This document shows positions 1 to 64,000 of a DNA stretch of 64,000 nucleotides, one piece after another. Where the stretch lies: positions 197,345 to 261,344 of the forward strand of contig NW_005434621.1 in assembly GCF_000315625.1 (NCBI RefSeq), written 5' to 3'. Position 1 is the first letter of the stretch. Each line of letters starts with the position of its first letter. This DNA comes from Guillardia theta CCMP2712. Taxonomy: Eukaryota; Protista; Cryptophyta. The notes beneath the pieces are model-generated. The model was not told where the DNA came from. It ran no database searches and saw only the letters and a program-made list of their open reading frames with translations. The position numbers and the translations under genes were made by a program.

Positions 1-15
1 GAACAAGGAAAGGAA

Positions 16-113
16 GAGGACGAGGACGAGGACGAGGACAAGGACGAGGACGAGGACGAGGACGAGGACGGTGAAGGGGACGGGGACGAGGACGGGGACG
101 GGGACGAGGACGC

Positions 114-146
<33 letters not shown>
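16..146. repeat. (GAGGAC)n microsatellite
   Basis: Read directly from the sequence. Confidence 0.95.
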
Positions 147-147
<1 letters not shown>

Positions 148-198
148 TAGGCAGAAGGAAAAAGAACGAGAGAGCAGGAGGAGATCTTCTGAGCCTAC

Positions 199-490
199 CA
201 TGGCATCGAACTGGCTGCCAGTAGAAAGGAGTGGGATGTAGAAGGATTGGAGCTTTCCTCGCCTCTTGTGCTCCGAGAAGAGATGGAGCAACTGTCGGCG
301 AGCAAGACAAGAAGAACAAGCATCACGTTACCAGGCGATCAGTAAACTTGACGCACCTGCAGTATTTTGTTCTCTCGAGAGGTCGATAGCACGTATCCCA
401 CCCTGAGTTGCTTCTGCGAGGAAAACAGAATAGCTCCAAGCTCCTGATGTTTGTATGGCTGAGCTGAATCAGAGATGTCAGTGGAGGAGG

Positions 491-543
<53 letters not shown>

Positions 544-1384
544 GAGCAGTGTGATGTTTGTGCTGACCATGCTTGAGGTGAGGTAAAGAGAGCTGATGCT
601 TGGCATGCGATTCCAGCAGCTTCTTGGCGATATCCGCGTCCATGTGAGTTTTCTGCTCTCTGGTTAGTGTCATGAAATCAGGGAGAGTGTGTAGAAGTCA
701 CGTTTGAAGCGAAGGAGGAGGAGGGGAGGAAGGAGGAAGGGAAAGAGGAAGAGGAGGAGGAGGAGGAGGAGGAGGGTGTCTTGCATCTACATCTCATCTT
801 CCATCATGCATGCATGTTGCCTCTCATCTACAACATTACCTGCATCATATCCGCGCGGATCGCTGACGTCATGTTGCTTGCAGCGCGACGGAGGGAGCTC
901 TCGATGATCGCTTGCAAGGATGCGTCTCTGTTCTGAGGAGAAAGTCAGGTCCTTGCCTCCTGTCTGCCATTTGTGATCCTGCCTCTTCCTCCTCTCTTGT
1001 GGACCCCAAGATCGTTCCTGTCCTGTCCATCCCTATTCTTGCAGTCCTCTCATCTCATCTCATCTCATCTCATCTCATCTCATCTCATCCCATCTCATCC
1101 CATCTCATCTCATCTCATCCCATCTCATCTCATCTCATCTCATCTCATCTCATCTCCGCTCCGCCCCATTTCACCTTCCAAATCCCCTGCGACAAGTTGG
1201 CATACAGGTAAAGGTGGCGAATCTCCAATGTCTTATCATCTCCTTCCTCCGACAAAAGTTTGCGGAGAATATCTGCCGCCCTGCAAAAGACTCATTCGCC
1301 TCCTCCTTGAAATTCTCGTGCTCCTCCCTCTCCTGTCCTCCTCGTCCTTATCATCATCATCATCATCTCCATCATCTCCATCAT

Positions 1385-1477
<93 letters not shown>

Positions 1478-2677
1478 GCTTGTACTCCCCCTCCTCCTCC
1501 TTCTCTTCTTCCTCCGCCTCAAGATCCCGCCGGGCACGCCGCTGCCACGCGGCCTGGCCCGGGGCCCGGGGGGCCCAATGGTACTAAGTTGTTAAGTAGA
1601 CAAGACTGCCAACAGGAAGAAAAACTGCAGGGTAGGACTCTGGTACATTCTCTAGACGCGGGACGGGTTGATAATTGATCCCTCGATGAGGCCGGCCTAT
1701 GATAACTACCCAATGAGCTTCCTCGGGATTTGATGTCAGGGACTTCGGAGCGCCTCCCACAGCAGTGCGGAGCTAACGATGAGATCGTTATATTAGGAGA
1801 AGATGCTGATAGCTTTGAAATAAGTGCAACGGGATCTGAATCCGGANNNNNNNNNNNNNNNNNNNNNNNNNNNNNNNNNNNNNNNNNNNNNNNNNNNNNN
1901 NNNNNNNNNNNNNNNNNNNNNNNNNNNNNNNNNNNNNNNNNNNNNNNNNNNNNNNNNNNNNNNNNNNNNNNNNNNNNNNNNNNNNNNNNNNNNNNNNNNN
2001 NNNNNNNNNNNNNNNNNNNNNNNNNNNNNNNNNNNNNNNNNNNNNNNNNNNNNNNNNNNNNNNNNNNNNNNNNNNNNNNNNNNNNNNNNNNNNNNNNNNN
2101 NNNNNNNNNNNNNNNNNNNNNNNNNNNNNNNNNNNNNNNNNNNNNNNNNNNNNNNNNNNNNNNNNNNNNNNNNNNNNNNNNNNNNNNNNNNNNNNNNNNN
2201 NNNNNNNNNNNNNNNNNNNTCCTCCCTCCCCTCTGCTCCCTCCTCCTCTTCCTCCTCCTCCTTTCTCCTCCTCCTCCTCCTTCTCCTCCTCCTCCTACTT
2301 CTGGTCCCCCTCATACTGCTGCTGCTCCCCCTCCTCCTCCTCCTCCTCCTCCAGCTGCTGCTTCTCCTCCTCATCCTCCTCATCCTCCTCCTCCTGCTGC
2401 TGCTACTGCTGGTTATGCTCCCCCTCCTTCCTCCCTACCTACCTACCTACTTCCTCCTGATCCTCCTCCTCCTCCTGATCCTCCTCCTCCTCCTGCTCAC
2501 CTGTCCCACTTGACAGACAGTCGCTGCTTCCTTCTTGAAGAACTCAGAAAAAGTTCGCGCAGCTTTGGATGCCTCAGGCCATAGCACAACCGCAGACACG
2601 GTAGTCGAGGATCGGCCTTCGAGAATTTCTGCCGCCCAACAGCTCGCAAGCAGCAAGGAGGCTACTTGGATCATCAT
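199..2677 (-). CDS. Hypothetical multi-exon protein, possibly secreted; interrupted by an N gap and running off the left edge
   Basis: Signal-peptide-like start MMIQVASLLLASCWAAE at 2677. GT-AG-bounded exon-like blocks at about 1175-1280, 840-935, 570-660, 358-465 and 199-292, separated by microsatellite introns. No recognisable domain, reading frame not pinned, linkage across the gap unproven. Confidence 0.35.
493..543. repeat. (GAGCAC)n intronic microsatellite
   Basis: Read directly from the sequence. Confidence 0.95.
1046..1155. repeat. (CATCT)n microsatellite
   Basis: Read directly from the sequence. Confidence 0.95.
1351..1474. repeat. (CAT)n microsatellite
   Basis: Read directly; it produces the spurious poly-His, poly-Ser and poly-Met ORFs. 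Confidence 0.95.
1847..2219. other. Assembly gap (N run)
   Basis: Run of N. Confidence 1.
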
Positions 2678-3311
2678 CGCATAGCCAAAGAGCTTGCTCC
2701 CTCTCCTCCTCTCTCTCCTCCTTGCTGCTCCTCCTCCTCCTCTCCCCCCCCTTCCCCTCCCCCTCCTCCCCTCCCGCCCACCATGATGCTCCCCGACAGC
2801 ATCATCACCTACTGCGACCACCCCCGAAATCAAGACCCCTGCCTCTGTTTTCACTACCGGGTATTCCTATGTGATTTATTCTAAAATAAACCGGTAGATA
2901 AATTAGACCACCCACCCTCGAAAAGGCAAGCGGCCCCGTTCCGCCTGAGCTCACATCTGAATGGGGAAGGAGAGAGAGGAGGAGGAGGAGGAGGAGGAGG
3001 AGGAGGAGGAGAGGGAGAATTGAAGGAGAAGAAGAAATCATGCAAGTATGGATAGGTATGTTTGCATGAAATGGTCAAGGAAGTCAGACACGTAAGGACG
3101 CTGTTTGGTGAGAATGGTTCCAGCCACGTCGATGCGACCGAAGGTCGCAGTTTCATGATGAAGAGGACGATAGAAGAGAGAAAAGCGAACATGTAGGCTG
3201 GGAGAAGGATGTTAACAACTGCTGAAGGAAGGAGAGAGGCAGGAGCTGCAAGCATCAGCTTGCTGTGCTCCACTTGGACTGATCATCCTTCAGATGTTGG
3301 ACTCCAAAACA

Positions 3312-7577
<4,266 letters not shown>

Positions 7578-7826
7578 AACTGCACAGAGTCGCAACAGCC
7601 GTCGGTGACTTGCTGCTCCGATGAGCTTCGGGCAACTGGAGGGAGGGGCACACACGGATTGAGCAAGGAAGGAAGAGGAGGAGAAGGGGAGGAGGAAGGG
7701 GGGGAGAAACGTTGAGAGTGAGGGAGGACAGGATGGAGTAAAGTAAGCTTGACTCCTTCATTGCTCCTCAAAAACAACATTGCACAACTTCGTGATAAAA
7801 ATTCGGAGATGAAAACTTGTCACAAA

Positions 7827-9276
7827 TCACGAGATGGTGCAAAGGTGAACCGTCACAAGGACCGCCTGTTGCTCAGGCGTCAAGTCGTGAAGCTCCTTGA
7901 CTGTAGCTTGTGTGCTTCTATGGCTGACACCGACCAGAGGCCTCCGTACCAAGTCCACAAAATAGACAATCCCTGCGTCGTCATCAATAACAACCAACAC
8001 AAACAAGAGCATCATCAACATCAACATCAACATCCCAAACACCTCCTCAACCTCTTCCTCGTCCTCCCCCACCTCCTTCATCATCATCGTCACCACCACC
8101 ATTACAATCAAAATCACCATCGCTATCGCGATCATCAACTGAATCACGATATCACATCATCACAATCTCCATCATCTTTCAAATCCTCTTGACCCCCTAC
8201 TCCTACCTTTGAATCGCCCAGAGAGCCTCTTCAAATCAATCCGCACGGTCGATCCTTGGGGCCCAACGATCATGCTTTGGATCTCTTTCATTGACTTGCT
8301 CCCGCACCGTTTACAGTCCACTGCTCTGTACGTGACTCTCCGTCCTCAAAATGCGCGACAAGTACAGCACCTGCTATGAGCTCGTCCCCAACACGCACGC
8401 CATTCTTCGCTGCATCGCTGCGAGTTCCGTCTTGTCAGTGCCAGCGGAGGAAACAAGCGAAAGTCATCTCACCTGTCCGGTAGGACATCCTGCACGAGTC
8501 TGCAGACCAACCCTGCCGAGCGCGATGAGACGAGGAGAGGAGGAGCAGGGGGGACGAGGGGAGACGAGGGCATCTACCAGTGCTCTTGTCGACTTTCTCA
8601 TGAATCAAGAGCCCCACACCTGCGCAAGCATCTTCTCAGCGTTCGTATCCGATTGACTTCCAGTCACGTCACCGGCGCGGACCTCCTCGTCTCGCTTCGG
8701 AGAGCGGGTTTCGCTCTCGCTAAAAGAACCATCCTGTTCTGCATCTGCAAAGACTGTCGAAGCACTGGAGTGCATGGATGGGAGGCTGGAGGTGTTGGAG
8801 CCCGTGTAGGCTGCAGGGGAGCAGCACGAATCAACTCTCGCTGCTTTCAAGATGTGCTACGCACCAGGAAGCGACAGAGTTCGGCCAGAGCTCTTCCCTT
8901 CGTAGTTTGGCTGGTAGGAAGAAGCCAACCTGGAGTTGATCACAAGACCTGGAAATGAGATTAGAGAGATGGCAAGGCAAACATTCTTGCTACCATGGCC
9001 CACCACCGGACGTGGGATCACAGGTTTGGGGAGATCTTGAGGTTTCAGCGGAAGCTCCGGAAAGCTGTAGGTGCTGGAACCAGAAGCTGGCCTTCCATTG
9101 TAGGGATGGTCCAACTCCTTTGGCGAAAAGTACTCCATGCTCGAAGTCGTCCTTCCCTTGTTCGAGTAGTACTCCAGATGCGACGCCGCCTTTCCCTTGG
9201 GCGAGTAGTACTCCATGCTGGATGCGGCCCTGCCGTTGTTGGGTGCGTGATATTCTTCAGCAATAACGTACTCCAT
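7827..9276 (-). CDS. PDZ-domain protein with N-terminal (M/L)EY(Y/F)SxK repeats; ends approximate
   Basis: Spliced exons read GVGLLIHEKVDKSTG..LVQDVLPD..SDAAKNGVCVGDELIAVDCKRCGSKSMKEIQSMIVGPQGSTVRIDLKR, matching the PDZ pattern (GVGL..AA..G..GD.L.AVD..I.GP.GS.V.I). Confidence 0.7.
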
Positions 9277-10713
9277 TCTGGATCGCCTGCACAGCCACCA
9301 TCAGCGCCTCTTCATCAGCATACTATCCTCGCACTTGCAAACCAAAAAAGCTGAATCCGCTTCTTTCACAAGAACTACATAGGCGCAAGGAGCAAAAAAT
9401 GAGGTATATGTAAGTATGAAAATTGAGGAAATTATGCACTTCAATGATGTGTTGCGCAAATTCTGCGAGGAGAAACCATGATTGCATGGAAATCAAGGAG
9501 ACGCAGACAAGACTACAAGTCCTGGAAGTACAACGCGCAATGCAACATTGTGAACTGATGGAACTCATACCTGCTCCTATCCTCCCTATCTACCATGCCA
9601 TTGTCTTTCTCCATGCATTTTCATCTGACTCTCTTCCTCTCATCATCCGCTTCTTCTCATTCCCTGAGGTGCATGTTGTTGGACCGAGTTCTGCCATGCC
9701 TTTGGCCACTTCTTGTACCCCCCTTTTTACCACCCCCTGTTGGACCCACCTAATGTGTACCTCACCACCTACCACTGATCACATACCCAAGTCGTCCTAC
9801 CCCACCCACAAACATCCCATTTTACTTTACTTGTACCCACCCTGTACCGGAGAAAAATTGCCATCACCCCAACTTCTTCAATGCAAAAGGGGGGTTTTGA
9901 ATATACCCCTACCGGTCTCTACTAGTACCCCACCCTGCTCCAGGAGTGACTTTGTGGAACCCACCCCTGTAGATGTTTACAAATGAAAAAAAATCCACCA
10001 CCCCACCCTAGATCAGAGCGTTGACCGTACTTTGCCCGGGTCCTCGAATAGACACATCCCCATAGCAACCACCCCTCCTTTTCCCACCCCATCCTACCGA
10101 TACCACCCCACCAATGCCTCTCTGATTTTCGGAAACGAACTCAGTGAACCCAAACCAAGTACCCACCTTATCTTTTGATCCATATTTGTCGTAAAAGTAG
10201 GGGTACTCTGGTTCATATATGCCCTCAATTGTCCTACCACCACCACCCGCCAAATCCGTCCTCTACCCTACCCCAAGTCCAAGATTGTGATCACCCCTCC
10301 CTGCAAGACCTGTACCCAAAAGTCACACCCACCCCACCCTCGTCAAGAACCGAGTCGGTCCGATTGCTGCCCCCTACACCCACCCCGACAGATGATCTAG
10401 TACCCTCCAGTTTTCCAGATTTTGGCGTTGAAAATACCCCTTTGTAAATACCCCTACCCCCTCTCTCGGAAACATTCGGGACACCACCCGTACTGCAGAT
10501 TGCAAATTTGGTACCGAGGGAGGGGGTGGGGCCACAACTTTGACTCCCGACTAGGGATCAGTTTTTACTCAAGTGATCATATTGACCCGGATGCGTGGCT
10601 AGCCACAGGCACGGCGCCGCACTCTGCGGTCACCCGGCAGTGCGGCCCCGGGGCCCGGGGCAACGCCGGGATTTGAGTAAAGATCATCCGTGACGGTATG
10701 ACAGATTGTCGCC

Positions 10714-10800
10714 GCTTTACTCAAAGTTAAGTTAAAAATAAGTACGAGGACGATAAGGAGATGAGATCGTACTGATATTTAACTTAACTTTGAGTAAAGC
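10714..10800. repeat. 34-bp inverted repeat with a 19-bp loop (hairpin, MITE-like)
   Basis: GCTTTACTCAAAGTTAAGTTAAAAATAAGTACGA (10714-10747) pairs with 10767-10800 with 2 mismatches. Confidence 0.9.
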
Positions 10801-11241
10801 ACATGGACCGGATGATTTGATAGTCTCTGAAGGGGTAGGGGGGTACCTCGGCACTGCAGGTGTTTTTTTGTCAACCTTGTTTCAGTTACGCCACAACATT
10901 GTACCCTACCCTTTGACCAAAAAAGTACCCCACCCTCTGTGAAGAATCTTCAACTTGCTAGTACCCCCACCCCCCGTGCAACATGACTCGAATTTACCTC
11001 CGCCCTACACCCGCCCAGGCAATGCAGTGCCCTGTGAAGGAGCTGATGGACGGGGGCAGATGAAGAGGGGAGGGCAGGGAGAGGGGAACAGTGAAGGCAG
11101 CAGCAAGACGTTCGATCCCGTCAGCACATTGCTACCGTCAGAGTAGAACGCTGATCTCATCTGTGTTGCTGCGGCAGAAACCCTTTCCAACTCTTGTCCG
11201 CACTCACATCCAGCAAACGGACTGGAAACGTTGGAGGAACC

Positions 11242-14200
11242 ATGGCAGCTGTGTATGTGGCTACCCGGAAGGGACGAATAAGGGGGAAGAAAGCGGCTTC
11301 CATCCCTACCATTCAGTTTCCTTCCGAAGAAGACAGCATCCTCATCGCAGAGCTTCACCGGCAAGTCCTCAGGTATTCTTGTCCTCCTCTCCCTTTCAAT
11401 CCCGTGACTGTGCAATGCCGCGACAGCACCATCGGAGACACATGGCAGCGCAGGAAAGTTTGTCTGAGCAAGGACAAGCTTCTGCTCGGAAAAGTCGGAG
11501 CGATGGACGTGATTGACTACATACCGCTGGATGAGGTCATGGCCGTCGTGTCCAAGACAGCTCCATCAGAACAAACAGAAGACAAGTCCCATAACCAAGG
11601 AGAGAAGAGGGCCAGCATCAAGCGATCGACAACTCTGAGGATAGACGACGTGAGTCTGCCGCGAGAGCCTCTCTCTACGTCCGCTGTTTGATCATGAGCA
11701 CAGGACGAGCTGGACGAGAAGATCTTCATCATCACGACCATACCCGAGGGACACAACTCGGGCAAGTCGACAGTGCTGCTGGCATCGAGCAAGGATGAGC
11801 GAGACACTTGGGTATGGAGCATGATGGTGGAGAGGAGCTAAAGGTGTGTGTTTGAACAGATCACAGCTATCCACCAAGCTGTCAAAGTCTATCTCAAGGA
11901 AAAGCTACGGCAAGGAGAAACGAAGCTAGAGAGGCGACAGAGGCAGCTGAGAAGAATCTACTCGAGCACAGCAAGTCAGCTCTTCTTCTCGGCTGTGATC
12001 ATGGCGTCTTTCATTTGCGCCATCCTGTCGGCGCAGCTGCAGCCTCCAGACGGCTCGCAACAAGCGAGAGCGTTCAGAGCCTTGGAAATAACCTACACGT
12101 GCATCTTCGCATTTGTACGTACAGCAGGTGAAGCGAGGGGTCGCTGACGAGGGAGGTAGGAGCTGGTAGTCAACGTGCTGAGCAACTGGTACTGGCCGTT
12201 CGTATCGGACGGGTGGAACATCCTCGGTGAGGAGGGACGAGGGTCTGGGGAGTCATCTGACATTGTAGGGGCGACGCGCATGGGGATGCAGACTTCGTGG
12301 TCGTGATGATAACTGTTCTTTCGGAGATCATCCAAGGGGTGCCTGGGCTGAGCGCGCTACGTCTGATTCGTATCTTCAAGATGATACGAGTGTTCAGGTG
12401 GGGAGAGATAGAGTAGCAGGAGCAATGCGAGGGAGAGAGCAAGAGAGGGAGAGAGAGGGAGGGAGATGGGGGAAGAGACGGGCGTAGGTAGGGGCGCAGA
12501 TGTGACAAGAGGGACGAGGATAGCGACTGACTTGGAATGCGGCGGGACAGGATGCTCAACTCGTTCCGCGTGCTGATCAACGCCCTGTCGTCTTCGGGTA
12601 GGAAGGGAGCAGGCGGGCATGAGAGGAGAGAGCTGACGAGGGGACGCAGTCATTCCTGTGCTGAACGCGTTCTGCATCTTGCTTATCTTCACGTCGATCT
12701 TCGCGATCATCGGGACGAACGTGTTTGCTGGGAGGAGCGAGGACTTCTTCGGGAACTTTTTGAAGTCGATGTTCACCCTCTTTCAAATGGCAACGGGAGA
12801 CTCCTGGGCGTCTGCAGTGACGCGGTCGCTGTTTACTGAAGATGAACACTCCAACTTCTGGGCAAGTGGAGGTCGGGGAGAAGGGAAGGGAGGGAGCTAA
12901 GCTTTTGTGCGGACAGACGGCGATGTACTTTGTGGTCTACATGCTCATCGTCAACGTGGTGAGGAGAAAAGACTAGAGACCATGGCGAGGAGTGAGCAAG
13001 AGAGCCCAGGTGCTGATGAACATCGTGGTGGCTGTACTGCTGGACGAGTTCATCTCGACGGTCGAGCGAGAGCGCAGCGAGAAGAAGGCCAGGAACGAGG
13101 AGACCCTCGTGAGACATGATCGCCCTACATGAAGGGAATAGGAGAGACTGAGACTTGCTGTGCTGTACAGATCGGACTCGTGAGGGAGTTTCACGCAAGA
13201 GGCCCGCTGGACCCACTGGTGACAAGCCTGATGGACTTCTCGACGCTGGAGGAGCTGTCGTTGAAGATCTTCCAGCTCTATCAGGTCGCTCAAAAGCTCT
13301 CGAGCGTCTTGTGGGCTCGCGGACTCACACGTGTGGGAGCAGAAGATGGACCTGGACGAGTCCGGGTCAGTCAACCTCGAGGAGCTCAACTTCGGGCTCA
13401 AGGTAAAGCAGAGTAGAAGGAGCGAAGGACGTAGAGGAACGGAAGAGGAGGAGGAGGAGGAGGAGGAGGAGGAGGTAGACGCTGACAGGCGGGTACATCA
13501 GAAGCTCAAGCTGAGCCCTCCCGTGACGCTGACGGAGGAGGATTGGGACGCGATCACGGACTCCCGGAAGCTGCTGAACTCGCAGGAGGAGCTGGGGCCA
13601 GAAGAGTTCGAGACGATGATCCTGACGCAGATGTCGAACTATGTGCATCGCAAGGTAGAGGGAGGGGAGGGAGAGGAGAGGGGGAGAGGGGAGGGGACGG
13701 GGAGAAGGAGGGGAGGTGAGAAGAAGGGGCTAACGGAAGGCGAAGGTTGCTACGGCGATCAAGAACGAGGCGCAGGAGTTCAACTACGACGTCCTGTTTG
13801 CAATCAAGTCGCTGCTATTCTCAGTGGACAAGATAGACAACCCGATCTTCAAGTCGAAGAAACAGACTCCACGGAAGTCGAAGAGGGAGATCTTGAAGAA
13901 GCTCTTCAACTCTCCTGTTCACAACGCTTTCTCGCACTGGAAGTCGACTGTGACAATTGCAAACTCTTTGCCAGAGACGAAGTATGCGAATCTGGAGGAG
14001 ATTCACGTTTGCATTCAAAGAATGGAATCTACTCTGAGCAAGATCGTCTCGGATCCTTCCCCAGGTAGACCCCAGGACCTTCACATCCTCCGACTCACCG
14101 ACGCCGTGGAGAAGATACAGTCGTCCATGTCGCGGCACGACGACACCTTGAGAAGGATAGAGGAGAAGATGTCTCGGATGGAGAGGCACGGGAGCGAAGG

Positions 14201-15145
14201 GCCCAAGCGGCCGCATGGAGGAGCGAACGGGGGAGGGCAACGAGGAGAGGAGGGGCAGTCGCAGGTGGGGACGATGCTGGGGTCAGACATCATCGTGGTA
14301 GGGAAGGGCAAGCAGGAGGAGCGAGAGGAGGTCAAGCTCCAGAGCTTGTCTCAGCTGACAGCCAAGAAGAAGATGGGGAGGATGCAGAAAGTTCACTCGA
14401 TGCCGATCCATTCAGAAACCCCGAAACACGAGAAGCTCAACGGGAGCAGCTCAGCCGTCTACCCCGGACCCTCGCAAGCTTCGCCGCAGTCCTCCAAGAG
14501 ACTTGACAAGTTCCTTCCCAACGGGGACCCTCCCGACGGAGATCGCCCGAGGCTTCCGGCCGAGACGTGCAGGGGCAAGGGAGACTACGTGAAGCTGTCA
14601 TGGTTCGAGCTGCCGGTCAACTTCGACTCGCTGCGATCGTCGAGCATCTTGCGGCGGGAGCNNNNNNNNNNNNNNNNNNNNNNNNNNNNNNNNNNNNNNN
14701 NNNNNNNNNNNNNNNNNNNNNNNNNNNNNNNNNNNNNNNNNNNNNNNNNNNNNNNNNNNNNNNNNNNNNNNNNNNNNNNNNNNNNNNNNNNNNNNNNNNN
14801 NNNNNNNNNNNNNNNNNNNNNNNNNNNNNAGGAGGAGGGGGGGCTGGCGGTAGAGCGATCGTCGTACGTGGACGTGCACTCGCGGGACGGGACGGGCTAC
14901 AGCCGCTTCTTCCAAGCGAGGTAGGAGAGAGAGGGAGGGAGAGGGAGGAGAGGGGACTGATGAGGAGGCGCAGGAGGGAGGGAGAGCAGGCGACAGGGGC
15001 GATGGGGAAGACTTTGACGGGGAAGTACGTAGGGGGGAAGCTGAGGGTAGAGGAGGAGGGGGGGGAGGTGCGAGAGGTGGAGCTAGACAGGAGCATTCAT
15101 CAGGCGATCAGCAAGATCCGCGTGCTGAGGTTTGAGAGACAATGA
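11242..15145 (+). CDS. Single-domain (6TM) voltage-gated cation channel with N-terminal PH domain and C-terminal EF hand, copy 1
   Basis: PH-like region WQRRKVCLSKDKL..IFIITT..LLASSKDERDTWITAIHQAV. S2-S3 FELVVN..GWNILDFVVV; S4 LRLIRIFKMIRVFRML; pore FTLFQMATGDSWAS; S6 LMNIVVAVLLDEF; EF hand DLDESGSVNLEEL. Contains the gap 14662-14829. Confidence 0.9.
14662..14829. other. N run inside channel copy 1
   Basis: 168 N, the same length as the matching stretch of copy 2, so the frame is kept. Confidence 0.95.
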
Positions 15146-16354
15146 GGAATGGAGGGGTTAATTACTTGAACAAGTTTTCTTTCTCATCAAGATTGAAAGG
15201 CTTGATTGTAAGACGAGGACTAGGATTGTAATGCCCTGACTTCACTGTCAAAGTTCTATGAACTTTCATTAATTTTCTATACTCGACTTGCCAGCTCTCA
15301 CACAAGCGATATCAACACCGAATTTCTCCATTCCTGTCTCCTCCAGCTACTCACCTCAACATCGATGTACCGATCTTCCGCTTACATTTCATCCGATCTT
15401 GTCATCCGATGGTTCAAAAGGCGTTGACTGCTTGTTCCAGACGATCATGTTAGAGTCGATCTGCTCCGACCAGCACCAGCGGCGTCAGACTTGCAAGTGA
15501 CCGCGCGAGGGTCCTGGCGGTCAGTTGGCATCCGACCCTCTTCAAAGGTAGAGCGAGTGGCCAGGTCGTTGCTGAACTTGTTGTGATCGACTCTGCCGTT
15601 GATGTCAAAGTTTCACATCGGTCAAGGTTCTGCTGATGAAGAAAACATGTTAGGGGTTGACAATCCTGTCGATCTCGTAGTTCATATCAAATCATAGCTG
15701 TCAGCTCAACTTCCACGCACAGATAGTTTCTTGCTAGTAAGAGCCAAGTGCGTTGGGGGCAGTATAATCCTGTTATTGATTCTCGTTCAACCTGATCCCC
15801 TCATGGACAAGTTCATCCTTGTTCGAGGAATTCGATACATCTCACGTTGAAAGAAGATGCTTCCTTTATCTGCAAATAATTCAGGCTCTTGTCCTTTGAT
15901 TCGAAGCTTCTGAGTCTGTCATGGTTGACGGATAGATTCCCCCTTCACCAAAGGCTTCACTGACATCTACCAGTCAGTTGAGATGTGACGCGTGTCTTGG
16001 TGTATTAAGAGAAGGGAGAACATTTCATACGATTGACTTGTTGACTTGTATAGATGAAGAAGACCACAACGACAAGCTTCAGGTAGCTGTTGAACGACTA
16101 CACAGCAGGGACTGCTTTAGTTTGTTCAGTCAAACTTCACAAGATGCTTTCCGGCTATCCGCTGACAAGGTCGGAGAACAGCAGCCAGATCAGCGACTTG
16201 GTGTAAAGAGAAAGGCAAGTGCAGCGCAGCGTAGCAGAAGCAGGAGCAGTGCATGTGAAGATAGAGGGTTGAGACCACAAGGCCGAACCAAGGTTGGACC
16301 CCCTATCAGATCACTCGAGGTAGAGGAGAGGAGGTTAGCAGTGAAGGAGGAAGA

Positions 16355-16434
16355 AGCGGTAGAAGGGATCAGACTTGAAAAGAGTCCAGGGAGGAGCGGT
16401 AGAAGGGATCAGACTTGAAAAGAGTCCAGGGAGG
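16355..16434. repeat. 40-bp tandem duplication
   Basis: AGCGGTAGAAGGGATCAGACTTGAAAAGAGTCCAGGGAGG twice. Confidence 0.95.
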
Positions 16435-16773
16435 GAAGGAGGTAGAGGATGAGGAAGGGGACAGCAAGGGAGACAGCAAGGGAGGGAGGAGGAGAAAGAG
16501 TAGGGGACGGCAACATAGGGAGAGAGCAAACAAACGATAGAGGAAGAACGAGCAGGTTTGTTGGCTAGAATCGTGAAATGCGAGCTGTAGGGTGAGCAAG
16601 CAACGTTGAAGTGAACTACTAATGATATCGAGACAGCTAGTATCAAGGAACAAATTAAGAAATAATGATCCTGCATGACTATTCAACGCCCTCCTCTTCT
16701 CATCATAGTAAAGCGGTTGCTATAAAAGCAACGTTCTGAACAGTCCTTGAGAAGACAAACTCATCCTCTGATC

Positions 16774-19700
16774 TCAGAATTGATATCTCAGCACGCGGAT
16801 CTTGCTGATCGCCTGATGAATGCTCCTGTCTAGCTCCACCTCTCGCACCTCCCCCCCCTCCTCCTCTACCCTCAGCTTCCCCCCTACGTACTTCCCCGTC
16901 AAAGTCTTCCCCATCGCCCCTGTCGCCTGCTCTCCCTCCCTCCTGCGCCTCCTCATCAGTCCCCTCTCCTCCCTCTCCCTCCCTCTCCTACCTCGCTTGG
17001 AAGAAGCGGCTGTAGCCCGTCCCGTCCCGCGAGTGCACGTCCACGTACGACGATCGCTCTACCGCCAGCCCCCCCTCCTCCTTGCACAGCTGCTCCACCG
17101 CTCTGCCCATCCTCTCCGTCTCCGTCGACCCCTCCCCGTCCTCCCCGAGACCCGCCGAGAAGCACTCTCGCGCCACCCCGTCCTCCCCGACCTTGAGGTA
17201 CACGTGGTACGTGTCGTAGAGCAGCACCTTGACGCTCTCCGCCCTCGCCTGCTCCCGCCGCAAGATGCTCGACGATCGCAGCGAGTCGAAGTTGACCGGC
17301 AGCTCGAACCATGACAGCTTCACGTAGTCTCCCTTGCCCCTGCACGTCTCGGCCGGAAGCCTCGGGCGATCTCCGTCGGGAGGGTCCCCGTTGGGAAGGA
17401 ACTTGTCAAGTCTCTTGGAGGACTGCGGCGAAGCTTGCGAGGGTCCGGGGTAGACGGCTGAGCTGCTCCCGTTGAGCTCCTTGTCCTTTCTGGGCGAGAA
17501 GTAAGGAAACGAGAGGTTTTTGTGTCTAAAAACAGATCTGCTTGACGCCCGACGCTCACTGAGACTCTGGAGCTTGACCTCCTCTCGCTCCTCCTGCTTG
17601 CCCTTCCCTACCACGATGATGTCTGACCCCAGCATCGTCCCCACCGGCGACTGCCCCTCCTCTCCTCGTTGCCCTCCCCCGTTCGCTCCTCCATGCGGCC
17701 GCTTGGGCCCTTCGCTCCCGTGCCTCTCCATCCGAGACATCTTCTCCTCTATCCTTCTCAAGGTGTCGTCGTGCCGCGACATGGACGACTGTATCTTCTC
17801 CACGGCGTCGGTGAGCCGGAGGATGTGAAGGTCCTGGGGTCTACCTGGGGAAGGATCCGAGACGATCTTGCTCAAGACAGCTTCGATTCTTTCCATGTTG
17901 ACATTAAGAGTCTCGAGGCTAACGGCTTTAGTTTGGCGAAACGAGCTGGGCAACCCCATCTCATGCTTCCAGTGCGAGAAAGCGTTGTAAACAGGCGAGT
18001 TGAAGAGCTTCTTCAAGATCTCCCTCTTCGACTTCCGTGGAGTCTGTTTCTTCGACTTGAAGATCGGGTTGTCTATCTTGTCCACTGAGAATAGCAGCGA
18101 CTTGATTGCAAACAGGACGTCGTAGTTGAACTCCTGCGCCTCGTTCTTGATCGCCGTAGCAACCTTCGCCTCCCGTTAGCCCCTTCTTCTTCTCCCCTCC
18201 CCTCCTTCTCCCCGTCCCCCCCCCCCTCCCCCTCTCCTCTCCCTCCCCTCCCTCTACCTTGCGATGCACATAGTTCGACATCTGCGTCAGGATCATCGTC
18301 TCGAACTCTTCTGGCCCCAGCTCCTCCTGCGAGTTCAGCAGCTTCCGGGAGTCCGTGATCGCGTCCCAATCCTCCTCCGTCAGCGTCACGGGAGGGCTCA
18401 GCTTGAGCTTCTGATGTACCCGCCTGTCAGCGTCTACCTCCTCCTCCTCCTCCTCCTTCTCGTTCTCGTTCTCGTTCTTTACACGTCGTCTGCTGCTTTC
18501 TGTCTCTATTTCGATCCCTATCCTACCTCCCTCCTGTTGTCTTCTTCCTTCACTTGCTCATCTAGCATGTCTCCCTGCTTCCCTCATGGTTGACTTCCCC
18601 CCTGCCCCTGCCCCTGCCCCTGCCCCTGCCCCTGCCCCTGCTCCTGCCTCTGCCTCTTCTGTTCCTCTACGTCCTTCGCTCCTTCTACGCTGCTTTACCT
18701 TGAGCCCGAAGTTGAGCTCCTCGAGGTTGACTGACCCGGACTCGTCCAGGTCCATCTTCTGCTCCCACACGTGTGAGTCTGCGAGCCCACAAGACGCTCG
18801 AGAGCTTTTGAGCGACCTGATAGAGCTGGAAGATCTTCAACGACAGCTCCTCCAGCGTCGAGAAGTCCATCAGGCTTGTCACCAGCGGGTCCAGCGGGCC
18901 TGAGCCACGGAACGACTTGACGAGTCCGATCTGTACAGCACAGCAAGTCTCAATCCCTCCTCTTTTTATCAACAAGACTTACAATGTCCTCTTGACGCTT
19001 TGCTTTCTTCTCGCTGCGCTCTCGCTCGACCGTCGAGATGAACTCGTCCAGCAGTACAGCCACCACGATGTTCATCAGCACCTGGGATCTCTTGCTCACT
19101 CCTCGCCATGGTCTCTAGTCTTTTCTCCTCACCACGTTGACGATGAGAATATAGATCACGAAGTACATCGCAGTCTGTTCAGTGTGCAACAGCTTAGCTC
19201 CCTCCCCTCCTACTCTCTGCCCAGCTCGCTTCCTCCTCCCCTCATTACATTTGACGTATTCTCACCCCTCCTTTTCTCCTCCACCTCCTCTTACCCAGAA
19301 GTTGATGCGGTCGTCGTCGATAAAGAGTGAACGTGCAATCGACGACGCCCAGGAGTCGCCAGTCGCTATTTGAAAGAGGGTGAACATCGACTTCAAAAAG
19401 TTCCCGAAGAAGTCCTCGCTCCTCCCAGCAAACACGTTCGTCCCGATGATCGCGAAGATCGACGTGAAGATAAGCAAGATGCAGAACGCGTTCAGCACAG
19501 GAATGACTGCGTCCCCTCGTCAGCTCTCTCCTCTCATGCCCGCCTGCTCCCTTCCTACCCGAAGACGACAGGGCGTTGATCAGCACGCGGAACGAGTTGA
19601 GCATCCTGTCCCGCCGCATTCCAAGTCAGTCGCTATCCTCGTCCTTCTTGTCACATGTGCACCCCTACCTACGCCCGTCTCTTCCCCCATCTCCCTCCCT

Positions 19701-20912
19701 CTCTCTCCCTCTCTTGCTCTCTCCCTCGCATTGCTCCTGCTACTCTATCTCTCCCCACCTGAACACTCGTATCATCTTGAAGATACGAATCAGACGTAGC
19801 GCGCTCACACCAGGCACGCCTCGGATGATCTCCGAAAGAACAGTTATCATCACGACCACGAAGTCTGCATCCCCATGCGCGTCGCCCCTACAATGTCAGA
19901 TGACTCCCCAGACCCTCGTCCCTCCTCACCGAGGATGTTCCACCCATCCGATACGAACGGCCAGTACCAGTTGCTCAGCACGTTGACTACCAGCTCCTAC
20001 CTCCCTCGTCAGCGACCCCTCGCTTCACCTGCTGTACGTACAAATGCGAAGATGCACGTGTAGGTTATTTCCAAGGCTCTGAACGCTCTCGCTTGTTGCG
20101 AGCCGTCTGGAGGCTGCAGCTGCGCCGACAAGATGGCGCAAATGAAAGACGCCATGATCACAGCCGAGAAGAAGAGCTGACTTGCTGTGCTCGAGTAGAT
20201 TCTTCTCAGCTGCCTCTGTCGCCTCTCTAGCTTCGTTTCTCCTTGCCGTAGCTTTTCCTTGAGATAGACTTTGACAGCTTGGTGGATAGCTGTGATCTGT
20301 TCAAACACACGCCTTTAGCTCCTCTCCACCATCATGCTCCATACCCAAGTGTCTCGCTCATCCTTGCTCGATGCCAGCAGCACTGTCGACTTGCCCGAGT
20401 TGTGTCCCTCGGGTATGGTCGTGATGATGAAGATCTTCTCGTCCAGCTCGTCCTGTGCTCATGATCAAACCAGCGGACGTAGAGAGAGGCTCTCGCGGCA
20501 GACTCACGTCGTCTATCCTCAGAGTTGTCGATCGCTTGATACTGGCCCTCTTCTCTTCTTGCCGGACGGTCTCGTCAATGTTTTCTTCTGTGCTTGTCTT
20601 GGACACGACGGCCATGACCTCATCCAGCGGTATGTAGTCAATCACGTCCATCGCTCCGACTTTTCCGAGCAGAAGCTTGTCCTTGCTCAGACAAACTTTC
20701 CTGCGCTGCCATGTGTCTCCGATGGTGCTGTCGCGGCATTGCACAGTCACGGGATTGAAAGGGAGAGGAGGACAAGAATACCTGAGGACTTGCCGGTGAA
20801 GCTCTGCGATGAGGATGCTGTCGTCTTCGGAAGGAAACTGAATGGTAGGGATGGAAGCCTCTTCCTTCCCCCTTATTCTTCCCTTCCGGGTAGCCACATA
20901 CACAGCTGCCAT
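16774..20912 (-). CDS. Single-domain voltage-gated cation channel (PH-6TM-EF hand), copy 2
   Basis: Same exon structure as copy 1; pore FTLFQIATGDSWASSIARSL; ends ..IRVLRYQF*. Confidence 0.9.
18597..18640. repeat. (CCCCTG)n in an expanded intron of channel copy 2
   Basis: Read directly; absent from the equivalent intron of copy 1. Confidence 0.9.
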
Positions 20913-21635
20913 GAGGCTCCCACACGGCAGTCTACGTGCTTCTGTGAACTCGGTCTACAAGGTTCAGCTGCTCGTCACGGAACTTGCCCTATTCGGAGAC
21001 GGCGGAGAAGATTCCTAGACTCTCAGGGGTAACGGCACAACTTAACAGCTGTTAGGCTTCTTTTTCGTGATGGTAGAATTCTGATCTCAATGACGATCAA
21101 ACTAGAGTTTGAGTTGTGAGCGAGGAGCTTAAAGCTCAAGATGTTAGCAAGGAAATTGTTAGAAGACTAGAAGCTGCCACTACTGATGACTAGCTGCTCG
21201 ATGTCCCTCGCTTCACAAGTTCGAAACCATAAAAGAGCTGTGGGTACCGTGCCCGTACAATCGACCTTACTTTAGTAGGCAGAGGGGGTGGGGGTGGATC
21301 ATGAGGAGGCCTGACCGGTACCTTAGAAATATCTACAAGGGGTTCATGTCGGAATGGGGTCAACTGAGGGGTGGGGTCCTGAATAAAACCTTTTTACTAC
21401 CGTAATCTTTTGCATGAAAAAAAAAAAAGGCGAAAATGATCAAGAAAAAAAAGGTCAAAGTTTCAAATAACGGATTTCCGTTACATTCGCATGTTTCCGA
21501 TACTAGCCTACTCTATGTATTTTCACTGCGTGGCTGATCATCGGTCTTTTAGGACTATGGTGCATGATTGCTTCAGCTACGGACTAACGTGAACGCCTGT
21601 ACACAGAGAGAGGTCAAAACAACTCGATGAAATGT

Positions 21636-23519
21636 TCATTGTCCAAAAGAATTCACTGCTACTTTAGTACAACCCATCCCCCAAGAACCTGGGCTTCTGG
21701 TTTTCGGCCTGCTAGACTGTCAGAAAGGAAACCCTGCTACAATTCACAGGGAAACCTCCTCAACAGGAACCAGGCTGTCTCCAAGAGTCTTCATCTGCAT
21801 CTCCCTTCGAAGCTGCAGACGTTCGTTAGAGTTTACTTCGACCACGAACTGGCACAAGTACCTCCTGCTGAAGCCTGCTGCCCGAGGGCTGGACCATCTG
21901 TCTCTGGACCATCTCACACCCTGGAGTTCCTGCGGGGCATCCCTCCCTGAAGGCAACATCCTGCGGATCCCCTGCAAGTCAGAATCCTGAGGACGCAAAC
22001 ATTATCCTTCGACTGACCCGGAAAGGAGAATCTCTGCGCTGAACTTGCTCGAGGTGCTCGCGGGCAAGGTTCAAGCGAGCCATGTCACGTCTCATCTTCG
22101 AAAGCTCGCGACCTTCGCGAATTTGTCTTGATTCTCCGATGTGGGCCATTTGGCTTCGGGGGCTTGCGACTTGGGGAGAGAACTGACGGAGAGATTGAGC
22201 CTGAGCCACTCGCATGCCGTTGGATGCCGGATAAGAGGACATGGCCTGCTTGCGGACGGCCCTATCGATGTTTGCCAAGTAAGGCCTTCGCTCGCCAACC
22301 TGTTTGTCGTAAAAGTTCGCACGGAATTCCTTAGCCTGCCCAAGGAGTCAAAAGTGCACAAAGATTGCTATCGTTCGTACAGGATCTTCCATTTGCTCGC
22401 TGTCGATGATAAACTGGTCTGTTCCGGCCTTCGAGTTCTTGTGCTGAGGGGCTTGAGCTAGTGCTAACGTAAGACATTTCGGTACTCAGAAAGGATCAAA
22501 ACTACCGTAAGCACCCCACATCATGTTCTTGCCACGGCCCATCATTCCTTGTCCTGAGGGGTACGCCCCACTGACCATGGCTTGCCGACGCATCATCTCC
22601 ATTTGCTTCACTTTGTTGACGTAATCAACGTATTCCTGACTCGCATGTGTCAGACTACAACAAGAGCACATGAAAAGCAGGATGTCCATCACCTTGCGCA
22701 AAGCAGCGCTTTTCTGCTCCTCCTTCTCATATGTTGACTTGGCTGCTTGAGCCTGCACACAAACCTAACCAACCAACCAACCAACTTCCATCCGCCCATA
22801 CCTCCTCGTGGGTCTTCTGAAGATTCTGCTGGATTTTCTTCACCTCCTCGATGTCATGATCCAAGGTGAAGGCCGAGCCTGCAATGTACAAGTGAATATC
22901 ATCACTAATAGTCATGATAGCTGTGCACCAGGATTTCTCATATAGTCTTCAGGACGGAGAACCAACGGCTGCTTCTGCTTCGGGTCAACAAAGCTCTGCA
23001 GCTGCTCTGGGGAAGGTGGGTCCAAAAGCTCTGCAGACACAACATCGGGATTATTTCAAAGGCAGTCAAAGAGAAAATCCTTACCTGGATGAGTCCATCC
23101 CCCAAGGTGATTCCCAGGTCCAGCATCTTCAACGTCTTCATCTGACCCCTGCTCCACCAGTCAAAGCGACGAAAGGGAAATCATATCGCCATACAGCACT
23201 CTCTGAGTTTGCATAGAAGTCTGCAGCAGGATTGTCTGATTCGGGGTTGATGCTGATACTTCCCTCCTGACAAAAGATTCAAACCAGGAAATGTTATTGT
23301 CTCAATGAGAAGCTCAACCTCCATGAGAGACTTGGATAGATCGTTCTCCAAGATGGTAGTGTTGCGATGCGTGGTGAAGACAACAATGCAAGCCAGAAGG
23401 ATAGCCCCTTCAAACAGGAATCACAACAATCCTCTTGGCGCCCAGAACAATACAAACATACCGCAGAGAGTAGCAGCGATGCTTGCCTTTACCCTCTTGC
23501 TCTTGTTTCCGTCTGCCAT
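21636..23519 (-). CDS. Hypothetical type II membrane protein, multi-exon
   Basis: Spliced start MADGNKSKRVKASIAATLCGAILLACIVVFTTHRN (basic N-terminus plus one TM segment). Several downstream GT-AG exons encode coiled-coil and Met/Gly-rich segments. 3' end approximate. Confidence 0.55.
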
Positions 23520-23683
23520 GGTTGTTGTTTCCTGCCTTGCAAAGGCACCTAATACGAAACATCACATTTCATGTATTTTCACAATTCCAGGTAAATGTGA
23601 TGGCTTCAAGACCCCTGGCTCACACAGCTAATCGATTTTGGCATTGTTCAAACAAAGACGACATCCGCATTATCACCACCGAA

Positions 23684-23726
<43 letters not shown>
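23684..23726. repeat. (CATCGT)n microsatellite
   Basis: Read directly from the sequence. Confidence 0.9.
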
Positions 23727-23727
<1 letters not shown>

Positions 23728-24421
23728 CCAGCATCAGCGTTCTGACAGAATGATGATGATGCACAGATTCCAATGCCTTATGCACCATTACTCTCATCGA
23801 ATTTGTTATTATCGGTGTTCGCTCTTATGCTGACTCCGTTCACCGCTCTCACTCATTCCCATTCTCCCTCTTCCACGCTCTTGAATCTCCTGCCTTTACC
23901 CGCTCCGTTTCCTAGTTTCCTCCCTCCTTCCCTCGCCTCCCTCCTCTCTCCCTCCTCTCTCCCTCCTCTATCCTTGCTCTCTCCCTCCTCTCTCCCTCCT
24001 TCCCTCCATCCTCTCTCCTCCTCTCCTCGCATGCTTCCTCACCGTATCCTTGCATGGCGATTGCAGGTAAACGAAGAGGCAGATGTTGAAAATGATTTAG
24101 CTTGATACTTTTAAAAAATAATCAGTTAGCTGAATGCAATGAACGGAATCTTCCCGGACTTGGAAATGAGGTGGGTACTGGGCTTATAAAAGAGGGGGTC
24201 GGGTCAGGAGGTGGGTTGTATCGAATGGAGGCACTCGATTTTCCGACGACCAAGTAAGGCGGAGATGCGCGAGGAGGAGGAGGACGAGGACGAAGAAGAC
24301 AAGAACGATGAGGACGAGGACGAGGATGAAGATCACGATGAGGAACATAGATAGTGAGTCTGATCACTTTGGGTGAAAACAGGCATGTGGATGCTAGATA
24401 AGATTCATGTAGATGCAGAGG

Positions 24422-24606
24422 ATGTCAGTGTTGAGATATCATGAGGAAGAACAAGAGAAGGAACGAATAGGCGAGGCAGAACAAGAGGATTCAGATCTCG
24501 ATGATTTGGTACAAAAACGTAGGTTTATCCTTATCTCAATGCGAGCCTAGCGAAACCGATTGGACAGTTTTAAACTTTTCCCAAGGAGAGAGTAAGCGGA
24601 GGATGT

Positions 24607-24642
<36 letters not shown>

Positions 24643-26609
24643 AAAGCTTTCAAGGGAAGGTCTGGTCCCTTATGACCTCTGATGCTACAGGTCTGTGGTT
24701 GAGTACGTCTGGATAGGAGGGGACGGGCCCCTAGACCTCCGGTCGAGGGCGAAAGTGCTTCCTAAGACGGTTCAGGGCCTCGAGGATATTCCCGATGCTG
24801 GCTTCGACGGCTTCCAGACAAACCAGGCTCCACCCGACTGGTGATTTGAAACCTTTGATGAGTCTTTCTGTGACGAGGTGGCTGATGCTATTTTCCTTCC
24901 CAGCTCGGAGGTCAGAATGAAACCCCGAGGTCGGAGCAACCCGCTGCTCTGCTCCTCCTGCTCTTGTAGCTGACTCGCTGCCCAGCTCTGTTTCAAGACC
25001 CATTTAGGCCCACCGGTCTGAACCTGATGGTTCTCTGCGACTGCTGGTTGCGAGAGCCATGGCTGAATCGCCAGGAACTGCTCACCCTGATTCGCAGGAG
25101 TCCTGACAAACGACCGTTGCCGTCCAACACGAGGATCATGGCGCAGCAACTGTTCGACGTGCAGCCTCAGGCCGAGCCTTGGTTCTCAGTAACGCAGGTG
25201 ATGGGAGGCTCCTGGGGCAGAGCAGAGGTCCTGACGCTCGCTCTAGGAGTACACCATCTTCAAGGACGGAAAGCCCCTGGGCTGGCCATCCGCGACCGCG
25301 AGAAGTTTTGGAGGTGATTTGACGTGAACGGCCTCCAGCTCGACCTGACAACAGGATTAAGGCCCCACAACGCAGCTGGGCTATCCCGGGCCGCAGGCGA
25401 TCGATCCTGTGTCGCTGCGAAGCAGGCTCTCATTCCCTGACAGGGTCCATACTACTGTTCGGCTGGAGCCGATGTCTCCTTCGGAAGGCAGATAGCAGAG
25501 GCGCATTTGAAAGCTTGTCTGTGCGCAGGTTGCTTCATGATTGGCTTCTGTCACCTGTTCACAACTTGCTATCTATCAAGGTGTCAAGATCAGCGGCGTT
25601 CATGGCCAACCGATGCCAGGACAGGTTCCGATAGATCTGTGGAGTTGTGAGTGCGTTTCCTCTAAGACGTGTTCAAACTTCAGTGGGCGTTCAAGGTCGG
25701 GACTTGCCAAGGGATTGAAATGGGGGATCATCTCACCATGGCAAGATACCTTCTGAACAGGTTGCCTTGAACGTAGTTTCGATTCCTTCCTTCACTCGCT
25801 GCCTGTCAGAGTTGGCGAACACTTCGGATGTGTAGTGTCATTCGATCCCAAGCCAATTCCAGGTGAAGCTGGACAAGGCTTTTTTCGATGCAGAATGGTG
25901 AAATCTCTTGTCAGGGGACTGGAATGGAGCCGGATGTCACACAAGCTTCAGCACGAAAGTTCGTCGCATCATTGCGCTTGCCCATCGTTCGTTCTTGACT
26001 GGGAAGTGTCAGGCGATGAGGGAGGTGCCAAATAAAGGAGAGGTTGGAGGCTTCGAGGAGATCAGGCTCGTGTATCCTTCATCTTGTGCTGGAGGTGAAG
26101 GGAATGCAGGAGGGGCATCATCAACCTCGAGAGGAAGCATCAAGTGAGTTGACTTGCACTAGCTCAATCGTCTGACAACCTTGAAGGAACATATCATGGC
26201 CTACGGAGAAGGCAACGAGAGGAGATTGACGGTCTGTCGTGTCGTCAGTCGGGCATGAGGTCTGATGGCAAGGCAGGGGATGCATGAGACAGCGCACATC
26301 GACACCTTCTCCTGGGGTGTTGGAAACTGCATGGCTCACATCCGAGTACCCAAGTACCATGAGGGCGTCGTGGTTCTCAACCCTAACCCTAGGATCGTCT
26401 TGCAGGTCAACTGAGATCGCAGGATGTGGATACCTCGAAGATCGCAGGCCGGCGTCAAATATGGTATCACCCCGCACCAGTGTCATGTACTCCCTACCGT
26501 TGCATCTCCACCGCCCCAGTCCTTTCTCAAGCAGCTTCTTGACGCTTTCATGTTGCAGGACCCTTATGTGGTAACTTCTATGTTGTTCAAAACTTGCTGT
26601 TTGGATTAA
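24422..26609 (+). CDS. Glutamine synthetase type II-like protein with a degenerate active site
   Basis: [82 protein letters not shown]. Junction phases are consistent from 24691 to the stop. The 5' junction (about 24591-24691) is not resolved. Confidence 0.9.
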
Positions 26610-26811
26610 AACAAGCATCACGCGAGAGATTTCGATTAAGCTGTTTACTAGAACGAAGGTGTATCAACATCTCGTGCAAGACAAGAGTCTTCACTGCGAC
26701 ATTTAAAAAGTTCGCACACTGAAGATGAAGATGAAGGTCAGAGCTGTGGAGATAGCCTCCGAAAATCTCTGTGACAGGCGGATCGGCACCACCAAGAGTG
26801 CTATGTGGCCT

Positions 26812-28858
26812 TCATTTCTTTAGAAGGTTGGCAAAAGGGTCATTAGAGGCGTTAGCTTGAGCTCCCGAGGAGTTCCCTGAGCCTCCCATCATCATCTGCC
26901 AGAAATCATAAGGCAAAAAATCGATTCAGGAAGTGACATCAATACTCACGCCTGAATTCATGCCCATGTTGCCCATGCCGCCTCCCATTCCCATGTTGTT
27001 ACCCATACCCATGCCGCCTCCCATGCCCATGTTGCCCATGCCCATGCCCATATTATTGCCCATGCCCATGCCCATATTATTGCCCATGCCCATGCCCATA
27101 TTATTGCCCATGCCCATGTTACCGCCCATGCCCATGTTACCGCCCATGCCCATGTTACCGCCCATGCCCATGTTGCCCATTCCCATTCCCATGCCGCCTC
27201 CCATGCCCATGTTGCCCATGCCCATATTATGGCCCATGCCCATATTATTGCCCATTCCCATGCCGCCTCCCATACCCATGTTACCGCCCATGCTCACGTT
27301 GTTGCCCATTCCCATGCCGCCTCCCATGCCCATGTTACCGCCCATGCCCATGTTGCCCATGCCCATACCCATGCCGCCTCCCATGCCCATGTTGCCCATG
27401 TTGCCCATGCCTCCCATTTGATTGTTGGGCATAGCATGACCCTTTTGTCCTGGAAATCCTCCTCCTTGCTGAGGATTGGGTGCCATGAGACCAGCGTACG
27501 GGTTGTTCACATTAGCTGCTTGACCTGAACCGTAGAGTGCCAAGATATCATCTTTGCTCTTCTTGGGATGTGCATCATGCGAGCCTCCAAAGTCAAAGTT
27601 GCCAAAGTCCGCGTTTGTTGAAGGCTGTGAAGTACCAAAGGAACCGAAGTCATTTCCTCCATTGCCGGTGGCACCGTTTGATGAGAAAGGGTCAGAGCCT
27701 CCGAAGTTGCCGAATGGATCTCCTCCAGCGCCAAAAGGATCTGATTGTGCTTGGGGAGCTGCTGCAGGGGCAGGGGCAGGGGCAGGGGCAGGAGCCGAGA
27801 AATCGAGCAGATCGACAACAGGAGCGGCAGCTTTTCACATTGTAAATCAAACATCTTTCGTCGGGAAACAAAAAAGACTAACCCGGTTTCGGCTGTTGTG
27901 ACGGTTGGTTAGCAGTGCCAGAAGACACATTCAGCTCTTTCTGAAGCTTCTGGGCAAGCTTGAAGTCTTCAGCCTCTTGATGCTTCTTCTTCTCCTGGAT
28001 GGCCAAGGAAAGTATCAGACGGGAATTTCAAGGATGATCGAAATCACCTCATGGGTGTCATTGGCTGAAGCGTTACCTCCCTTGGACCCTCCCACAGCAA
28101 TCCACTCCTTACGCTCGTACTTGGCCCGGATGAACTCCTCTAAATCCCTGAAAGCAACCAGCACCGTAAGCACAGCACAAGTATCGTGATAACATTCAGT
28201 TCACAACTTCTCTAGGCGGGCACTCACAAGGACGAGGTGTTCTCATTCGGTTTCTTGTAATGTCTGGTGTTGGTGTTGCCCTCGAAGTAAGCGTTGGATA
28301 CCTTGTTTCCTCTGGCTTTCATCCACTGCAAGGAATCCTCAACCAGAAGGCAAGGACTGAGAGGAAGAGGAGAGGAAGAGGAGAGGAAGAGGAGAGGAAG
28401 AGGAGAGGAAGAGGAGAGGAAGAGGTGAGGAAGAGGAGAGAGGCAGGAGGAGAGATGGGGGAGGGGTGGGGGGGGGTGAGGCGAGGCGAGGAGCAGAGAA
28501 ATTCACCTCTGCCCACTTGATCTTCCAGCCGTCAAGAGTCACAGACTTCACTTTGGAGATGTGAACACCGAGCCTCCTGTGGATCCCAGAGCAATTGAGA
28601 CAGACGAAGATACCAAGATTCATCGAAGCCCAACGAGGACCTGAAAGATGCCTTCAACCATTCGCGCATCCACAATCACCAGTTGGATTCACCCAGTGCA
28701 TTGCAGTCAGCGCAGTGCCGATTGTCCGGATTCTTGATGCATGCGTCCAGAATCTTTTGTGCCTTGTCCTTTTCTTGAGACGAGATCTGAGACCCGCTCA
28801 TGTTGAAGTCCGAGGGGTCAATGCCCAGTTCTTTCATATGATCTTCAGGAGAAGACAT
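26812..28858 (-). CDS. ArfGAP (SMAP/AGD5-like) with DLL/DPF motifs and a Met-Gly-rich tail
   Basis: [47 protein letters not shown] zinc finger; FIRAKYE; DPFG repeats; ends [10 protein letters not shown]. Confidence 0.92.
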
Positions 28859-30153
28859 CGTTGAATCTAAACAAAAATTTCAATGATAGCGACATGCCGA
28901 TACAACGCTAATGGTGAACACGGAAATGACTCATTGGTTCTGTCATCACACCATGAGCCAAGCACTTGGCTTATCTTTGAGCTCATAACGTAACATTCAT
29001 GGTTCTCCACCCCTACCTCCTCCTCACGGGCTGCTGGCTACACCTCTTGCTTGACCTCTCTGCGCTCTCCTGCACCCTCATCTCATACTCTGTAATCTCT
29101 TCTTTATCCTCTCTCCTGTCATGTCCCCTACCTCACTGTCTGTTCCCCATTCTCATCATTCCTTTCTCGTTGCTTGCCCAGACCCGCACACCGCGCTCTG
29201 GAAGCCTTCATTACTTCAATAAATCTTCCAAAAACATTGCAGTTGTTTATTGATTTTCAATTCTTTGCAGTAAAATAGAAGTACCCCACCATTATGAACT
29301 GGGATCTACCACCCCATTACCCCCATCATCTAGATAAATTTTCTCTTCGTAGGAAGGGTACACACAGGCCTTTCTACATGCCATGAAGGGTGGGGGTAGA
29401 TGTATATAAAATCAGACAGTTCTGACGTGGACAGAGTTGAGGAAGACAGGACGAAAATTTAAAAACAATTTTGAAGGAAACTGATGGGTAGGGGGTCAGT
29501 TTGGATGGGGTAGGGGGTACTTCCAAATGATCGAGAGAGGGTGCTACACATATGAAATTTTGGGGTATTAGAGAAGGTTAGGGGAAACAAAGTGGAAGTG
29601 GTGTGAATTCTCGAAGGGGTAGGGGTACTACAGAGGAGGTGTAGTGTTAGTCCCCACCTTCAAATCTTCCATATTCAATTCCAAATATTGAGAGGAGAAA
29701 TTGAAATGAGTGTGAATTTGCAAATCAGCTGCCGAAGATTCAAGGAAACACGGCAGCAACCTCAAAGTCCGCTCTAGAATTCAATAAATGAAGTCAAAAG
29801 TTTGAAATCGGAAAGCAACTTGAAAAAAGTTGACCGTTTCCTTGCACCAGATCGGACGCCCGGCCGCCGCCGGGCCCGGGTTGGCAGCCACGGTGCTGGG
29901 CGGCCGCCCGGCCGTACAGTGATAGTAAAGCTACGGTCAGTGAAAACTAGCCCCGGGCCATGCAGTCACGCCGTGACGGAGTCACGGCGTGCCGCGTCCC
30001 TCAGTCCGACCGGGCGGTTGTACCGTTAGTAAGGGGCGGGCCGCGGCGTGTACGGTCCCGGCTGAGTGAGCCGCGGGCTGCAGTGCAACTTACTACTAAA
30101 TCAGTGGGCGCTGCGCCGCTGTGCCGCTCGCCGGCGGAGCGGCTGACAGGCCT

Positions 30154-31428
30154 GATGGAACGTATGCCAGCCGTGCCAGTCAGATAGCGCCGAGTTAACA
30201 AAAACTCTCCTGTAAACCAAGACGACTTACGTGGCAGGCGGCAATGTAGTACATGTGACGAAGAGGAGGCCTTCCTAGCCGTCTTGCTAAGGTCCCCTCA
30301 TGTCTGGATGCTTGGGTTTCACATCCTAGCATACAGTCTATCTCTCATGTGCTCCTCAATTCTGGTTTTCGTGTGCCGCATGATTAAACTCGGTCTTGAG
30401 CAAAAACTGTCTTGTTGAGATTAAGGTCGATGTGATATCTGCGTGACTTTGGACTAGTACAAGTCTAACAAACTTGTATTCCGTCGGTTATGAGCCTCGG
30501 TTACATACTCAATCATGTTGATCTTATATTTGGTTAGTTGAATTGTTTACTGGAGTTTTTTCTTTCTTGGTATTGTTTTCCGTTACTGTTGAAAATTCAT
30601 GCAACTTTCTATCAAGCCTTACACATTCGGATGACTCTTCTCTTCAATCAGGCTCTCTCTCTAGCCGCAAGTTGTTTAGGCCTCTCATCTCAGCCTCAAT
30701 TTGTTTGATTGATCTTCGAATAGGAAAAACAAGCCTTTCCCCAGCCAGATTGGTCGGTCGAATATCTGCTTAACCGTGTGGAAACGCACTTGAAGCTGAT
30801 TCGATTCTTATTTTCTTGATCTTTGAGTAGGATCAAATGGAACTCCCAGGAGATCTGGCGGAAGTTTCATGTCATGGAGCTAGGCTGTGGCATGCATAAC
30901 TGGAGCTACTTCTGGATCGGCGAACAAGGTACTACTGCACAACAATCTTCAAATGCCTTGAAACGGATGTTCCAATCTTGCGGCAGCAATCTCTGGTCAC
31001 AAGTTCTTTACGGTTCAAAACATTTATCTTTTGGTCTTCAAATGCCGGCGGGCACGCTCTCTCTATCTCTCTTATCTTCTCTCTCTTCAGACTCTCTTAT
31101 CCTATCCTCCATCTCTCGTCATTGCATCCGCTCGCCAGGCATCTCCCCTTATCTCTGTACCGCACATCTAACAGCCCTGCATGAAAATCTTCTTCAGAAT
31201 GGACAATCCTCGAATGGTTATTGCCCACTCAGCATGACTGTGAACTTGACGTTGTATCATCGTATCTTGACTTGGATCTGCTGACATTCTCTTGTTTGTG
31301 TGACTTTCTGACGTCCGATGTAACGTACTATTTCAGAAACTCGGGGGGAGGATGGAACGTATGCCAGCCGTGCCAGTCAGATAGCGTGACTTTGGACTAG
31401 TACAAGTCTAACAAACTTGTATTCCGTC
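30154..31428. repeat. Split direct repeat: A (30154-30189) and B (30441-30485) recur fused as AB (31351-31428)
   Basis: Exact 36-bp and 45-bp matches that share GCG at the junction. Confidence 0.9.
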
Positions 31429-31563
31429 AAGGCCCGGCAGTCCCACCGCGCAGCGCCCGGCCGGGCCCGGGGCTCACTGGACTCGTATGGCGCACACCGC
31501 CCGGTACGGTACCGTACGGTACGGTACGGTAGTACGTACTGTAATAGTCAATACCAGCCCCCG

Positions 31564-31626
31564 CCTGTAGTGTAGTACTAATTATCTTCAAGTACTACCT
31601 GTAGTGTAGTACTAATTATCTTCAAG
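31564..31626. repeat. 29-bp direct repeat, two copies
   Basis: CCTGTAGTGTAGTACTAATTATCTTCAAG at 31564 and 31598. Confidence 0.9.
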
Positions 31627-32028
31627 GCTTCAAGTTTTTGCACTACCAACACATAATTTTTTATCTTTTACTAACTTAATGAAGGATTCTCAGTCTAGTA
31701 CTGATTTACAGTACTTGATGTATGTTTTAAAAGCAAGTTGTATTGCTTTACCGTACTTGAATCAATAATGTAGGCCCGGCGGTTGAGAAGGGTGGTCCAC
31801 CCTCCCCCTTTGGGTCTTTTCAAATTGTACAGCGAAGATTGATTTTCTGAATAAATATAATCATTCAATATTATTGATTGATAATTTATGGGTCTAATTG
31901 TGGGGTTAGAACGGAGGAGAGGGGCAACCGGCAGACGTTGTGCCGCGGGGCATGGTGGCAAGAAGAGGGAGGGGGGGAACCTGAGCGAAGAGGAGGCGGA
32001 AACAACAGGAAACTCCTGACATAGAATC

Positions 32029-35000
32029 ATGGCTGATCCTAGATACAAGTACGTGCAAGAAAGGATTGAGCAGGGGTTGAGGGGTTGGGAGTTCAGTCCA
32101 TCGGTCGATTCTCTGCTCTCCCAAGGGAAGAACCGCCAAATCCTTGAAGATTTTATGAAACCAAATGGACCTGAAAAAATGATGATATGCTGTCAGGTAG
32201 TGAACTCTTGTTGACAGAAGATTTTTCCCTGACAATTTTGCTCTCACAGCGAAGTACCAGCGGGAAGAATAAGTTGTACATGACCACGGGACAGGACGAA
32301 ATTCTGAATGGCAAATGCTGTTACTTCACAAGAGTTAATCCGAAGGGGATTGATGTCAAGTCCTTTGAATTGGATTGCGCTTATGGAGAAATTGTTGGAA
32401 ATCCACTTTCAAACTTCAACGTGGTAGTACAAGACGTTTTCCGGGTACGTTGCCTGTTGTCGTCATCACATAAGCCTCATTATTCTGTTCCCTCAGCCCG
32501 CAATCGAGTCTGAAGAGTCCTTTGGAAAGTGCCCTGAAGAAAATTGGAAAGAATACTCTGGCACTGTGTCAAAGTTTGCAGAAATGCTCACAGAAGCTGT
32601 ACACAGTCTGAAGGGTGGAATTGAGTTGCCTATGCCCGATTCAAAATATGAAACAGTAATTCTTTCACTTCGTCTCGACCTATCTGACTGAAACTTTGCA
32701 AGATTCAACCCACCCAGCCGGCTTTCGCCAAAGCTGCTGTTGATAGGTTTAATTTTTTTCATTGATGTTTCGTGAATGTAAAACCTCTTATCCAGCGACG
32801 TCGTAACTCACTTCGAAAACATCGTGGAGAGATGGTGCTCGCAAATTGAAGATCTTCTCGATGAAAAGCAACCTCCTTCCAAAGACGCTGATGATTCTGG
32901 CCCTGAGACAGGTAAACCATCTTGCCAAAACGATGTTGAACACTCTTGACACGTTGTATCAGAGTTCGAATATTGGAGGACAAGGATGGCCAAATTCAAT
33001 CATGTTGTAGAGCAATTGAAAAAGCCCATCGCTAGAGTTGTGATTGGTGTGCTCACTACCGCCAAATCAAAACACTTGAAACGGTGGAAGCTATGTGACA
33101 ATGGGATCACTGACGCATTGAACGAGGCCAAGGACAATGTCAAATACCTGTCTACTTTGCAAAAGTATACAGAACCACTGTATACAGGCACACCTGAAGC
33201 GATCATTGAAAGCCTTCCTGCTTTGATGAACAACGTAAAAATGATGTTGACCATTGCCAGATACTACAGCACTCAAGAGCACATGACAACTTTGTTTGTC
33301 AAGATTACGAATCAGATGATCAAAACTTGCAAGAAGAGTATTGAATGCCCTGTCATTGGAGAGAACAAAGTCAGGTTGTGGGACCAGGACTATGAAAGCT
33401 TGCTAAAACGACTGGAGATGAGTCTTAAGTTGAACGATGCGTATCAAGAGCTTTATCGCCTTACCAAAGAAAAGCTTCAGACCCAGCCCAAAGTGAAACA
33501 ATTCGATTTCAATGAAAGTAGAATATTCGGAAAATTTGACCTTTACTGTAAAAGAGTTCAAAAGCTCATGGATATGTTTACTACCATAGTACAATTCAGT
33601 GCCCTTGCAAATAACAAAGTTGAAGGTATGGATTCTTTGATTTCGCAATTCTTTCAGCTTGTTGATGACTTCAAGAAAAAACCTTACGACCTTTTGGACT
33701 ACACCAAGAATGCATTTGATCGTGATTTTCTTGAGTATAATGTGAACATTGCAGAATTGGAGACTCAACTCCAAGGGTTCATCAATGCAAGTTTCGAAAA
33801 CATTACAAGCACTGAACATGCTCTTGCGTTGCTTAAGCAATTCGAGACCATTCTGCAAAGGGAAACTCTCAAATCCGATCTTGACAGCAAGTACACCGTC
33901 ATCTTTCACAACTATGGTCTAGATTTAGAGACAGTGCAGAAAATCTACGACAAGCAAAAAAATGCCCCTCCGACTGTTCGCAACTCTCCACCAGTTGCAG
34001 GCAATTTGATTTGGGCGAGGCAGTTGCTTCGAAGAATTGAGGACCCGATGAAAAAGTTTCAAGCCAACAAGAACATCATGACCACCAAAGAGTCTAAAAA
34101 AATCATCAAGACTTACAACAAAGTAGCACGAGCTCTGATCGAATATGAAACTCTTTGGCATCATGCTTGGTGTAAGTCTATCGAGGCAGCAAAGGCTGGT
34201 CTTCAAGCTTCACTGATTGTGAGACATCCGAAATCAGGAAGGCTCTTCGTGAATTTTGACAGAGAGATCTTACAGCTAATGCGAGAGACAAAATGCATGC
34301 AGCGGATTGGAATTGAGGTTCCAGAAAGTGCAAAAATGGTCCTGTTGCAAGAGGACAAATTCAAATCCTATTTCAACCAACTTTTGTTTGTATTGAAGGA
34401 ATACGACAGAGTCCTAGGAAAAGTCATTCCTGTGATTCGTCCACTTCTGAAGCCGCATCTCGATGATTTGGACAGGAAGATTCAACCTGGAATGTTGATG
34501 TTGACTTGGCAGTCCATGAACATTGATGGGTATCTGAACAGAATTCATCAGGGTCTTGCGAAATTTGAAGAACTTGTCAAGAAGATCAACGACCTCATAG
34601 AAAACCGAGTGGAGTCAAATCTCAAATATATCAGCAAGACATTGCTGGTTGATATTCAGTCAGATTCTTCATTCACTTTGGATCAATTCGTCATCATGCA
34701 AGAAAAGGTGACCAAGAAGAAAACTCAGATGATGGATGCCAAGAATCTCGAGGTTGAGCGTGCTGTTGAAGATCTCATCAACATAGTGCTCAATTTTCCC
34801 ATTGAAGACACGGAAGTTTCCAGTATCAGCGAAGAGACGATCCAGAAATTGAGGGATCACTATAGCCGGCTCATGTACTTGGCTATCTTGAACACCACAA
34901 AGAGCTCCTTTCATACCTTGAAGCGCAGGCTGGCATCGCGATCTGGAATGGGGGCAATAGTCGCTGACAAGCCCTTCTTTGACGTAAATGTAGAGCTTGC

Positions 35001-38000
35001 AGTGCCACATGTTACTATGAACCCGAGCTTGGATGAAATTCAAGCAGCGATCAATCGATGTGCCATCAATGTGTTGAAGTGTTCGAAGAGTATTTGCCAA
35101 TGGGGCCAAGACCGTACACAAGATGTCAACAAGCTCCAGACATTTCACTCATTGATTGCCCAAGACCGCGAGATCGTGAAAGTTGTCCTTTTGCTGACTG
35201 GAAGTGTTGAAGGTACAAAAAAACAAGTCCATGATTACCTCCAGACATTTTTGCAATATGAACATTTGTGGAAAATGGACAAACAGGCTGAATATAAAAA
35301 GTTCATGGCAACGGAACCGGACAACGAAGCATTTGATAATGAATTGAAGAAATATGTTGAAATTGAGCTCACAATCGACAATATTCAAAGGGTGCACAAT
35401 ATTGGATGTATGTCGTTGGATACAAATCCAGTGAAAAGCTCGCTAAAGTCAGAAGCTGCTGCATGGAAGTCCCAATATTCTAGAAATTTGCATTCGCAAG
35501 CACGAGACGAAATGTTATCATTGCAAGATATGATGAAAGAGACACTTCAGAAGCTTGAGCGTCCATTGAATGATTTAGATGACGTGCGAGATGTCATGAA
35601 TGTGCTGAAAGGAATTCGAGAGCGAGAGTCCGAGATCGATTATCAGATCATACCTGTTCAAGAGAAGTATCAACTGCTCTCAAACAACAACGTGTATGTT
35701 GAAAAAGAGGAGTATGACGAATTGAGCAACCTTGAAGAGACATGGATCAGGGTCAAATCTCAAGCAATGGCTGCTGGAGACCGCCTTGCTAGCTTGCAAG
35801 CTGGGTTCAAACAAACCTTGACGGAAAATGTGAAAGAATTTGTTGCTGATGCGAAAGATTTCAGGCAAGATTTTGTTGACAACGGCCCTATGGTGCAGGG
35901 AATTCCACCCATGGAAGCTGCTGAAAGGTTGAACAAGTACAAGCGATTGTTTGAAGAGCGACAAAGAAAATGGGATTCTTATTGTGAAGGAGAAGAGCTG
36001 TTTGGTTTACCCATAACCCAGTATCCAGAACTGGAACAGTGCAAGAAAGAACTTGAACTGCTGGACAAATTGTATTCCTTATACGTGAACGTGGTTCAAG
36101 GAATCAAGGGATATGGCGATCTGCTATGGGCTGATGTTGTAGCAAATATCGACAGCATGACAGAAGCTGCCACTGCATTTCAGTCTCAGTGCAAAAGAAT
36201 GCCCAAGCAGCTGAGAGATTGGGAGGCTTACGGCGAGCTGAAGAAAACTATCGATGACTTCTTTGAAGTGCTGCCACTGTTGCAGCAATGTTCAAACAAA
36301 AGCATGAGAGTTAGGCACTGGAAGGCAATAATGCAAGTATGTGGCAAACAGATTCCGATGGACGAAAATGGTCCGTCGGCCGAAAACTGCAAATTGCAGC
36401 ATGTGCTAGATCTTGGAATGGTTTCGTTCTCGGAAGATATTGAGGATATTGCCGGGGGATCTGAAAAGGAGTTGCAGATCGAGAACAAGTTAGACGCTAT
36501 CATCCAAATTTGGGAAGCCCAAGCATTCGCATTTTCCCCTTTCAAGAATCGAGGTCCTGTCATTCTTGAAAGCAAAGCTTTGGGTGAAATCATGGAATCT
36601 TTGGAGGAATCACAAATGAATCTTGGGTCAATGGCTGGCAACAGATACTCAGCTCCCTTTCGTGAGAGAGTTATGGAATGGATAGCAAATCTTTCCACGG
36701 TATCAGATGTTGTAGAGCAATGGGTTGCAGTGCAGAATCTCTGGGTGTATATGGAAGCGGTGTTCTCAAGTGGAGACATTGCAAAACAACTTCCCCAAGA
36801 GGCAAAACGGTTTCAAACAATTGACAAGAACTTCATGAAGATCACTTCCAAGGCAAACGAAGTTCCGAATTGTGTTCAACTTTGCTGTGGGAATGAGTTG
36901 ATGAGGACACTTTTGCCACATCTCACGGAACAATTAGAACTTTGTCAGAAGTCATTGACGGGTTATCTGGAAACCAAAAGAAATTGTTTCCCTCGCTTCT
37001 ACTTTTGCTCTGATGGTGTCTTGCTAGAAATTCTTTCTCAAGGTTCTGACCCTCATGCAATCGTTCAACATTTGCAAAACGTCTTTGATTCTTTAGCTGC
37101 GCTTTCATTTGACAAGCAGAAGAAGAATACTGCTGTCACTATGGTTGCTAACGACAAAGAAGAAGTGAGGTTTTCGACTCCGTTGAATCTTGGTGGAAAT
37201 GTTGAGGATTATCTAGGGGATCTCGTGAATCAAATGCAGGAAACTTTGCATGATATTTGCAGGGAATGCGGAGCAGAATGTGAAGGAATGAGCTGTGAAG
37301 AAATCGTCGAGAAGTTTCCAGCTCAAGTTGGCATCATGGCTATTCAATTCCAATGGACCAATGAAACAGAGGATGCACTCAAGCGAGCTCGACAAGACAA
37401 GTCTTCCTTGCATGGTTCGAATAAGAAAGCACTGGCCGTTCTCAATGAATTGATCGGAATGACGGTGATTGACAAATGGAACAAATTGGAACGCACCAAC
37501 ATCGAAACTTTGATTACCATTCAAGTTCATCAAAAGGATGTTTCAGAAGAGCTTGCAAAGAAGAAGGTGAAGGATCCACAGGATTTTGAGTGGTTGAAGC
37601 AAGCACGATGTTATTGGAAGGTAGAGAAGGACTGGACGGTCATTTCAATATGCGATGTTGATTTCGATTATTCACACGAGTATCTTGGATGCAAGGAGCG
37701 CCTCGTTGTCACTCCATTGACAGATCGATGCTACGTGACACTCTCTCAAGCGATCGGAATGTTCCTAGGAGGAGCACCGGCTGGTCCTGCAGGAACTGGA
37801 AAGACCGAGACCACTAAGGACATGGGACGAATGTTAGGAATTTTTGTTGTTGTTTTCAACTGCTCTGATCAGATGGACTACAAGGCATTGGGCAAGATTT
37901 ACAAGGGTCTCGCCATGGCTGGTTGCTGGGGATGTTTCGACGAGTTCAATCGCATTGACTTAGATGTTTTGTCAGTTGCTGCCTCTCAAGTAGCCTGTGT

Positions 38001-41000
38001 TTTGGCAGCACAACGAGAACGCAGCAAAGAGTTTGTGTTTACTGATGGACAAACAGTTCAATTGAGACCTGGATGCAGTTATTTCATCACCATGAATCCT
38101 GGCTATGCAGGAAGGCAGGAGTTGCCTGAAAACTTGAAAGCCTTGTTTCGTGGAGTTTGCATGATGGTTCCAGACTTCATGTTGATCATCAGGGTGAAAT
38201 TAGCTGCATGTGGATACTATGAGAATCAGGTCATTGCTAAGAAGTTTGACCTTTTGTACAATTTGTGCAAGCTGCAGTTGACAAAGCAGACGCACTATGA
38301 CTACGGACTTCGAAATATCCTCTCTGTCTTAAGGACAGCTGGTAAAGTCAAGCGTGAGAACCTCAGTGCACCTGAGCCATTCTTGATGATGCGAACACTA
38401 CGTGACATGAACATGTCCAAGATGATTGCTGAAGACGTTCCTCTCTTCTTATCTTTGATTGAAGATCTTTTTCCAAACATTACTGCAGAGAAGGCCACCT
38501 TTCCACAGGTTGAGAGTGCAGCAGAAAACTATGCAAAAGAGAAGAATCTGCAATGGAAAGAAGCTCCTGAATGGGCGGGCAAGGTTGTGCAGGTTTTGGA
38601 GACCTACTTTGTAAGACATGGGATTGGAATCGTTGGGCCCACTGGAGCTGGAAAGACTATGGCGTTGGAAACACTCGCAGGGGCATTGACGATGACTGAC
38701 GAGAAGCACGTCATCTTGAAAATGAATCCTAAGGCTGTGACGGCTGCCCAGATGTTTGGAAAGTTGGATGCCACAACTGGAGATTGGACAGATGGAATCT
38801 TTGCTGTGCTATGGAGGAAAGGAACCAAGGCAAAGAACTCAAAGACTTGGATTCTGCTCGATGGTCCTGTAGATGCAATTTGGATTGAGAACCTGAACAC
38901 CGTGCTGGATGACAACAAACTGCTCACTCTGGCGAATGGTGATAGAATTCCGATGACGCCTGAGATGAAGGCAATCTTTGAACCTGAGAACTTGATGAAT
39001 GCCTCTCCAGCTACTGTTTCCCGCATGGGAATCATCTTCTTCTCTATCAGTGTCCTTGGATGGAAGCCATTGGCTCAGTCATGGCTGCAGACGAGGAGAG
39101 ATAAGGAACATCAGATCTTGAGAAGTCTCATAGACAAGTATGTTGACCCCCTGTTTGAATTCCTGTTCCGAGACTGCAAGGCTGTTATGTACTCCACAGA
39201 GGGAATATACTTGAACAGTGCCTTCAAGATATTTGAAGAGTTAACTGCTCCTTTCATCGACACCAAACAAATCCTATCCGATGAACACATGGAACGACTC
39301 TTCATTTTTTCGCTGTGTTGGTCCCTTGGTGCCCTCCTGGAACTCTCGGATCGTACCAAATTCAATGAGAAGTTGATTGCAATCGCAGAGAATGCTCCGA
39401 ATCTTGACGAGGGCGATACCTGTTATGAATATTTGGTCGACGCGCAGGGAAATTGGCAACATTGGAGAACTAAAGTTGAGTCCTGGGAGTATCCTCAGGA
39501 TCGTGAACCAAAGTTTGCAGAGCTTCTCATTCCAACCTTGGACTCACTTCGATACGAGTCGATGCTTGCTACGTTGGTTCCAGCTGGAAAACCAGTTTTG
39601 TTCACTGGTGGTCCAGGAGTCTCGAAGACTGCATGTATCTTGATGTATCTTACAAACCTGAACGAGGAAATCTACAACATCAAGATGACTCCGTTTTCTT
39701 TCGTCACAACTCCGATGATTTATCAGAGGACTCTGGAGAGCACTGTAGAGAAGAGACAGGGAAGGACTTACGGACCACCTGGTGGAAAGAAGTGCGTCTT
39801 CTTCATTGACGACATCTCTATGCCTGTCATCAACAACTGGGGCGATCAGATCACAAACGAGATAGTCAGGCAAAGCATTGCCGAGGCTGGTCTTTACAAT
39901 CTCGATAAGCCAGGTGAATGGAAGGGCTTGGTGGACATCTGTTACACAGCAGCTATGACACATCCAGGAGGAGGTAGAAATGACATCCCGAACCGTCTGA
40001 AACGTCAGTACTGTCTGTTCAATGTAACAATGCCATCGTTGATCGCTGTAGACAACATCTTCGGATCAATTATCCGTGGTCGCCTGTCCGAATCGTCTGG
40101 AGTACCCAAAGCTGTGGCGAACCTTGCATCGAAATTGACAGAGGCTACCATTCAGCTTTGGCAGAAAACTTCAAGTAAGATGCTTCCAACGCCAGCGAAA
40201 TTTCACTACTTGTTCAACATGCGAGAGCTTTCAAGAGTATTTGCTGGAATATTTGAGGCCCCAAGAGAAACTGTCCGAGACGAAGTCTACCTTGTCAAGC
40301 TTTGGCGTCATGAGTGCGAAAGGGTGTTCTCCGATAAGCTCACGAATCTTGCAGACAAGGAATGGGAAAACAACTGTATTTTAGATGTAATAGAAGATGT
40401 TTTTGGAGGTGAGATGAGAAGCAACGTTCAAGGGATGTGTTATTTCGTGAACTTTCTTGGTGATCCGATCATCGATGCGGATGGAGTGGTCGAAGATGAA
40501 AGACCAAAGCTTTATGAGGAGGTGAAGGATCGCGAGTTCGTGAAGAACAAGGCGTTAGAATTCCAATCAAAGCACAATGAGGAGAACAAGGTTGGCAAGT
40601 TGGAGCTTGTCTTGTTCGAGTATGCCTTGGAGCATTTGATGAGAATCAATCGAGTCATTTGCATGGATCGTGGTTCAATGATGTTGGTTGGAGTTGGAGG
40701 ATCTGGAAAGCAAAGCCTTACAAGGCTTGCATCCTTCATAGCAGGAAATTTCACTTTTCAGATAGTAATCACGAAACATTACAACACTGGAAACCTTTTT
40801 GACGACCTGAAGCTGTTATACAGGACTGCGGGAGTTCAAGGCAAGCCAGTCACTTTCATTTTCACTGATGCCGAAGTCAAAGAAGAAGGATTTTTAGAGT
40901 ACATCAATCAAATCCTTTCCACAGGAGAGGTGTCAGGCCTGTTTGCAAAAGATGAACAAGACACCATCGTCGGGGAAATGCGTCCAATCGCAAAGAAAGA

Positions 41001-44000
41001 GGCAGGAAAGGGTTTCGTGGACTCAGCCGACAACCTTTGGAAGTATTTCCGAGATAGGGCGAGAAACAATCTGCACGTGGTCTTGTGCATGTCTCCGGTG
41101 GGAGATTTGCTTTCAAGTCGCTGCAGGAAATTCCCTGGGCTTATCAACTGCACGACTGTCGATTGGTTCCTTGCATGGCCGGAACAAGGATTGAGAGATG
41201 TGTCAGAGTCGCTCATCGGCAGGTTCGACATGGCGTCCACAGCTGAAGTGAAAGCTGCTGTCATCAATCACATGGGAACGGTTCATAAGATAGTTCAAGA
41301 TGCAACTCTTGAATACTTCCAGAAGTTTCGAAGGAATGTGTATGTCACCCCTAAATCTTACTTGTCATTCATCAAGAGCTACACAGACGTCTACAAACGA
41401 GAGAAAGACAAGGTAGACGTGTTGAAAATCAAGATCGACAATGGTCTTGAGAAGCTCTTCCAAGCACAAGATGATGTCAAGAAAATGAAAGTGGAATTGG
41501 CGGCCGCTGAGGTTGTTCTGGCAGACTCTGTAAAGAAGTCATCAGAGCTCATGAAGGAGATTTCAGTAGCCACGCAGGCAGCAGAAAAGGTTAAATCCTC
41601 TGCCAAGGAGATTGCAGATGCTGCCAATGAGAAAGCTACAACGATTGGAGCTGAGAAGGCTGAGGTCGAACGAGATCTCGAAGCGGCAAAGCCGGCCTTG
41701 CTTGAGGCAGAAGACGCCTTGAAGGCAATCAAACCTGACGACATCAAGAACCTCAAGAGCTTGAAGAACCCGCCTGTTGTCATCAAGATCATCTTCGATG
41801 GCGTGTTGATCCTTAGACGCAGACAGATGGGAGTGAACTGCTACAAGGATAACTATTCGGAAGCCTCCAAGATGATGAACGAATCATCCTTCCTCGCAGA
41901 TCTGCAGAACTTCCCCAAAGAAAGCATCACTGACGAAGATTGTGAGCTCCTCGCACCGTATATCCACCATCAGCTCTTCACAGAGGAGATGGCGGCAAAG
42001 GCTTCTGGCCTTGCTGTAGGTCTTTGCAAGTGGGTGAAAGCGATGGAGACGTATCACATGATCGCCAAGGTTGTGATACCCAAGATGGATGCGCTGAGGC
42101 TCAAGGAGGCTGAGTTGGCCACTGCTATGAAGAAGCTGGCAGCTGCAGAGGCTGAGCTGGAGAAAGCTCAGAGCGAGACAGACAAGCTGCAACAGAAGTT
42201 CGATGAAGCCATGTCAGAGAAGCAACGGCTGCAGGAAGAGGCTGATACCACCAAGAGAAAGATGGATGCTGCTACTCAGCTCCTCAACGGCTTGGCCGGA
42301 GAACGAGACCGATGGACTCAGCAGTCTGCTGATTTTGCAGATCAGATAGCAAGGTTGGCTGGTGACAGCGCCATCGCCTGTGGGTTCATGTCGTACACGG
42401 GGCCTTTCAACAAGACCTTCCGAGATCTTCTCTTGGGCACGCTCTTCCTCGAAGACATCATGTCCAAGAACATCCCTGTGACGAAGAACCTCTCTGTTAC
42501 CACCATGCTCACAGATGAAGCCACAACTGGCCAGTGGAATCTCCAGGGACTCCCTACCGATGATCTGTCGATCCAGAATGGTATCCTGACCACCACGGCT
42601 TCGAGATATCCTCTCATGGTGGATCCCCAAGGTCAGGGCTTGACTTGGATCAAGAACAAAGAATCGAGCAACGATTGTAAAGAAACTAGCTTCGTCGACA
42701 AGATGTTCAGGACACATCTCGAAGACTGCATGTCCTACGGCAAGCCTCTTCTGCTCGCGAATGTCGAAGAAGAACTGGATCCAGTTCTAGATCCCGTTCT
42801 CGACAAGGCATTCCAAAGGAAAGGCAAGGGATACATCGTGGCTCTAGCCGACAAAGAATGCGATGTCGAACCGGAAAAGTTCAAACTGTACGTGACCACC
42901 AGGCTTGCGAACCCTCACTTCACTCCCGAGTTGTCTGCAAAGGTGACGGTCATCGATTTCACTGTTACGATGAAGGGGCTCGAAGACCAGCTGCTAGATC
43001 GTGTCGTTCAGTTCGAGAAACCTGAGCTGCAGACAGAGCGAACAAAGTTAAAGACGGAAGTGAATGATTACAAGGCTAAGATCATGGAGCTTCAAGATGA
43101 CCTGCTTTATCGTCTAGCAAACTGCGAGGGATCCTTGTTGAACGACGAGGACATCATTGACGTGCTCAACATCACCAAGAAGACTTCTGCGGAAGTGACG
43201 GAGAAGTTGAAGAACGCGGGCGAGGCTGAAGAAAGGATCCGCGCAGCTTGTGAGGAGTATCGTCCCATCGCTGCCCGGGGATCAATCATCTACTTCTTGA
43301 TCGCAGAGATGAGCGTTGTGAACCCCATGTACAACACGTCTCTCGCTCAGTTCATCCAGGTGTTCCAGCTCTCCATGGTCCAGTCAGAGAAGGCTGCCAT
43401 CCCAGCCAAGAGGATCACCAACGTGGTGGAGGAGTTGACGTTCCGAACCTTCCTGTACGTCTGCAGAGGCTACATGGAGATCCACAAGAAGATCTACACG
43501 CTGCTCCTTGCGCTGAAGCTGCAGCTGCAGGCCGAGCTCATCAACCAGGATCACTTCTCCTGCTTCGTGAAGGGCGGAGCGGCCCTCGACATCAACGCCG
43601 TGAAGAAGAAGCCCAAGGAGTGGATCCCCGACCAGGTCTGGCTCAACATCATCCAGCTGAGCATGTCGATCCCATTGTTCAAGGAGCTCGCTGACATTGT
43701 GACTCGCAACGAGAGCCTGTGGAAGCAGTGGTACGACCAGGAGGCCCCCGAGGCCGTCCCTGTCCCCGACATCGACGACCGACTCGACAAAGTGAACAAG
43801 ATGCTGCTAGTGCGAAGCATCCGAACCGACCGAACGATGATCAGTGCTGAAGAGTACATAGAAGAGGCGATCGGGAAGAAGTTCACCGACACTTACCCCC
43901 TCAATCTCGAGCAGACCCATCAGGATATCTGCGAGCTCGTGGACAGCCCAGAGCGCGTTCCCGTCATCTTCGTCTTGACTCCCGGGTCCGATCCGACTGA

Positions 44001-45741
44001 GCTTGTGATCGCGCTGGCCAAGAAGAAGAAGAAGGAGGTGCTCTCGGTCTCCATGGGCCAGGGTCAGGAGATCGTTGCCCGACGATACATCGAGCAGTGT
44101 GTGGCCAACGGTGGTTGGGTGCTGCTGCAGAACACCCACTTGGGGCTCAAGTACCTGGTGGAGCTCGAGCAGACCATCGGCAAGCTCGAGGAGATCGAGT
44201 CTGAGTTCAGGGTGTGGATCACAGCAGAACCTCACAACGGCATCCCCATCGGCCTCCTCCAGATGTCCATCAAGATCACCAACGAAGCTCCTGTCGGCAT
44301 GCGCGCAGGCATGAAGAGGTCGTACGCCTGGATCACCCAAGACACCCTGGATGCTGTTCCTCGCATCGAGTGGCGAACGCTGCTCTGGGTCCTGTGTCAC
44401 CTACACAGCGTGGTGCAGGAGAGGAGGAAGTTTGGAGCCATCGGCTGGACGGTCCCTTATGAGTTCAACCAGTCTGACCTGAGCGCCTGCACCAACTTCC
44501 TGCAGAATCATATCCTGGACATGGACGCTAAGAAAGCCAAGGAGGTGACATGGTCCACAGTCCGGTACATGATCGCTGAGATCCAGTACGGAGGAAGGAT
44601 CACCGATGACTGGGATAGGAGGCAGATGAACACTTTTGCTGAGAAGTTCTTCTGCAACGCCGTGCTCGAGCCCAACTACAGCTTCCTCAAGGGCTACACC
44701 ATCCCGCAGGGGACGGACATTAACTTGTTTCGGGAGCACGTTAACTCCTACCCGGCGACTGACAGCCCTGAGGTGTTCGGTCTCAACATGAACGCCGATC
44801 TTGTCTTCAGAGTCGACAACGCCGAGAAGGTGTTTGCAACTATCCTTGAGACACAACCCAAGGGCGGCGGCGGTGGCAGTGGCAAGTCGAGGGAGGAGGT
44901 TGTGACCGAGCTGTGCAAAGACCTTCTCTCCAAGTTGCCGGCTAACTTCAACATGAACGAGATCAAGTCCTCGTTGAAGAAGGCCGGGGAAAGCAAGCCC
45001 GTCAACATCTCCCTTCGGCAGGAGATCGACGTGTTGCAGAAGGTGATGACAGTCGTCCGCAGCACTCTCAATAACTTGCAGCTTGCGATCGACGGCACCA
45101 TCGTTATGTCGGACGACCTTGCCTCTGCTCTCGACTCGCTCTCCAACGCCAAGGTTCCCCCCACGTGGCTGCGAGGCGCCTGGTTCTCCCCTACCGTCGG
45201 CATTTGGTTTCAGAGCCTGATCAACCGCTTCGAGCAGTGGGATAGGTGGATCAAGGGCGGCCGACCCAAATCCTACTGGCTTCCCGGCTTCACCAACGGC
45301 CCAGGTTTCCTGACGGCCTGCCGCCAGGAAGTGACCCGATCGCATTCGGGCTGGGCCCTCGATGACGTGGCAGTGTTCACCGAGGTGACCAAGCACGACC
45401 CTGAGGACGTGAAGGAGTCGCCATCGGAGGGAGTCTACATCCATGGAATGTACCTCGACGGGTGCGGATGGAGCAAGAAGGAGAGCAAACTGGTAGAGGC
45501 TCCTCCTAAGATCCTCTTCATCCCGCTGCCTTGCATGTGGGTCACTGCCGTACAAAAGGCGAACAAGAAGGTTGACTACATGGTCTACGAGTGCCCCGTG
45601 TATGAGCGGAAAGATCCAAGGAAGCGCGGCATGACGGCTGCTCAGCCCAACTTCGTGTTCGCTCCTGAGATCAGGACTGAGGACCCACCGTCCAAGTGGA
45701 TTCTTCGCGGAGTTGCGCTCCTGACGTACTACGGAGAGTAA
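32029..45741 (+). CDS. DNAH5: Axonemal outer-arm dynein gamma-type heavy chain (Chlamydomonas ODA2 / DNAH5-8 family)
   Basis: Five introns of about 50 bp between 32197 and 32962, then one exon 32963-45741. P-loops GPAGTGKT, GPTGAGKT, GGPGVSKT and GVGGSGKQ; WGCFDEFNRI; GPVDAIWIENLNTVLDDN; tail PPVAGNLIWARQL; ends WILRGVALL. Confidence 0.97.
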
Positions 45742-45929
45742 GGGGACGATGGAGGAGAAGAAAGACGATAATGGGATAACATGTGTAGAGGATTGATTTG
45801 AATAAATGAAGTTTATCTTCCCTTGTCCTGTGAACATTCCATGTGAACAACATCCAATCATCTCGCCGCTCTCGCCTCTTGCTTTCAACCTCTCTAGTAG
45901 GGTAACAGCCAGTGACCGTGCACTCGCTC

Positions 45930-48356
<2,427 letters not shown>

Positions 48357-48419
48357 GGTCGCCACAATCGCATTGGTCGCAATCCCAACAAATTGTTTAC
48401 TCAACACTAGTTCCAAACA

Positions 48420-49135
48420 AGCCCTGACTACCCCTCTAAACTTGACCTACCCCCATGGAACACATCACTGTACCCCTCAAATACTATATGTATACCAGTC
48501 CCCAAAAGGGTCCTCGTAACACCCTACCCTACTCTTTCAACCACTACACCTACCTACCTATCATTCCGGTCTCGCCACCCGCCCCCTCAAAGGTTGCAAC
48601 AAGTCAATTTTAAGATGTGAATTTGTACCATAAAGTGATTTATATTATTATTGTTTCTATAAATAAACTAAATTATTTTATTCATAAAAGTATATTGTAT
48701 ACAAGTGTGGAAGATGGACGACCAGTGTGGATCCTTCAATAAAAATGTCATGATTTCCCAAAATTTGGTGTTTAAATTTTAAATTCTCAAAATTAATCTA
48801 TTTATTTGAAATTACATAATATAGTTTTTGACTTGTGTCTTTGTCAACGTTCTTGCGGTAAAAATCCTCTCAAGAATTCCAGAACTCGAAGTAGGGTCCC
48901 ATCAGGATTCCTTGATGAAGGGGGGTGGGGGTCCAGATCCAAAGCATGCGGGTGGGGGGTGATAGGTTATTGAAAGGGGTAGGGTACTGTGGCTATCCAA
49001 GGTGGGGTTATCTTGTAGAAAGTGGGGTGGATTTCAAGGAAGAAACAGGGGAAAGACACTGATCGTTTCCAGATGGGGTGGAAACTGCAGGGGTGGGGGT
49101 CAAGACAGGTGGGGTAGAAGTCTGGGTGGGTGGTC
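48420..49135. promoter_or_regulatory. Putative bidirectional promoter: TACCC-rich tract, AT-rich core, GGGGTA-rich tract
   Basis: Lies between the divergent PAK and Luc7 starts. The composition is read directly; the function is inferred. Confidence 0.5.
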
Positions 49136-49151
49136 AAGTCGCGGCGCGGCG

Positions 49152-51505
49152 ATGTCGAAGTCTGCGAAAGATGCGCTGGCGGCACAGCTGGACGCGCTGA
49201 TGGGGAAGGAGCGAGATGTGCCGGTAGAGAAGGTGAGAGAACAGAGACCCTCCATGCTCTCTCCTCCATGTCCCGATCCTCTCCTGTTGGACTGTCCAGC
49301 AGGCAGAGTGAGCATGTCTCGTAGCTGGTTTGGGTGTACCCTCGAACCTGGGAAGGAAGGGCAGTCACTTAGGATTTTGCTGTGCTGTTGAACACTCAGC
49401 GATAATGTTGATCATGGATGGCTGAGTAGCCTGCCTTGCATGATCAAGTGATGAGTGTGCGAAGGCAGAAAGCTGTATACACAGGCTTCCGAGCACTTGG
49501 GAAGTTGGTCCATAGGAATCAATGATCTGTGTTGCTCTGGAGAAGATCTTTATTATCGCACCCTTCACCTCCACAGCTATTTCATCTCCTTACTCATCGT
49601 CTTCCGCCAGCGCACGAACAGGAGAATAAACTTCTGGGACGATGACGTGGACAAGTATTGGATTTGCGGCTGTTCCCCGCATTTGATCCTCAGGGTTGGA
49701 TGCACCACTCAGCGAACCATGTTTGCTGATATGATGTCTGCAGAACTCTCGTTCTGATCTCGGAGTGTGGGACAAAGTGCAAGTACATAGAGTAGAGATG
49801 GGGAGCTCGAGTTTGACGAGATGAGTCTAGGATGAGGACGCCAAAGCTGCCTGGGACGTGTTGCCTCAAGAGGAGAAGGATAAATATGGATACGAGTACG
49901 AACTGATGCGGTGATAATGCTGGTTTGATCCTCGATACCATGCGCTCAATTGCACGACAGGTTCCTAGAGCAACTTGTTGCCGATTTGGACAAGTCAATC
50001 AGAAGGTGTGATTTCTCTCAGTATGACAACACAACTGAAGCTTGTTGTTTTCTGTGTTAGACACCAAGAGAAACTCAAACAGGTAAATAGTGACGATGGA
50101 TTCAATCCTCACCTCTAAGTTCTGGATTATTGCTGATGGAGCTTACATTGCCTTGATAATCTGGGGTGAGTTGTAATCGTCGTTCAGGAACAATCTGGCA
50201 AGAAGTTCAACCTTAGCAAGGAGACGCAAGCTCAGGTACTAAAGGATCTTCTTCCTGTGCTGCGCTCTAGTCTGATCAAGACGTCCGCCAAGGTTGATGC
50301 CCTCGCCCAGCAAATCAAGGAGTTGCACCAGAAGGCGCAGGTTGACTAATTGAAGGCATGTCGCGTCGAAGCATGACGACTGACTCGCTTGCTTTCTTGC
50401 TCGTTCAGGCGCTTGGTGATGAAGGAGAAGTAGATGGAAGTTTGAAGGCAATGGGGGTGAGCCAGATCATTTTTCTCCTTCCACACTACGGCCTTGTCAC
50501 TCATTTCGTGTTGGTGAACTAGGAAGTGGAAGAGCTTACCAAGCAGAAGGAGACTCTTGAAAATCCAATATTTCCTGGCAAAGAGAAGGTGATTGCAAAT
50601 TTTTTCGCCAGGGTAAAGGAAAGTGAGTCTGGTCTAGGTTATGGAAGTGTGCGAGATTTGCTGCAACTTTATGGCCAATACGGACAGTGAAGTGAGCAAC
50701 AGTATCCTTTGACGTCAAGCTTGTCATGATTCGCATGTATAGGTTCGCAAGGCGGAGCATCTTGCTGGAAAGCAACATCAGGCAAAGTCAAGTACATGCA
50801 GTATGCTTGTCTGACATGCAAGAAGGGTTGGGCTCAAATCAGGGAAAAGCTCAAGGAGCTGAGGGTATATGTGTTCAACATGTTTTGTCAGACTCTAAAT
50901 ACTCTTTTGTAGGCGATGCATGATGGAAAGGGGCCGCCGCCGCCTCCTCCGAAGAGGAAGGAAAGGGTGAGGCTATTGATGCGAGCCAACACGTGTTGTG
51001 AAAGATTTCTGGTTGAAGGAGAGGGACAATGACAGAGACCGCCGAGATCGGTAACTTACCTCTTATAAAACGATAGATCCTCTTACTCTCCCTGCTCAGT
51101 TCGCGCGAGCGCGGCAAAGACAGGTTTGAGGCGGTTCCTCTTACAGGAGGGAATTGACGAGAGTGAAGGTCTCGCGAGCGAGATAGGCACCGGGACTATC
51201 GGGACCGGTTTGTCTGCTTTTCTCTATCTTCCACCTTAACTGGTCTGCAGGGACCGACGGGATGATCGCAGAGACCGATACAGGTGGCTGACAAGATCGA
51301 TGAGCGACTCTCCTCATGCCGACTACAGGGACTATGACCGTGACCGGGACAGGAACAGGGACAGATCGAGAGAGAGGGACGGGTCTAGGGAGCGGGATCG
51401 TTCTAAGGAAAGGGACAGGTGGGTCCAGGCTGATGACAAGGTGCATGGAAGGAGCTGATGAATGTGACCAGGCACAAGGATCGCGACTACAGAGACTCTA
51501 GGTAG
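49152..51505 (+). CDS. LUC7: Luc7-like U1 snRNP protein with RS/RD-rich tail
   Basis: AQLDALMGKERD; SPHLILRNSRSDLG; ZnF2 MEVCEICCNF..EHLAGKQHQGWAQIREKLKEL; RD/RE repeats at the C-terminus. Confidence 0.88.
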
Positions 51506-51673
51506 AAATGGAGAAGTCGGTTGCGAATCGAAATTTGGTCGGCGGACTCAGAACTGAACTTGTAGACTCTCTGAACTTGTCAGATTGTCCTACTTGCGAT
51601 AATGAAGGCTTGAATGGGTATCGTGGAGCAGCATCTCATCACATGCCTGTACTCGTTACGTCTCGCAATTCTT

Positions 51674-53074
51674 TTAGGCAGCTGCCTGCATCTCTTCCTC
51701 CAGCTTCTTGTCCAGATCCCACACGCCGTGTCCAGTTCCTGCGATCCCCAACTGTTACTCGCGATCAACCCTCATGTCCTGTCCTCTCACCGACACGCTT
51801 GATCTGAGCGACGTACTCCGCCATTGTCTTGATCGCTCGCACCTGCAAGTCACAATCAGACCTTCGATCTGGGCGAGCCACGAGAGACTTTGCACGGTCT
51901 AGTCTCATCCTGCTGTAGAGCAAGCAAGAGAGGGATAGAAGAGCGAGAATCATTGATATGGTGAGGTTTCCATGCAAGAAATTTACCTGATCCCCGAGAT
52001 AGTTTTCGATCTCGTCGCAGAACTGACTGTAAGAACGACAGATCAAGGCAGATAGACAAGGGATGAAAAAGCAGAAATAGAACATGTGAAGGGATATAAA
52101 ACATGTGAAGATGATCGCATGACAGAACTTTGAGAGACTTACGGATCCTCGCACTCCGCACCAAGTGCGTGCAGATCAAGCAATTTCCGATAAACAAACT
52201 TCTCAAGCTGCCAATCCATGTAAGTCGATCAACACGAGTAGCGAGTAGTGCAGTACCATCAAAGCAAGCTCGAACGCATAGAGAGCATCCGATGTTCCGT
52301 CGACTCTGCTAAACTGCATGTCTGGGACAGCCAGCTGGCAAATTTTCGTCAGTTGTCATCAACACCACGTCGATGACAGACCGGCTTGAGAACAACTTTC
52401 CCACCACGAGTGTTCTGGTACCTGACAACAGATGAGCGCAGACGCGGGCACAGAGATAGCACATTACTTCATGAACTGCTCAGCGTGTCCCCTTTCCTCC
52501 TGCGATTGGTCCGCAAAGAATTTGGCAAATCCTGCCCTTGCGTCAGGGAAGAAGGCCTTGCATTGCGCCGCAACCTTTGAGTGCTACGGTATCGCGATCG
52601 AAGTAAGAGAAGAGAGCATGGTAGGCATACGAAGCTGTGTACTCGACGTTGATATGGTCATTGAGCGCCTATTTTGCCCAAAGGTCAGCTTGACTGCAAG
52701 CACAGGGAACCAACAACCACACCTGCTCAAGCTTGATGTCCCAGTTCACACGGCACCTGCTCTCTGGTTCGGTCTCACCCTCCTCGGGTTGAAAGACAAG
52801 ACTGCGCATCTGCGCGCAGGCTCCATCATGTTGAGCCAGTCCGAGGGGCAACTCTCACCTGATTCTCTGCATCCGAGAAGCCAACCTTGCCGAAGTCGAT
52901 GACCTGGTCGGGCTGCTCCTTCGCCGCCCTGATGCGAACTGCAGCCGGACCAGCACGTGCGAGGCTCCGCATGTTGCTTCTCGATCTCAGGAGAGCAGTA
53001 GAAGGAGCAAAGGCATCAGCCAAAGAGGCCATCGCAGCGATGGAAGCGCAGATATACGGGAGCTTGATCCACAT
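51674..53074 (-). CDS. FTN: Plastid-targeted ferritin
   Basis: Bipartite presequence ..[68 protein letters not shown]; ALQLEK; ends [19 protein letters not shown]. Confidence 0.93.
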
Positions 53075-53739
53075 GTCTGATGAACGAAGCAGTCAGGGCT
53101 CAAAGGGCTCAAAACGTATCTGTCGATTGATGGACAACAACCGCACAATCACTGGTTCAAAACATTGGGGCGGGGCCATCTAAATGCTCAGAAATGCAGG
53201 CTAGGTTTGGCCCTTCCAGAAGAAAACATGTCACAGTCAAACCACACATCACAGAGTCCAGAACATGCATCGAGATTACAAGATCGGAGAGCAAAAGAGA
53301 TGTTGTCGATGTGAAATCAACGAGCGCTCGGTTGCATCACAGGAGTCTTTCCTGAGAGAGCGTGAGGTCGCGAGGGTGGAAATGACGAGAGAAAGGAGTA
53401 GAAACGATCGTAAGCATGAAAACACAGCACACGAAGACATGTAACACTCATTATCAGCTTCAGTTGATGAGGAGAACAGAGAGGGCAGAGATGTGGGGAG
53501 AACATGTAGTTGGGGTATGACAAACTAATTGGGAATATGATCTTTGGAGGGAGCCACGGATAAGATTGAGGTTGAGGATCACTGCGTTGAATGTTGGGGA
53601 GTGAGGATTCAGAGTAAATCTGCATGAGAAGGAGAGGAGGAGGGAAGGAGGAGGTGGCATCGTCATATGGGGAAGCAACTGCATGGGCTGCTTGTGGCCC
53701 TCAAAGCCATGCGGAAGGCGAGGAGGGGTTGCGGTACTG

Positions 53740-54430
53740 TTGCAGTTGACAGCGGGGGTGGGTCAAGGTAACCGGTACATGCGAGCTCTAAATAACGGGT
53801 ACTGTGTTTCAATAGACTCGTTCTGGGGTGGTAGGGTAGTTGATGAAACATCATTTGATATGGTAGGGTAGTGGTAGAATTGTGGGGGTGGTATGATGAA
53901 AGAACCAGGTACTTTTCCTAGAGAAAAGCGTTTCTAAGTAGGGGTACTTGAGGACTTCCAGGGTAGTTCAAGATTGAAGGCGTGGGGGTAGTCGAATTTG
54001 TATGGGTAGGTGGCGTCCAAGCAACACGCAAAGAGAGAAATAGGGGGGGTGGTAGACTTAAAATTGGTTTTTCATCCATGAATACAGGAAATTGTACTGT
54101 AGTCTCAAAAAGTGTTTTTATTTACTGGAGGATAATCTAAAAATAAGTTATCAATATTTATAATATAAATAAATGTAATATGCTTTTTGTGCTTTGTAAC
54201 GATGAAACGCACTTGTAACCACTATGTAACGCAGGTAGCACCCTCCACTACCCACCCCCTTGAACATAGGTGCTCCACTTGCACCTACCCTCGACACTCA
54301 TGTTTTCATATACCCCTAACTTGTACTGTTGAGTACCCACCCTATGTAGAGTTTTGTGTTATACCCTCTGAGGCCCCCACCCAACAGTTCACCCCACCCC
54401 TTGATTCCTTACCACCCCACCACCCCTACT
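53740..54430. promoter_or_regulatory. Putative bidirectional promoter: GGGGTA-rich tract, AT-rich core, TACCCC-rich tract
   Basis: Lies between the divergent ferritin and cyclophilin starts. Confidence 0.5.
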
Positions 54431-54457
54431 ACGCTTGCGTCCCTCGGATCCTCTGCA

Positions 54458-56270
54458 ATGCGTGCCTTCCTGCTACTGGCGGCGGTTCAAGCGGTAGAAC
54501 ATGAATCCAGCCCCTCTACCCCTCTCCTCTCTCCTCCCTCTACCCCTCTCCTCCTCCTCCCTCTACCCCTCTCCTCTCTCTTCCTCCTCCCTCTACCCCT
54601 CTCTTCCTCCCTCTACCCCTCTCCTCTCCTCCTCCCTCTACCCCTCTCCTCTCTCTTCCTCCTCCCTCTACCCCTCTCCTCTCTCTCTACCCTCCCCCTC
54701 TTTCCTCCTCCCTCTACCCCTCTCCTCTCTCTCTACCCCTCTCCTCTCTCTCCTCCCTCTACTCCGCTCCTCTCTCCTCCCTCTACCCCTCTCTCCTCCT
54801 CCTATTCTCAGCTCTCCCTTAACCCCCTCGACTTTGACCTTCTCACTACTCTTCACCATAAATGTTTCCCTCTCCATGTCTATTCTATAACGTAACATCC
54901 GCTGTTTTGCTCTGTTGAAAACAAACCACGCCCCCTCTTCTCGGGCTAGTCTCTCCTCTGTCATCTTGCTTGATTTCGACGTCATATACCTGCAATGCCT
55001 CCTCCTCCTCCGCTTTCTTCTTCCATTCTCGATTTGGACTTCCATTTTTTACACGGTTCCTTGCGCCCATTCTTCGCCTCCTACCTCTTCTCCTTCGGGG
55101 TTTGAAGTCTATTCAGTTTGCTGAGGCCGTGCATACGGCTCAAACCCTGCTCTCTCGTGGTTGTTTCTTCATTCTCCTCGTGCTTCTCGTGTTGTCTGTG
55201 ATGGTATCCAACAAACCTCTTGCAGCGTGTTTGTCCTGGCTTGAGTCCTCTTCTTTGACCAGCAAACTTGCAGGTTGCTGCATCAAGCTTCTCGCTGGTG
55301 CCTTCCTCCCTCCAGAATGATCGATTGGCGAGGTTTTGTTGACCAACGAGTGGCTCCTACTCTTCTGACCCTGCATGCGCCCAGGGCTTCGTTGCAGTCT
55401 GCCTTCGCCTCTAGTTCCCCTCTGCGCCTCCGTGGAGGAGGACCGAGACCGAAGGTTAGCGTCCTCAATGATCTCCCAGTATCCTTTCTGACATTCCCCG
55501 AGGTCTTCTTTGACATCACCATCGGCGGCAAGTCGGAAGGCAGGATTGTGATGGAACTCTTCGCGGATGTAGTGGTGAGTGGACTGCTGCAGTGCTCAGC
55601 ACTACTGATGAGTTGTGATCTCGAACAGCCGAAGACTGCTGAGAACTTCCGCTCCCTGTGTACCGGAGAGAAAGGAATGGGCAAGCTTGGCAAGGCTCTT
55701 CACTACAAGGGGAGCAAGTTCCACCGAGTGATCTCCGGTTTCATGTGCCAGGTGCTCAGACCATCCGAGGTCAACGGCGTCGTGGTTGTTGCTGACGACA
55801 TTTAGGGTGGAGACTTCACCAGAGGCGACGGACGTGGAGGAGAGTCGATCTATGGTGAGAAGTTCGCCGACGAGAACCTCAACCACAAGTTCAAGCACTC
55901 TGGTACTTTACTGCACCCGATAGCTCTTCTTTGAGTCAAGCCTTTTTTTTTAGGCCCGGGCATTCTCTCCATGGCCAACGCTGGGCCCGACACCAACGGA
56001 TCGCAGTTCTTCATCACCACCGTGCCAACCCCTCACCTGGACGGACGTCATTGCGTGTTCGGCAAGGTTCGAAGAGCTACGGCCGATTCGCTTCTGTGGG
56101 TGAACTCGGAGCAGGTTGTGGACGGCATGGACGTCGTTTCCAAGATCGAGTCGAACCCCACCAGCCGAGGAGATGCCCCGGTACTCGTTGTTGAAGCCTG
56201 TCGGGTGTGATCTGAAAGCTTCGCACAGGTCAAGGAGGTTGTGATTGCTGACTGCGGACAGATCGAGTAG
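54458..56270 (+). CDS. Cyclophilin (PPIase) with a hydrophobic presequence ending in LRLRGG; first exon uncertain
   Basis: [96 protein letters not shown]. Confidence 0.92.
54510..54795. repeat. Degenerate (CTCTACCCCTCTCCT)n pyrimidine minisatellite, probably intronic
   Basis: Read directly from the sequence. Confidence 0.85.
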
Positions 56271-56505
56271 AGGGCTGCTTGTTCTGGGAGCTAGGAGCAT
56301 GAGGGTGCAGTAAACCACTCGTGTCTTCTAGTGTTTTATGCGATTCTTTGATTATCGAAAGCGTCTGGGTGATTTCTCAATCATCCCTCGTCGTCTCGCG
56401 TACGTTCTGAGCGGTTAGAGCACAGATGAGCGCGCTATACAGGCAGTGAGTGGTGGGCCATCATGGCATACGAGTCGAAATTCTCCGATCCAGCAGGTTA
56501 AGTTC

Positions 56506-59500
56506 CTAGAACCCTGGTGCCTTTGTGCTTGCCCCGAGCAGCATATGTAGAAGACGCTCTACAGACTCCCTGAGACGTCCGTGAGGGGAGAAGAGGAAAG
56601 GAGTACAAAAAGACCTCAAGACCGCATCGTTGGCATTCACCGTCATCGTCAGCGTCCTCTCCGCCTAGGATGCAAGTCACAACCCCACAATCTCACCGCA
56701 TCTTCACCTGATTCGCCGTCATCTGCAAGCAGCATTCTGATGTCACGCCGCTGCCCTCGAATAGGCCGCAGCCATGGATGGAGTTCTCCGCCGAGTCCGC
56801 CACCAGCCCCATGTGCAGCCCATTGTTGAGCATCGCCTTGAGCGTTGACACGTTCATCCACTTCTCGGTGGTGCTGATGGTCTGACACTGACCGCAGGAG
56901 GAGCACGAGGCGAACTTGGAGTCGAAGTCACTCTTGCTCAGCTGCACTGCCGTCGTGAACTTGCAGGAGAAGACAGGAAGCTTCAGCGACAGGACCCGCT
57001 GCTCGGCTGCGGAAGAGAAGGAGATCGTCATGCCGACGGGGTTGACGAAAGGCCTTGAGCAAGCCATGGACGTGGTCAGCTGCAGCTGCTGCTTCGCTGC
57101 GATCTGGTTGGTGTGGCTCGAGACCGATCCCGACAACTCCTGCGAAAAATGGATCTGAATGGCGAAGTTGGTCATCTCCTGCGGCATCTTGTTCCCCACG
57201 AAGATCGCCAACTTCCCGTTGCTCTTGGAGTACTGCGACTTGATTCCAATCTGTACAAACGAGTCTTCATACAAGATCCCCTCCTTGTTCACAGCCAGCC
57301 GCACAAGCCAATTGAACATCTGCTCGTAGGTGGCACCTGGCGACTGACCGCTGACCGACAAGTCCACGTGAGTCCCGGGAGCGTCGAAGCCTCCCATGAG
57401 CGACATGCTGCCTGCTGCGAAGTTGGGCGGCTGCATGAAGGACGAGGCGAAAGGATCAGGTGCGCTGTTCATCGCCATGGCCGGCACACTAGCAGCTGCG
57501 TTAGGCGGCTGAGGAGGAGTTGCGCCAGACAGGTCGAGAGAAACCAAGTCGTCGATCAACGAGGCGTTGGCCTTGGGTGCTACTGATGCTGAAGATGATG
57601 GAACTACAGGGACTTGTGGCACAGGGGGCGGCATGTAGGGATTGTCAGCAGGGGGAGGAGAAAAAGGAGGGGGAGGAGGTTGCGAGTACTGCACAACGGG
57701 TGAGAACAAGGGAGGCAACCGAGAGGAGGAGAAGGCAACTCACGTTTCCATGATTGTGCAGTCCCTGCCCGCTCGGCCCTAAAGAGAAGATGTCATCCTC
57801 CTTTGGATGCATGCTTGAACTCGCGATAGTTTGCGGCATCCTGTCAAGGTGTCACGGGAAAATCGTACGGCCTACAGGGCGGCGGGGAGCGCACCCCAGG
57901 GGCGAGTTGAAGGGATGAGTTGGAGGAGGAGGAGGTTTCGGAGACCCGAACAGCTCCTGCAGCTGGGGTCACTGCTGGGCTGTGGCAAAGAGGTAGGCGC
58001 GTTCACCTCCAGCACGTTCATATCCTCTCTCTTCGACGCCTTGGGGCGCACGTCAGGTCCGATCCCCTTAGAAGAGGAAAATGTTTCTCACCTTCACCTT
58101 CTCCTCCGCCGCTGTCTTGGTCGACTCCGCCAGAGCCTGTCGCAGCTCTTCGTCCTCGTCGTAACTCGCTGCTAAAAATAATGAGGATGAGGAGGACAAG
58201 GAGGAGTTTTGTCAACATTCCAAGAGGAGGAGGGGAGTGACTTACCTGATAGGGGGGACTGGAAGACAGGAGTCTCGGCGTTCGTCTGGAAAAATCTTCA
58301 GAGATCAGGAGGAGGAACAGAAAGTGATGATGGAGGAGGGGGTGGAGAAGACAGGACGGAGGATGTGAGGAGATGGTGCTGAGATTCTGACCGTGGGAGA
58401 TGTATGCTGCTGCGCTTGGTCTGGCCGCTTCTTCCCCCTGCGATGGAACTTCAACACAACCAGAAGACCACGTGCACCATGGCTGACATTAGCAGATCTT
58501 CATATTCATTCAACTTCTCCGTGATTTGATCATTCAATGTCAAGAATTGCATGAGCCGAGCCTGAATATATGTGAAAATTTCGTGAAAATCACCATTCTT
58601 GTCTTCACCTCATCTTGTATTTCTCCAACTTGGTTCTGTATCGCAACCACACACGCTTTACACATCATTACTACTTCCGCCAGAGCCTGATGGCATGTCA
58701 GAAGATCCTGGACAGCTCTCTACCGTATTCACCTCGTTGCCGTGTAAGCTTGACGCATCTTCTGCTGTCAGCATCGACGACAGCAGCGTAAGGTACTCCT
58801 TCCCCTGATCCAGATCGACCTTCTGCTCCGACCCAAATGCAGGCGGGAGCAGGTGAGACGTTTCAGCTTCTAAGGGAAGAGATGGAGGGGAGCATCAATT
58901 CATTCACCTTGAGATTGATATCTGCGTTGTATCCAGCCCCAGGAGCGTAGTTGCCGTTGGAAAAGTCCTCGCGCATCTGTCACGCAGAAAAAGCATCAGG
59001 TAAGTTTTTTGCCTCATCCCTGCCTCTCACATCTCCATATCCCGCGTCCATATTCGATGGCCTCGTTGCATTCGGATAAGAGCTCAATCCTGGACGCATC
59101 TGCAACATTTTCTCACCAGTTCAGTCGCTACCTTTCCTTCGCCTCCGTCCCTCCGTCCCTCTCTCCCTCCGTCCCTCTCCTCTCCCTCCCTCCCTCCCTC
59201 CCTCACAAATAGACTCACAGGTTGAAGGCCCTGTTGTCTATCCTGCATAGCCCTCTGCTGCAACTGTACTTTCTCCTCTGTCACACAGGCAGTCAGAACC
59301 CTCTCTCTATTCTCCTGGCAGCTTTCCAGATCTTGCCAGCTCTTTGGCAGAAGCAGCATATTCGTTCATTCTCCCATCCGTCCCGTACAGCCTGCCACCA
59401 GACCTCAATCTCAACACGTCTCCTTGCAACAAGAAGGGTACCGAGACCAACTTCGAATCAGCTCTGCAGCCTTCTGCTGCACATTGGGATAGTTTCCCTA

Positions 59501-60044
59501 CACGGTCATCAGCCTTAGTCTCTGCCCCCCTGCCCTCCTCTTTCACCTTCCCCGGCGTCGCAAGCTTGAGGACTCGGGACAGAACTTTCTTCATCACCAA
59601 CACTTGGAACTGAAATCCGTTGCTCTGCCATGCTGCTGAGTGCTCCAACTTCACACGGAGGCAAGATTGACCTGCATGCACTGATCTAGAAGGTCCAGAG
59701 ACACCACAGAAACCTGCGTCGCAGACTGTCAGGTATGCAAGGACCACCCAATCCCCTCATACTTGCGGGCTCTTGTCTTTGACTCTAGCCTTGATGTTCT
59801 TGACAGCTTCCATGATTCTGGACCCAAAAATCAGCCGGCATGCTTCCTCTAGCGTATTCGGAGAGGAATACAAGTTGGGGTGCTCCTGGAGAATCTGGTT
59901 GATTTCAACCATCGCTGCATAGAAGGCTCAGCATTCGTCCCCTCCCTCCTTCCTCGTCGTCATACCTGTCGGATCGCCTTCCCCGTCCCTCCCTGGGTTC
60001 GTTGCCCGGAATATAGCGCCCTTGAGTTTGACCACCTCTCCCAT
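56506..60044 (-). CDS. VHS-GAT-UIM-Pro-rich-alpha-adaptin appendage protein (GGA/Tom1-like adaptor)
   Basis: VHS: IFRATNP..EAVKNIKARVKDKSPQVSVVSLDLLDQCMQSNGFQF..VQQKAAELIRSW. GAT: QDEARLMQFLTLNDQITEKLNEYEDL. UIM: DEDEELRQALAES. Alpha ear: EGILYEDSFVQIGIKSQY..LSLKLPVFSCKF, plus platform CCLQMTANQAERTLTMTV. Confidence 0.8.
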
Positions 60045-61271
60045 GTCTAGTCTGCCAAGTCCGGTCACCTTGACCTCGTCGCTTCCTCAGTCTGTACTAA
60101 TCATCTGCTATCAGCTATCCTGTGTGCATGGGATCTCTACGTGCAAGGCGTCATGGATCTCTGCCCAATCCCAAGCACTCCTGCATCCCTCTTTGTTGAT
60201 AAATCCACTTGCGAAACACAGGAAGCTTGCATTCTTCTATCTGTGGCTTCGTTCACAATGTACGAAGCAGTTCAGAAGCTCTATGATTTCTTCAGAGCGA
60301 CTTCTGCCTAGTCAATCTCTACCAAGCCTCGTCCTCCTGTATCTCTGCGAATCCTCCACATACCCTTCAATCACACAGCGCTTCCTTCAAAATCTCCTCC
60401 GTTTCAACCTGTATCTTCTCGATCCTCCACCTCCTCAACCTGACCATCCATCTGTTCCTCATCCTGATATCTCTGCCTCTCCTTCCTCCCCTCTTCCTGT
60501 CCCTTCATCTCGCTTCTCGCCCATTTTTGTTTCTCCTGCCACCTTCGGCATTACCTAGTGACTGTACTACCCTACCCTCTAGAGCTCCTACCCTCTGACC
60601 CGTTCCACTACCCTCTGAAGATTGTGTCCTGTACCCCCGAATCATCTGCATCACCCCTGCTTTTCCCTTTTTATGACCCCTCGTGTCCGACCTTTTATGT
60701 ATACCCTACCCACCATCGGGGCGATTGCTGCTACATGCCACCCCCACCCCAAGCAACGATGAGTAATACTCTACCCCTATCCGAAGGGTCTACAACTTTT
60801 CCCTCTGCATTAGGTGGAGGGACCGGTCCTTGAGCCACTGTAACTACACCACCACCCCTTTGACCTAAGGGATTCAATAACCATAATTCAGGGGTAGGGG
60901 TGCTATGTACCACCCCTTCGTTGCACCTCCAAAGTACCCCGTGGCCTTCTGTGTATGTTGACTATAATACCATCTCACCCGCCTTTCTGACCTCTACCCC
61001 TCCAAGTACTGTAAACCACCCTCCCATTGTTAGCTATTTTGACAAGGTTCACCACCCCCAGGGACACAGTACCCCTGTATTACCAAACCCCCTACCCCCC
61101 TCTGCCCCATGTTCTGAGGCGGGTTGTATTTGACTACGTCCATCAAAGTAAAGACGAGAAGAATGGAGCGACGCGAGGAGGAGGAGGGCAGCAGCATAAC
61201 GAAAGCAGATGCTTCCTTCTCCTCTCCTCTCCTCTCCTTGTCCTCCTCTTTCTCTCCACTCCAGACTTCCT

Positions 61272-64000
61272 CCCTCCCTCACAGGCCGACCATGATGGGC
61301 AAATCACGCCCACGCCATTGTTGGCGTTCACCGCGAAAGGGCGTGCATTGTGCTGCGAGCATGGGACTAGCGTGTGCCCTGATAGCCAACTTTGTGCATC
61401 CTTGCATCTCCCAGGGAATCTGGACTGATGTTGTGATGCCGGACTTGGTGGACGCAGTTCCCAGCTTCAATGCATTTTATCCGCACCTATCACAATCATC
61501 GGATCAGGCTTCGTCTCCAGAGCTGGAGACTACGAGTGCACATTTCGAACAGACTTCACCATCTGCTCCTCCTTCTCAACAACTCCTGCAACCTTCTGCA
61601 ACGAGCCAGAGGTCAGGACGTCGACGGCTCGTGTTGCTTCGCGGTCGATGCTGATATGCAACAGCCCTTCGTGGAACCTTCCTGGCATGCAGATGAGCTT
61701 TGAAGTGCGCAAGGCAGGCATTCCCCTCTACAAGGATGACTTCTTCGAGCTCGTCTCCGCATACGCTTTCATAAACTCCACCATCCCTTCCATCGCCGGG
61801 GCCTCTGGGAAGTACAACGGAGTACAGAGGACCATTACGTTGGTGGGGCGGGCTTCGATGCCTACCCCTCCTTCACGGGGGCATGCAGCCTGTGCTATCA
61901 GTCCCCTCATGCTCCTCTCTACACCTGCCTGTTCGTGGGCCTGCAGGAGAAGATCGAGACGCAGGCGTTGGACGTGCTCAGCGTCAACCAGGTCGTGTGC
62001 GAGATGCCGACGTGGCGGCATGCCCAGGGGTTCGTCGACGTTCATCTCCTCCATGCACAGCAGCCCGTGCGATCGCGTGCTGTCCTCAGCTTCATCCACG
62101 AGTGCGAGTCCATCGATAGGACTGAGCTTTCAGTGCTGGGAGGAGGTGAGGGAGAGTGGCACGTCCAGTACTCCCTACCTAATCTACCCCTGTCTACCAC
62201 CACTGCCTTCTCCTCCTCCTCATTCTCCTCCTCCTCTCCATGCCTTCTACTCTTCCACTCACCTCTTCATTCCTGACGCCTCTACTCCACCAGCACTCCC
62301 TTGTCCCACCTCCTCGTCTCCCTACTTCCTCTACGCTGCTGGCGGTGACTAGTCTTTCTTCAGAGGTCGTCAGGATCGCAGGACACGGCTTCAGCCCGCT
62401 GGAGCAATACCTCTGCGAGTTTGCGGCGGAAGGGCATGCAGTCTTGCAGGAAGCCTCCTACATCAACCGAACGCTGCTCAGCTGCTCCAGCCCTGAGTGG
62501 ACGGTCGATTTCCCTGCTGCGTCTCTACGAGTCCTCGCCCGATCCACTGGAGAGTATCTGGCAGTCAACTCGAATTCGTCCTTCCTCCTCCCCTTCACCG
62601 CTGAAGTGATCAGCTTGTCGCCCTCCCAGGGACCAGCGGCAGGAGGAGCCTCCATCACCCTCACAGTGAGCGACGTCCCTGCTTGTCGTCTGCTGCGAGA
62701 GTCTGATTTTACCATCCGTGCCTCCCTCCCCGTTCCGTTCCCTTTCGTTCCCCACTCATTTATGTACTTTTTGAGACGTCTTCTACTCTCTTGTTGTGAC
62801 TGTCAACCAACCTCCTGACTTGTAGAACCTTCCTTGACCTTCCGTTCAGGGACGGGGGCTCTTCTCTTCGAATGTTTTTCTTGTCAAGTTTGCCTGTGGC
62901 GACTACGAGCAGATAGTCAGTCTGCACGGCAAGACACCTCGTGACGCCCAGCACGTCGTCCTCTCATCGCCGGACTGGATGGGAGAAGGATGCACGTCGG
63001 ACGTGTCGATCGTCATGTCTGGGAAGGAGGTGCTGTACAGGACCAACGGTGAGATAGAGGATAGGTTGCTGATCGCTGATCGGGATTGTGATTATGGACT
63101 GATACTGATACTGATACTGATACTGATACTGATACTGATACTGATTTGTGAAACACGAGCAAACTTTGTTGTCCTGGTTGACTGAGGTGCAGGGAGCAAG
63201 CTCGTCTTCACTTTCCTCCCCTCGTCGATCAGGATGGCCAACACGACCGGGCCGCTGGGAGGAGGATCATACCTGTCTGTGATCGGAAGAGCTTATCCAT
63301 TGGTGAGGGAATAACTTATGCAGCAAGTGAAATGCGGAGCATCAGGAAGAAAGGAGGAGGAGAAGGAGGAGAAGAGGAAAGGGGAGAGAAGAGGAAGAGG
63401 AGGGAAAGGATTGTTCAAGATGTAAAAAGACGTCTGTAGCGAGCAACGTACTGACAATATCGAATCCAAGAATTTTCTTGACGACTTCTCCCTGACGGTT
63501 CTGCGATACAGGGCGGAAACTTTCAGCTCGTGTTCGCCGGAACCTCAAGTGAGGTCAACGCAGCCATTGCGGACCCGACCTGCACTTGTCAGTCAAGCTG
63601 TCGAGCTTATAAATGCCTCCAAGGAACAAGAATATCTCCTCAACTCATTACCGTGCAGGTAGAAATGCCTCCATCTCAATCCTCCTCCTTGTGTCCTTCT
63701 TTCTGTTCCCAGCTTCCCCCCTCTCCTCCTCCCTCTCACCATTGTTTCTCTCCCTCCTCCTCCTCCTCCTCCTCCTCCTCCTCCTCCTCCTCCTCCTCCT
63801 CCTCCTGCTCCTGCTCCTGCTCCTCCTCCTCCTCCTCCTCCTCCTCCTCCTCCCACATCTATCTCACCTTAGCTACAGATTCCTTTTTGGCCGGGAGTCG
63901 GAGTCGCAAACGTAAGCATGCTGATCGCAAACTCGCCTGCTTCATCCTCCGGTCTGCTGAGAACCTTGAGAGTTTACATGGGCTCTTGACAAGCTCGATC
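61272..64000 (+). CDS. IPT/TIG (Ig-like) repeat cell-surface protein, 5' part only
   Basis: Hydrophobic leader. Repeats of YxCxF..CxxPxW (LICNSPSW, VVCEMPTW, LSCSSPEW); SLSPSQGPAAGGASITL; GPLGGGSYLSVIG. Confidence 0.7.
63098..63143. repeat. (GATACT)n intronic microsatellite
   Basis: Read directly from the sequence. Confidence 0.95.

Follow-up and report, generated by a model that had tools for sequence, protein, structure and literature searches.

Gene Structure and Transcription

The analyzed window comprised 64,000 nt of contig NW_005434621.1 (GCF_000315625.1; 197,345 to 261,344, forward strand), and all positions given here refer to it. A nuclear gene of Guillardia theta CCMP2712 that resembled class II glutamine synthetase (GS II) was located in this window. 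It corresponds to EKX42345.1, which is publicly named "glutamine synthetase, partial," and the features of the locus are listed in Table 1. The gene was interrupted by at least 17 introns, of which 16 (those of exons 2–18) were verified by RNA and two were of the GC–AG type. The open frame described in an earlier sequence-only reading of the locus was retained, whereas the count of about 12 introns in that reading was too low. The 24591–24691 junction, which it had regarded as unresolved and as a possible frameshift, was situated within the first intron, which holds a (GA)n repeat, and is not a frameshift.

The transcript contigs of three runs (X10, X14, and X6; two organism labels) joined exons 2–18 exactly, and not one letter differed from the window. 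Fifteen of the 16 joints were shown directly by these contigs, with depths of 26–270. The remaining joint (26463/26559) was deduced from one X10 contig that covered 26276–26353 and 26558–26623 and left room only for exon 17. The altered codons described below were not assembly errors because the transcript contigs carried them without differing letters, and canonical codons did not appear in their place. Moreover, words of the GS II-like exons were contained in nine further RNA contig sets, indicating expression in several studies. Run X19, labeled organism C, contained 9% of the words. The raw-read RNA run X21, a library that was 3′-tag-like in appearance and of which approximately 6% was read, had almost no reads at the gene.

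The gene model built here was 96.5% identical to the public NCBI protein, and the two GC–AG introns were wrong in the public model. According to the alignment of the two, a GT located 12 nt downstream was used at intron 7, which inserted the residues AIDP, and near intron 13 the public model skipped exon 13 and read through intron 12. No match was obtained in an Rfam scan of the window, nor with Pfam on single exon pieces, which were too short.

Table 1. Positions of the features of the GS II-like locus within the 64,000-nt window.
Feature	Position	Strand	Evidence or remark
Start candidate B, ATGTATTTTCACAATTCCAG/GTAAAT, giving MYFHNSR then SVVEY	23571..23590	+	Phase-2 ATG-donor scan; putative
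TATA-like TTTTAAAAAATAA near start candidate A	24109-24121	+	Sequence
Start candidate A, ATGAG/GTGGGT, giving M-R then SVVEY	24166..24170	+	Phase-2 ATG-donor scan; putative
Acidic ORF segment (MSVL, then acidic run)	24422..24522	+	In-frame donor AG/GT at 24522/24523, joinable to exon 2
(GA)n microsatellite in intron 1	24599..24646	+	Sequence; skipped as repeat in read mapping
Coding exons 2-18	24691..26609	+	One open frame in built model; transcript contigs
Exons 2-7	24691-24840, 24904-24929, 24986-25046, 25098-25197, 25247-25313, 25362-25396	+	RNA-verified
Exons 8-13	25444-25528, 25581-25624, 25684-25760, 25810-25862, 25915-25958, 26013-26065	+	RNA-verified
Exons 14-18	26110-26143, 26187-26231, 26277-26353, 26406-26463, 26559-26609	+	RNA-verified
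FDGFQT for canonical (Y/F)DGSST	24806..24823	+	D56 kept; S58 to F, S59 to Q
ACG (Thr) for E129	25192..25194	+	E131 kept, two codons on, exon 6
GC-AG intron 7, 47 nt	25397..25443	+	Transcript joint skips 47 nt; 4 ambiguous letters, 3-letter shift gives GC..AG
H-G-Q-P, maize 190-193	25601..25612	+	N190 to H, E192 to Q (CAA at 25607), V193 to P
A-F-K, maize 199-201	25687..25695	+	E199 to A (GCG at 25687), Q201 to K
GC-AG intron 13, 44 nt	26066..26109	+	Transcript joint skipping 44 nt
G-N-C-M-A-H, maize 309-314	26322..26339	+	A309 to G, R311 to C (TGC at 26328), G312 to M, S314 to H
Stop codon TAA of EKX42345.1	26607-26609	+	

First Exon and Predicted Localization

An acidic N-terminal extension had been proposed on the basis of the segment at 24422–24522. 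The segment resembles canonical GS II N-termini (e.g., MSVLN...DLPQNGR of one relative). Despite its frame and this resemblance (MSVL..., DL.Q..R), it was rejected as exon 1 of the main mRNA on the RNA words, and the extension was absent from that mRNA. In the nine contig sets containing exons 2–18, 0/7 sampled words of the segment were found; the word share of these sets was 0.25, the value expected from exons 2–18 only. Its depth was zero in X10 and X14. The segment may represent either a relic or an alternative first exon that is seldom used.

The actual first exon is a short one; upstream of 24691, the X10 and X14 contigs extended just 25 nt. Two candidate starts were obtained in the scan for ATG-donor pairs (Table 1). 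Candidate B was beyond the stretch used for read mapping, which would explain why the 25-nt and 54-nt upstream contig pieces were unplaced. With neither candidate did the protein carry a targeting leader, and hence it is probably cytosolic.

Fold and Family Assignment

The protein matched maize GS1a (2D3A) in phmmer over residues 20–351 (E = 1.4e-112). It scored 332 bits with the NCBIfam GlnII model and exceeded the cut-off of Pfam Gln-synt_C; the match to NCBIfam GGputSyn was weak (E = 1.5e-05). Pfam Gln-synt_N gave no match, and it was subthreshold in the canonical relatives too. The AlphaFold2 model had a pLDDT of 89.5 and a pTM of 0.90, and its best PDB matches were human and maize GS II (TM 0.90, rmsd 1.6–1.7 Å). 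By homology and predicted fold, the protein is a GS II. The model shares the two-domain fold of canonical GS II (maize GS1a 2D3A, Medicago GSII-1a 4IS4, and human GLUL 2QC8), and the protein is 44–52% identical to the solved GS II structures and 55–63% identical to protist relatives.

No near-identical entry was found when exon 2 was searched against 1.84 billion representatives, which returned only canonical GS II at no more than 58% identity, and tblastn of exon 2 against plasmids gave no match. A scan of JGI metagenomes with exon 2 peptide patterns yielded a single match in a bacterial contig, which was discarded as chance. The GS II-like gene was not listed in a search with one canonical relative, whereas a search restricted to residues 131–190 of another did list it. 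Neither GS II pseudoenzymes nor EKX42345.1 were the subject of any paper found in literature searches.

Replacement of Active-Site Residues

Residues were numbered as in maize GS1a and checked on the alignment to 2D3A, with which the plant GS1 numbering of the sequence-only reading agreed. The motifs and codons quoted in that reading were all present in the sequence (ACG, CAA, GCG, TGC, and FDGFQT; Table 1), and its division into replaced (E129, E192, E199, and R311) and kept residues (E131, H249, R291, E297, E330, and R332) was reproduced on the alignment. Relative to maize GS1a, the replacements were E129T, E192Q, E199A, R311C, S58F, S59Q, N190H, V193P, and Q201K, and further N251S, A309G, G312M, and S314H; D56 and R316 were also kept in Guillardia.

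The replaced positions were at least 98% conserved among 112 full-length canonical GS II relatives, and their replacement far exceeds what chance would produce. S58, S59, E129, N190, E192, V193, E199, and Q201 showed no deviation in 112/112 of them, and at N251, R311, and S314 one H was found at S314, the remaining departures being alignment gaps. Among the 97 columns with at least 98% conservation in the canonical relatives, 18 were altered in the Guillardia gene. K326C was dropped as a shared gain since it was also present in nine canonical sequences. An enrichment of the changed conserved columns in five cavity segments, as named in PMC3975887, was not significant alone (7/18 versus 11/59; Fisher P = 0.11) because the R311 and N-domain loops, where many of the changes occurred, are outside the cavity segments.

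The N-domain loop with S58 and S59 lines the active site of the neighboring subunit, and D56 and S59 of its DGSS motif belong to the ammonium site of that subunit. The motif was DGSS in 112/112 relatives, whereas the loop read FDGFQT in Guillardia and FDGSQT in the Baffinella ortholog described below. The PROSITE ATP-region pattern is K-P-x(4-6)-[NPAT]-[GA]-x-[GA]-x-H-x3-S. As in canonical GS II, this region was retained in Guillardia (KP..NGAG.H...S), and the pattern was also matched in Baffinella (KPIPGEWNGTACHTKFS); N251 within it was replaced in both. The cation ligands E129, E131, E192, E199, H249, and E330 are strictly conserved, and R311 and R316 are substrate ligands, R311 being "invariable" (PMC3975887). 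The six ligands read T, E, Q, A, H, and E in Guillardia, so that three of the six were replaced in comparison with canonical GS II, and E, E, Q, S, H, and T in Baffinella. Among the arginines that bind substrate and phosphate (291, 311, 316, and 332), only R311 was lost in Guillardia; in Baffinella, R311 was K, R316 was C, R332 was kept, and the exon of R291 fell in an assembly gap.

Ortholog in Baffinella frigidus and Selection

The sequence-only reading had called for orthologs with the same substitutions in related algae. A single such ortholog was found, in Baffinella frigidus, a member of a different cryptophyte order, as KAJ1485361.1 ("hypothetical protein T484DRAFT_2432591") together with unannotated flanking exons in MU646471.1. 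The two orthologs were 72.5% identical over 316 aligned codons versus 53–63% to canonical GS II. The Baffinella locus differed in having long introns, assembly gaps, and exon-like duplicates, and the ortholog was incomplete, the exons for maize residues 255–293 probably being concealed by a 1,735-nt assembly gap in MU646471.1. Full-length orthologs were absent among the best 120 matches with the annotated protein, a search in which fragments shorter than 194 aa were outside view; this may reflect a narrow family or one with low expression.

Fifteen of the 18 changed conserved columns were changed in Baffinella too, whereas four were expected (P = 2e-10). The replacements S59Q, E192Q, and S314H were identical in both orthologs. 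The other columns lost in both were W53, N54, G65, G127, N190, V193, E199, Q201, N251, A309, R311, and G312, and among these the replacing residues (Guillardia/Baffinella) differed at E199 (A/S), N190 (H/K), R311 (C/K), Q201 (K/S), and N251 (S/K). E131, H249, E297, N244/G245, and R332/R333 were kept in both species. In contrast to the Guillardia gene, Baffinella retained E129 and S58, while its E330, R316, and G247 were replaced by T, C, and A, respectively.

For this one species pair and its 316 codons, dN was 0.18–0.24 and fourfold third positions were 25.6% identical, i.e., dS was saturated, and dN/dS was 0.04–0.11. A ratio near 1 had been named beforehand as a sign of a pseudogene, and the values at saturated dS argue against it. 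In the tree, Guillardia and Baffinella formed a clade with an SH-aLRT of 99 and a stem of 0.61; the tips were 0.16 and 0.35 compared with a median tip of 0.21.

Comparison With Known Glutamine Synthetases

A canonical GS II of G. theta (EKX51862.1/XP_005838842.1, 432 aa) was approximately 54% identical to the GS II-like protein and, unlike it, kept all the catalytic residues. Its leader consisted of a hydrophobic signal peptide and, after TSA/F, a Ser/Pro/Ala/Arg-rich stretch, which is predicted to be of the cryptophyte plastid type. In the tree, it was placed with Rhodomonas plastid GS II, apart from the GS II-like gene. The metal-ligand set and the ATP chemistry are preserved in theanine synthetase and in the gamma-glutamylputrescine/polyamine synthetases. 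These GS-fold ligases with altered substrates are divergent GS paralogs, as is the GS II-like protein, but the latter does not preserve the ligand set. Lengsin (LGSN), a GS-fold protein of the vertebrate lens and a class I-like dodecamer, has a role without GS catalysis. The GS fold is common to both proteins, and a role of this kind is proposed for the algal one, which, unlike lengsin, is of class II, algal, and independently derived. The architecture of lengsin is GSI-like (PMC3975887).

Interpretation of the Altered Active Site

A pseudoenzyme is identified by the loss of residues essential to the parent chemistry, by purifying selection across species, by expression with correct processing, and by a demonstrated lack of catalysis. 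The first was found in the sequence comparison, the second in one species pair (dN/dS of 0.04–0.11 and ordinary tips), and the third at the RNA level across the 16 joints of exons 2–18; the fourth is predicted from the residues. The GS II-like protein is likely a conserved pseudoenzyme derived from GS II that has lost glutamine synthesis and performs a noncatalytic role of the GS fold, e.g., as a ligand-binding regulator or scaffold. Because the gene was expressed and intact, and the same altered gene occurred under strong purifying selection in another cryptophyte, it was probably repurposed as a non-enzyme rather than decaying. The gene structure, expression, substitutions, ortholog, selection, and fold were shown here, and the loss of GS activity, the oligomeric state, the localization, and the actual role are what we infer. 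The selected paralog with a dismantled canonical active site that had been proposed for this locus, not a decaying copy, was borne out by the exact splicing, the dN/dS, the shared columns, and the long stem with ordinary tips.

The nuclear gene probably arose by duplication of GS II. Judging from the shared changes, the two-metal, ATP-dependent active site would have been dismantled in the ancestor that Guillardia and Baffinella share. Two of the three carboxylates of the n1 metal site (E192 and E199) would have been removed, and the R311 loop that binds phosphate and substrate would have been rewritten at A309, R311, G312, and S314. Residues on the nucleotide side (G127, N190, V193, and N251) and in the ammonium-side loop of the neighboring subunit (W53, N54, S59, and G65) would also have been altered. 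Later, one further n2 ligand appears to have been lost in each lineage, the Guillardia change being E129T and the Baffinella change E330T. The GS II fold, many core residues, and the Glu-flap (E297) have been retained under strong purifying selection.

An enzyme with new chemistry, which would catalyze a different, metal-independent or other-metal reaction on glutamate or a related ligand, is unlikely. The pocket has fewer carboxylates and did gain His, Cys, or Lys residues (N190H, R311C, S314H, and Q201K in Guillardia; N190K, R311K, S314H, and R316C in Baffinella), with S314H common to both and a Cys at 311 or 316 in each ortholog. Furthermore, the glutamate-side residues E131, N244/G245, H249, and E297 and the phosphate-side R332 were kept in both species, as was R291 in Guillardia, and strong purifying selection suits an active protein equally well as a pseudoenzyme. 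Three metal ligands are left per species, along with several Arg and the ATP-region pattern, so some nucleotide- or metal-dependent chemistry could take place. However, the replacements at most lost positions differed between the orthologs, which resembles relaxed constraint at those sites and not a new fixed catalytic set. A different n2 ligand was lost in each lineage, and the known altered-substrate enzymes of this fold retain their metal ligands.

An inactive regulatory subunit that tunes the activity of canonical GS II in mixed decamers is very unlikely. The active sites of GS II are situated between neighboring subunits (PMC3975887). Inserting a catalytically dead subunit would thus poison or modulate the adjacent ones, and the fold of GS II was kept along with many core residues that form interfaces. 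However, EKX51862.1, the sole canonical G. theta GS II to come up in the searches, has the plastid-type leader and the GS II-like protein has none, and the two are hence predicted to occupy different compartments. The sequence-only reading had offered either a selected pseudoenzyme or new chemistry; its selected paralog stood, and the mixed-oligomer subunit among its options was weakened by this leader.

It is extremely unlikely that the protein is a working, perhaps weak, glutamine synthetase despite the three missing carboxylates. E131, H249, and E330 remain in Guillardia, as do R291, R316, and R332, but two of the three n1 ligands, which were without substitution in the 112 relatives, and R311 were lost in both species. 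The ammonium-side Ser was replaced in both species, and E330 and R316 were lost in Baffinella as well. Decay into a pseudogene, or an error of assembly or annotation, to which the partial public model with its errors at two introns and the candidate status of both starts might point, was largely refuted and has next to no probability, given the precise removal of 16 introns in RNA, the open frame, the absence of letter differences in three runs, the low dN/dS with saturated dS, and tip branches as long as those of canonical enzymes.

Possible Implications for Nitrogen Metabolism in Cryptophytes

Beyond the favored pseudoenzyme reading, a bolder one is unlikely. The gene may represent an old cryptophyte family of cytosolic GS II-derived proteins, in which the Mg/Mn-carboxylate center was converted into a more basic His/Cys pocket while the glutamate side and the Glu-flap were kept, and which might act as a metal-independent sensor of glutamate or glutamine that reports nitrogen status, or as the catalyst of a new reaction. 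If true, the GS II class would thereby have its first counterpart to the lengsin-type GS pseudoenzymes, and such a protein would occur in a secondary alga with its active GS II confined to the plastid.

The public annotation as "glutamine synthetase" would cause metabolic reconstructions of G. theta to count a cytosolic GS II wrongly. Few known enzymes are conserved as highly as glutamine synthetase, and its metal ligands are regarded as invariant. In the GS II-like protein, half of these ligands have been lost, yet strong constraint has been maintained since before the split of two cryptophyte orders. The gene offers a natural experiment on the roles that the GS decamer may have besides catalysis, such as sensing, scaffolding, and regulation, and it may be relevant to the cytosolic readout of nitrogen status in a secondary alga with canonical GS II in its plastid.

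Gene Model and Transcript Evidence

The plus-strand gene was found within 24200–26700 by three-frame translation and splice modeling. Among 50% representatives, exon 2 matched canonical GS II only (identity ≤58%), and a word search with its nearest match, P0006, gave 120 canonical relatives among the matches listed. The region P0077:131–190 of another canonical relative was picked as a query because the gene model ranks third there. This restricted search gave two key matches, namely, "glutamine synthetase, partial [Guillardia theta CCMP2712]" (EKX42345.1/XP_005829325.1; P0212) and a hypothetical protein of Baffinella frigidus (P0208). The gene model was 96.5% identical to P0212, which lacks the N-terminus, and the differences fell exactly at two GC–AG introns. 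Hence, the window is nuclear DNA of G. theta, and the public model carries slight errors because it avoids GC–AG introns. At the first, a GT 12 nt downstream was used and AIDP was inserted; at the second (25959–26109), intron 12 was read through and exon 13 was skipped, which gave 16 residues instead of 19.

Many public runs contained sequence of the gene. In the RNA-type contig sets, approximately 0.25 of its sampled 31-mers were present, and the share expected from exons 2–18 alone was 0.256 by our own count. Runs X21, X10, X14, and X6 were placed on 24100–26900. The exons were joined as modeled by single transcript contigs of 954–1099 nt, with depths of 26–29 (X10 and X14) and 270 (X6), and the in-frame intron 4 (51 nt) was spliced out. 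The introns were small (mostly 43–63 nt, one of 95 nt), and 2 of the 16 verified introns were GC–AG; at both of these joints, four letters fit either side, and the leftmost cut was printed. Over the covered bins, the contigs matched the window without a reported letter difference, which shows that the unusual codons are real and are transcribed. Run X21, a raw-read set, gave hardly any reads over the gene (about 6% of the run was read, and it looks like a 3′-tag library). The contigs stop at about 26615–26623, which leaves a 3′ UTR of only ~14 nt.

Coordinates of the features of the GS II-like gene and its neighbors
Feature	Position	Strand	Remark
Candidate start B	23571–23590	+	...CAG/GTAAAT, giving MYFHNSR-SVVEY; outside the 24100–26900 RNA-placement stretch
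Candidate start A	24166–24170	+	ATGAG/GTGGGT, giving MR-SVVEY
Intron 1	24211–24598		span within the intron that has two ORF pieces, apparently in frame
Poly-acidic ORF in intron 1	24257–24354		29 residues
Acidic segment (MSVL...)	24422–24522	+	in-frame splice to exon 2 possible
Exons 2–18	24691–26609	+	splice model
GC-donor intron	25397–25443	+	RNA joint; GC..AG after shift by 3
GC-donor intron	26066–26109	+	RNA joint; GC..AG after shift by 3
Stop codon TAA	26607–26609	+	gene end
Convergent neighbor	26630–27543	-	long Met/Gly/Asn repeat
Dynein heavy chain ORF	32986–45741	+	4,251 aa, uninterrupted

The poly(A) site of the convergent neighbor, marked by T-run loose ends in X21 at the 26630 border, lies ~7 nt from the GS-like contig end at 26623, and the two genes nearly abut at their 3′ ends. 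The dynein heavy chain is complete, with Pfam domains from DHC_N1 to Dynein_C (E values as low as 1e-170), and intronless, whereas neighboring genes are intron-dense, and it occupies the lowest-GC part of the window (42–46% vs. about 52%). Some of the gene's words occurred in runs labeled freshwater metagenome (X7, 28%) and lake water metagenome (X20, 7%), and G. theta is a marine cryptophyte. As the X7 share is near the exon-only share, spliced RNA, contamination, or a spike-in could account for it. The ortholog of a close relative may be present in X19 (organism C, 9%).

The sequence-only reading assigned the protein an acidic N-terminal extension. This segment resembles canonical N-termini, with the start MSVL... 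as in P0077 and ...DL.Q..R just before (V/I)VEY, and a possible Baffinella first exon, MSLLNDSGAARLAEALPSVSTVQ followed by gt, is similar. Seven sampled words of the segment alone were found in DNA runs and in X6, where one unspliced contig over 24234–24598 had a depth of 5.6 vs. 270 for the mRNA. None of the seven occurred in nine RNA contig sets that contain exons 2–18, and the depth there was zero in X10 and X14. The extension is therefore absent from the main product, and the segment may represent either a first exon left as a relic or an alternative 5′ exon that is rarely used. Upstream of 24691, the contigs carried 25 nt (X10 and X14) or 54 nt (X6), which had no placement within 24100–24690. 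When donors were scanned for a phase-2 ATG at most 25 nt away, two good candidates, A and B, emerged. A TATA-like run lies 25–35 nt before the presumed start near 24146 of candidate A. The canonical relative P0078 starts M-I-VEYVW, similar to these short starts, and a targeting peptide is absent under either.

Catalytic Residues and Predicted Fold

Homology and modeled fold both identify the gene as a type II GS. Alignment of P0212 with maize GS1a (2D3A; E = 1.4e-112) fixed the residue numbers and agreed with the plant GS1 numbering used in the sequence-only reading. The motifs and codons read from the DNA were all in place (ACG at 25192, CAA at 25607, GCG at 25687, TGC at 26328, and FDGFQT). 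The replacements were S58F, S59Q, E129T, N190H, E192Q, V193P, E199A, Q201K, N251S, A309G, R311C, G312M, and S314H; D56, E131, H249, R291, E297, R316, E330, and R332 were kept. E129, E131, E192, E199, H249, and E330 are strictly conserved cation ligands of GS, and R311 and R316 are substrate ligands (PMC3975887). Hence, the paralog lacks the defining catalytic features at three of the six metal ligands, at R311, and in the DGSS loop. The 112 full-length canonical relatives showed no variation at S58, S59, E129, N190, E192, V193, E199, and Q201 and, barring alignment gaps or single exceptions, none at A309, R311, G312, S314, and N251; 18 of the 97 columns conserved at ≥98% were altered in the Guillardia gene.

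The AlphaFold2 model (pLDDT 89.5, pTM 0.90) was of low confidence only in the loop at residues 130–160, which takes in the mis-annotated insert. Its best PDB matches were human and maize GS II (TM 0.90, rmsd 1.6–1.7 Å), and the GS II fold is predicted to be intact.

Ortholog in Baffinella frigidus and Selection

P0208 spans 240 residues only. In its genomic locus (L002, MU646471.1 of GCA_026770585.1), tblastn of the gene model revealed one further N-terminal exon (...RGRCVVEYVWLGGNGPLDIRSKTKV) and two C-terminal exons (GLHETAHIETFSWGIDNKLAHICVPR and one of 36 residues). The exons for maize residues 255–293 are probably hidden by a 1,735-nt run of N. Several exons recur within the long introns (L002 7599–14800) as two or three additional copies that differ slightly: NMLVLCDCWSS.KR at 7599, 8023, and 8348; IAEAHLRACLVAG.KIEGLKAQAMPGQWSFSV at 11164, 11730, and 11983; and an 11-residue piece at 13217, 13614, and 13742. 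These copies adjoin N runs, so that real duplications and assembly artifacts are both possible.

Over 316 aligned codons, the orthologs shared 72.5% amino-acid identity, and either had 53–63% with canonical GS II (P0077 and P0078). Conserved columns were changed in Baffinella at 20 of 90 scorable positions, and 15 were common to both species against 4 expected (hypergeometric P = 2e-10): W53, N54, S59, G65, G127, N190, E192, V193, E199, Q201, N251, A309, R311, G312, and S314. The same replacement was found for S59Q, E192Q, and S314H. K36R, S58F, and E129T were confined to Guillardia, and P64R, E69A, G247A, R316C, and E330T to Baffinella. No other full-length ortholog occurred among the best 120 matches to P0212, and the altered family has so far been seen in these two cryptophytes only.

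dN was 0.18–0.24, the third-position identity at 4-fold sites was 25.6% (saturated), and dN/dS was 0.04 (ML) to 0.11 (LWL85). In an IQ-TREE tree of 51 sequences, the two orthologs were grouped (SH-aLRT 99) on a long stem (0.61) with ordinary tips (0.16 and 0.35 vs. a median of 0.21), separate from the clade of the G. theta canonical GS II and Rhodomonas enzymes. Guillardia is classed in Pyrenomonadales and Baffinella in Cryptomonadales; hence, the altered gene is older than the split between these orders. The catalytic apparatus would have been hit by a concentrated burst of change, followed by long constraint. This pattern fits a selected pseudoenzyme or neofunctionalized paralog, as proposed from the sequence, and is unlike that of a pseudogene. 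Two other divergent, GS II-like proteins from metagenomic data, P0029 (349 aa; GLEMEMG for GIEQEYT, and GQAEIQV without the Trp of GQWE) and P0003 (428 aa; large insertions), kept most metal ligands and lay on very long branches (2.1–2.5) of the tree.

Probable Loss of Catalysis and Possible Function

Judged from its residues, the paralog has probably lost catalysis. New chemistry at a rewired active site could also accompany such constraint, but it is improbable: the two orthologs have different residues at most lost positions, and each lost another ligand of the n2 metal site, which is more readily reconciled with relaxed constraint on a defunct center than with fixation of a new catalytic set. 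Mixed oligomers with canonical GS II are unlikely, since EKX51862.1, the only canonical G. theta GS II to surface in the searches, begins with MHAVLGGLLLLLPCTSA followed by F and a Ser/Pro/Ala/Arg-rich stretch, presumably a plastid-type bipartite leader, which the paralog lacks.

The nearest concept to a paralog without catalysis is lengsin, a GS-fold protein without GS activity, but lengsin is class I-like. Neither a GS II-class pseudoenzyme nor EKX42345.1 was the subject of any paper found in the literature searched, and only the architecture of lengsin is mentioned in PMC3975887. Both orthologs kept the ligand-contacting residues D56, E131, N244/G245, H249, S253, E297, Y328, and R332/R333, and R291 was kept in Guillardia (the Baffinella comparison is without this position). 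Their retention suggests that ligand binding, such as amino-acid sensing, would be the most plausible non-catalytic function of this protein.

What the first reader, a model, noticed from the sequence alone, without database searches (positions are those of the whole stretch)
56506..60044. GGA-like monomeric adaptor with an alpha-adaptin ear: VHS-GAT-UIM-hinge-alpha ear
Seen: hand-splicing gives one run of minus-strand exons. They encode a VHS domain (about 60044-59330), a GAT-like helical bundle (about 58850-58480), a textbook UIM DEDEELRQALAES (about 58123-58163), a Pro-rich hinge with DDIF, LIDDLVSLDL and DPF motifs, and then both subdomains of an AP-2 alpha-type appendage (about 57300-56506). 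Known: Tom1-family proteins are VHS-GAT without an ear; opisthokont GGAs are VHS-GAT-hinge-GAMMA ear; alpha ears normally end the AP-2 large subunit and bind DPF/FxDxF motifs. Inference: an independently assembled, ubiquitin-reading monomeric clathrin adaptor that converges on the GGA design with the AP-2 ear, possibly autoinhibited by its own DPF. I do not know this architecture from the literature.
Basis: partly seen in the sequence, partly recalled or inferred. Interest (0 to 1): 0.85.

Follow-up and report, generated by a model that had tools for sequence, protein, structure and literature searches.

The report
Tom1-like adaptor with alpha-adaptin ear
A cryptophyte alga (Guillardia theta) makes one protein that joins a Tom1-type ubiquitin-reading head (VHS, GAT, UIM) through a motif-rich hinge to an AP-2 alpha-type ear; this GGA-like design is mis-annotated in GenBank, and I found it described only for malaria-parasite KIC4 (and, for the ear alone, Toxoplasma KAE).

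Summary
The window is Guillardia theta CCMP2712. Spliced transcript contigs from two studies cover 56333-60053 in one piece. They give 22 exons and one 769-aa ORF (ATG 60044, stop 56506).

- **Head:** a Tom1-like VHS, a GAT domain and a consensus UIM.
- **Hinge:** disordered, with acidic-LF, clathrin-box-like and DPF motifs that recur in the one ortholog with a comparable hinge.
- **Ear:** a two-subdomain alpha-type appendage. PDB sequence hits are AP-2 alpha only. The AlphaFold model scores TM 0.77-0.87 to alpha ears, 0.53-0.58 to beta2, and gamma/GGA ears cover only the sandwich.

GenBank calls it "AP-2 subunit alpha 2", from a faulty 741-aa model with no adaptin trunk. Relatives I could recognise come only from cryptophytes or unlabelled environmental contigs.

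- The sandwich side-site residues are conserved. The platform DPF/FxDxF pocket is degraded (W840F, F837D, R905Q, E907T, R916T). Self-inhibition through its own DPF is therefore unlikely.
- The design has precedent: Plasmodium KIC4 (VHS-GAT-appendage) and alveolate KAE (trunk-less alpha ear).
- The best ear tree favours an independent cryptophyte origin, but a test does not exclude common ancestry.

I rate it a new variant of a known kind. Function is inferred, not shown.

The parts
56333..60427 (-). Transcribed region (mRNA with 5' and 3' UTRs), 22 exons
   Evidence: Spliced contigs X1, X2 and X6 laid on the window. X2 and X6 each bridge the whole coding region.
56506..60044 (-). CDS of the 769-aa protein (ATG 60044-60042, stop 56508-56506)
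   Evidence: Exon reconstruction and translation. It matches GenBank model P0151 exactly except at four mis-modelled places.
59327..60044 (-). VHS domain, aa ~5-139, spread over 7 exons
   Evidence: Pfam PF00790 scores 4.3e-11 with full profile coverage on the ortholog P0153:1-150 and 3.3e-4 on the broken model P0151. The PDB profile search ranks TOM1 first at 6.9e-11, with GGA at 0.4-0.9.
58487..58822 (-). GAT domain (three-helix bundle), aa ~206-286, 3 exons
   Evidence: Pfam PF03127 scores 4.7e-8, 33.6 bits against a cutoff of 31. P0002 gives the same result. No hit to GGA_N-GAT appeared.
58113..58160 (-). UIM, DEDEELRQALAESTKT, aa 319-334, inside a long confident helix
   Evidence: Pfam UIM scores 0.0043. 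The motif is also present in P0002 as DDEEEQLRRALEES. AlphaFold predicts a helix with pLDDT ~95.
57939..57956 (-). Acidic LF motif (L-E-)ELFGSP, aa 353-358; similar motifs in P0002 (LEDLFGGP) and P0004 (LDDIFGPS)
   Evidence: Motif scan of Guillardia and its orthologs.
57786..57797 (-). Second acidic motif, DDIF, aa 388-391
57530..57562 (-). SLIDDLVSLDL, aa 448-458: an LLDDE-like motif plus a clathrin-box-like LVSLD; P0002 has SLLDDLATLDF
57449..57457 (-). DPF motif, aa 483-485; P0002 has two DDPF motifs
   Evidence: AlphaFold predicts it disordered and undocked.
56978..57328 (-). Ear, beta-sandwich subdomain, aa ~526-642, with the alpha-type side-site residues kept
   Evidence: Pfam PF02883 scores 1.3e-10. 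The AlphaFold model has pLDDT 89.5. The equivalents of R707, K727, F740, G742 and Q782 are conserved.
56509..56968 (-). Ear, platform subdomain, aa ~646-769, crossing the last two introns (56664-56706 and 56569-56613)
   Evidence: phmmer aligns it to AP-2 alpha ears through to the C-terminus. Foldseek TM to alpha appendages is 0.77-0.87. The pocket residues are replaced.
59278..59326 (-). Non-canonical GA..AG intron (49 nt) inside the VHS coding region
   Evidence: The joint is seen in X1, X2 and X6 with ends CT..TC on the plus strand and was re-read.

Best explanation
This is one expressed Guillardia theta gene. It encodes a monomeric, ear-bearing member of the Tom1 (VHS-GAT) lineage, laid out as Tom1-type VHS, GAT, UIM, a disordered hinge of about 180 aa, and a C-terminal AP-2 alpha-type appendage with sandwich and platform.

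The mechanism is inferred. VHS, GAT and UIM together would read ubiquitinated membrane cargo. The hinge motifs (EELFG/DDIF, SLIDDLVSLDL, DPF) would tether the protein to clathrin and, through DPF acting in trans, to the ears of the real AP-2 complex. Its own ear would recruit accessory proteins mainly through the conserved sandwich side site, which binds WxxF-type motifs in AP-2 alpha. The platform DPF/FxDxF pocket has been remodelled.

The protein would thus work like a GGA, as a single-chain cargo-clathrin-accessory hub, but built from Tom1 and alpha-ear parts. It most likely acts in ubiquitin-dependent endocytic or endosomal sorting. The ear was most likely copied from an AP-2 alpha gene within the cryptist lineage.
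For: - **One transcript, one ORF.** Spliced contigs from two studies span the gene. The 769-aa ORF has no stop. The MMETSP ortholog P0002 carries GAT, UIM and ear in one ORF.
- **Head.** VHS scores 4.3e-11 and GAT 4.7e-8. The VHS profile ranks TOM1 first (6.9e-11), then TOM1L1 (5.9e-6), Hrs, STAM and, much weaker, GGA (0.4-0.9).
- **Ear.** PDB phmmer hits at E<=10 are AP-2 alpha only, best 5e-13, across both subdomains. Of the best 150 among 447 library hits at E<=0.001, 72 carry an AP-2 alpha trunk, and all trunk-bearing ones scanned have Alpha_adaptin_C. The AlphaFold model has pLDDT 89.5. The top 8 Foldseek hits are the alpha appendage at TM 0.77-0.87, beta2 scores 0.53-0.58, and GAE covers ~110 residues only. 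The ESM Atlas neighbours are alpha-adaptin ear clusters: full AP-2 alpha, ear-only fragments and a trunk-less ciliate cluster.
- **Binding sites.** Side-site residues are conserved in all six orthologs covered at those columns, with Q782 in all seven. The platform pocket residues are lost.
- **Hinge.** The order of motifs is the same in Guillardia and P0002.
- **Origin.** The cryptophyte ears form a clade (100/95) next to AP-2 alpha sequences P0012 and P0016 (99/62 and 97/66).
Against: - No binding, localisation or genetic data exist; every functional step is inferred from domain and motif homology.
- UIM and the platform subdomain are below Pfam gathering thresholds.
- Guillardia has F at the W840 position, so some aromatic pocket may remain. 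The side-site assignment rests on residue identity and on my memory of mouse alpha-C numbering.
- The clathrin-box-like and acidic-LF motifs are short and could be chance. They are supported by only one or two orthologs.
- The taxa of the nearest AP-2 alpha sequences (P0012, P0016) are unknown, and SH-aLRT support is only 62-66, so the origin of the ear is not settled.
Confidence: 0.6

Rival explanations
1. The protein is an ortholog of the alveolate KAE/KIC4 family. Under this reading a VHS-GAT-alpha-ear adaptor arose once, before cryptists and alveolates split. The alveolate N-termini then diverged beyond sequence recognition.
For: - PfKIC4 was reported from AlphaFold models to have VHS-GAT-appendage-platform (PMC10718435).
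- KAE is a trunk-less alpha-ear protein found across alveolates (PMC10105704).
- The AU test does not reject a single clade of cryptophyte ears plus coiled-coil-ear proteins: p=0.61, and the constrained tree scores 7 lnL units better than the quick free search.
Against: - In the careful ML tree the two groups sit apart. The cryptophyte clade lies next to P0012 and P0016. The coiled-coil clade lies next to the AP-2 alpha of the ciliate Muranothrix, P0036.
- The coiled-coil-ear family shows no profile similarity to the cryptophyte VHS or GAT (hhalign probability below 1%).
- That family keeps all platform pocket residues, which the cryptophyte family has lost.
- I could not obtain true TgKAE or PfKIC4 sequences, so the coiled-coil family is only presumed to be KAE-like.
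Confidence: 0.15
2. This is the first reader's model: a GGA-like adaptor held closed because its own DPF motif occupies the platform pocket of its own alpha ear.
For: A DPF lies about 40 residues upstream of the ear in Guillardia, and P0002 has DDPF twice. F836 is conserved, and W840 is W in most orthologs.
Against: - The pocket residues equivalent to R905, E907, R916 and F837 are replaced in Guillardia (Q, T, T, D) and mostly in the orthologs. They are near-invariant in 38 trunk-bearing AP-2 alphas.
- The AlphaFold model of hinge plus ear leaves the DPF region at pLDDT 33-36, with no sign of docking. This is weak negative evidence.
Confidence: 0.1
3. As the GenBank name says, it is a second alpha subunit of the AP-2 complex.
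For: GenBank and UniProt name it 'Adaptor protein complex 2 subunit alpha 2', and the ear is alpha-type.
Against: There is no Adaptin_N trunk (Pfam), and the N-terminus is VHS-GAT. Without a trunk it cannot take the large-subunit place in the heterotetramer.
Confidence: 0.01
4. The single ORF is an artefact: two neighbouring genes (a Tom1-like gene and an ear-only gene) merged by read-through or by the assembler.
For: Contigs alone cannot prove that one molecule spans the gene (caveat stated). Raw reads in X17 pile up only at the 3' end.
Against: - Contigs from two independent studies give the same 21 splices with the frame kept across all of them.
- There is no stop, promoter-sized gap or UTR between the parts.
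- P0002, from another species, has the same fusion.
Confidence: 0.03

Closest known systems
[quoted passage not shown]
   Same: A trunk-less protein ending in an AP-2-type two-subdomain appendage. KIC4 was described from AlphaFold models as VHS-GAT-hinge-appendage. KAE's ear binds Eps15L through a WxxF motif, which uses the same side site that is conserved here (PMC10718435, PMC10105704).
   Different: - Those proteins are alveolate and sit at the K13 micropore or cytostome.
- Their VHS and GAT are not detectable by sequence, and KAE is described as coiled-coil plus ear.
- The TgKAE model was reported to keep the FxDxF/DPW sites, which the cryptophyte family has lost.
- KIC4's platform was called beta-like.
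- Orthology was not shown here. The best tree separates the cryptophyte ears from the presumed KAE-like clade, and the AU test is inconclusive.
TOM1 / Tom1-esc / plant TOL family (VHS-GAT ubiquitin adaptors, ESCRT-0-like)
   Same: An N-terminal VHS followed by GAT. The VHS profile matches TOM1 best. A disordered C-terminal half carries clathrin-type motifs.
   Different: Known Tom1-family proteins have no appendage domain. This one adds a UIM and a complete alpha-type ear.
Opisthokont GGA1-3 / Gga1p-Gga2p
   Same: The same overall logic and order: VHS, GAT, a hinge with clathrin-box-like motifs, and a C-terminal ear. The nearest ESM Atlas feature clusters are GGAs at score 0.85, which is a lead only.
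   Different: The ear is alpha-type with a platform, not the single-subdomain gamma ear (GAE). The VHS is closer to TOM1 than to GGA. No N-GAT Arf hook was detected. A UIM is present.
AP-2 alpha-adaptin appendage (for example mouse alpha-C, PDB 1B9K, 1QTP, 1W80, 2VJ0)
   Same: The same two-subdomain fold (TM 0.77-0.87) and the same side-site residues; this is its only sequence match in the PDB.
   Different: It is not attached to an adaptin trunk. Platform pocket residues F837, R905, E907 and R916 are replaced, and W840 is F in Guillardia.

Membership tests
GGA | N-terminal VHS domain | tested here: met
   PF00790 scores 4.3e-11 on the ortholog. The VHS nevertheless ranks with TOM1 (6.9e-11), not GGA (0.4-0.9), in the PDB profile search.
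GGA | GAT domain with the N-terminal Arf-binding hook (GGA_N-GAT) | tested here: inconclusive
   The GAT three-helix bundle is present (PF03127, 4.7e-8). PF18308 does not hit at E<=1. A ~65-aa low-complexity linker precedes GAT. Arf binding cannot be tested here.
GGA | C-terminal gamma-adaptin-type ear (single beta-sandwich GAE) | tested here: not met
   The ear has sandwich plus platform. The best matches are the AP-2 alpha appendage, and GAE structures align over only ~110 residues.
TOM1 / Tom1-esc | VHS-GAT tandem at the N-terminus, with VHS closest to TOM1 | tested here: met
TOM1 / Tom1-esc | A C-terminal half made of linear motifs, with no folded appendage | tested here: not met
   A folded alpha-type ear of ~250 aa is present.
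AP-2 alpha large subunit | Adaptin_N trunk (alpha-solenoid of ~600 aa) | tested here: not met
   PF01602 does not hit. phmmer with five AP-2 alpha trunks does not hit the cryptophyte proteins.
AP-2 alpha large subunit | Alpha appendage with both sandwich and platform | tested here: met
   Pfam PF02296 is only sub-threshold (0.0017-0.006).
AP-2 alpha large subunit | Platform DPF/DPW/FxDxF pocket (F836, F837, W840, R905, E907, R916; numbering from memory of mouse alpha-C) | tested here: not met
   Guillardia has F, D, F, Q, T, T at these positions. The orthologs mostly lack R905, E907 and R916. Among 38 AP-2 alphas, W840 is 38/38, E907 38/38 and R905 37/38.
AP-2 alpha large subunit | Sandwich side site (R707, K727, F740, G742, Q782) | tested here: met
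   Identical residues occur in all cryptophyte orthologs covered.
KAE / KIC4 (alveolate) | A trunk-less protein with a C-terminal alpha-type ear | tested here: met
   The architecture matches as described in PMC10105704 and PMC10718435.
KAE / KIC4 (alveolate) | Orthology: ears form one clade with KAE, and the N-termini are related | tested here: inconclusive
   True KAE and KIC4 sequences could not be fetched. Using a presumed KAE-like coiled-coil-ear family as a stand-in, the ML tree separates the groups, the AU test does not reject their union (p=0.61), and hhalign finds no N-terminal similarity.

The most novel reading that the evidence does not exclude
The cryptophyte protein may be the sequence-recognisable relative of the alveolate KAE/KIC4 adaptor. 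A Tom1-alpha-ear fusion would then be an old endocytic adaptor shared by cryptists and alveolates. The puzzling N-termini of KAE and KIC4, which are part of the artemisinin-relevant K13 endocytic machinery, would be degenerate Tom1 VHS-GAT modules that read ubiquitin.
Probability: 0.15. Interest if true: 0.75.

Novelty: new variant of a known kind. Interest (0 to 1): 0.55.

Why it matters
GGAs are usually treated as an opisthokont invention, and Tom1-type proteins as earless. Here a free-living alga has built the same single-chain design (cargo reader, clathrin hinge, ear) from different parts: a Tom1 head and an AP-2 alpha ear. All domains are detectable by sequence.

This gives a clean second example beside Plasmodium KIC4. 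The authors who described KIC4 said its layout had not been seen in any other protein in InterPro. The finding also shows that appendage domains are reusable modules that have moved onto new scaffolds more than once.

The split fate of the ear's two binding sites, with the side site kept and the platform pocket lost, is a testable statement about which interaction the ear was recruited for. The practical gain is a corrected gene model and name for XP_005829411.1.

Tried and rejected
- **Two genes, or a gamma-type ear.** Both were rejected.
- **AP-2 alpha paralog, as GenBank names it.** Rejected because there is no trunk.
- **Word-indexed homolog searches.** Searches with P0151, with P0002 residues 1-215 and with P0135 gave almost nothing beyond cryptophyte fragments. 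Low-complexity words saturated the candidate list or the domains were too divergent. These blanks say little.
- **Naming the taxa of the coiled-coil-ear family.**
  - Cluster look-ups gave no organism.
  - The Atlas gave no usable hit.
  - The encoding contig is an unnamed SRA transcript, and no dinoflagellate spliced leader was found in it.
- **Naming the taxon of the nearest AP-2 alpha (P0012).** It sits on an unnamed IMG contig.
- **Docking of the protein's own DPF.** The AlphaFold model of hinge plus ear gave no sign of it. Coordinates are not returned, so contacts could not be inspected.
- **Structure of the whole protein.** An intact full-length sequence could not be folded. The spliced 769-aa protein has no reference id, P0151 is mis-modelled and P0002 lacks the first 71 residues. 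The VHS and GAT were therefore not modelled.
- **Literature.** Six full-text searches found no description of this cryptophyte protein.
Full report
**Source and gene**

The window comes from Guillardia theta CCMP2712. The ear-encoding ORF retrieves a cluster whose named member is XP_005829411.1 / EKX42431.1, "Adaptor protein complex 2 subunit alpha 2" (741 aa, P0151). The gene lies on the minus strand. It converges on a cyclophilin gene that sits on the plus strand at about 55275-56210.

**One transcript, one ORF**

Read laying placed three spliced contigs on 56000-61000.
- X2 (2857 nt, study P2) and X6 (2478 nt, study P3) each run from 56333/56394 to 60042/60053.
- X1 covers 58487-60427.
- All three have the same short introns removed, so they derive from RNA.

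The joints that were not listed I rebuilt from record coordinates and splice signals. My first version had two hinge exons in a shifted frame, because the aligner had assigned ambiguous G residues to the wrong side of the joints. Using canonical boundaries fixed this, and the result agrees with GenBank over that stretch.

The final model has 22 exons and a 2310-nt CDS encoding 769 aa. The ATG is at 60044 and the stop at 56506-56508. Introns are 43-119 nt. All are GT..AG except 59278-59326, which is GA..AG.

The GenBank model differs in four places:
- it retains intron 59818-59871, adding 18 aa inside the VHS;
- it skips three exons (59219-59496, aa 100-159), which removes the C-terminal half of the VHS;
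- it uses the other acceptor of a NAGNAG pair at 58168/58171;
- it retains the last intron, adding 15 aa inside the platform.

**N-terminal half**

- VHS: on the intact N-terminus of a cryptophyte ortholog (P0153:1-150), Pfam VHS scores 4.3e-11 over the whole profile. On the damaged P0151 it scores only 3.3e-4.
- GAT: it passes the Pfam threshold in both Guillardia and P0002.
- VHS type: a profile of cryptophyte VHS sequences searched against the PDB ranks TOM1 first.

| PDB match | E-value |
|---|---|
| TOM1 | 6.9e-11 |
| TOM1L1 | 5.9e-6 |
| Human TOM1 | 7.7e-5 |
| Hrs | 0.006 |
| STAM2 | 0.02 |
| GGA1 / GGA3 | 0.4-0.9 |

- GAT type: the GAT profile matches TOM1 and GGA1 about equally and weakly. 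No GGA_N-GAT hit appeared. The head is therefore Tom1-like rather than GGA-like.
- UIM: DEDEELRQALAES fits the consensus exactly. It recurs in P0002 as DDEEEQLRRALEES. It lies in a long helix that AlphaFold predicts with pLDDT ~95.

**Hinge**

Residues ~340-520 are predicted to be disordered. Guillardia and P0002 share the same order of short motifs:
- UIM;
- an acidic LF motif (LEELFGSP / LEDLFGGP; P0004 has LDDIFGPS);
- SL(I/L)DDL(V/A)(S/T)LD(L/F), which combines an LLDDE-like motif with a clathrin-box-like one;
- one or two DPF motifs just before the ear.

From general knowledge of endocytic motifs, these are the kinds of sequence that bind the clathrin terminal domain and the AP-2 ears. 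That step is inference.

**Ear**

- PDB by sequence: phmmer of the main ear exon finds only AP-2 alpha appendages (best 5.2e-13), aligned across both subdomains. No beta, gamma or GGA ear appears even at E<=10.
- Exhaustive HMMER search: 447 proteins at E<=0.001. After six cryptophyte-type orthologs, the listed hits are alpha-type ears, either on AP-2 alpha trunks or as trunk-less proteins and fragments.
- With the complete spliced ear, the alignments run to the very C-terminus of AP-2 alpha.
- Pfam calls the sandwich subdomain (PF02883). For the platform it gives only sub-threshold hits, to Alpha_adaptin_C, to the beta2 platform and to the AP-4 epsilon platform.
- An AlphaFold model built on a 51-sequence alignment is confident (pLDDT 89.5, pTM 0.85). 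Confidence is low only in the retained-intron insert.
- Foldseek results are in the table below.

| PDB target | TM | Note |
|---|---|---|
| AP-2 alpha appendage (top 8 hits) | 0.77-0.87 | E ~1e-19, both subdomains |
| beta2 appendage | 0.53-0.58 | |
| gamma-adaptin / GGA GAE | – | covers only ~110 residues, the sandwich |

- The ESM Atlas shape search also returns alpha-adaptin ear clusters: full AP-2 alpha, ear-only fragments, and a trunk-less 608-aa cluster commonest in ciliates.

The ear is alpha-type.

**Binding sites**

I aligned 81 ears with a vertebrate AP-2 alpha and read the columns equivalent to the known motif-binding residues. The numbering is that of mouse alpha-C, recalled from memory and anchored on sequence motifs.
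- Sandwich side site (R707, K727, F740, G742, Q782): identical in every cryptophyte ortholog covered.
- Platform pocket: degraded, as the table shows.

| Position | 38 trunk-bearing AP-2 alphas | Guillardia | Other cryptophyte orthologs |
|---|---|---|---|
| F837 | F in 27/38 | D | E, D, S, D, D, R |
| W840 | W in 38/38 | F | W in all six |
| R905 | R in 37/38 | Q | R, K, C, K, T, Q |
| E907 | E in 38/38 | T | lost in all but one |
| R916 | R in 31/38 | T | S, T, S, K, T, S |

This argues that the ear was kept for its side-site interactions, which bind WxxF-type motifs in AP-2 alpha and, per PMC10105704, in TgKAE. The AlphaFold model of hinge plus ear gives the DPF region pLDDT 33-36, with no local rise. 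That is weak evidence in the same direction. The DPF more plausibly contacts the ears of the real AP-2 complex in trans.

**Distribution**

Recognisable orthologs:
- P0002, an MMETSP transcript of 670 aa with GAT, UIM and ear. It lacks the first 71 aa.
- P0006, from Baffinella.
- P0153-P0155, N-terminal fragments. P0153 stands for 50 sequences.
- P0003-P0005 and P0010, ear fragments from marine metagenomes.

Among the best 150 ear hits, only P0002 also matches the VHS-GAT region.

A separate family (P0102, P0145, P0074, P0087, P0110, P0124, P0135) joins a short conserved N-terminus and a coiled coil to an alpha ear. It keeps all pocket residues and has no profile similarity to the cryptophyte VHS or GAT.

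**What is already known**

Six full-text searches found nothing on the cryptophyte protein. They did surface two directly relevant papers.
- Koreny et al. 2023 (PMC10105704) describe KAE. It is a Toxoplasma K13-micropore protein with a conserved alpha ear and no trunk. It is present across alveolates, and its ear binds Eps15L through WxxF.
- Schmidt et al. 2023 (PMC10718435) report that its Plasmodium counterpart KIC4 has, by AlphaFold, VHS, GAT, an appendage sandwich and a platform. [quoted passage not shown]

The architecture therefore has a precedent. The third refutation criterion ("already described as a widespread family") is partly met for alveolates but not for cryptophytes.

**Same family or convergence?**

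I could not fetch KAE or KIC4 sequences. The coiled-coil-ear family serves only as a presumed stand-in, because its architecture matches the published description and it groups with a ciliate AP-2 alpha.

In the careful ML tree:
- the cryptophyte ears form a clade (UFBoot 100 / SH-aLRT 95 when fragment P0073 is included);
- their nearest neighbours are two AP-2 alpha sequences of unknown taxon, P0012 (99/62) and P0016 (97/66), followed by Ancoracysta;
- the coiled-coil clade (100/100) sits next to the AP-2 alpha of the ciliate Muranothrix (91/68).

This favours two separate captures of an alpha ear. However, an AU test does not reject joining the two groups (p=0.61). Both groups have long stems. 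I therefore put independent assembly at roughly 0.6-0.7 and common ancestry at about 0.15.

**Verdict**

The protein is best described as a Tom1-family adaptor that has gained a UIM and an AP-2 alpha-type ear. It works like a GGA but is not a member of that family, and it is not an AP-2 subunit.

It is a new variant of a known kind. It is moderately interesting for the evolution of membrane traffic, and more so if a link to KAE/KIC4 is shown. All functional statements are inferences from homology.

Noticed in passing
window 59278-59326 (minus strand): A 49-nt intron with GA..AG ends, removed in all three transcript contigs (X1, X2, X6). The other 20 introns of the gene are GT..AG.
   Followed up: partly
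window 58168-58171 (minus strand): A tandem NAGNAG acceptor (tag|cag). X2 uses the upstream site, giving SPLSAASYDE. X6 and the GenBank model use the downstream one, giving SPLSASYDE. The difference is one alanine just before the UIM.
   Followed up: partly
window 56506-60044; GenBank XP_005829411.1 (P0151): The deposited gene model retains two introns (59818-59871 and 56569-56613) and skips three exons (59219-59496), which breaks the VHS domain. Its name, 'AP-2 subunit alpha 2', is misleading because there is no adaptin trunk.
   Followed up: yes
P0102, P0145, P0074, P0087, P0110, P0124, P0135 (L001 encodes P0145): A family of 546-702-aa proteins from protist transcriptomes and metagenomes. 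Each has a short conserved N-terminus, a coiled coil (AKEMWMKE motif) and a complete alpha ear with all motif-binding residues kept. Their ears group with a ciliate AP-2 alpha. They are probably KAE-like, but the taxa could not be identified.
   Followed up: partly
P0041 (503 aa, EukProt transcript): One ORF carries a beta2-adaptin platform subdomain (PF09066, 3.9e-24) followed by a full alpha ear (PF02883 plus PF02296). It is either a double-ear protein or a chimeric transcript assembly.
   Followed up: no
window 56334-56667: The raw RNA reads of run X17 pile up only at the 3' end of the gene (depth 12 falling to 4), with the first mate on the minus strand. This looks like a 3'-biased library, so it says little about the rest of the transcript.
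   Followed up: no
If real, ear domains have been moved onto more than one scaffold in Guillardia.
   Followed up: no
L002 (IMG contig 3300047126, 23.8 kb): The AP-2 alpha whose ear is the nearest neighbour of the cryptophyte family lies on a gene-dense contig, where it is called as two overlapping ORFs (trunk 1526-3028, ear 3001-4269). The organism is unknown; identifying it would settle where the ear came from.
   Followed up: partly
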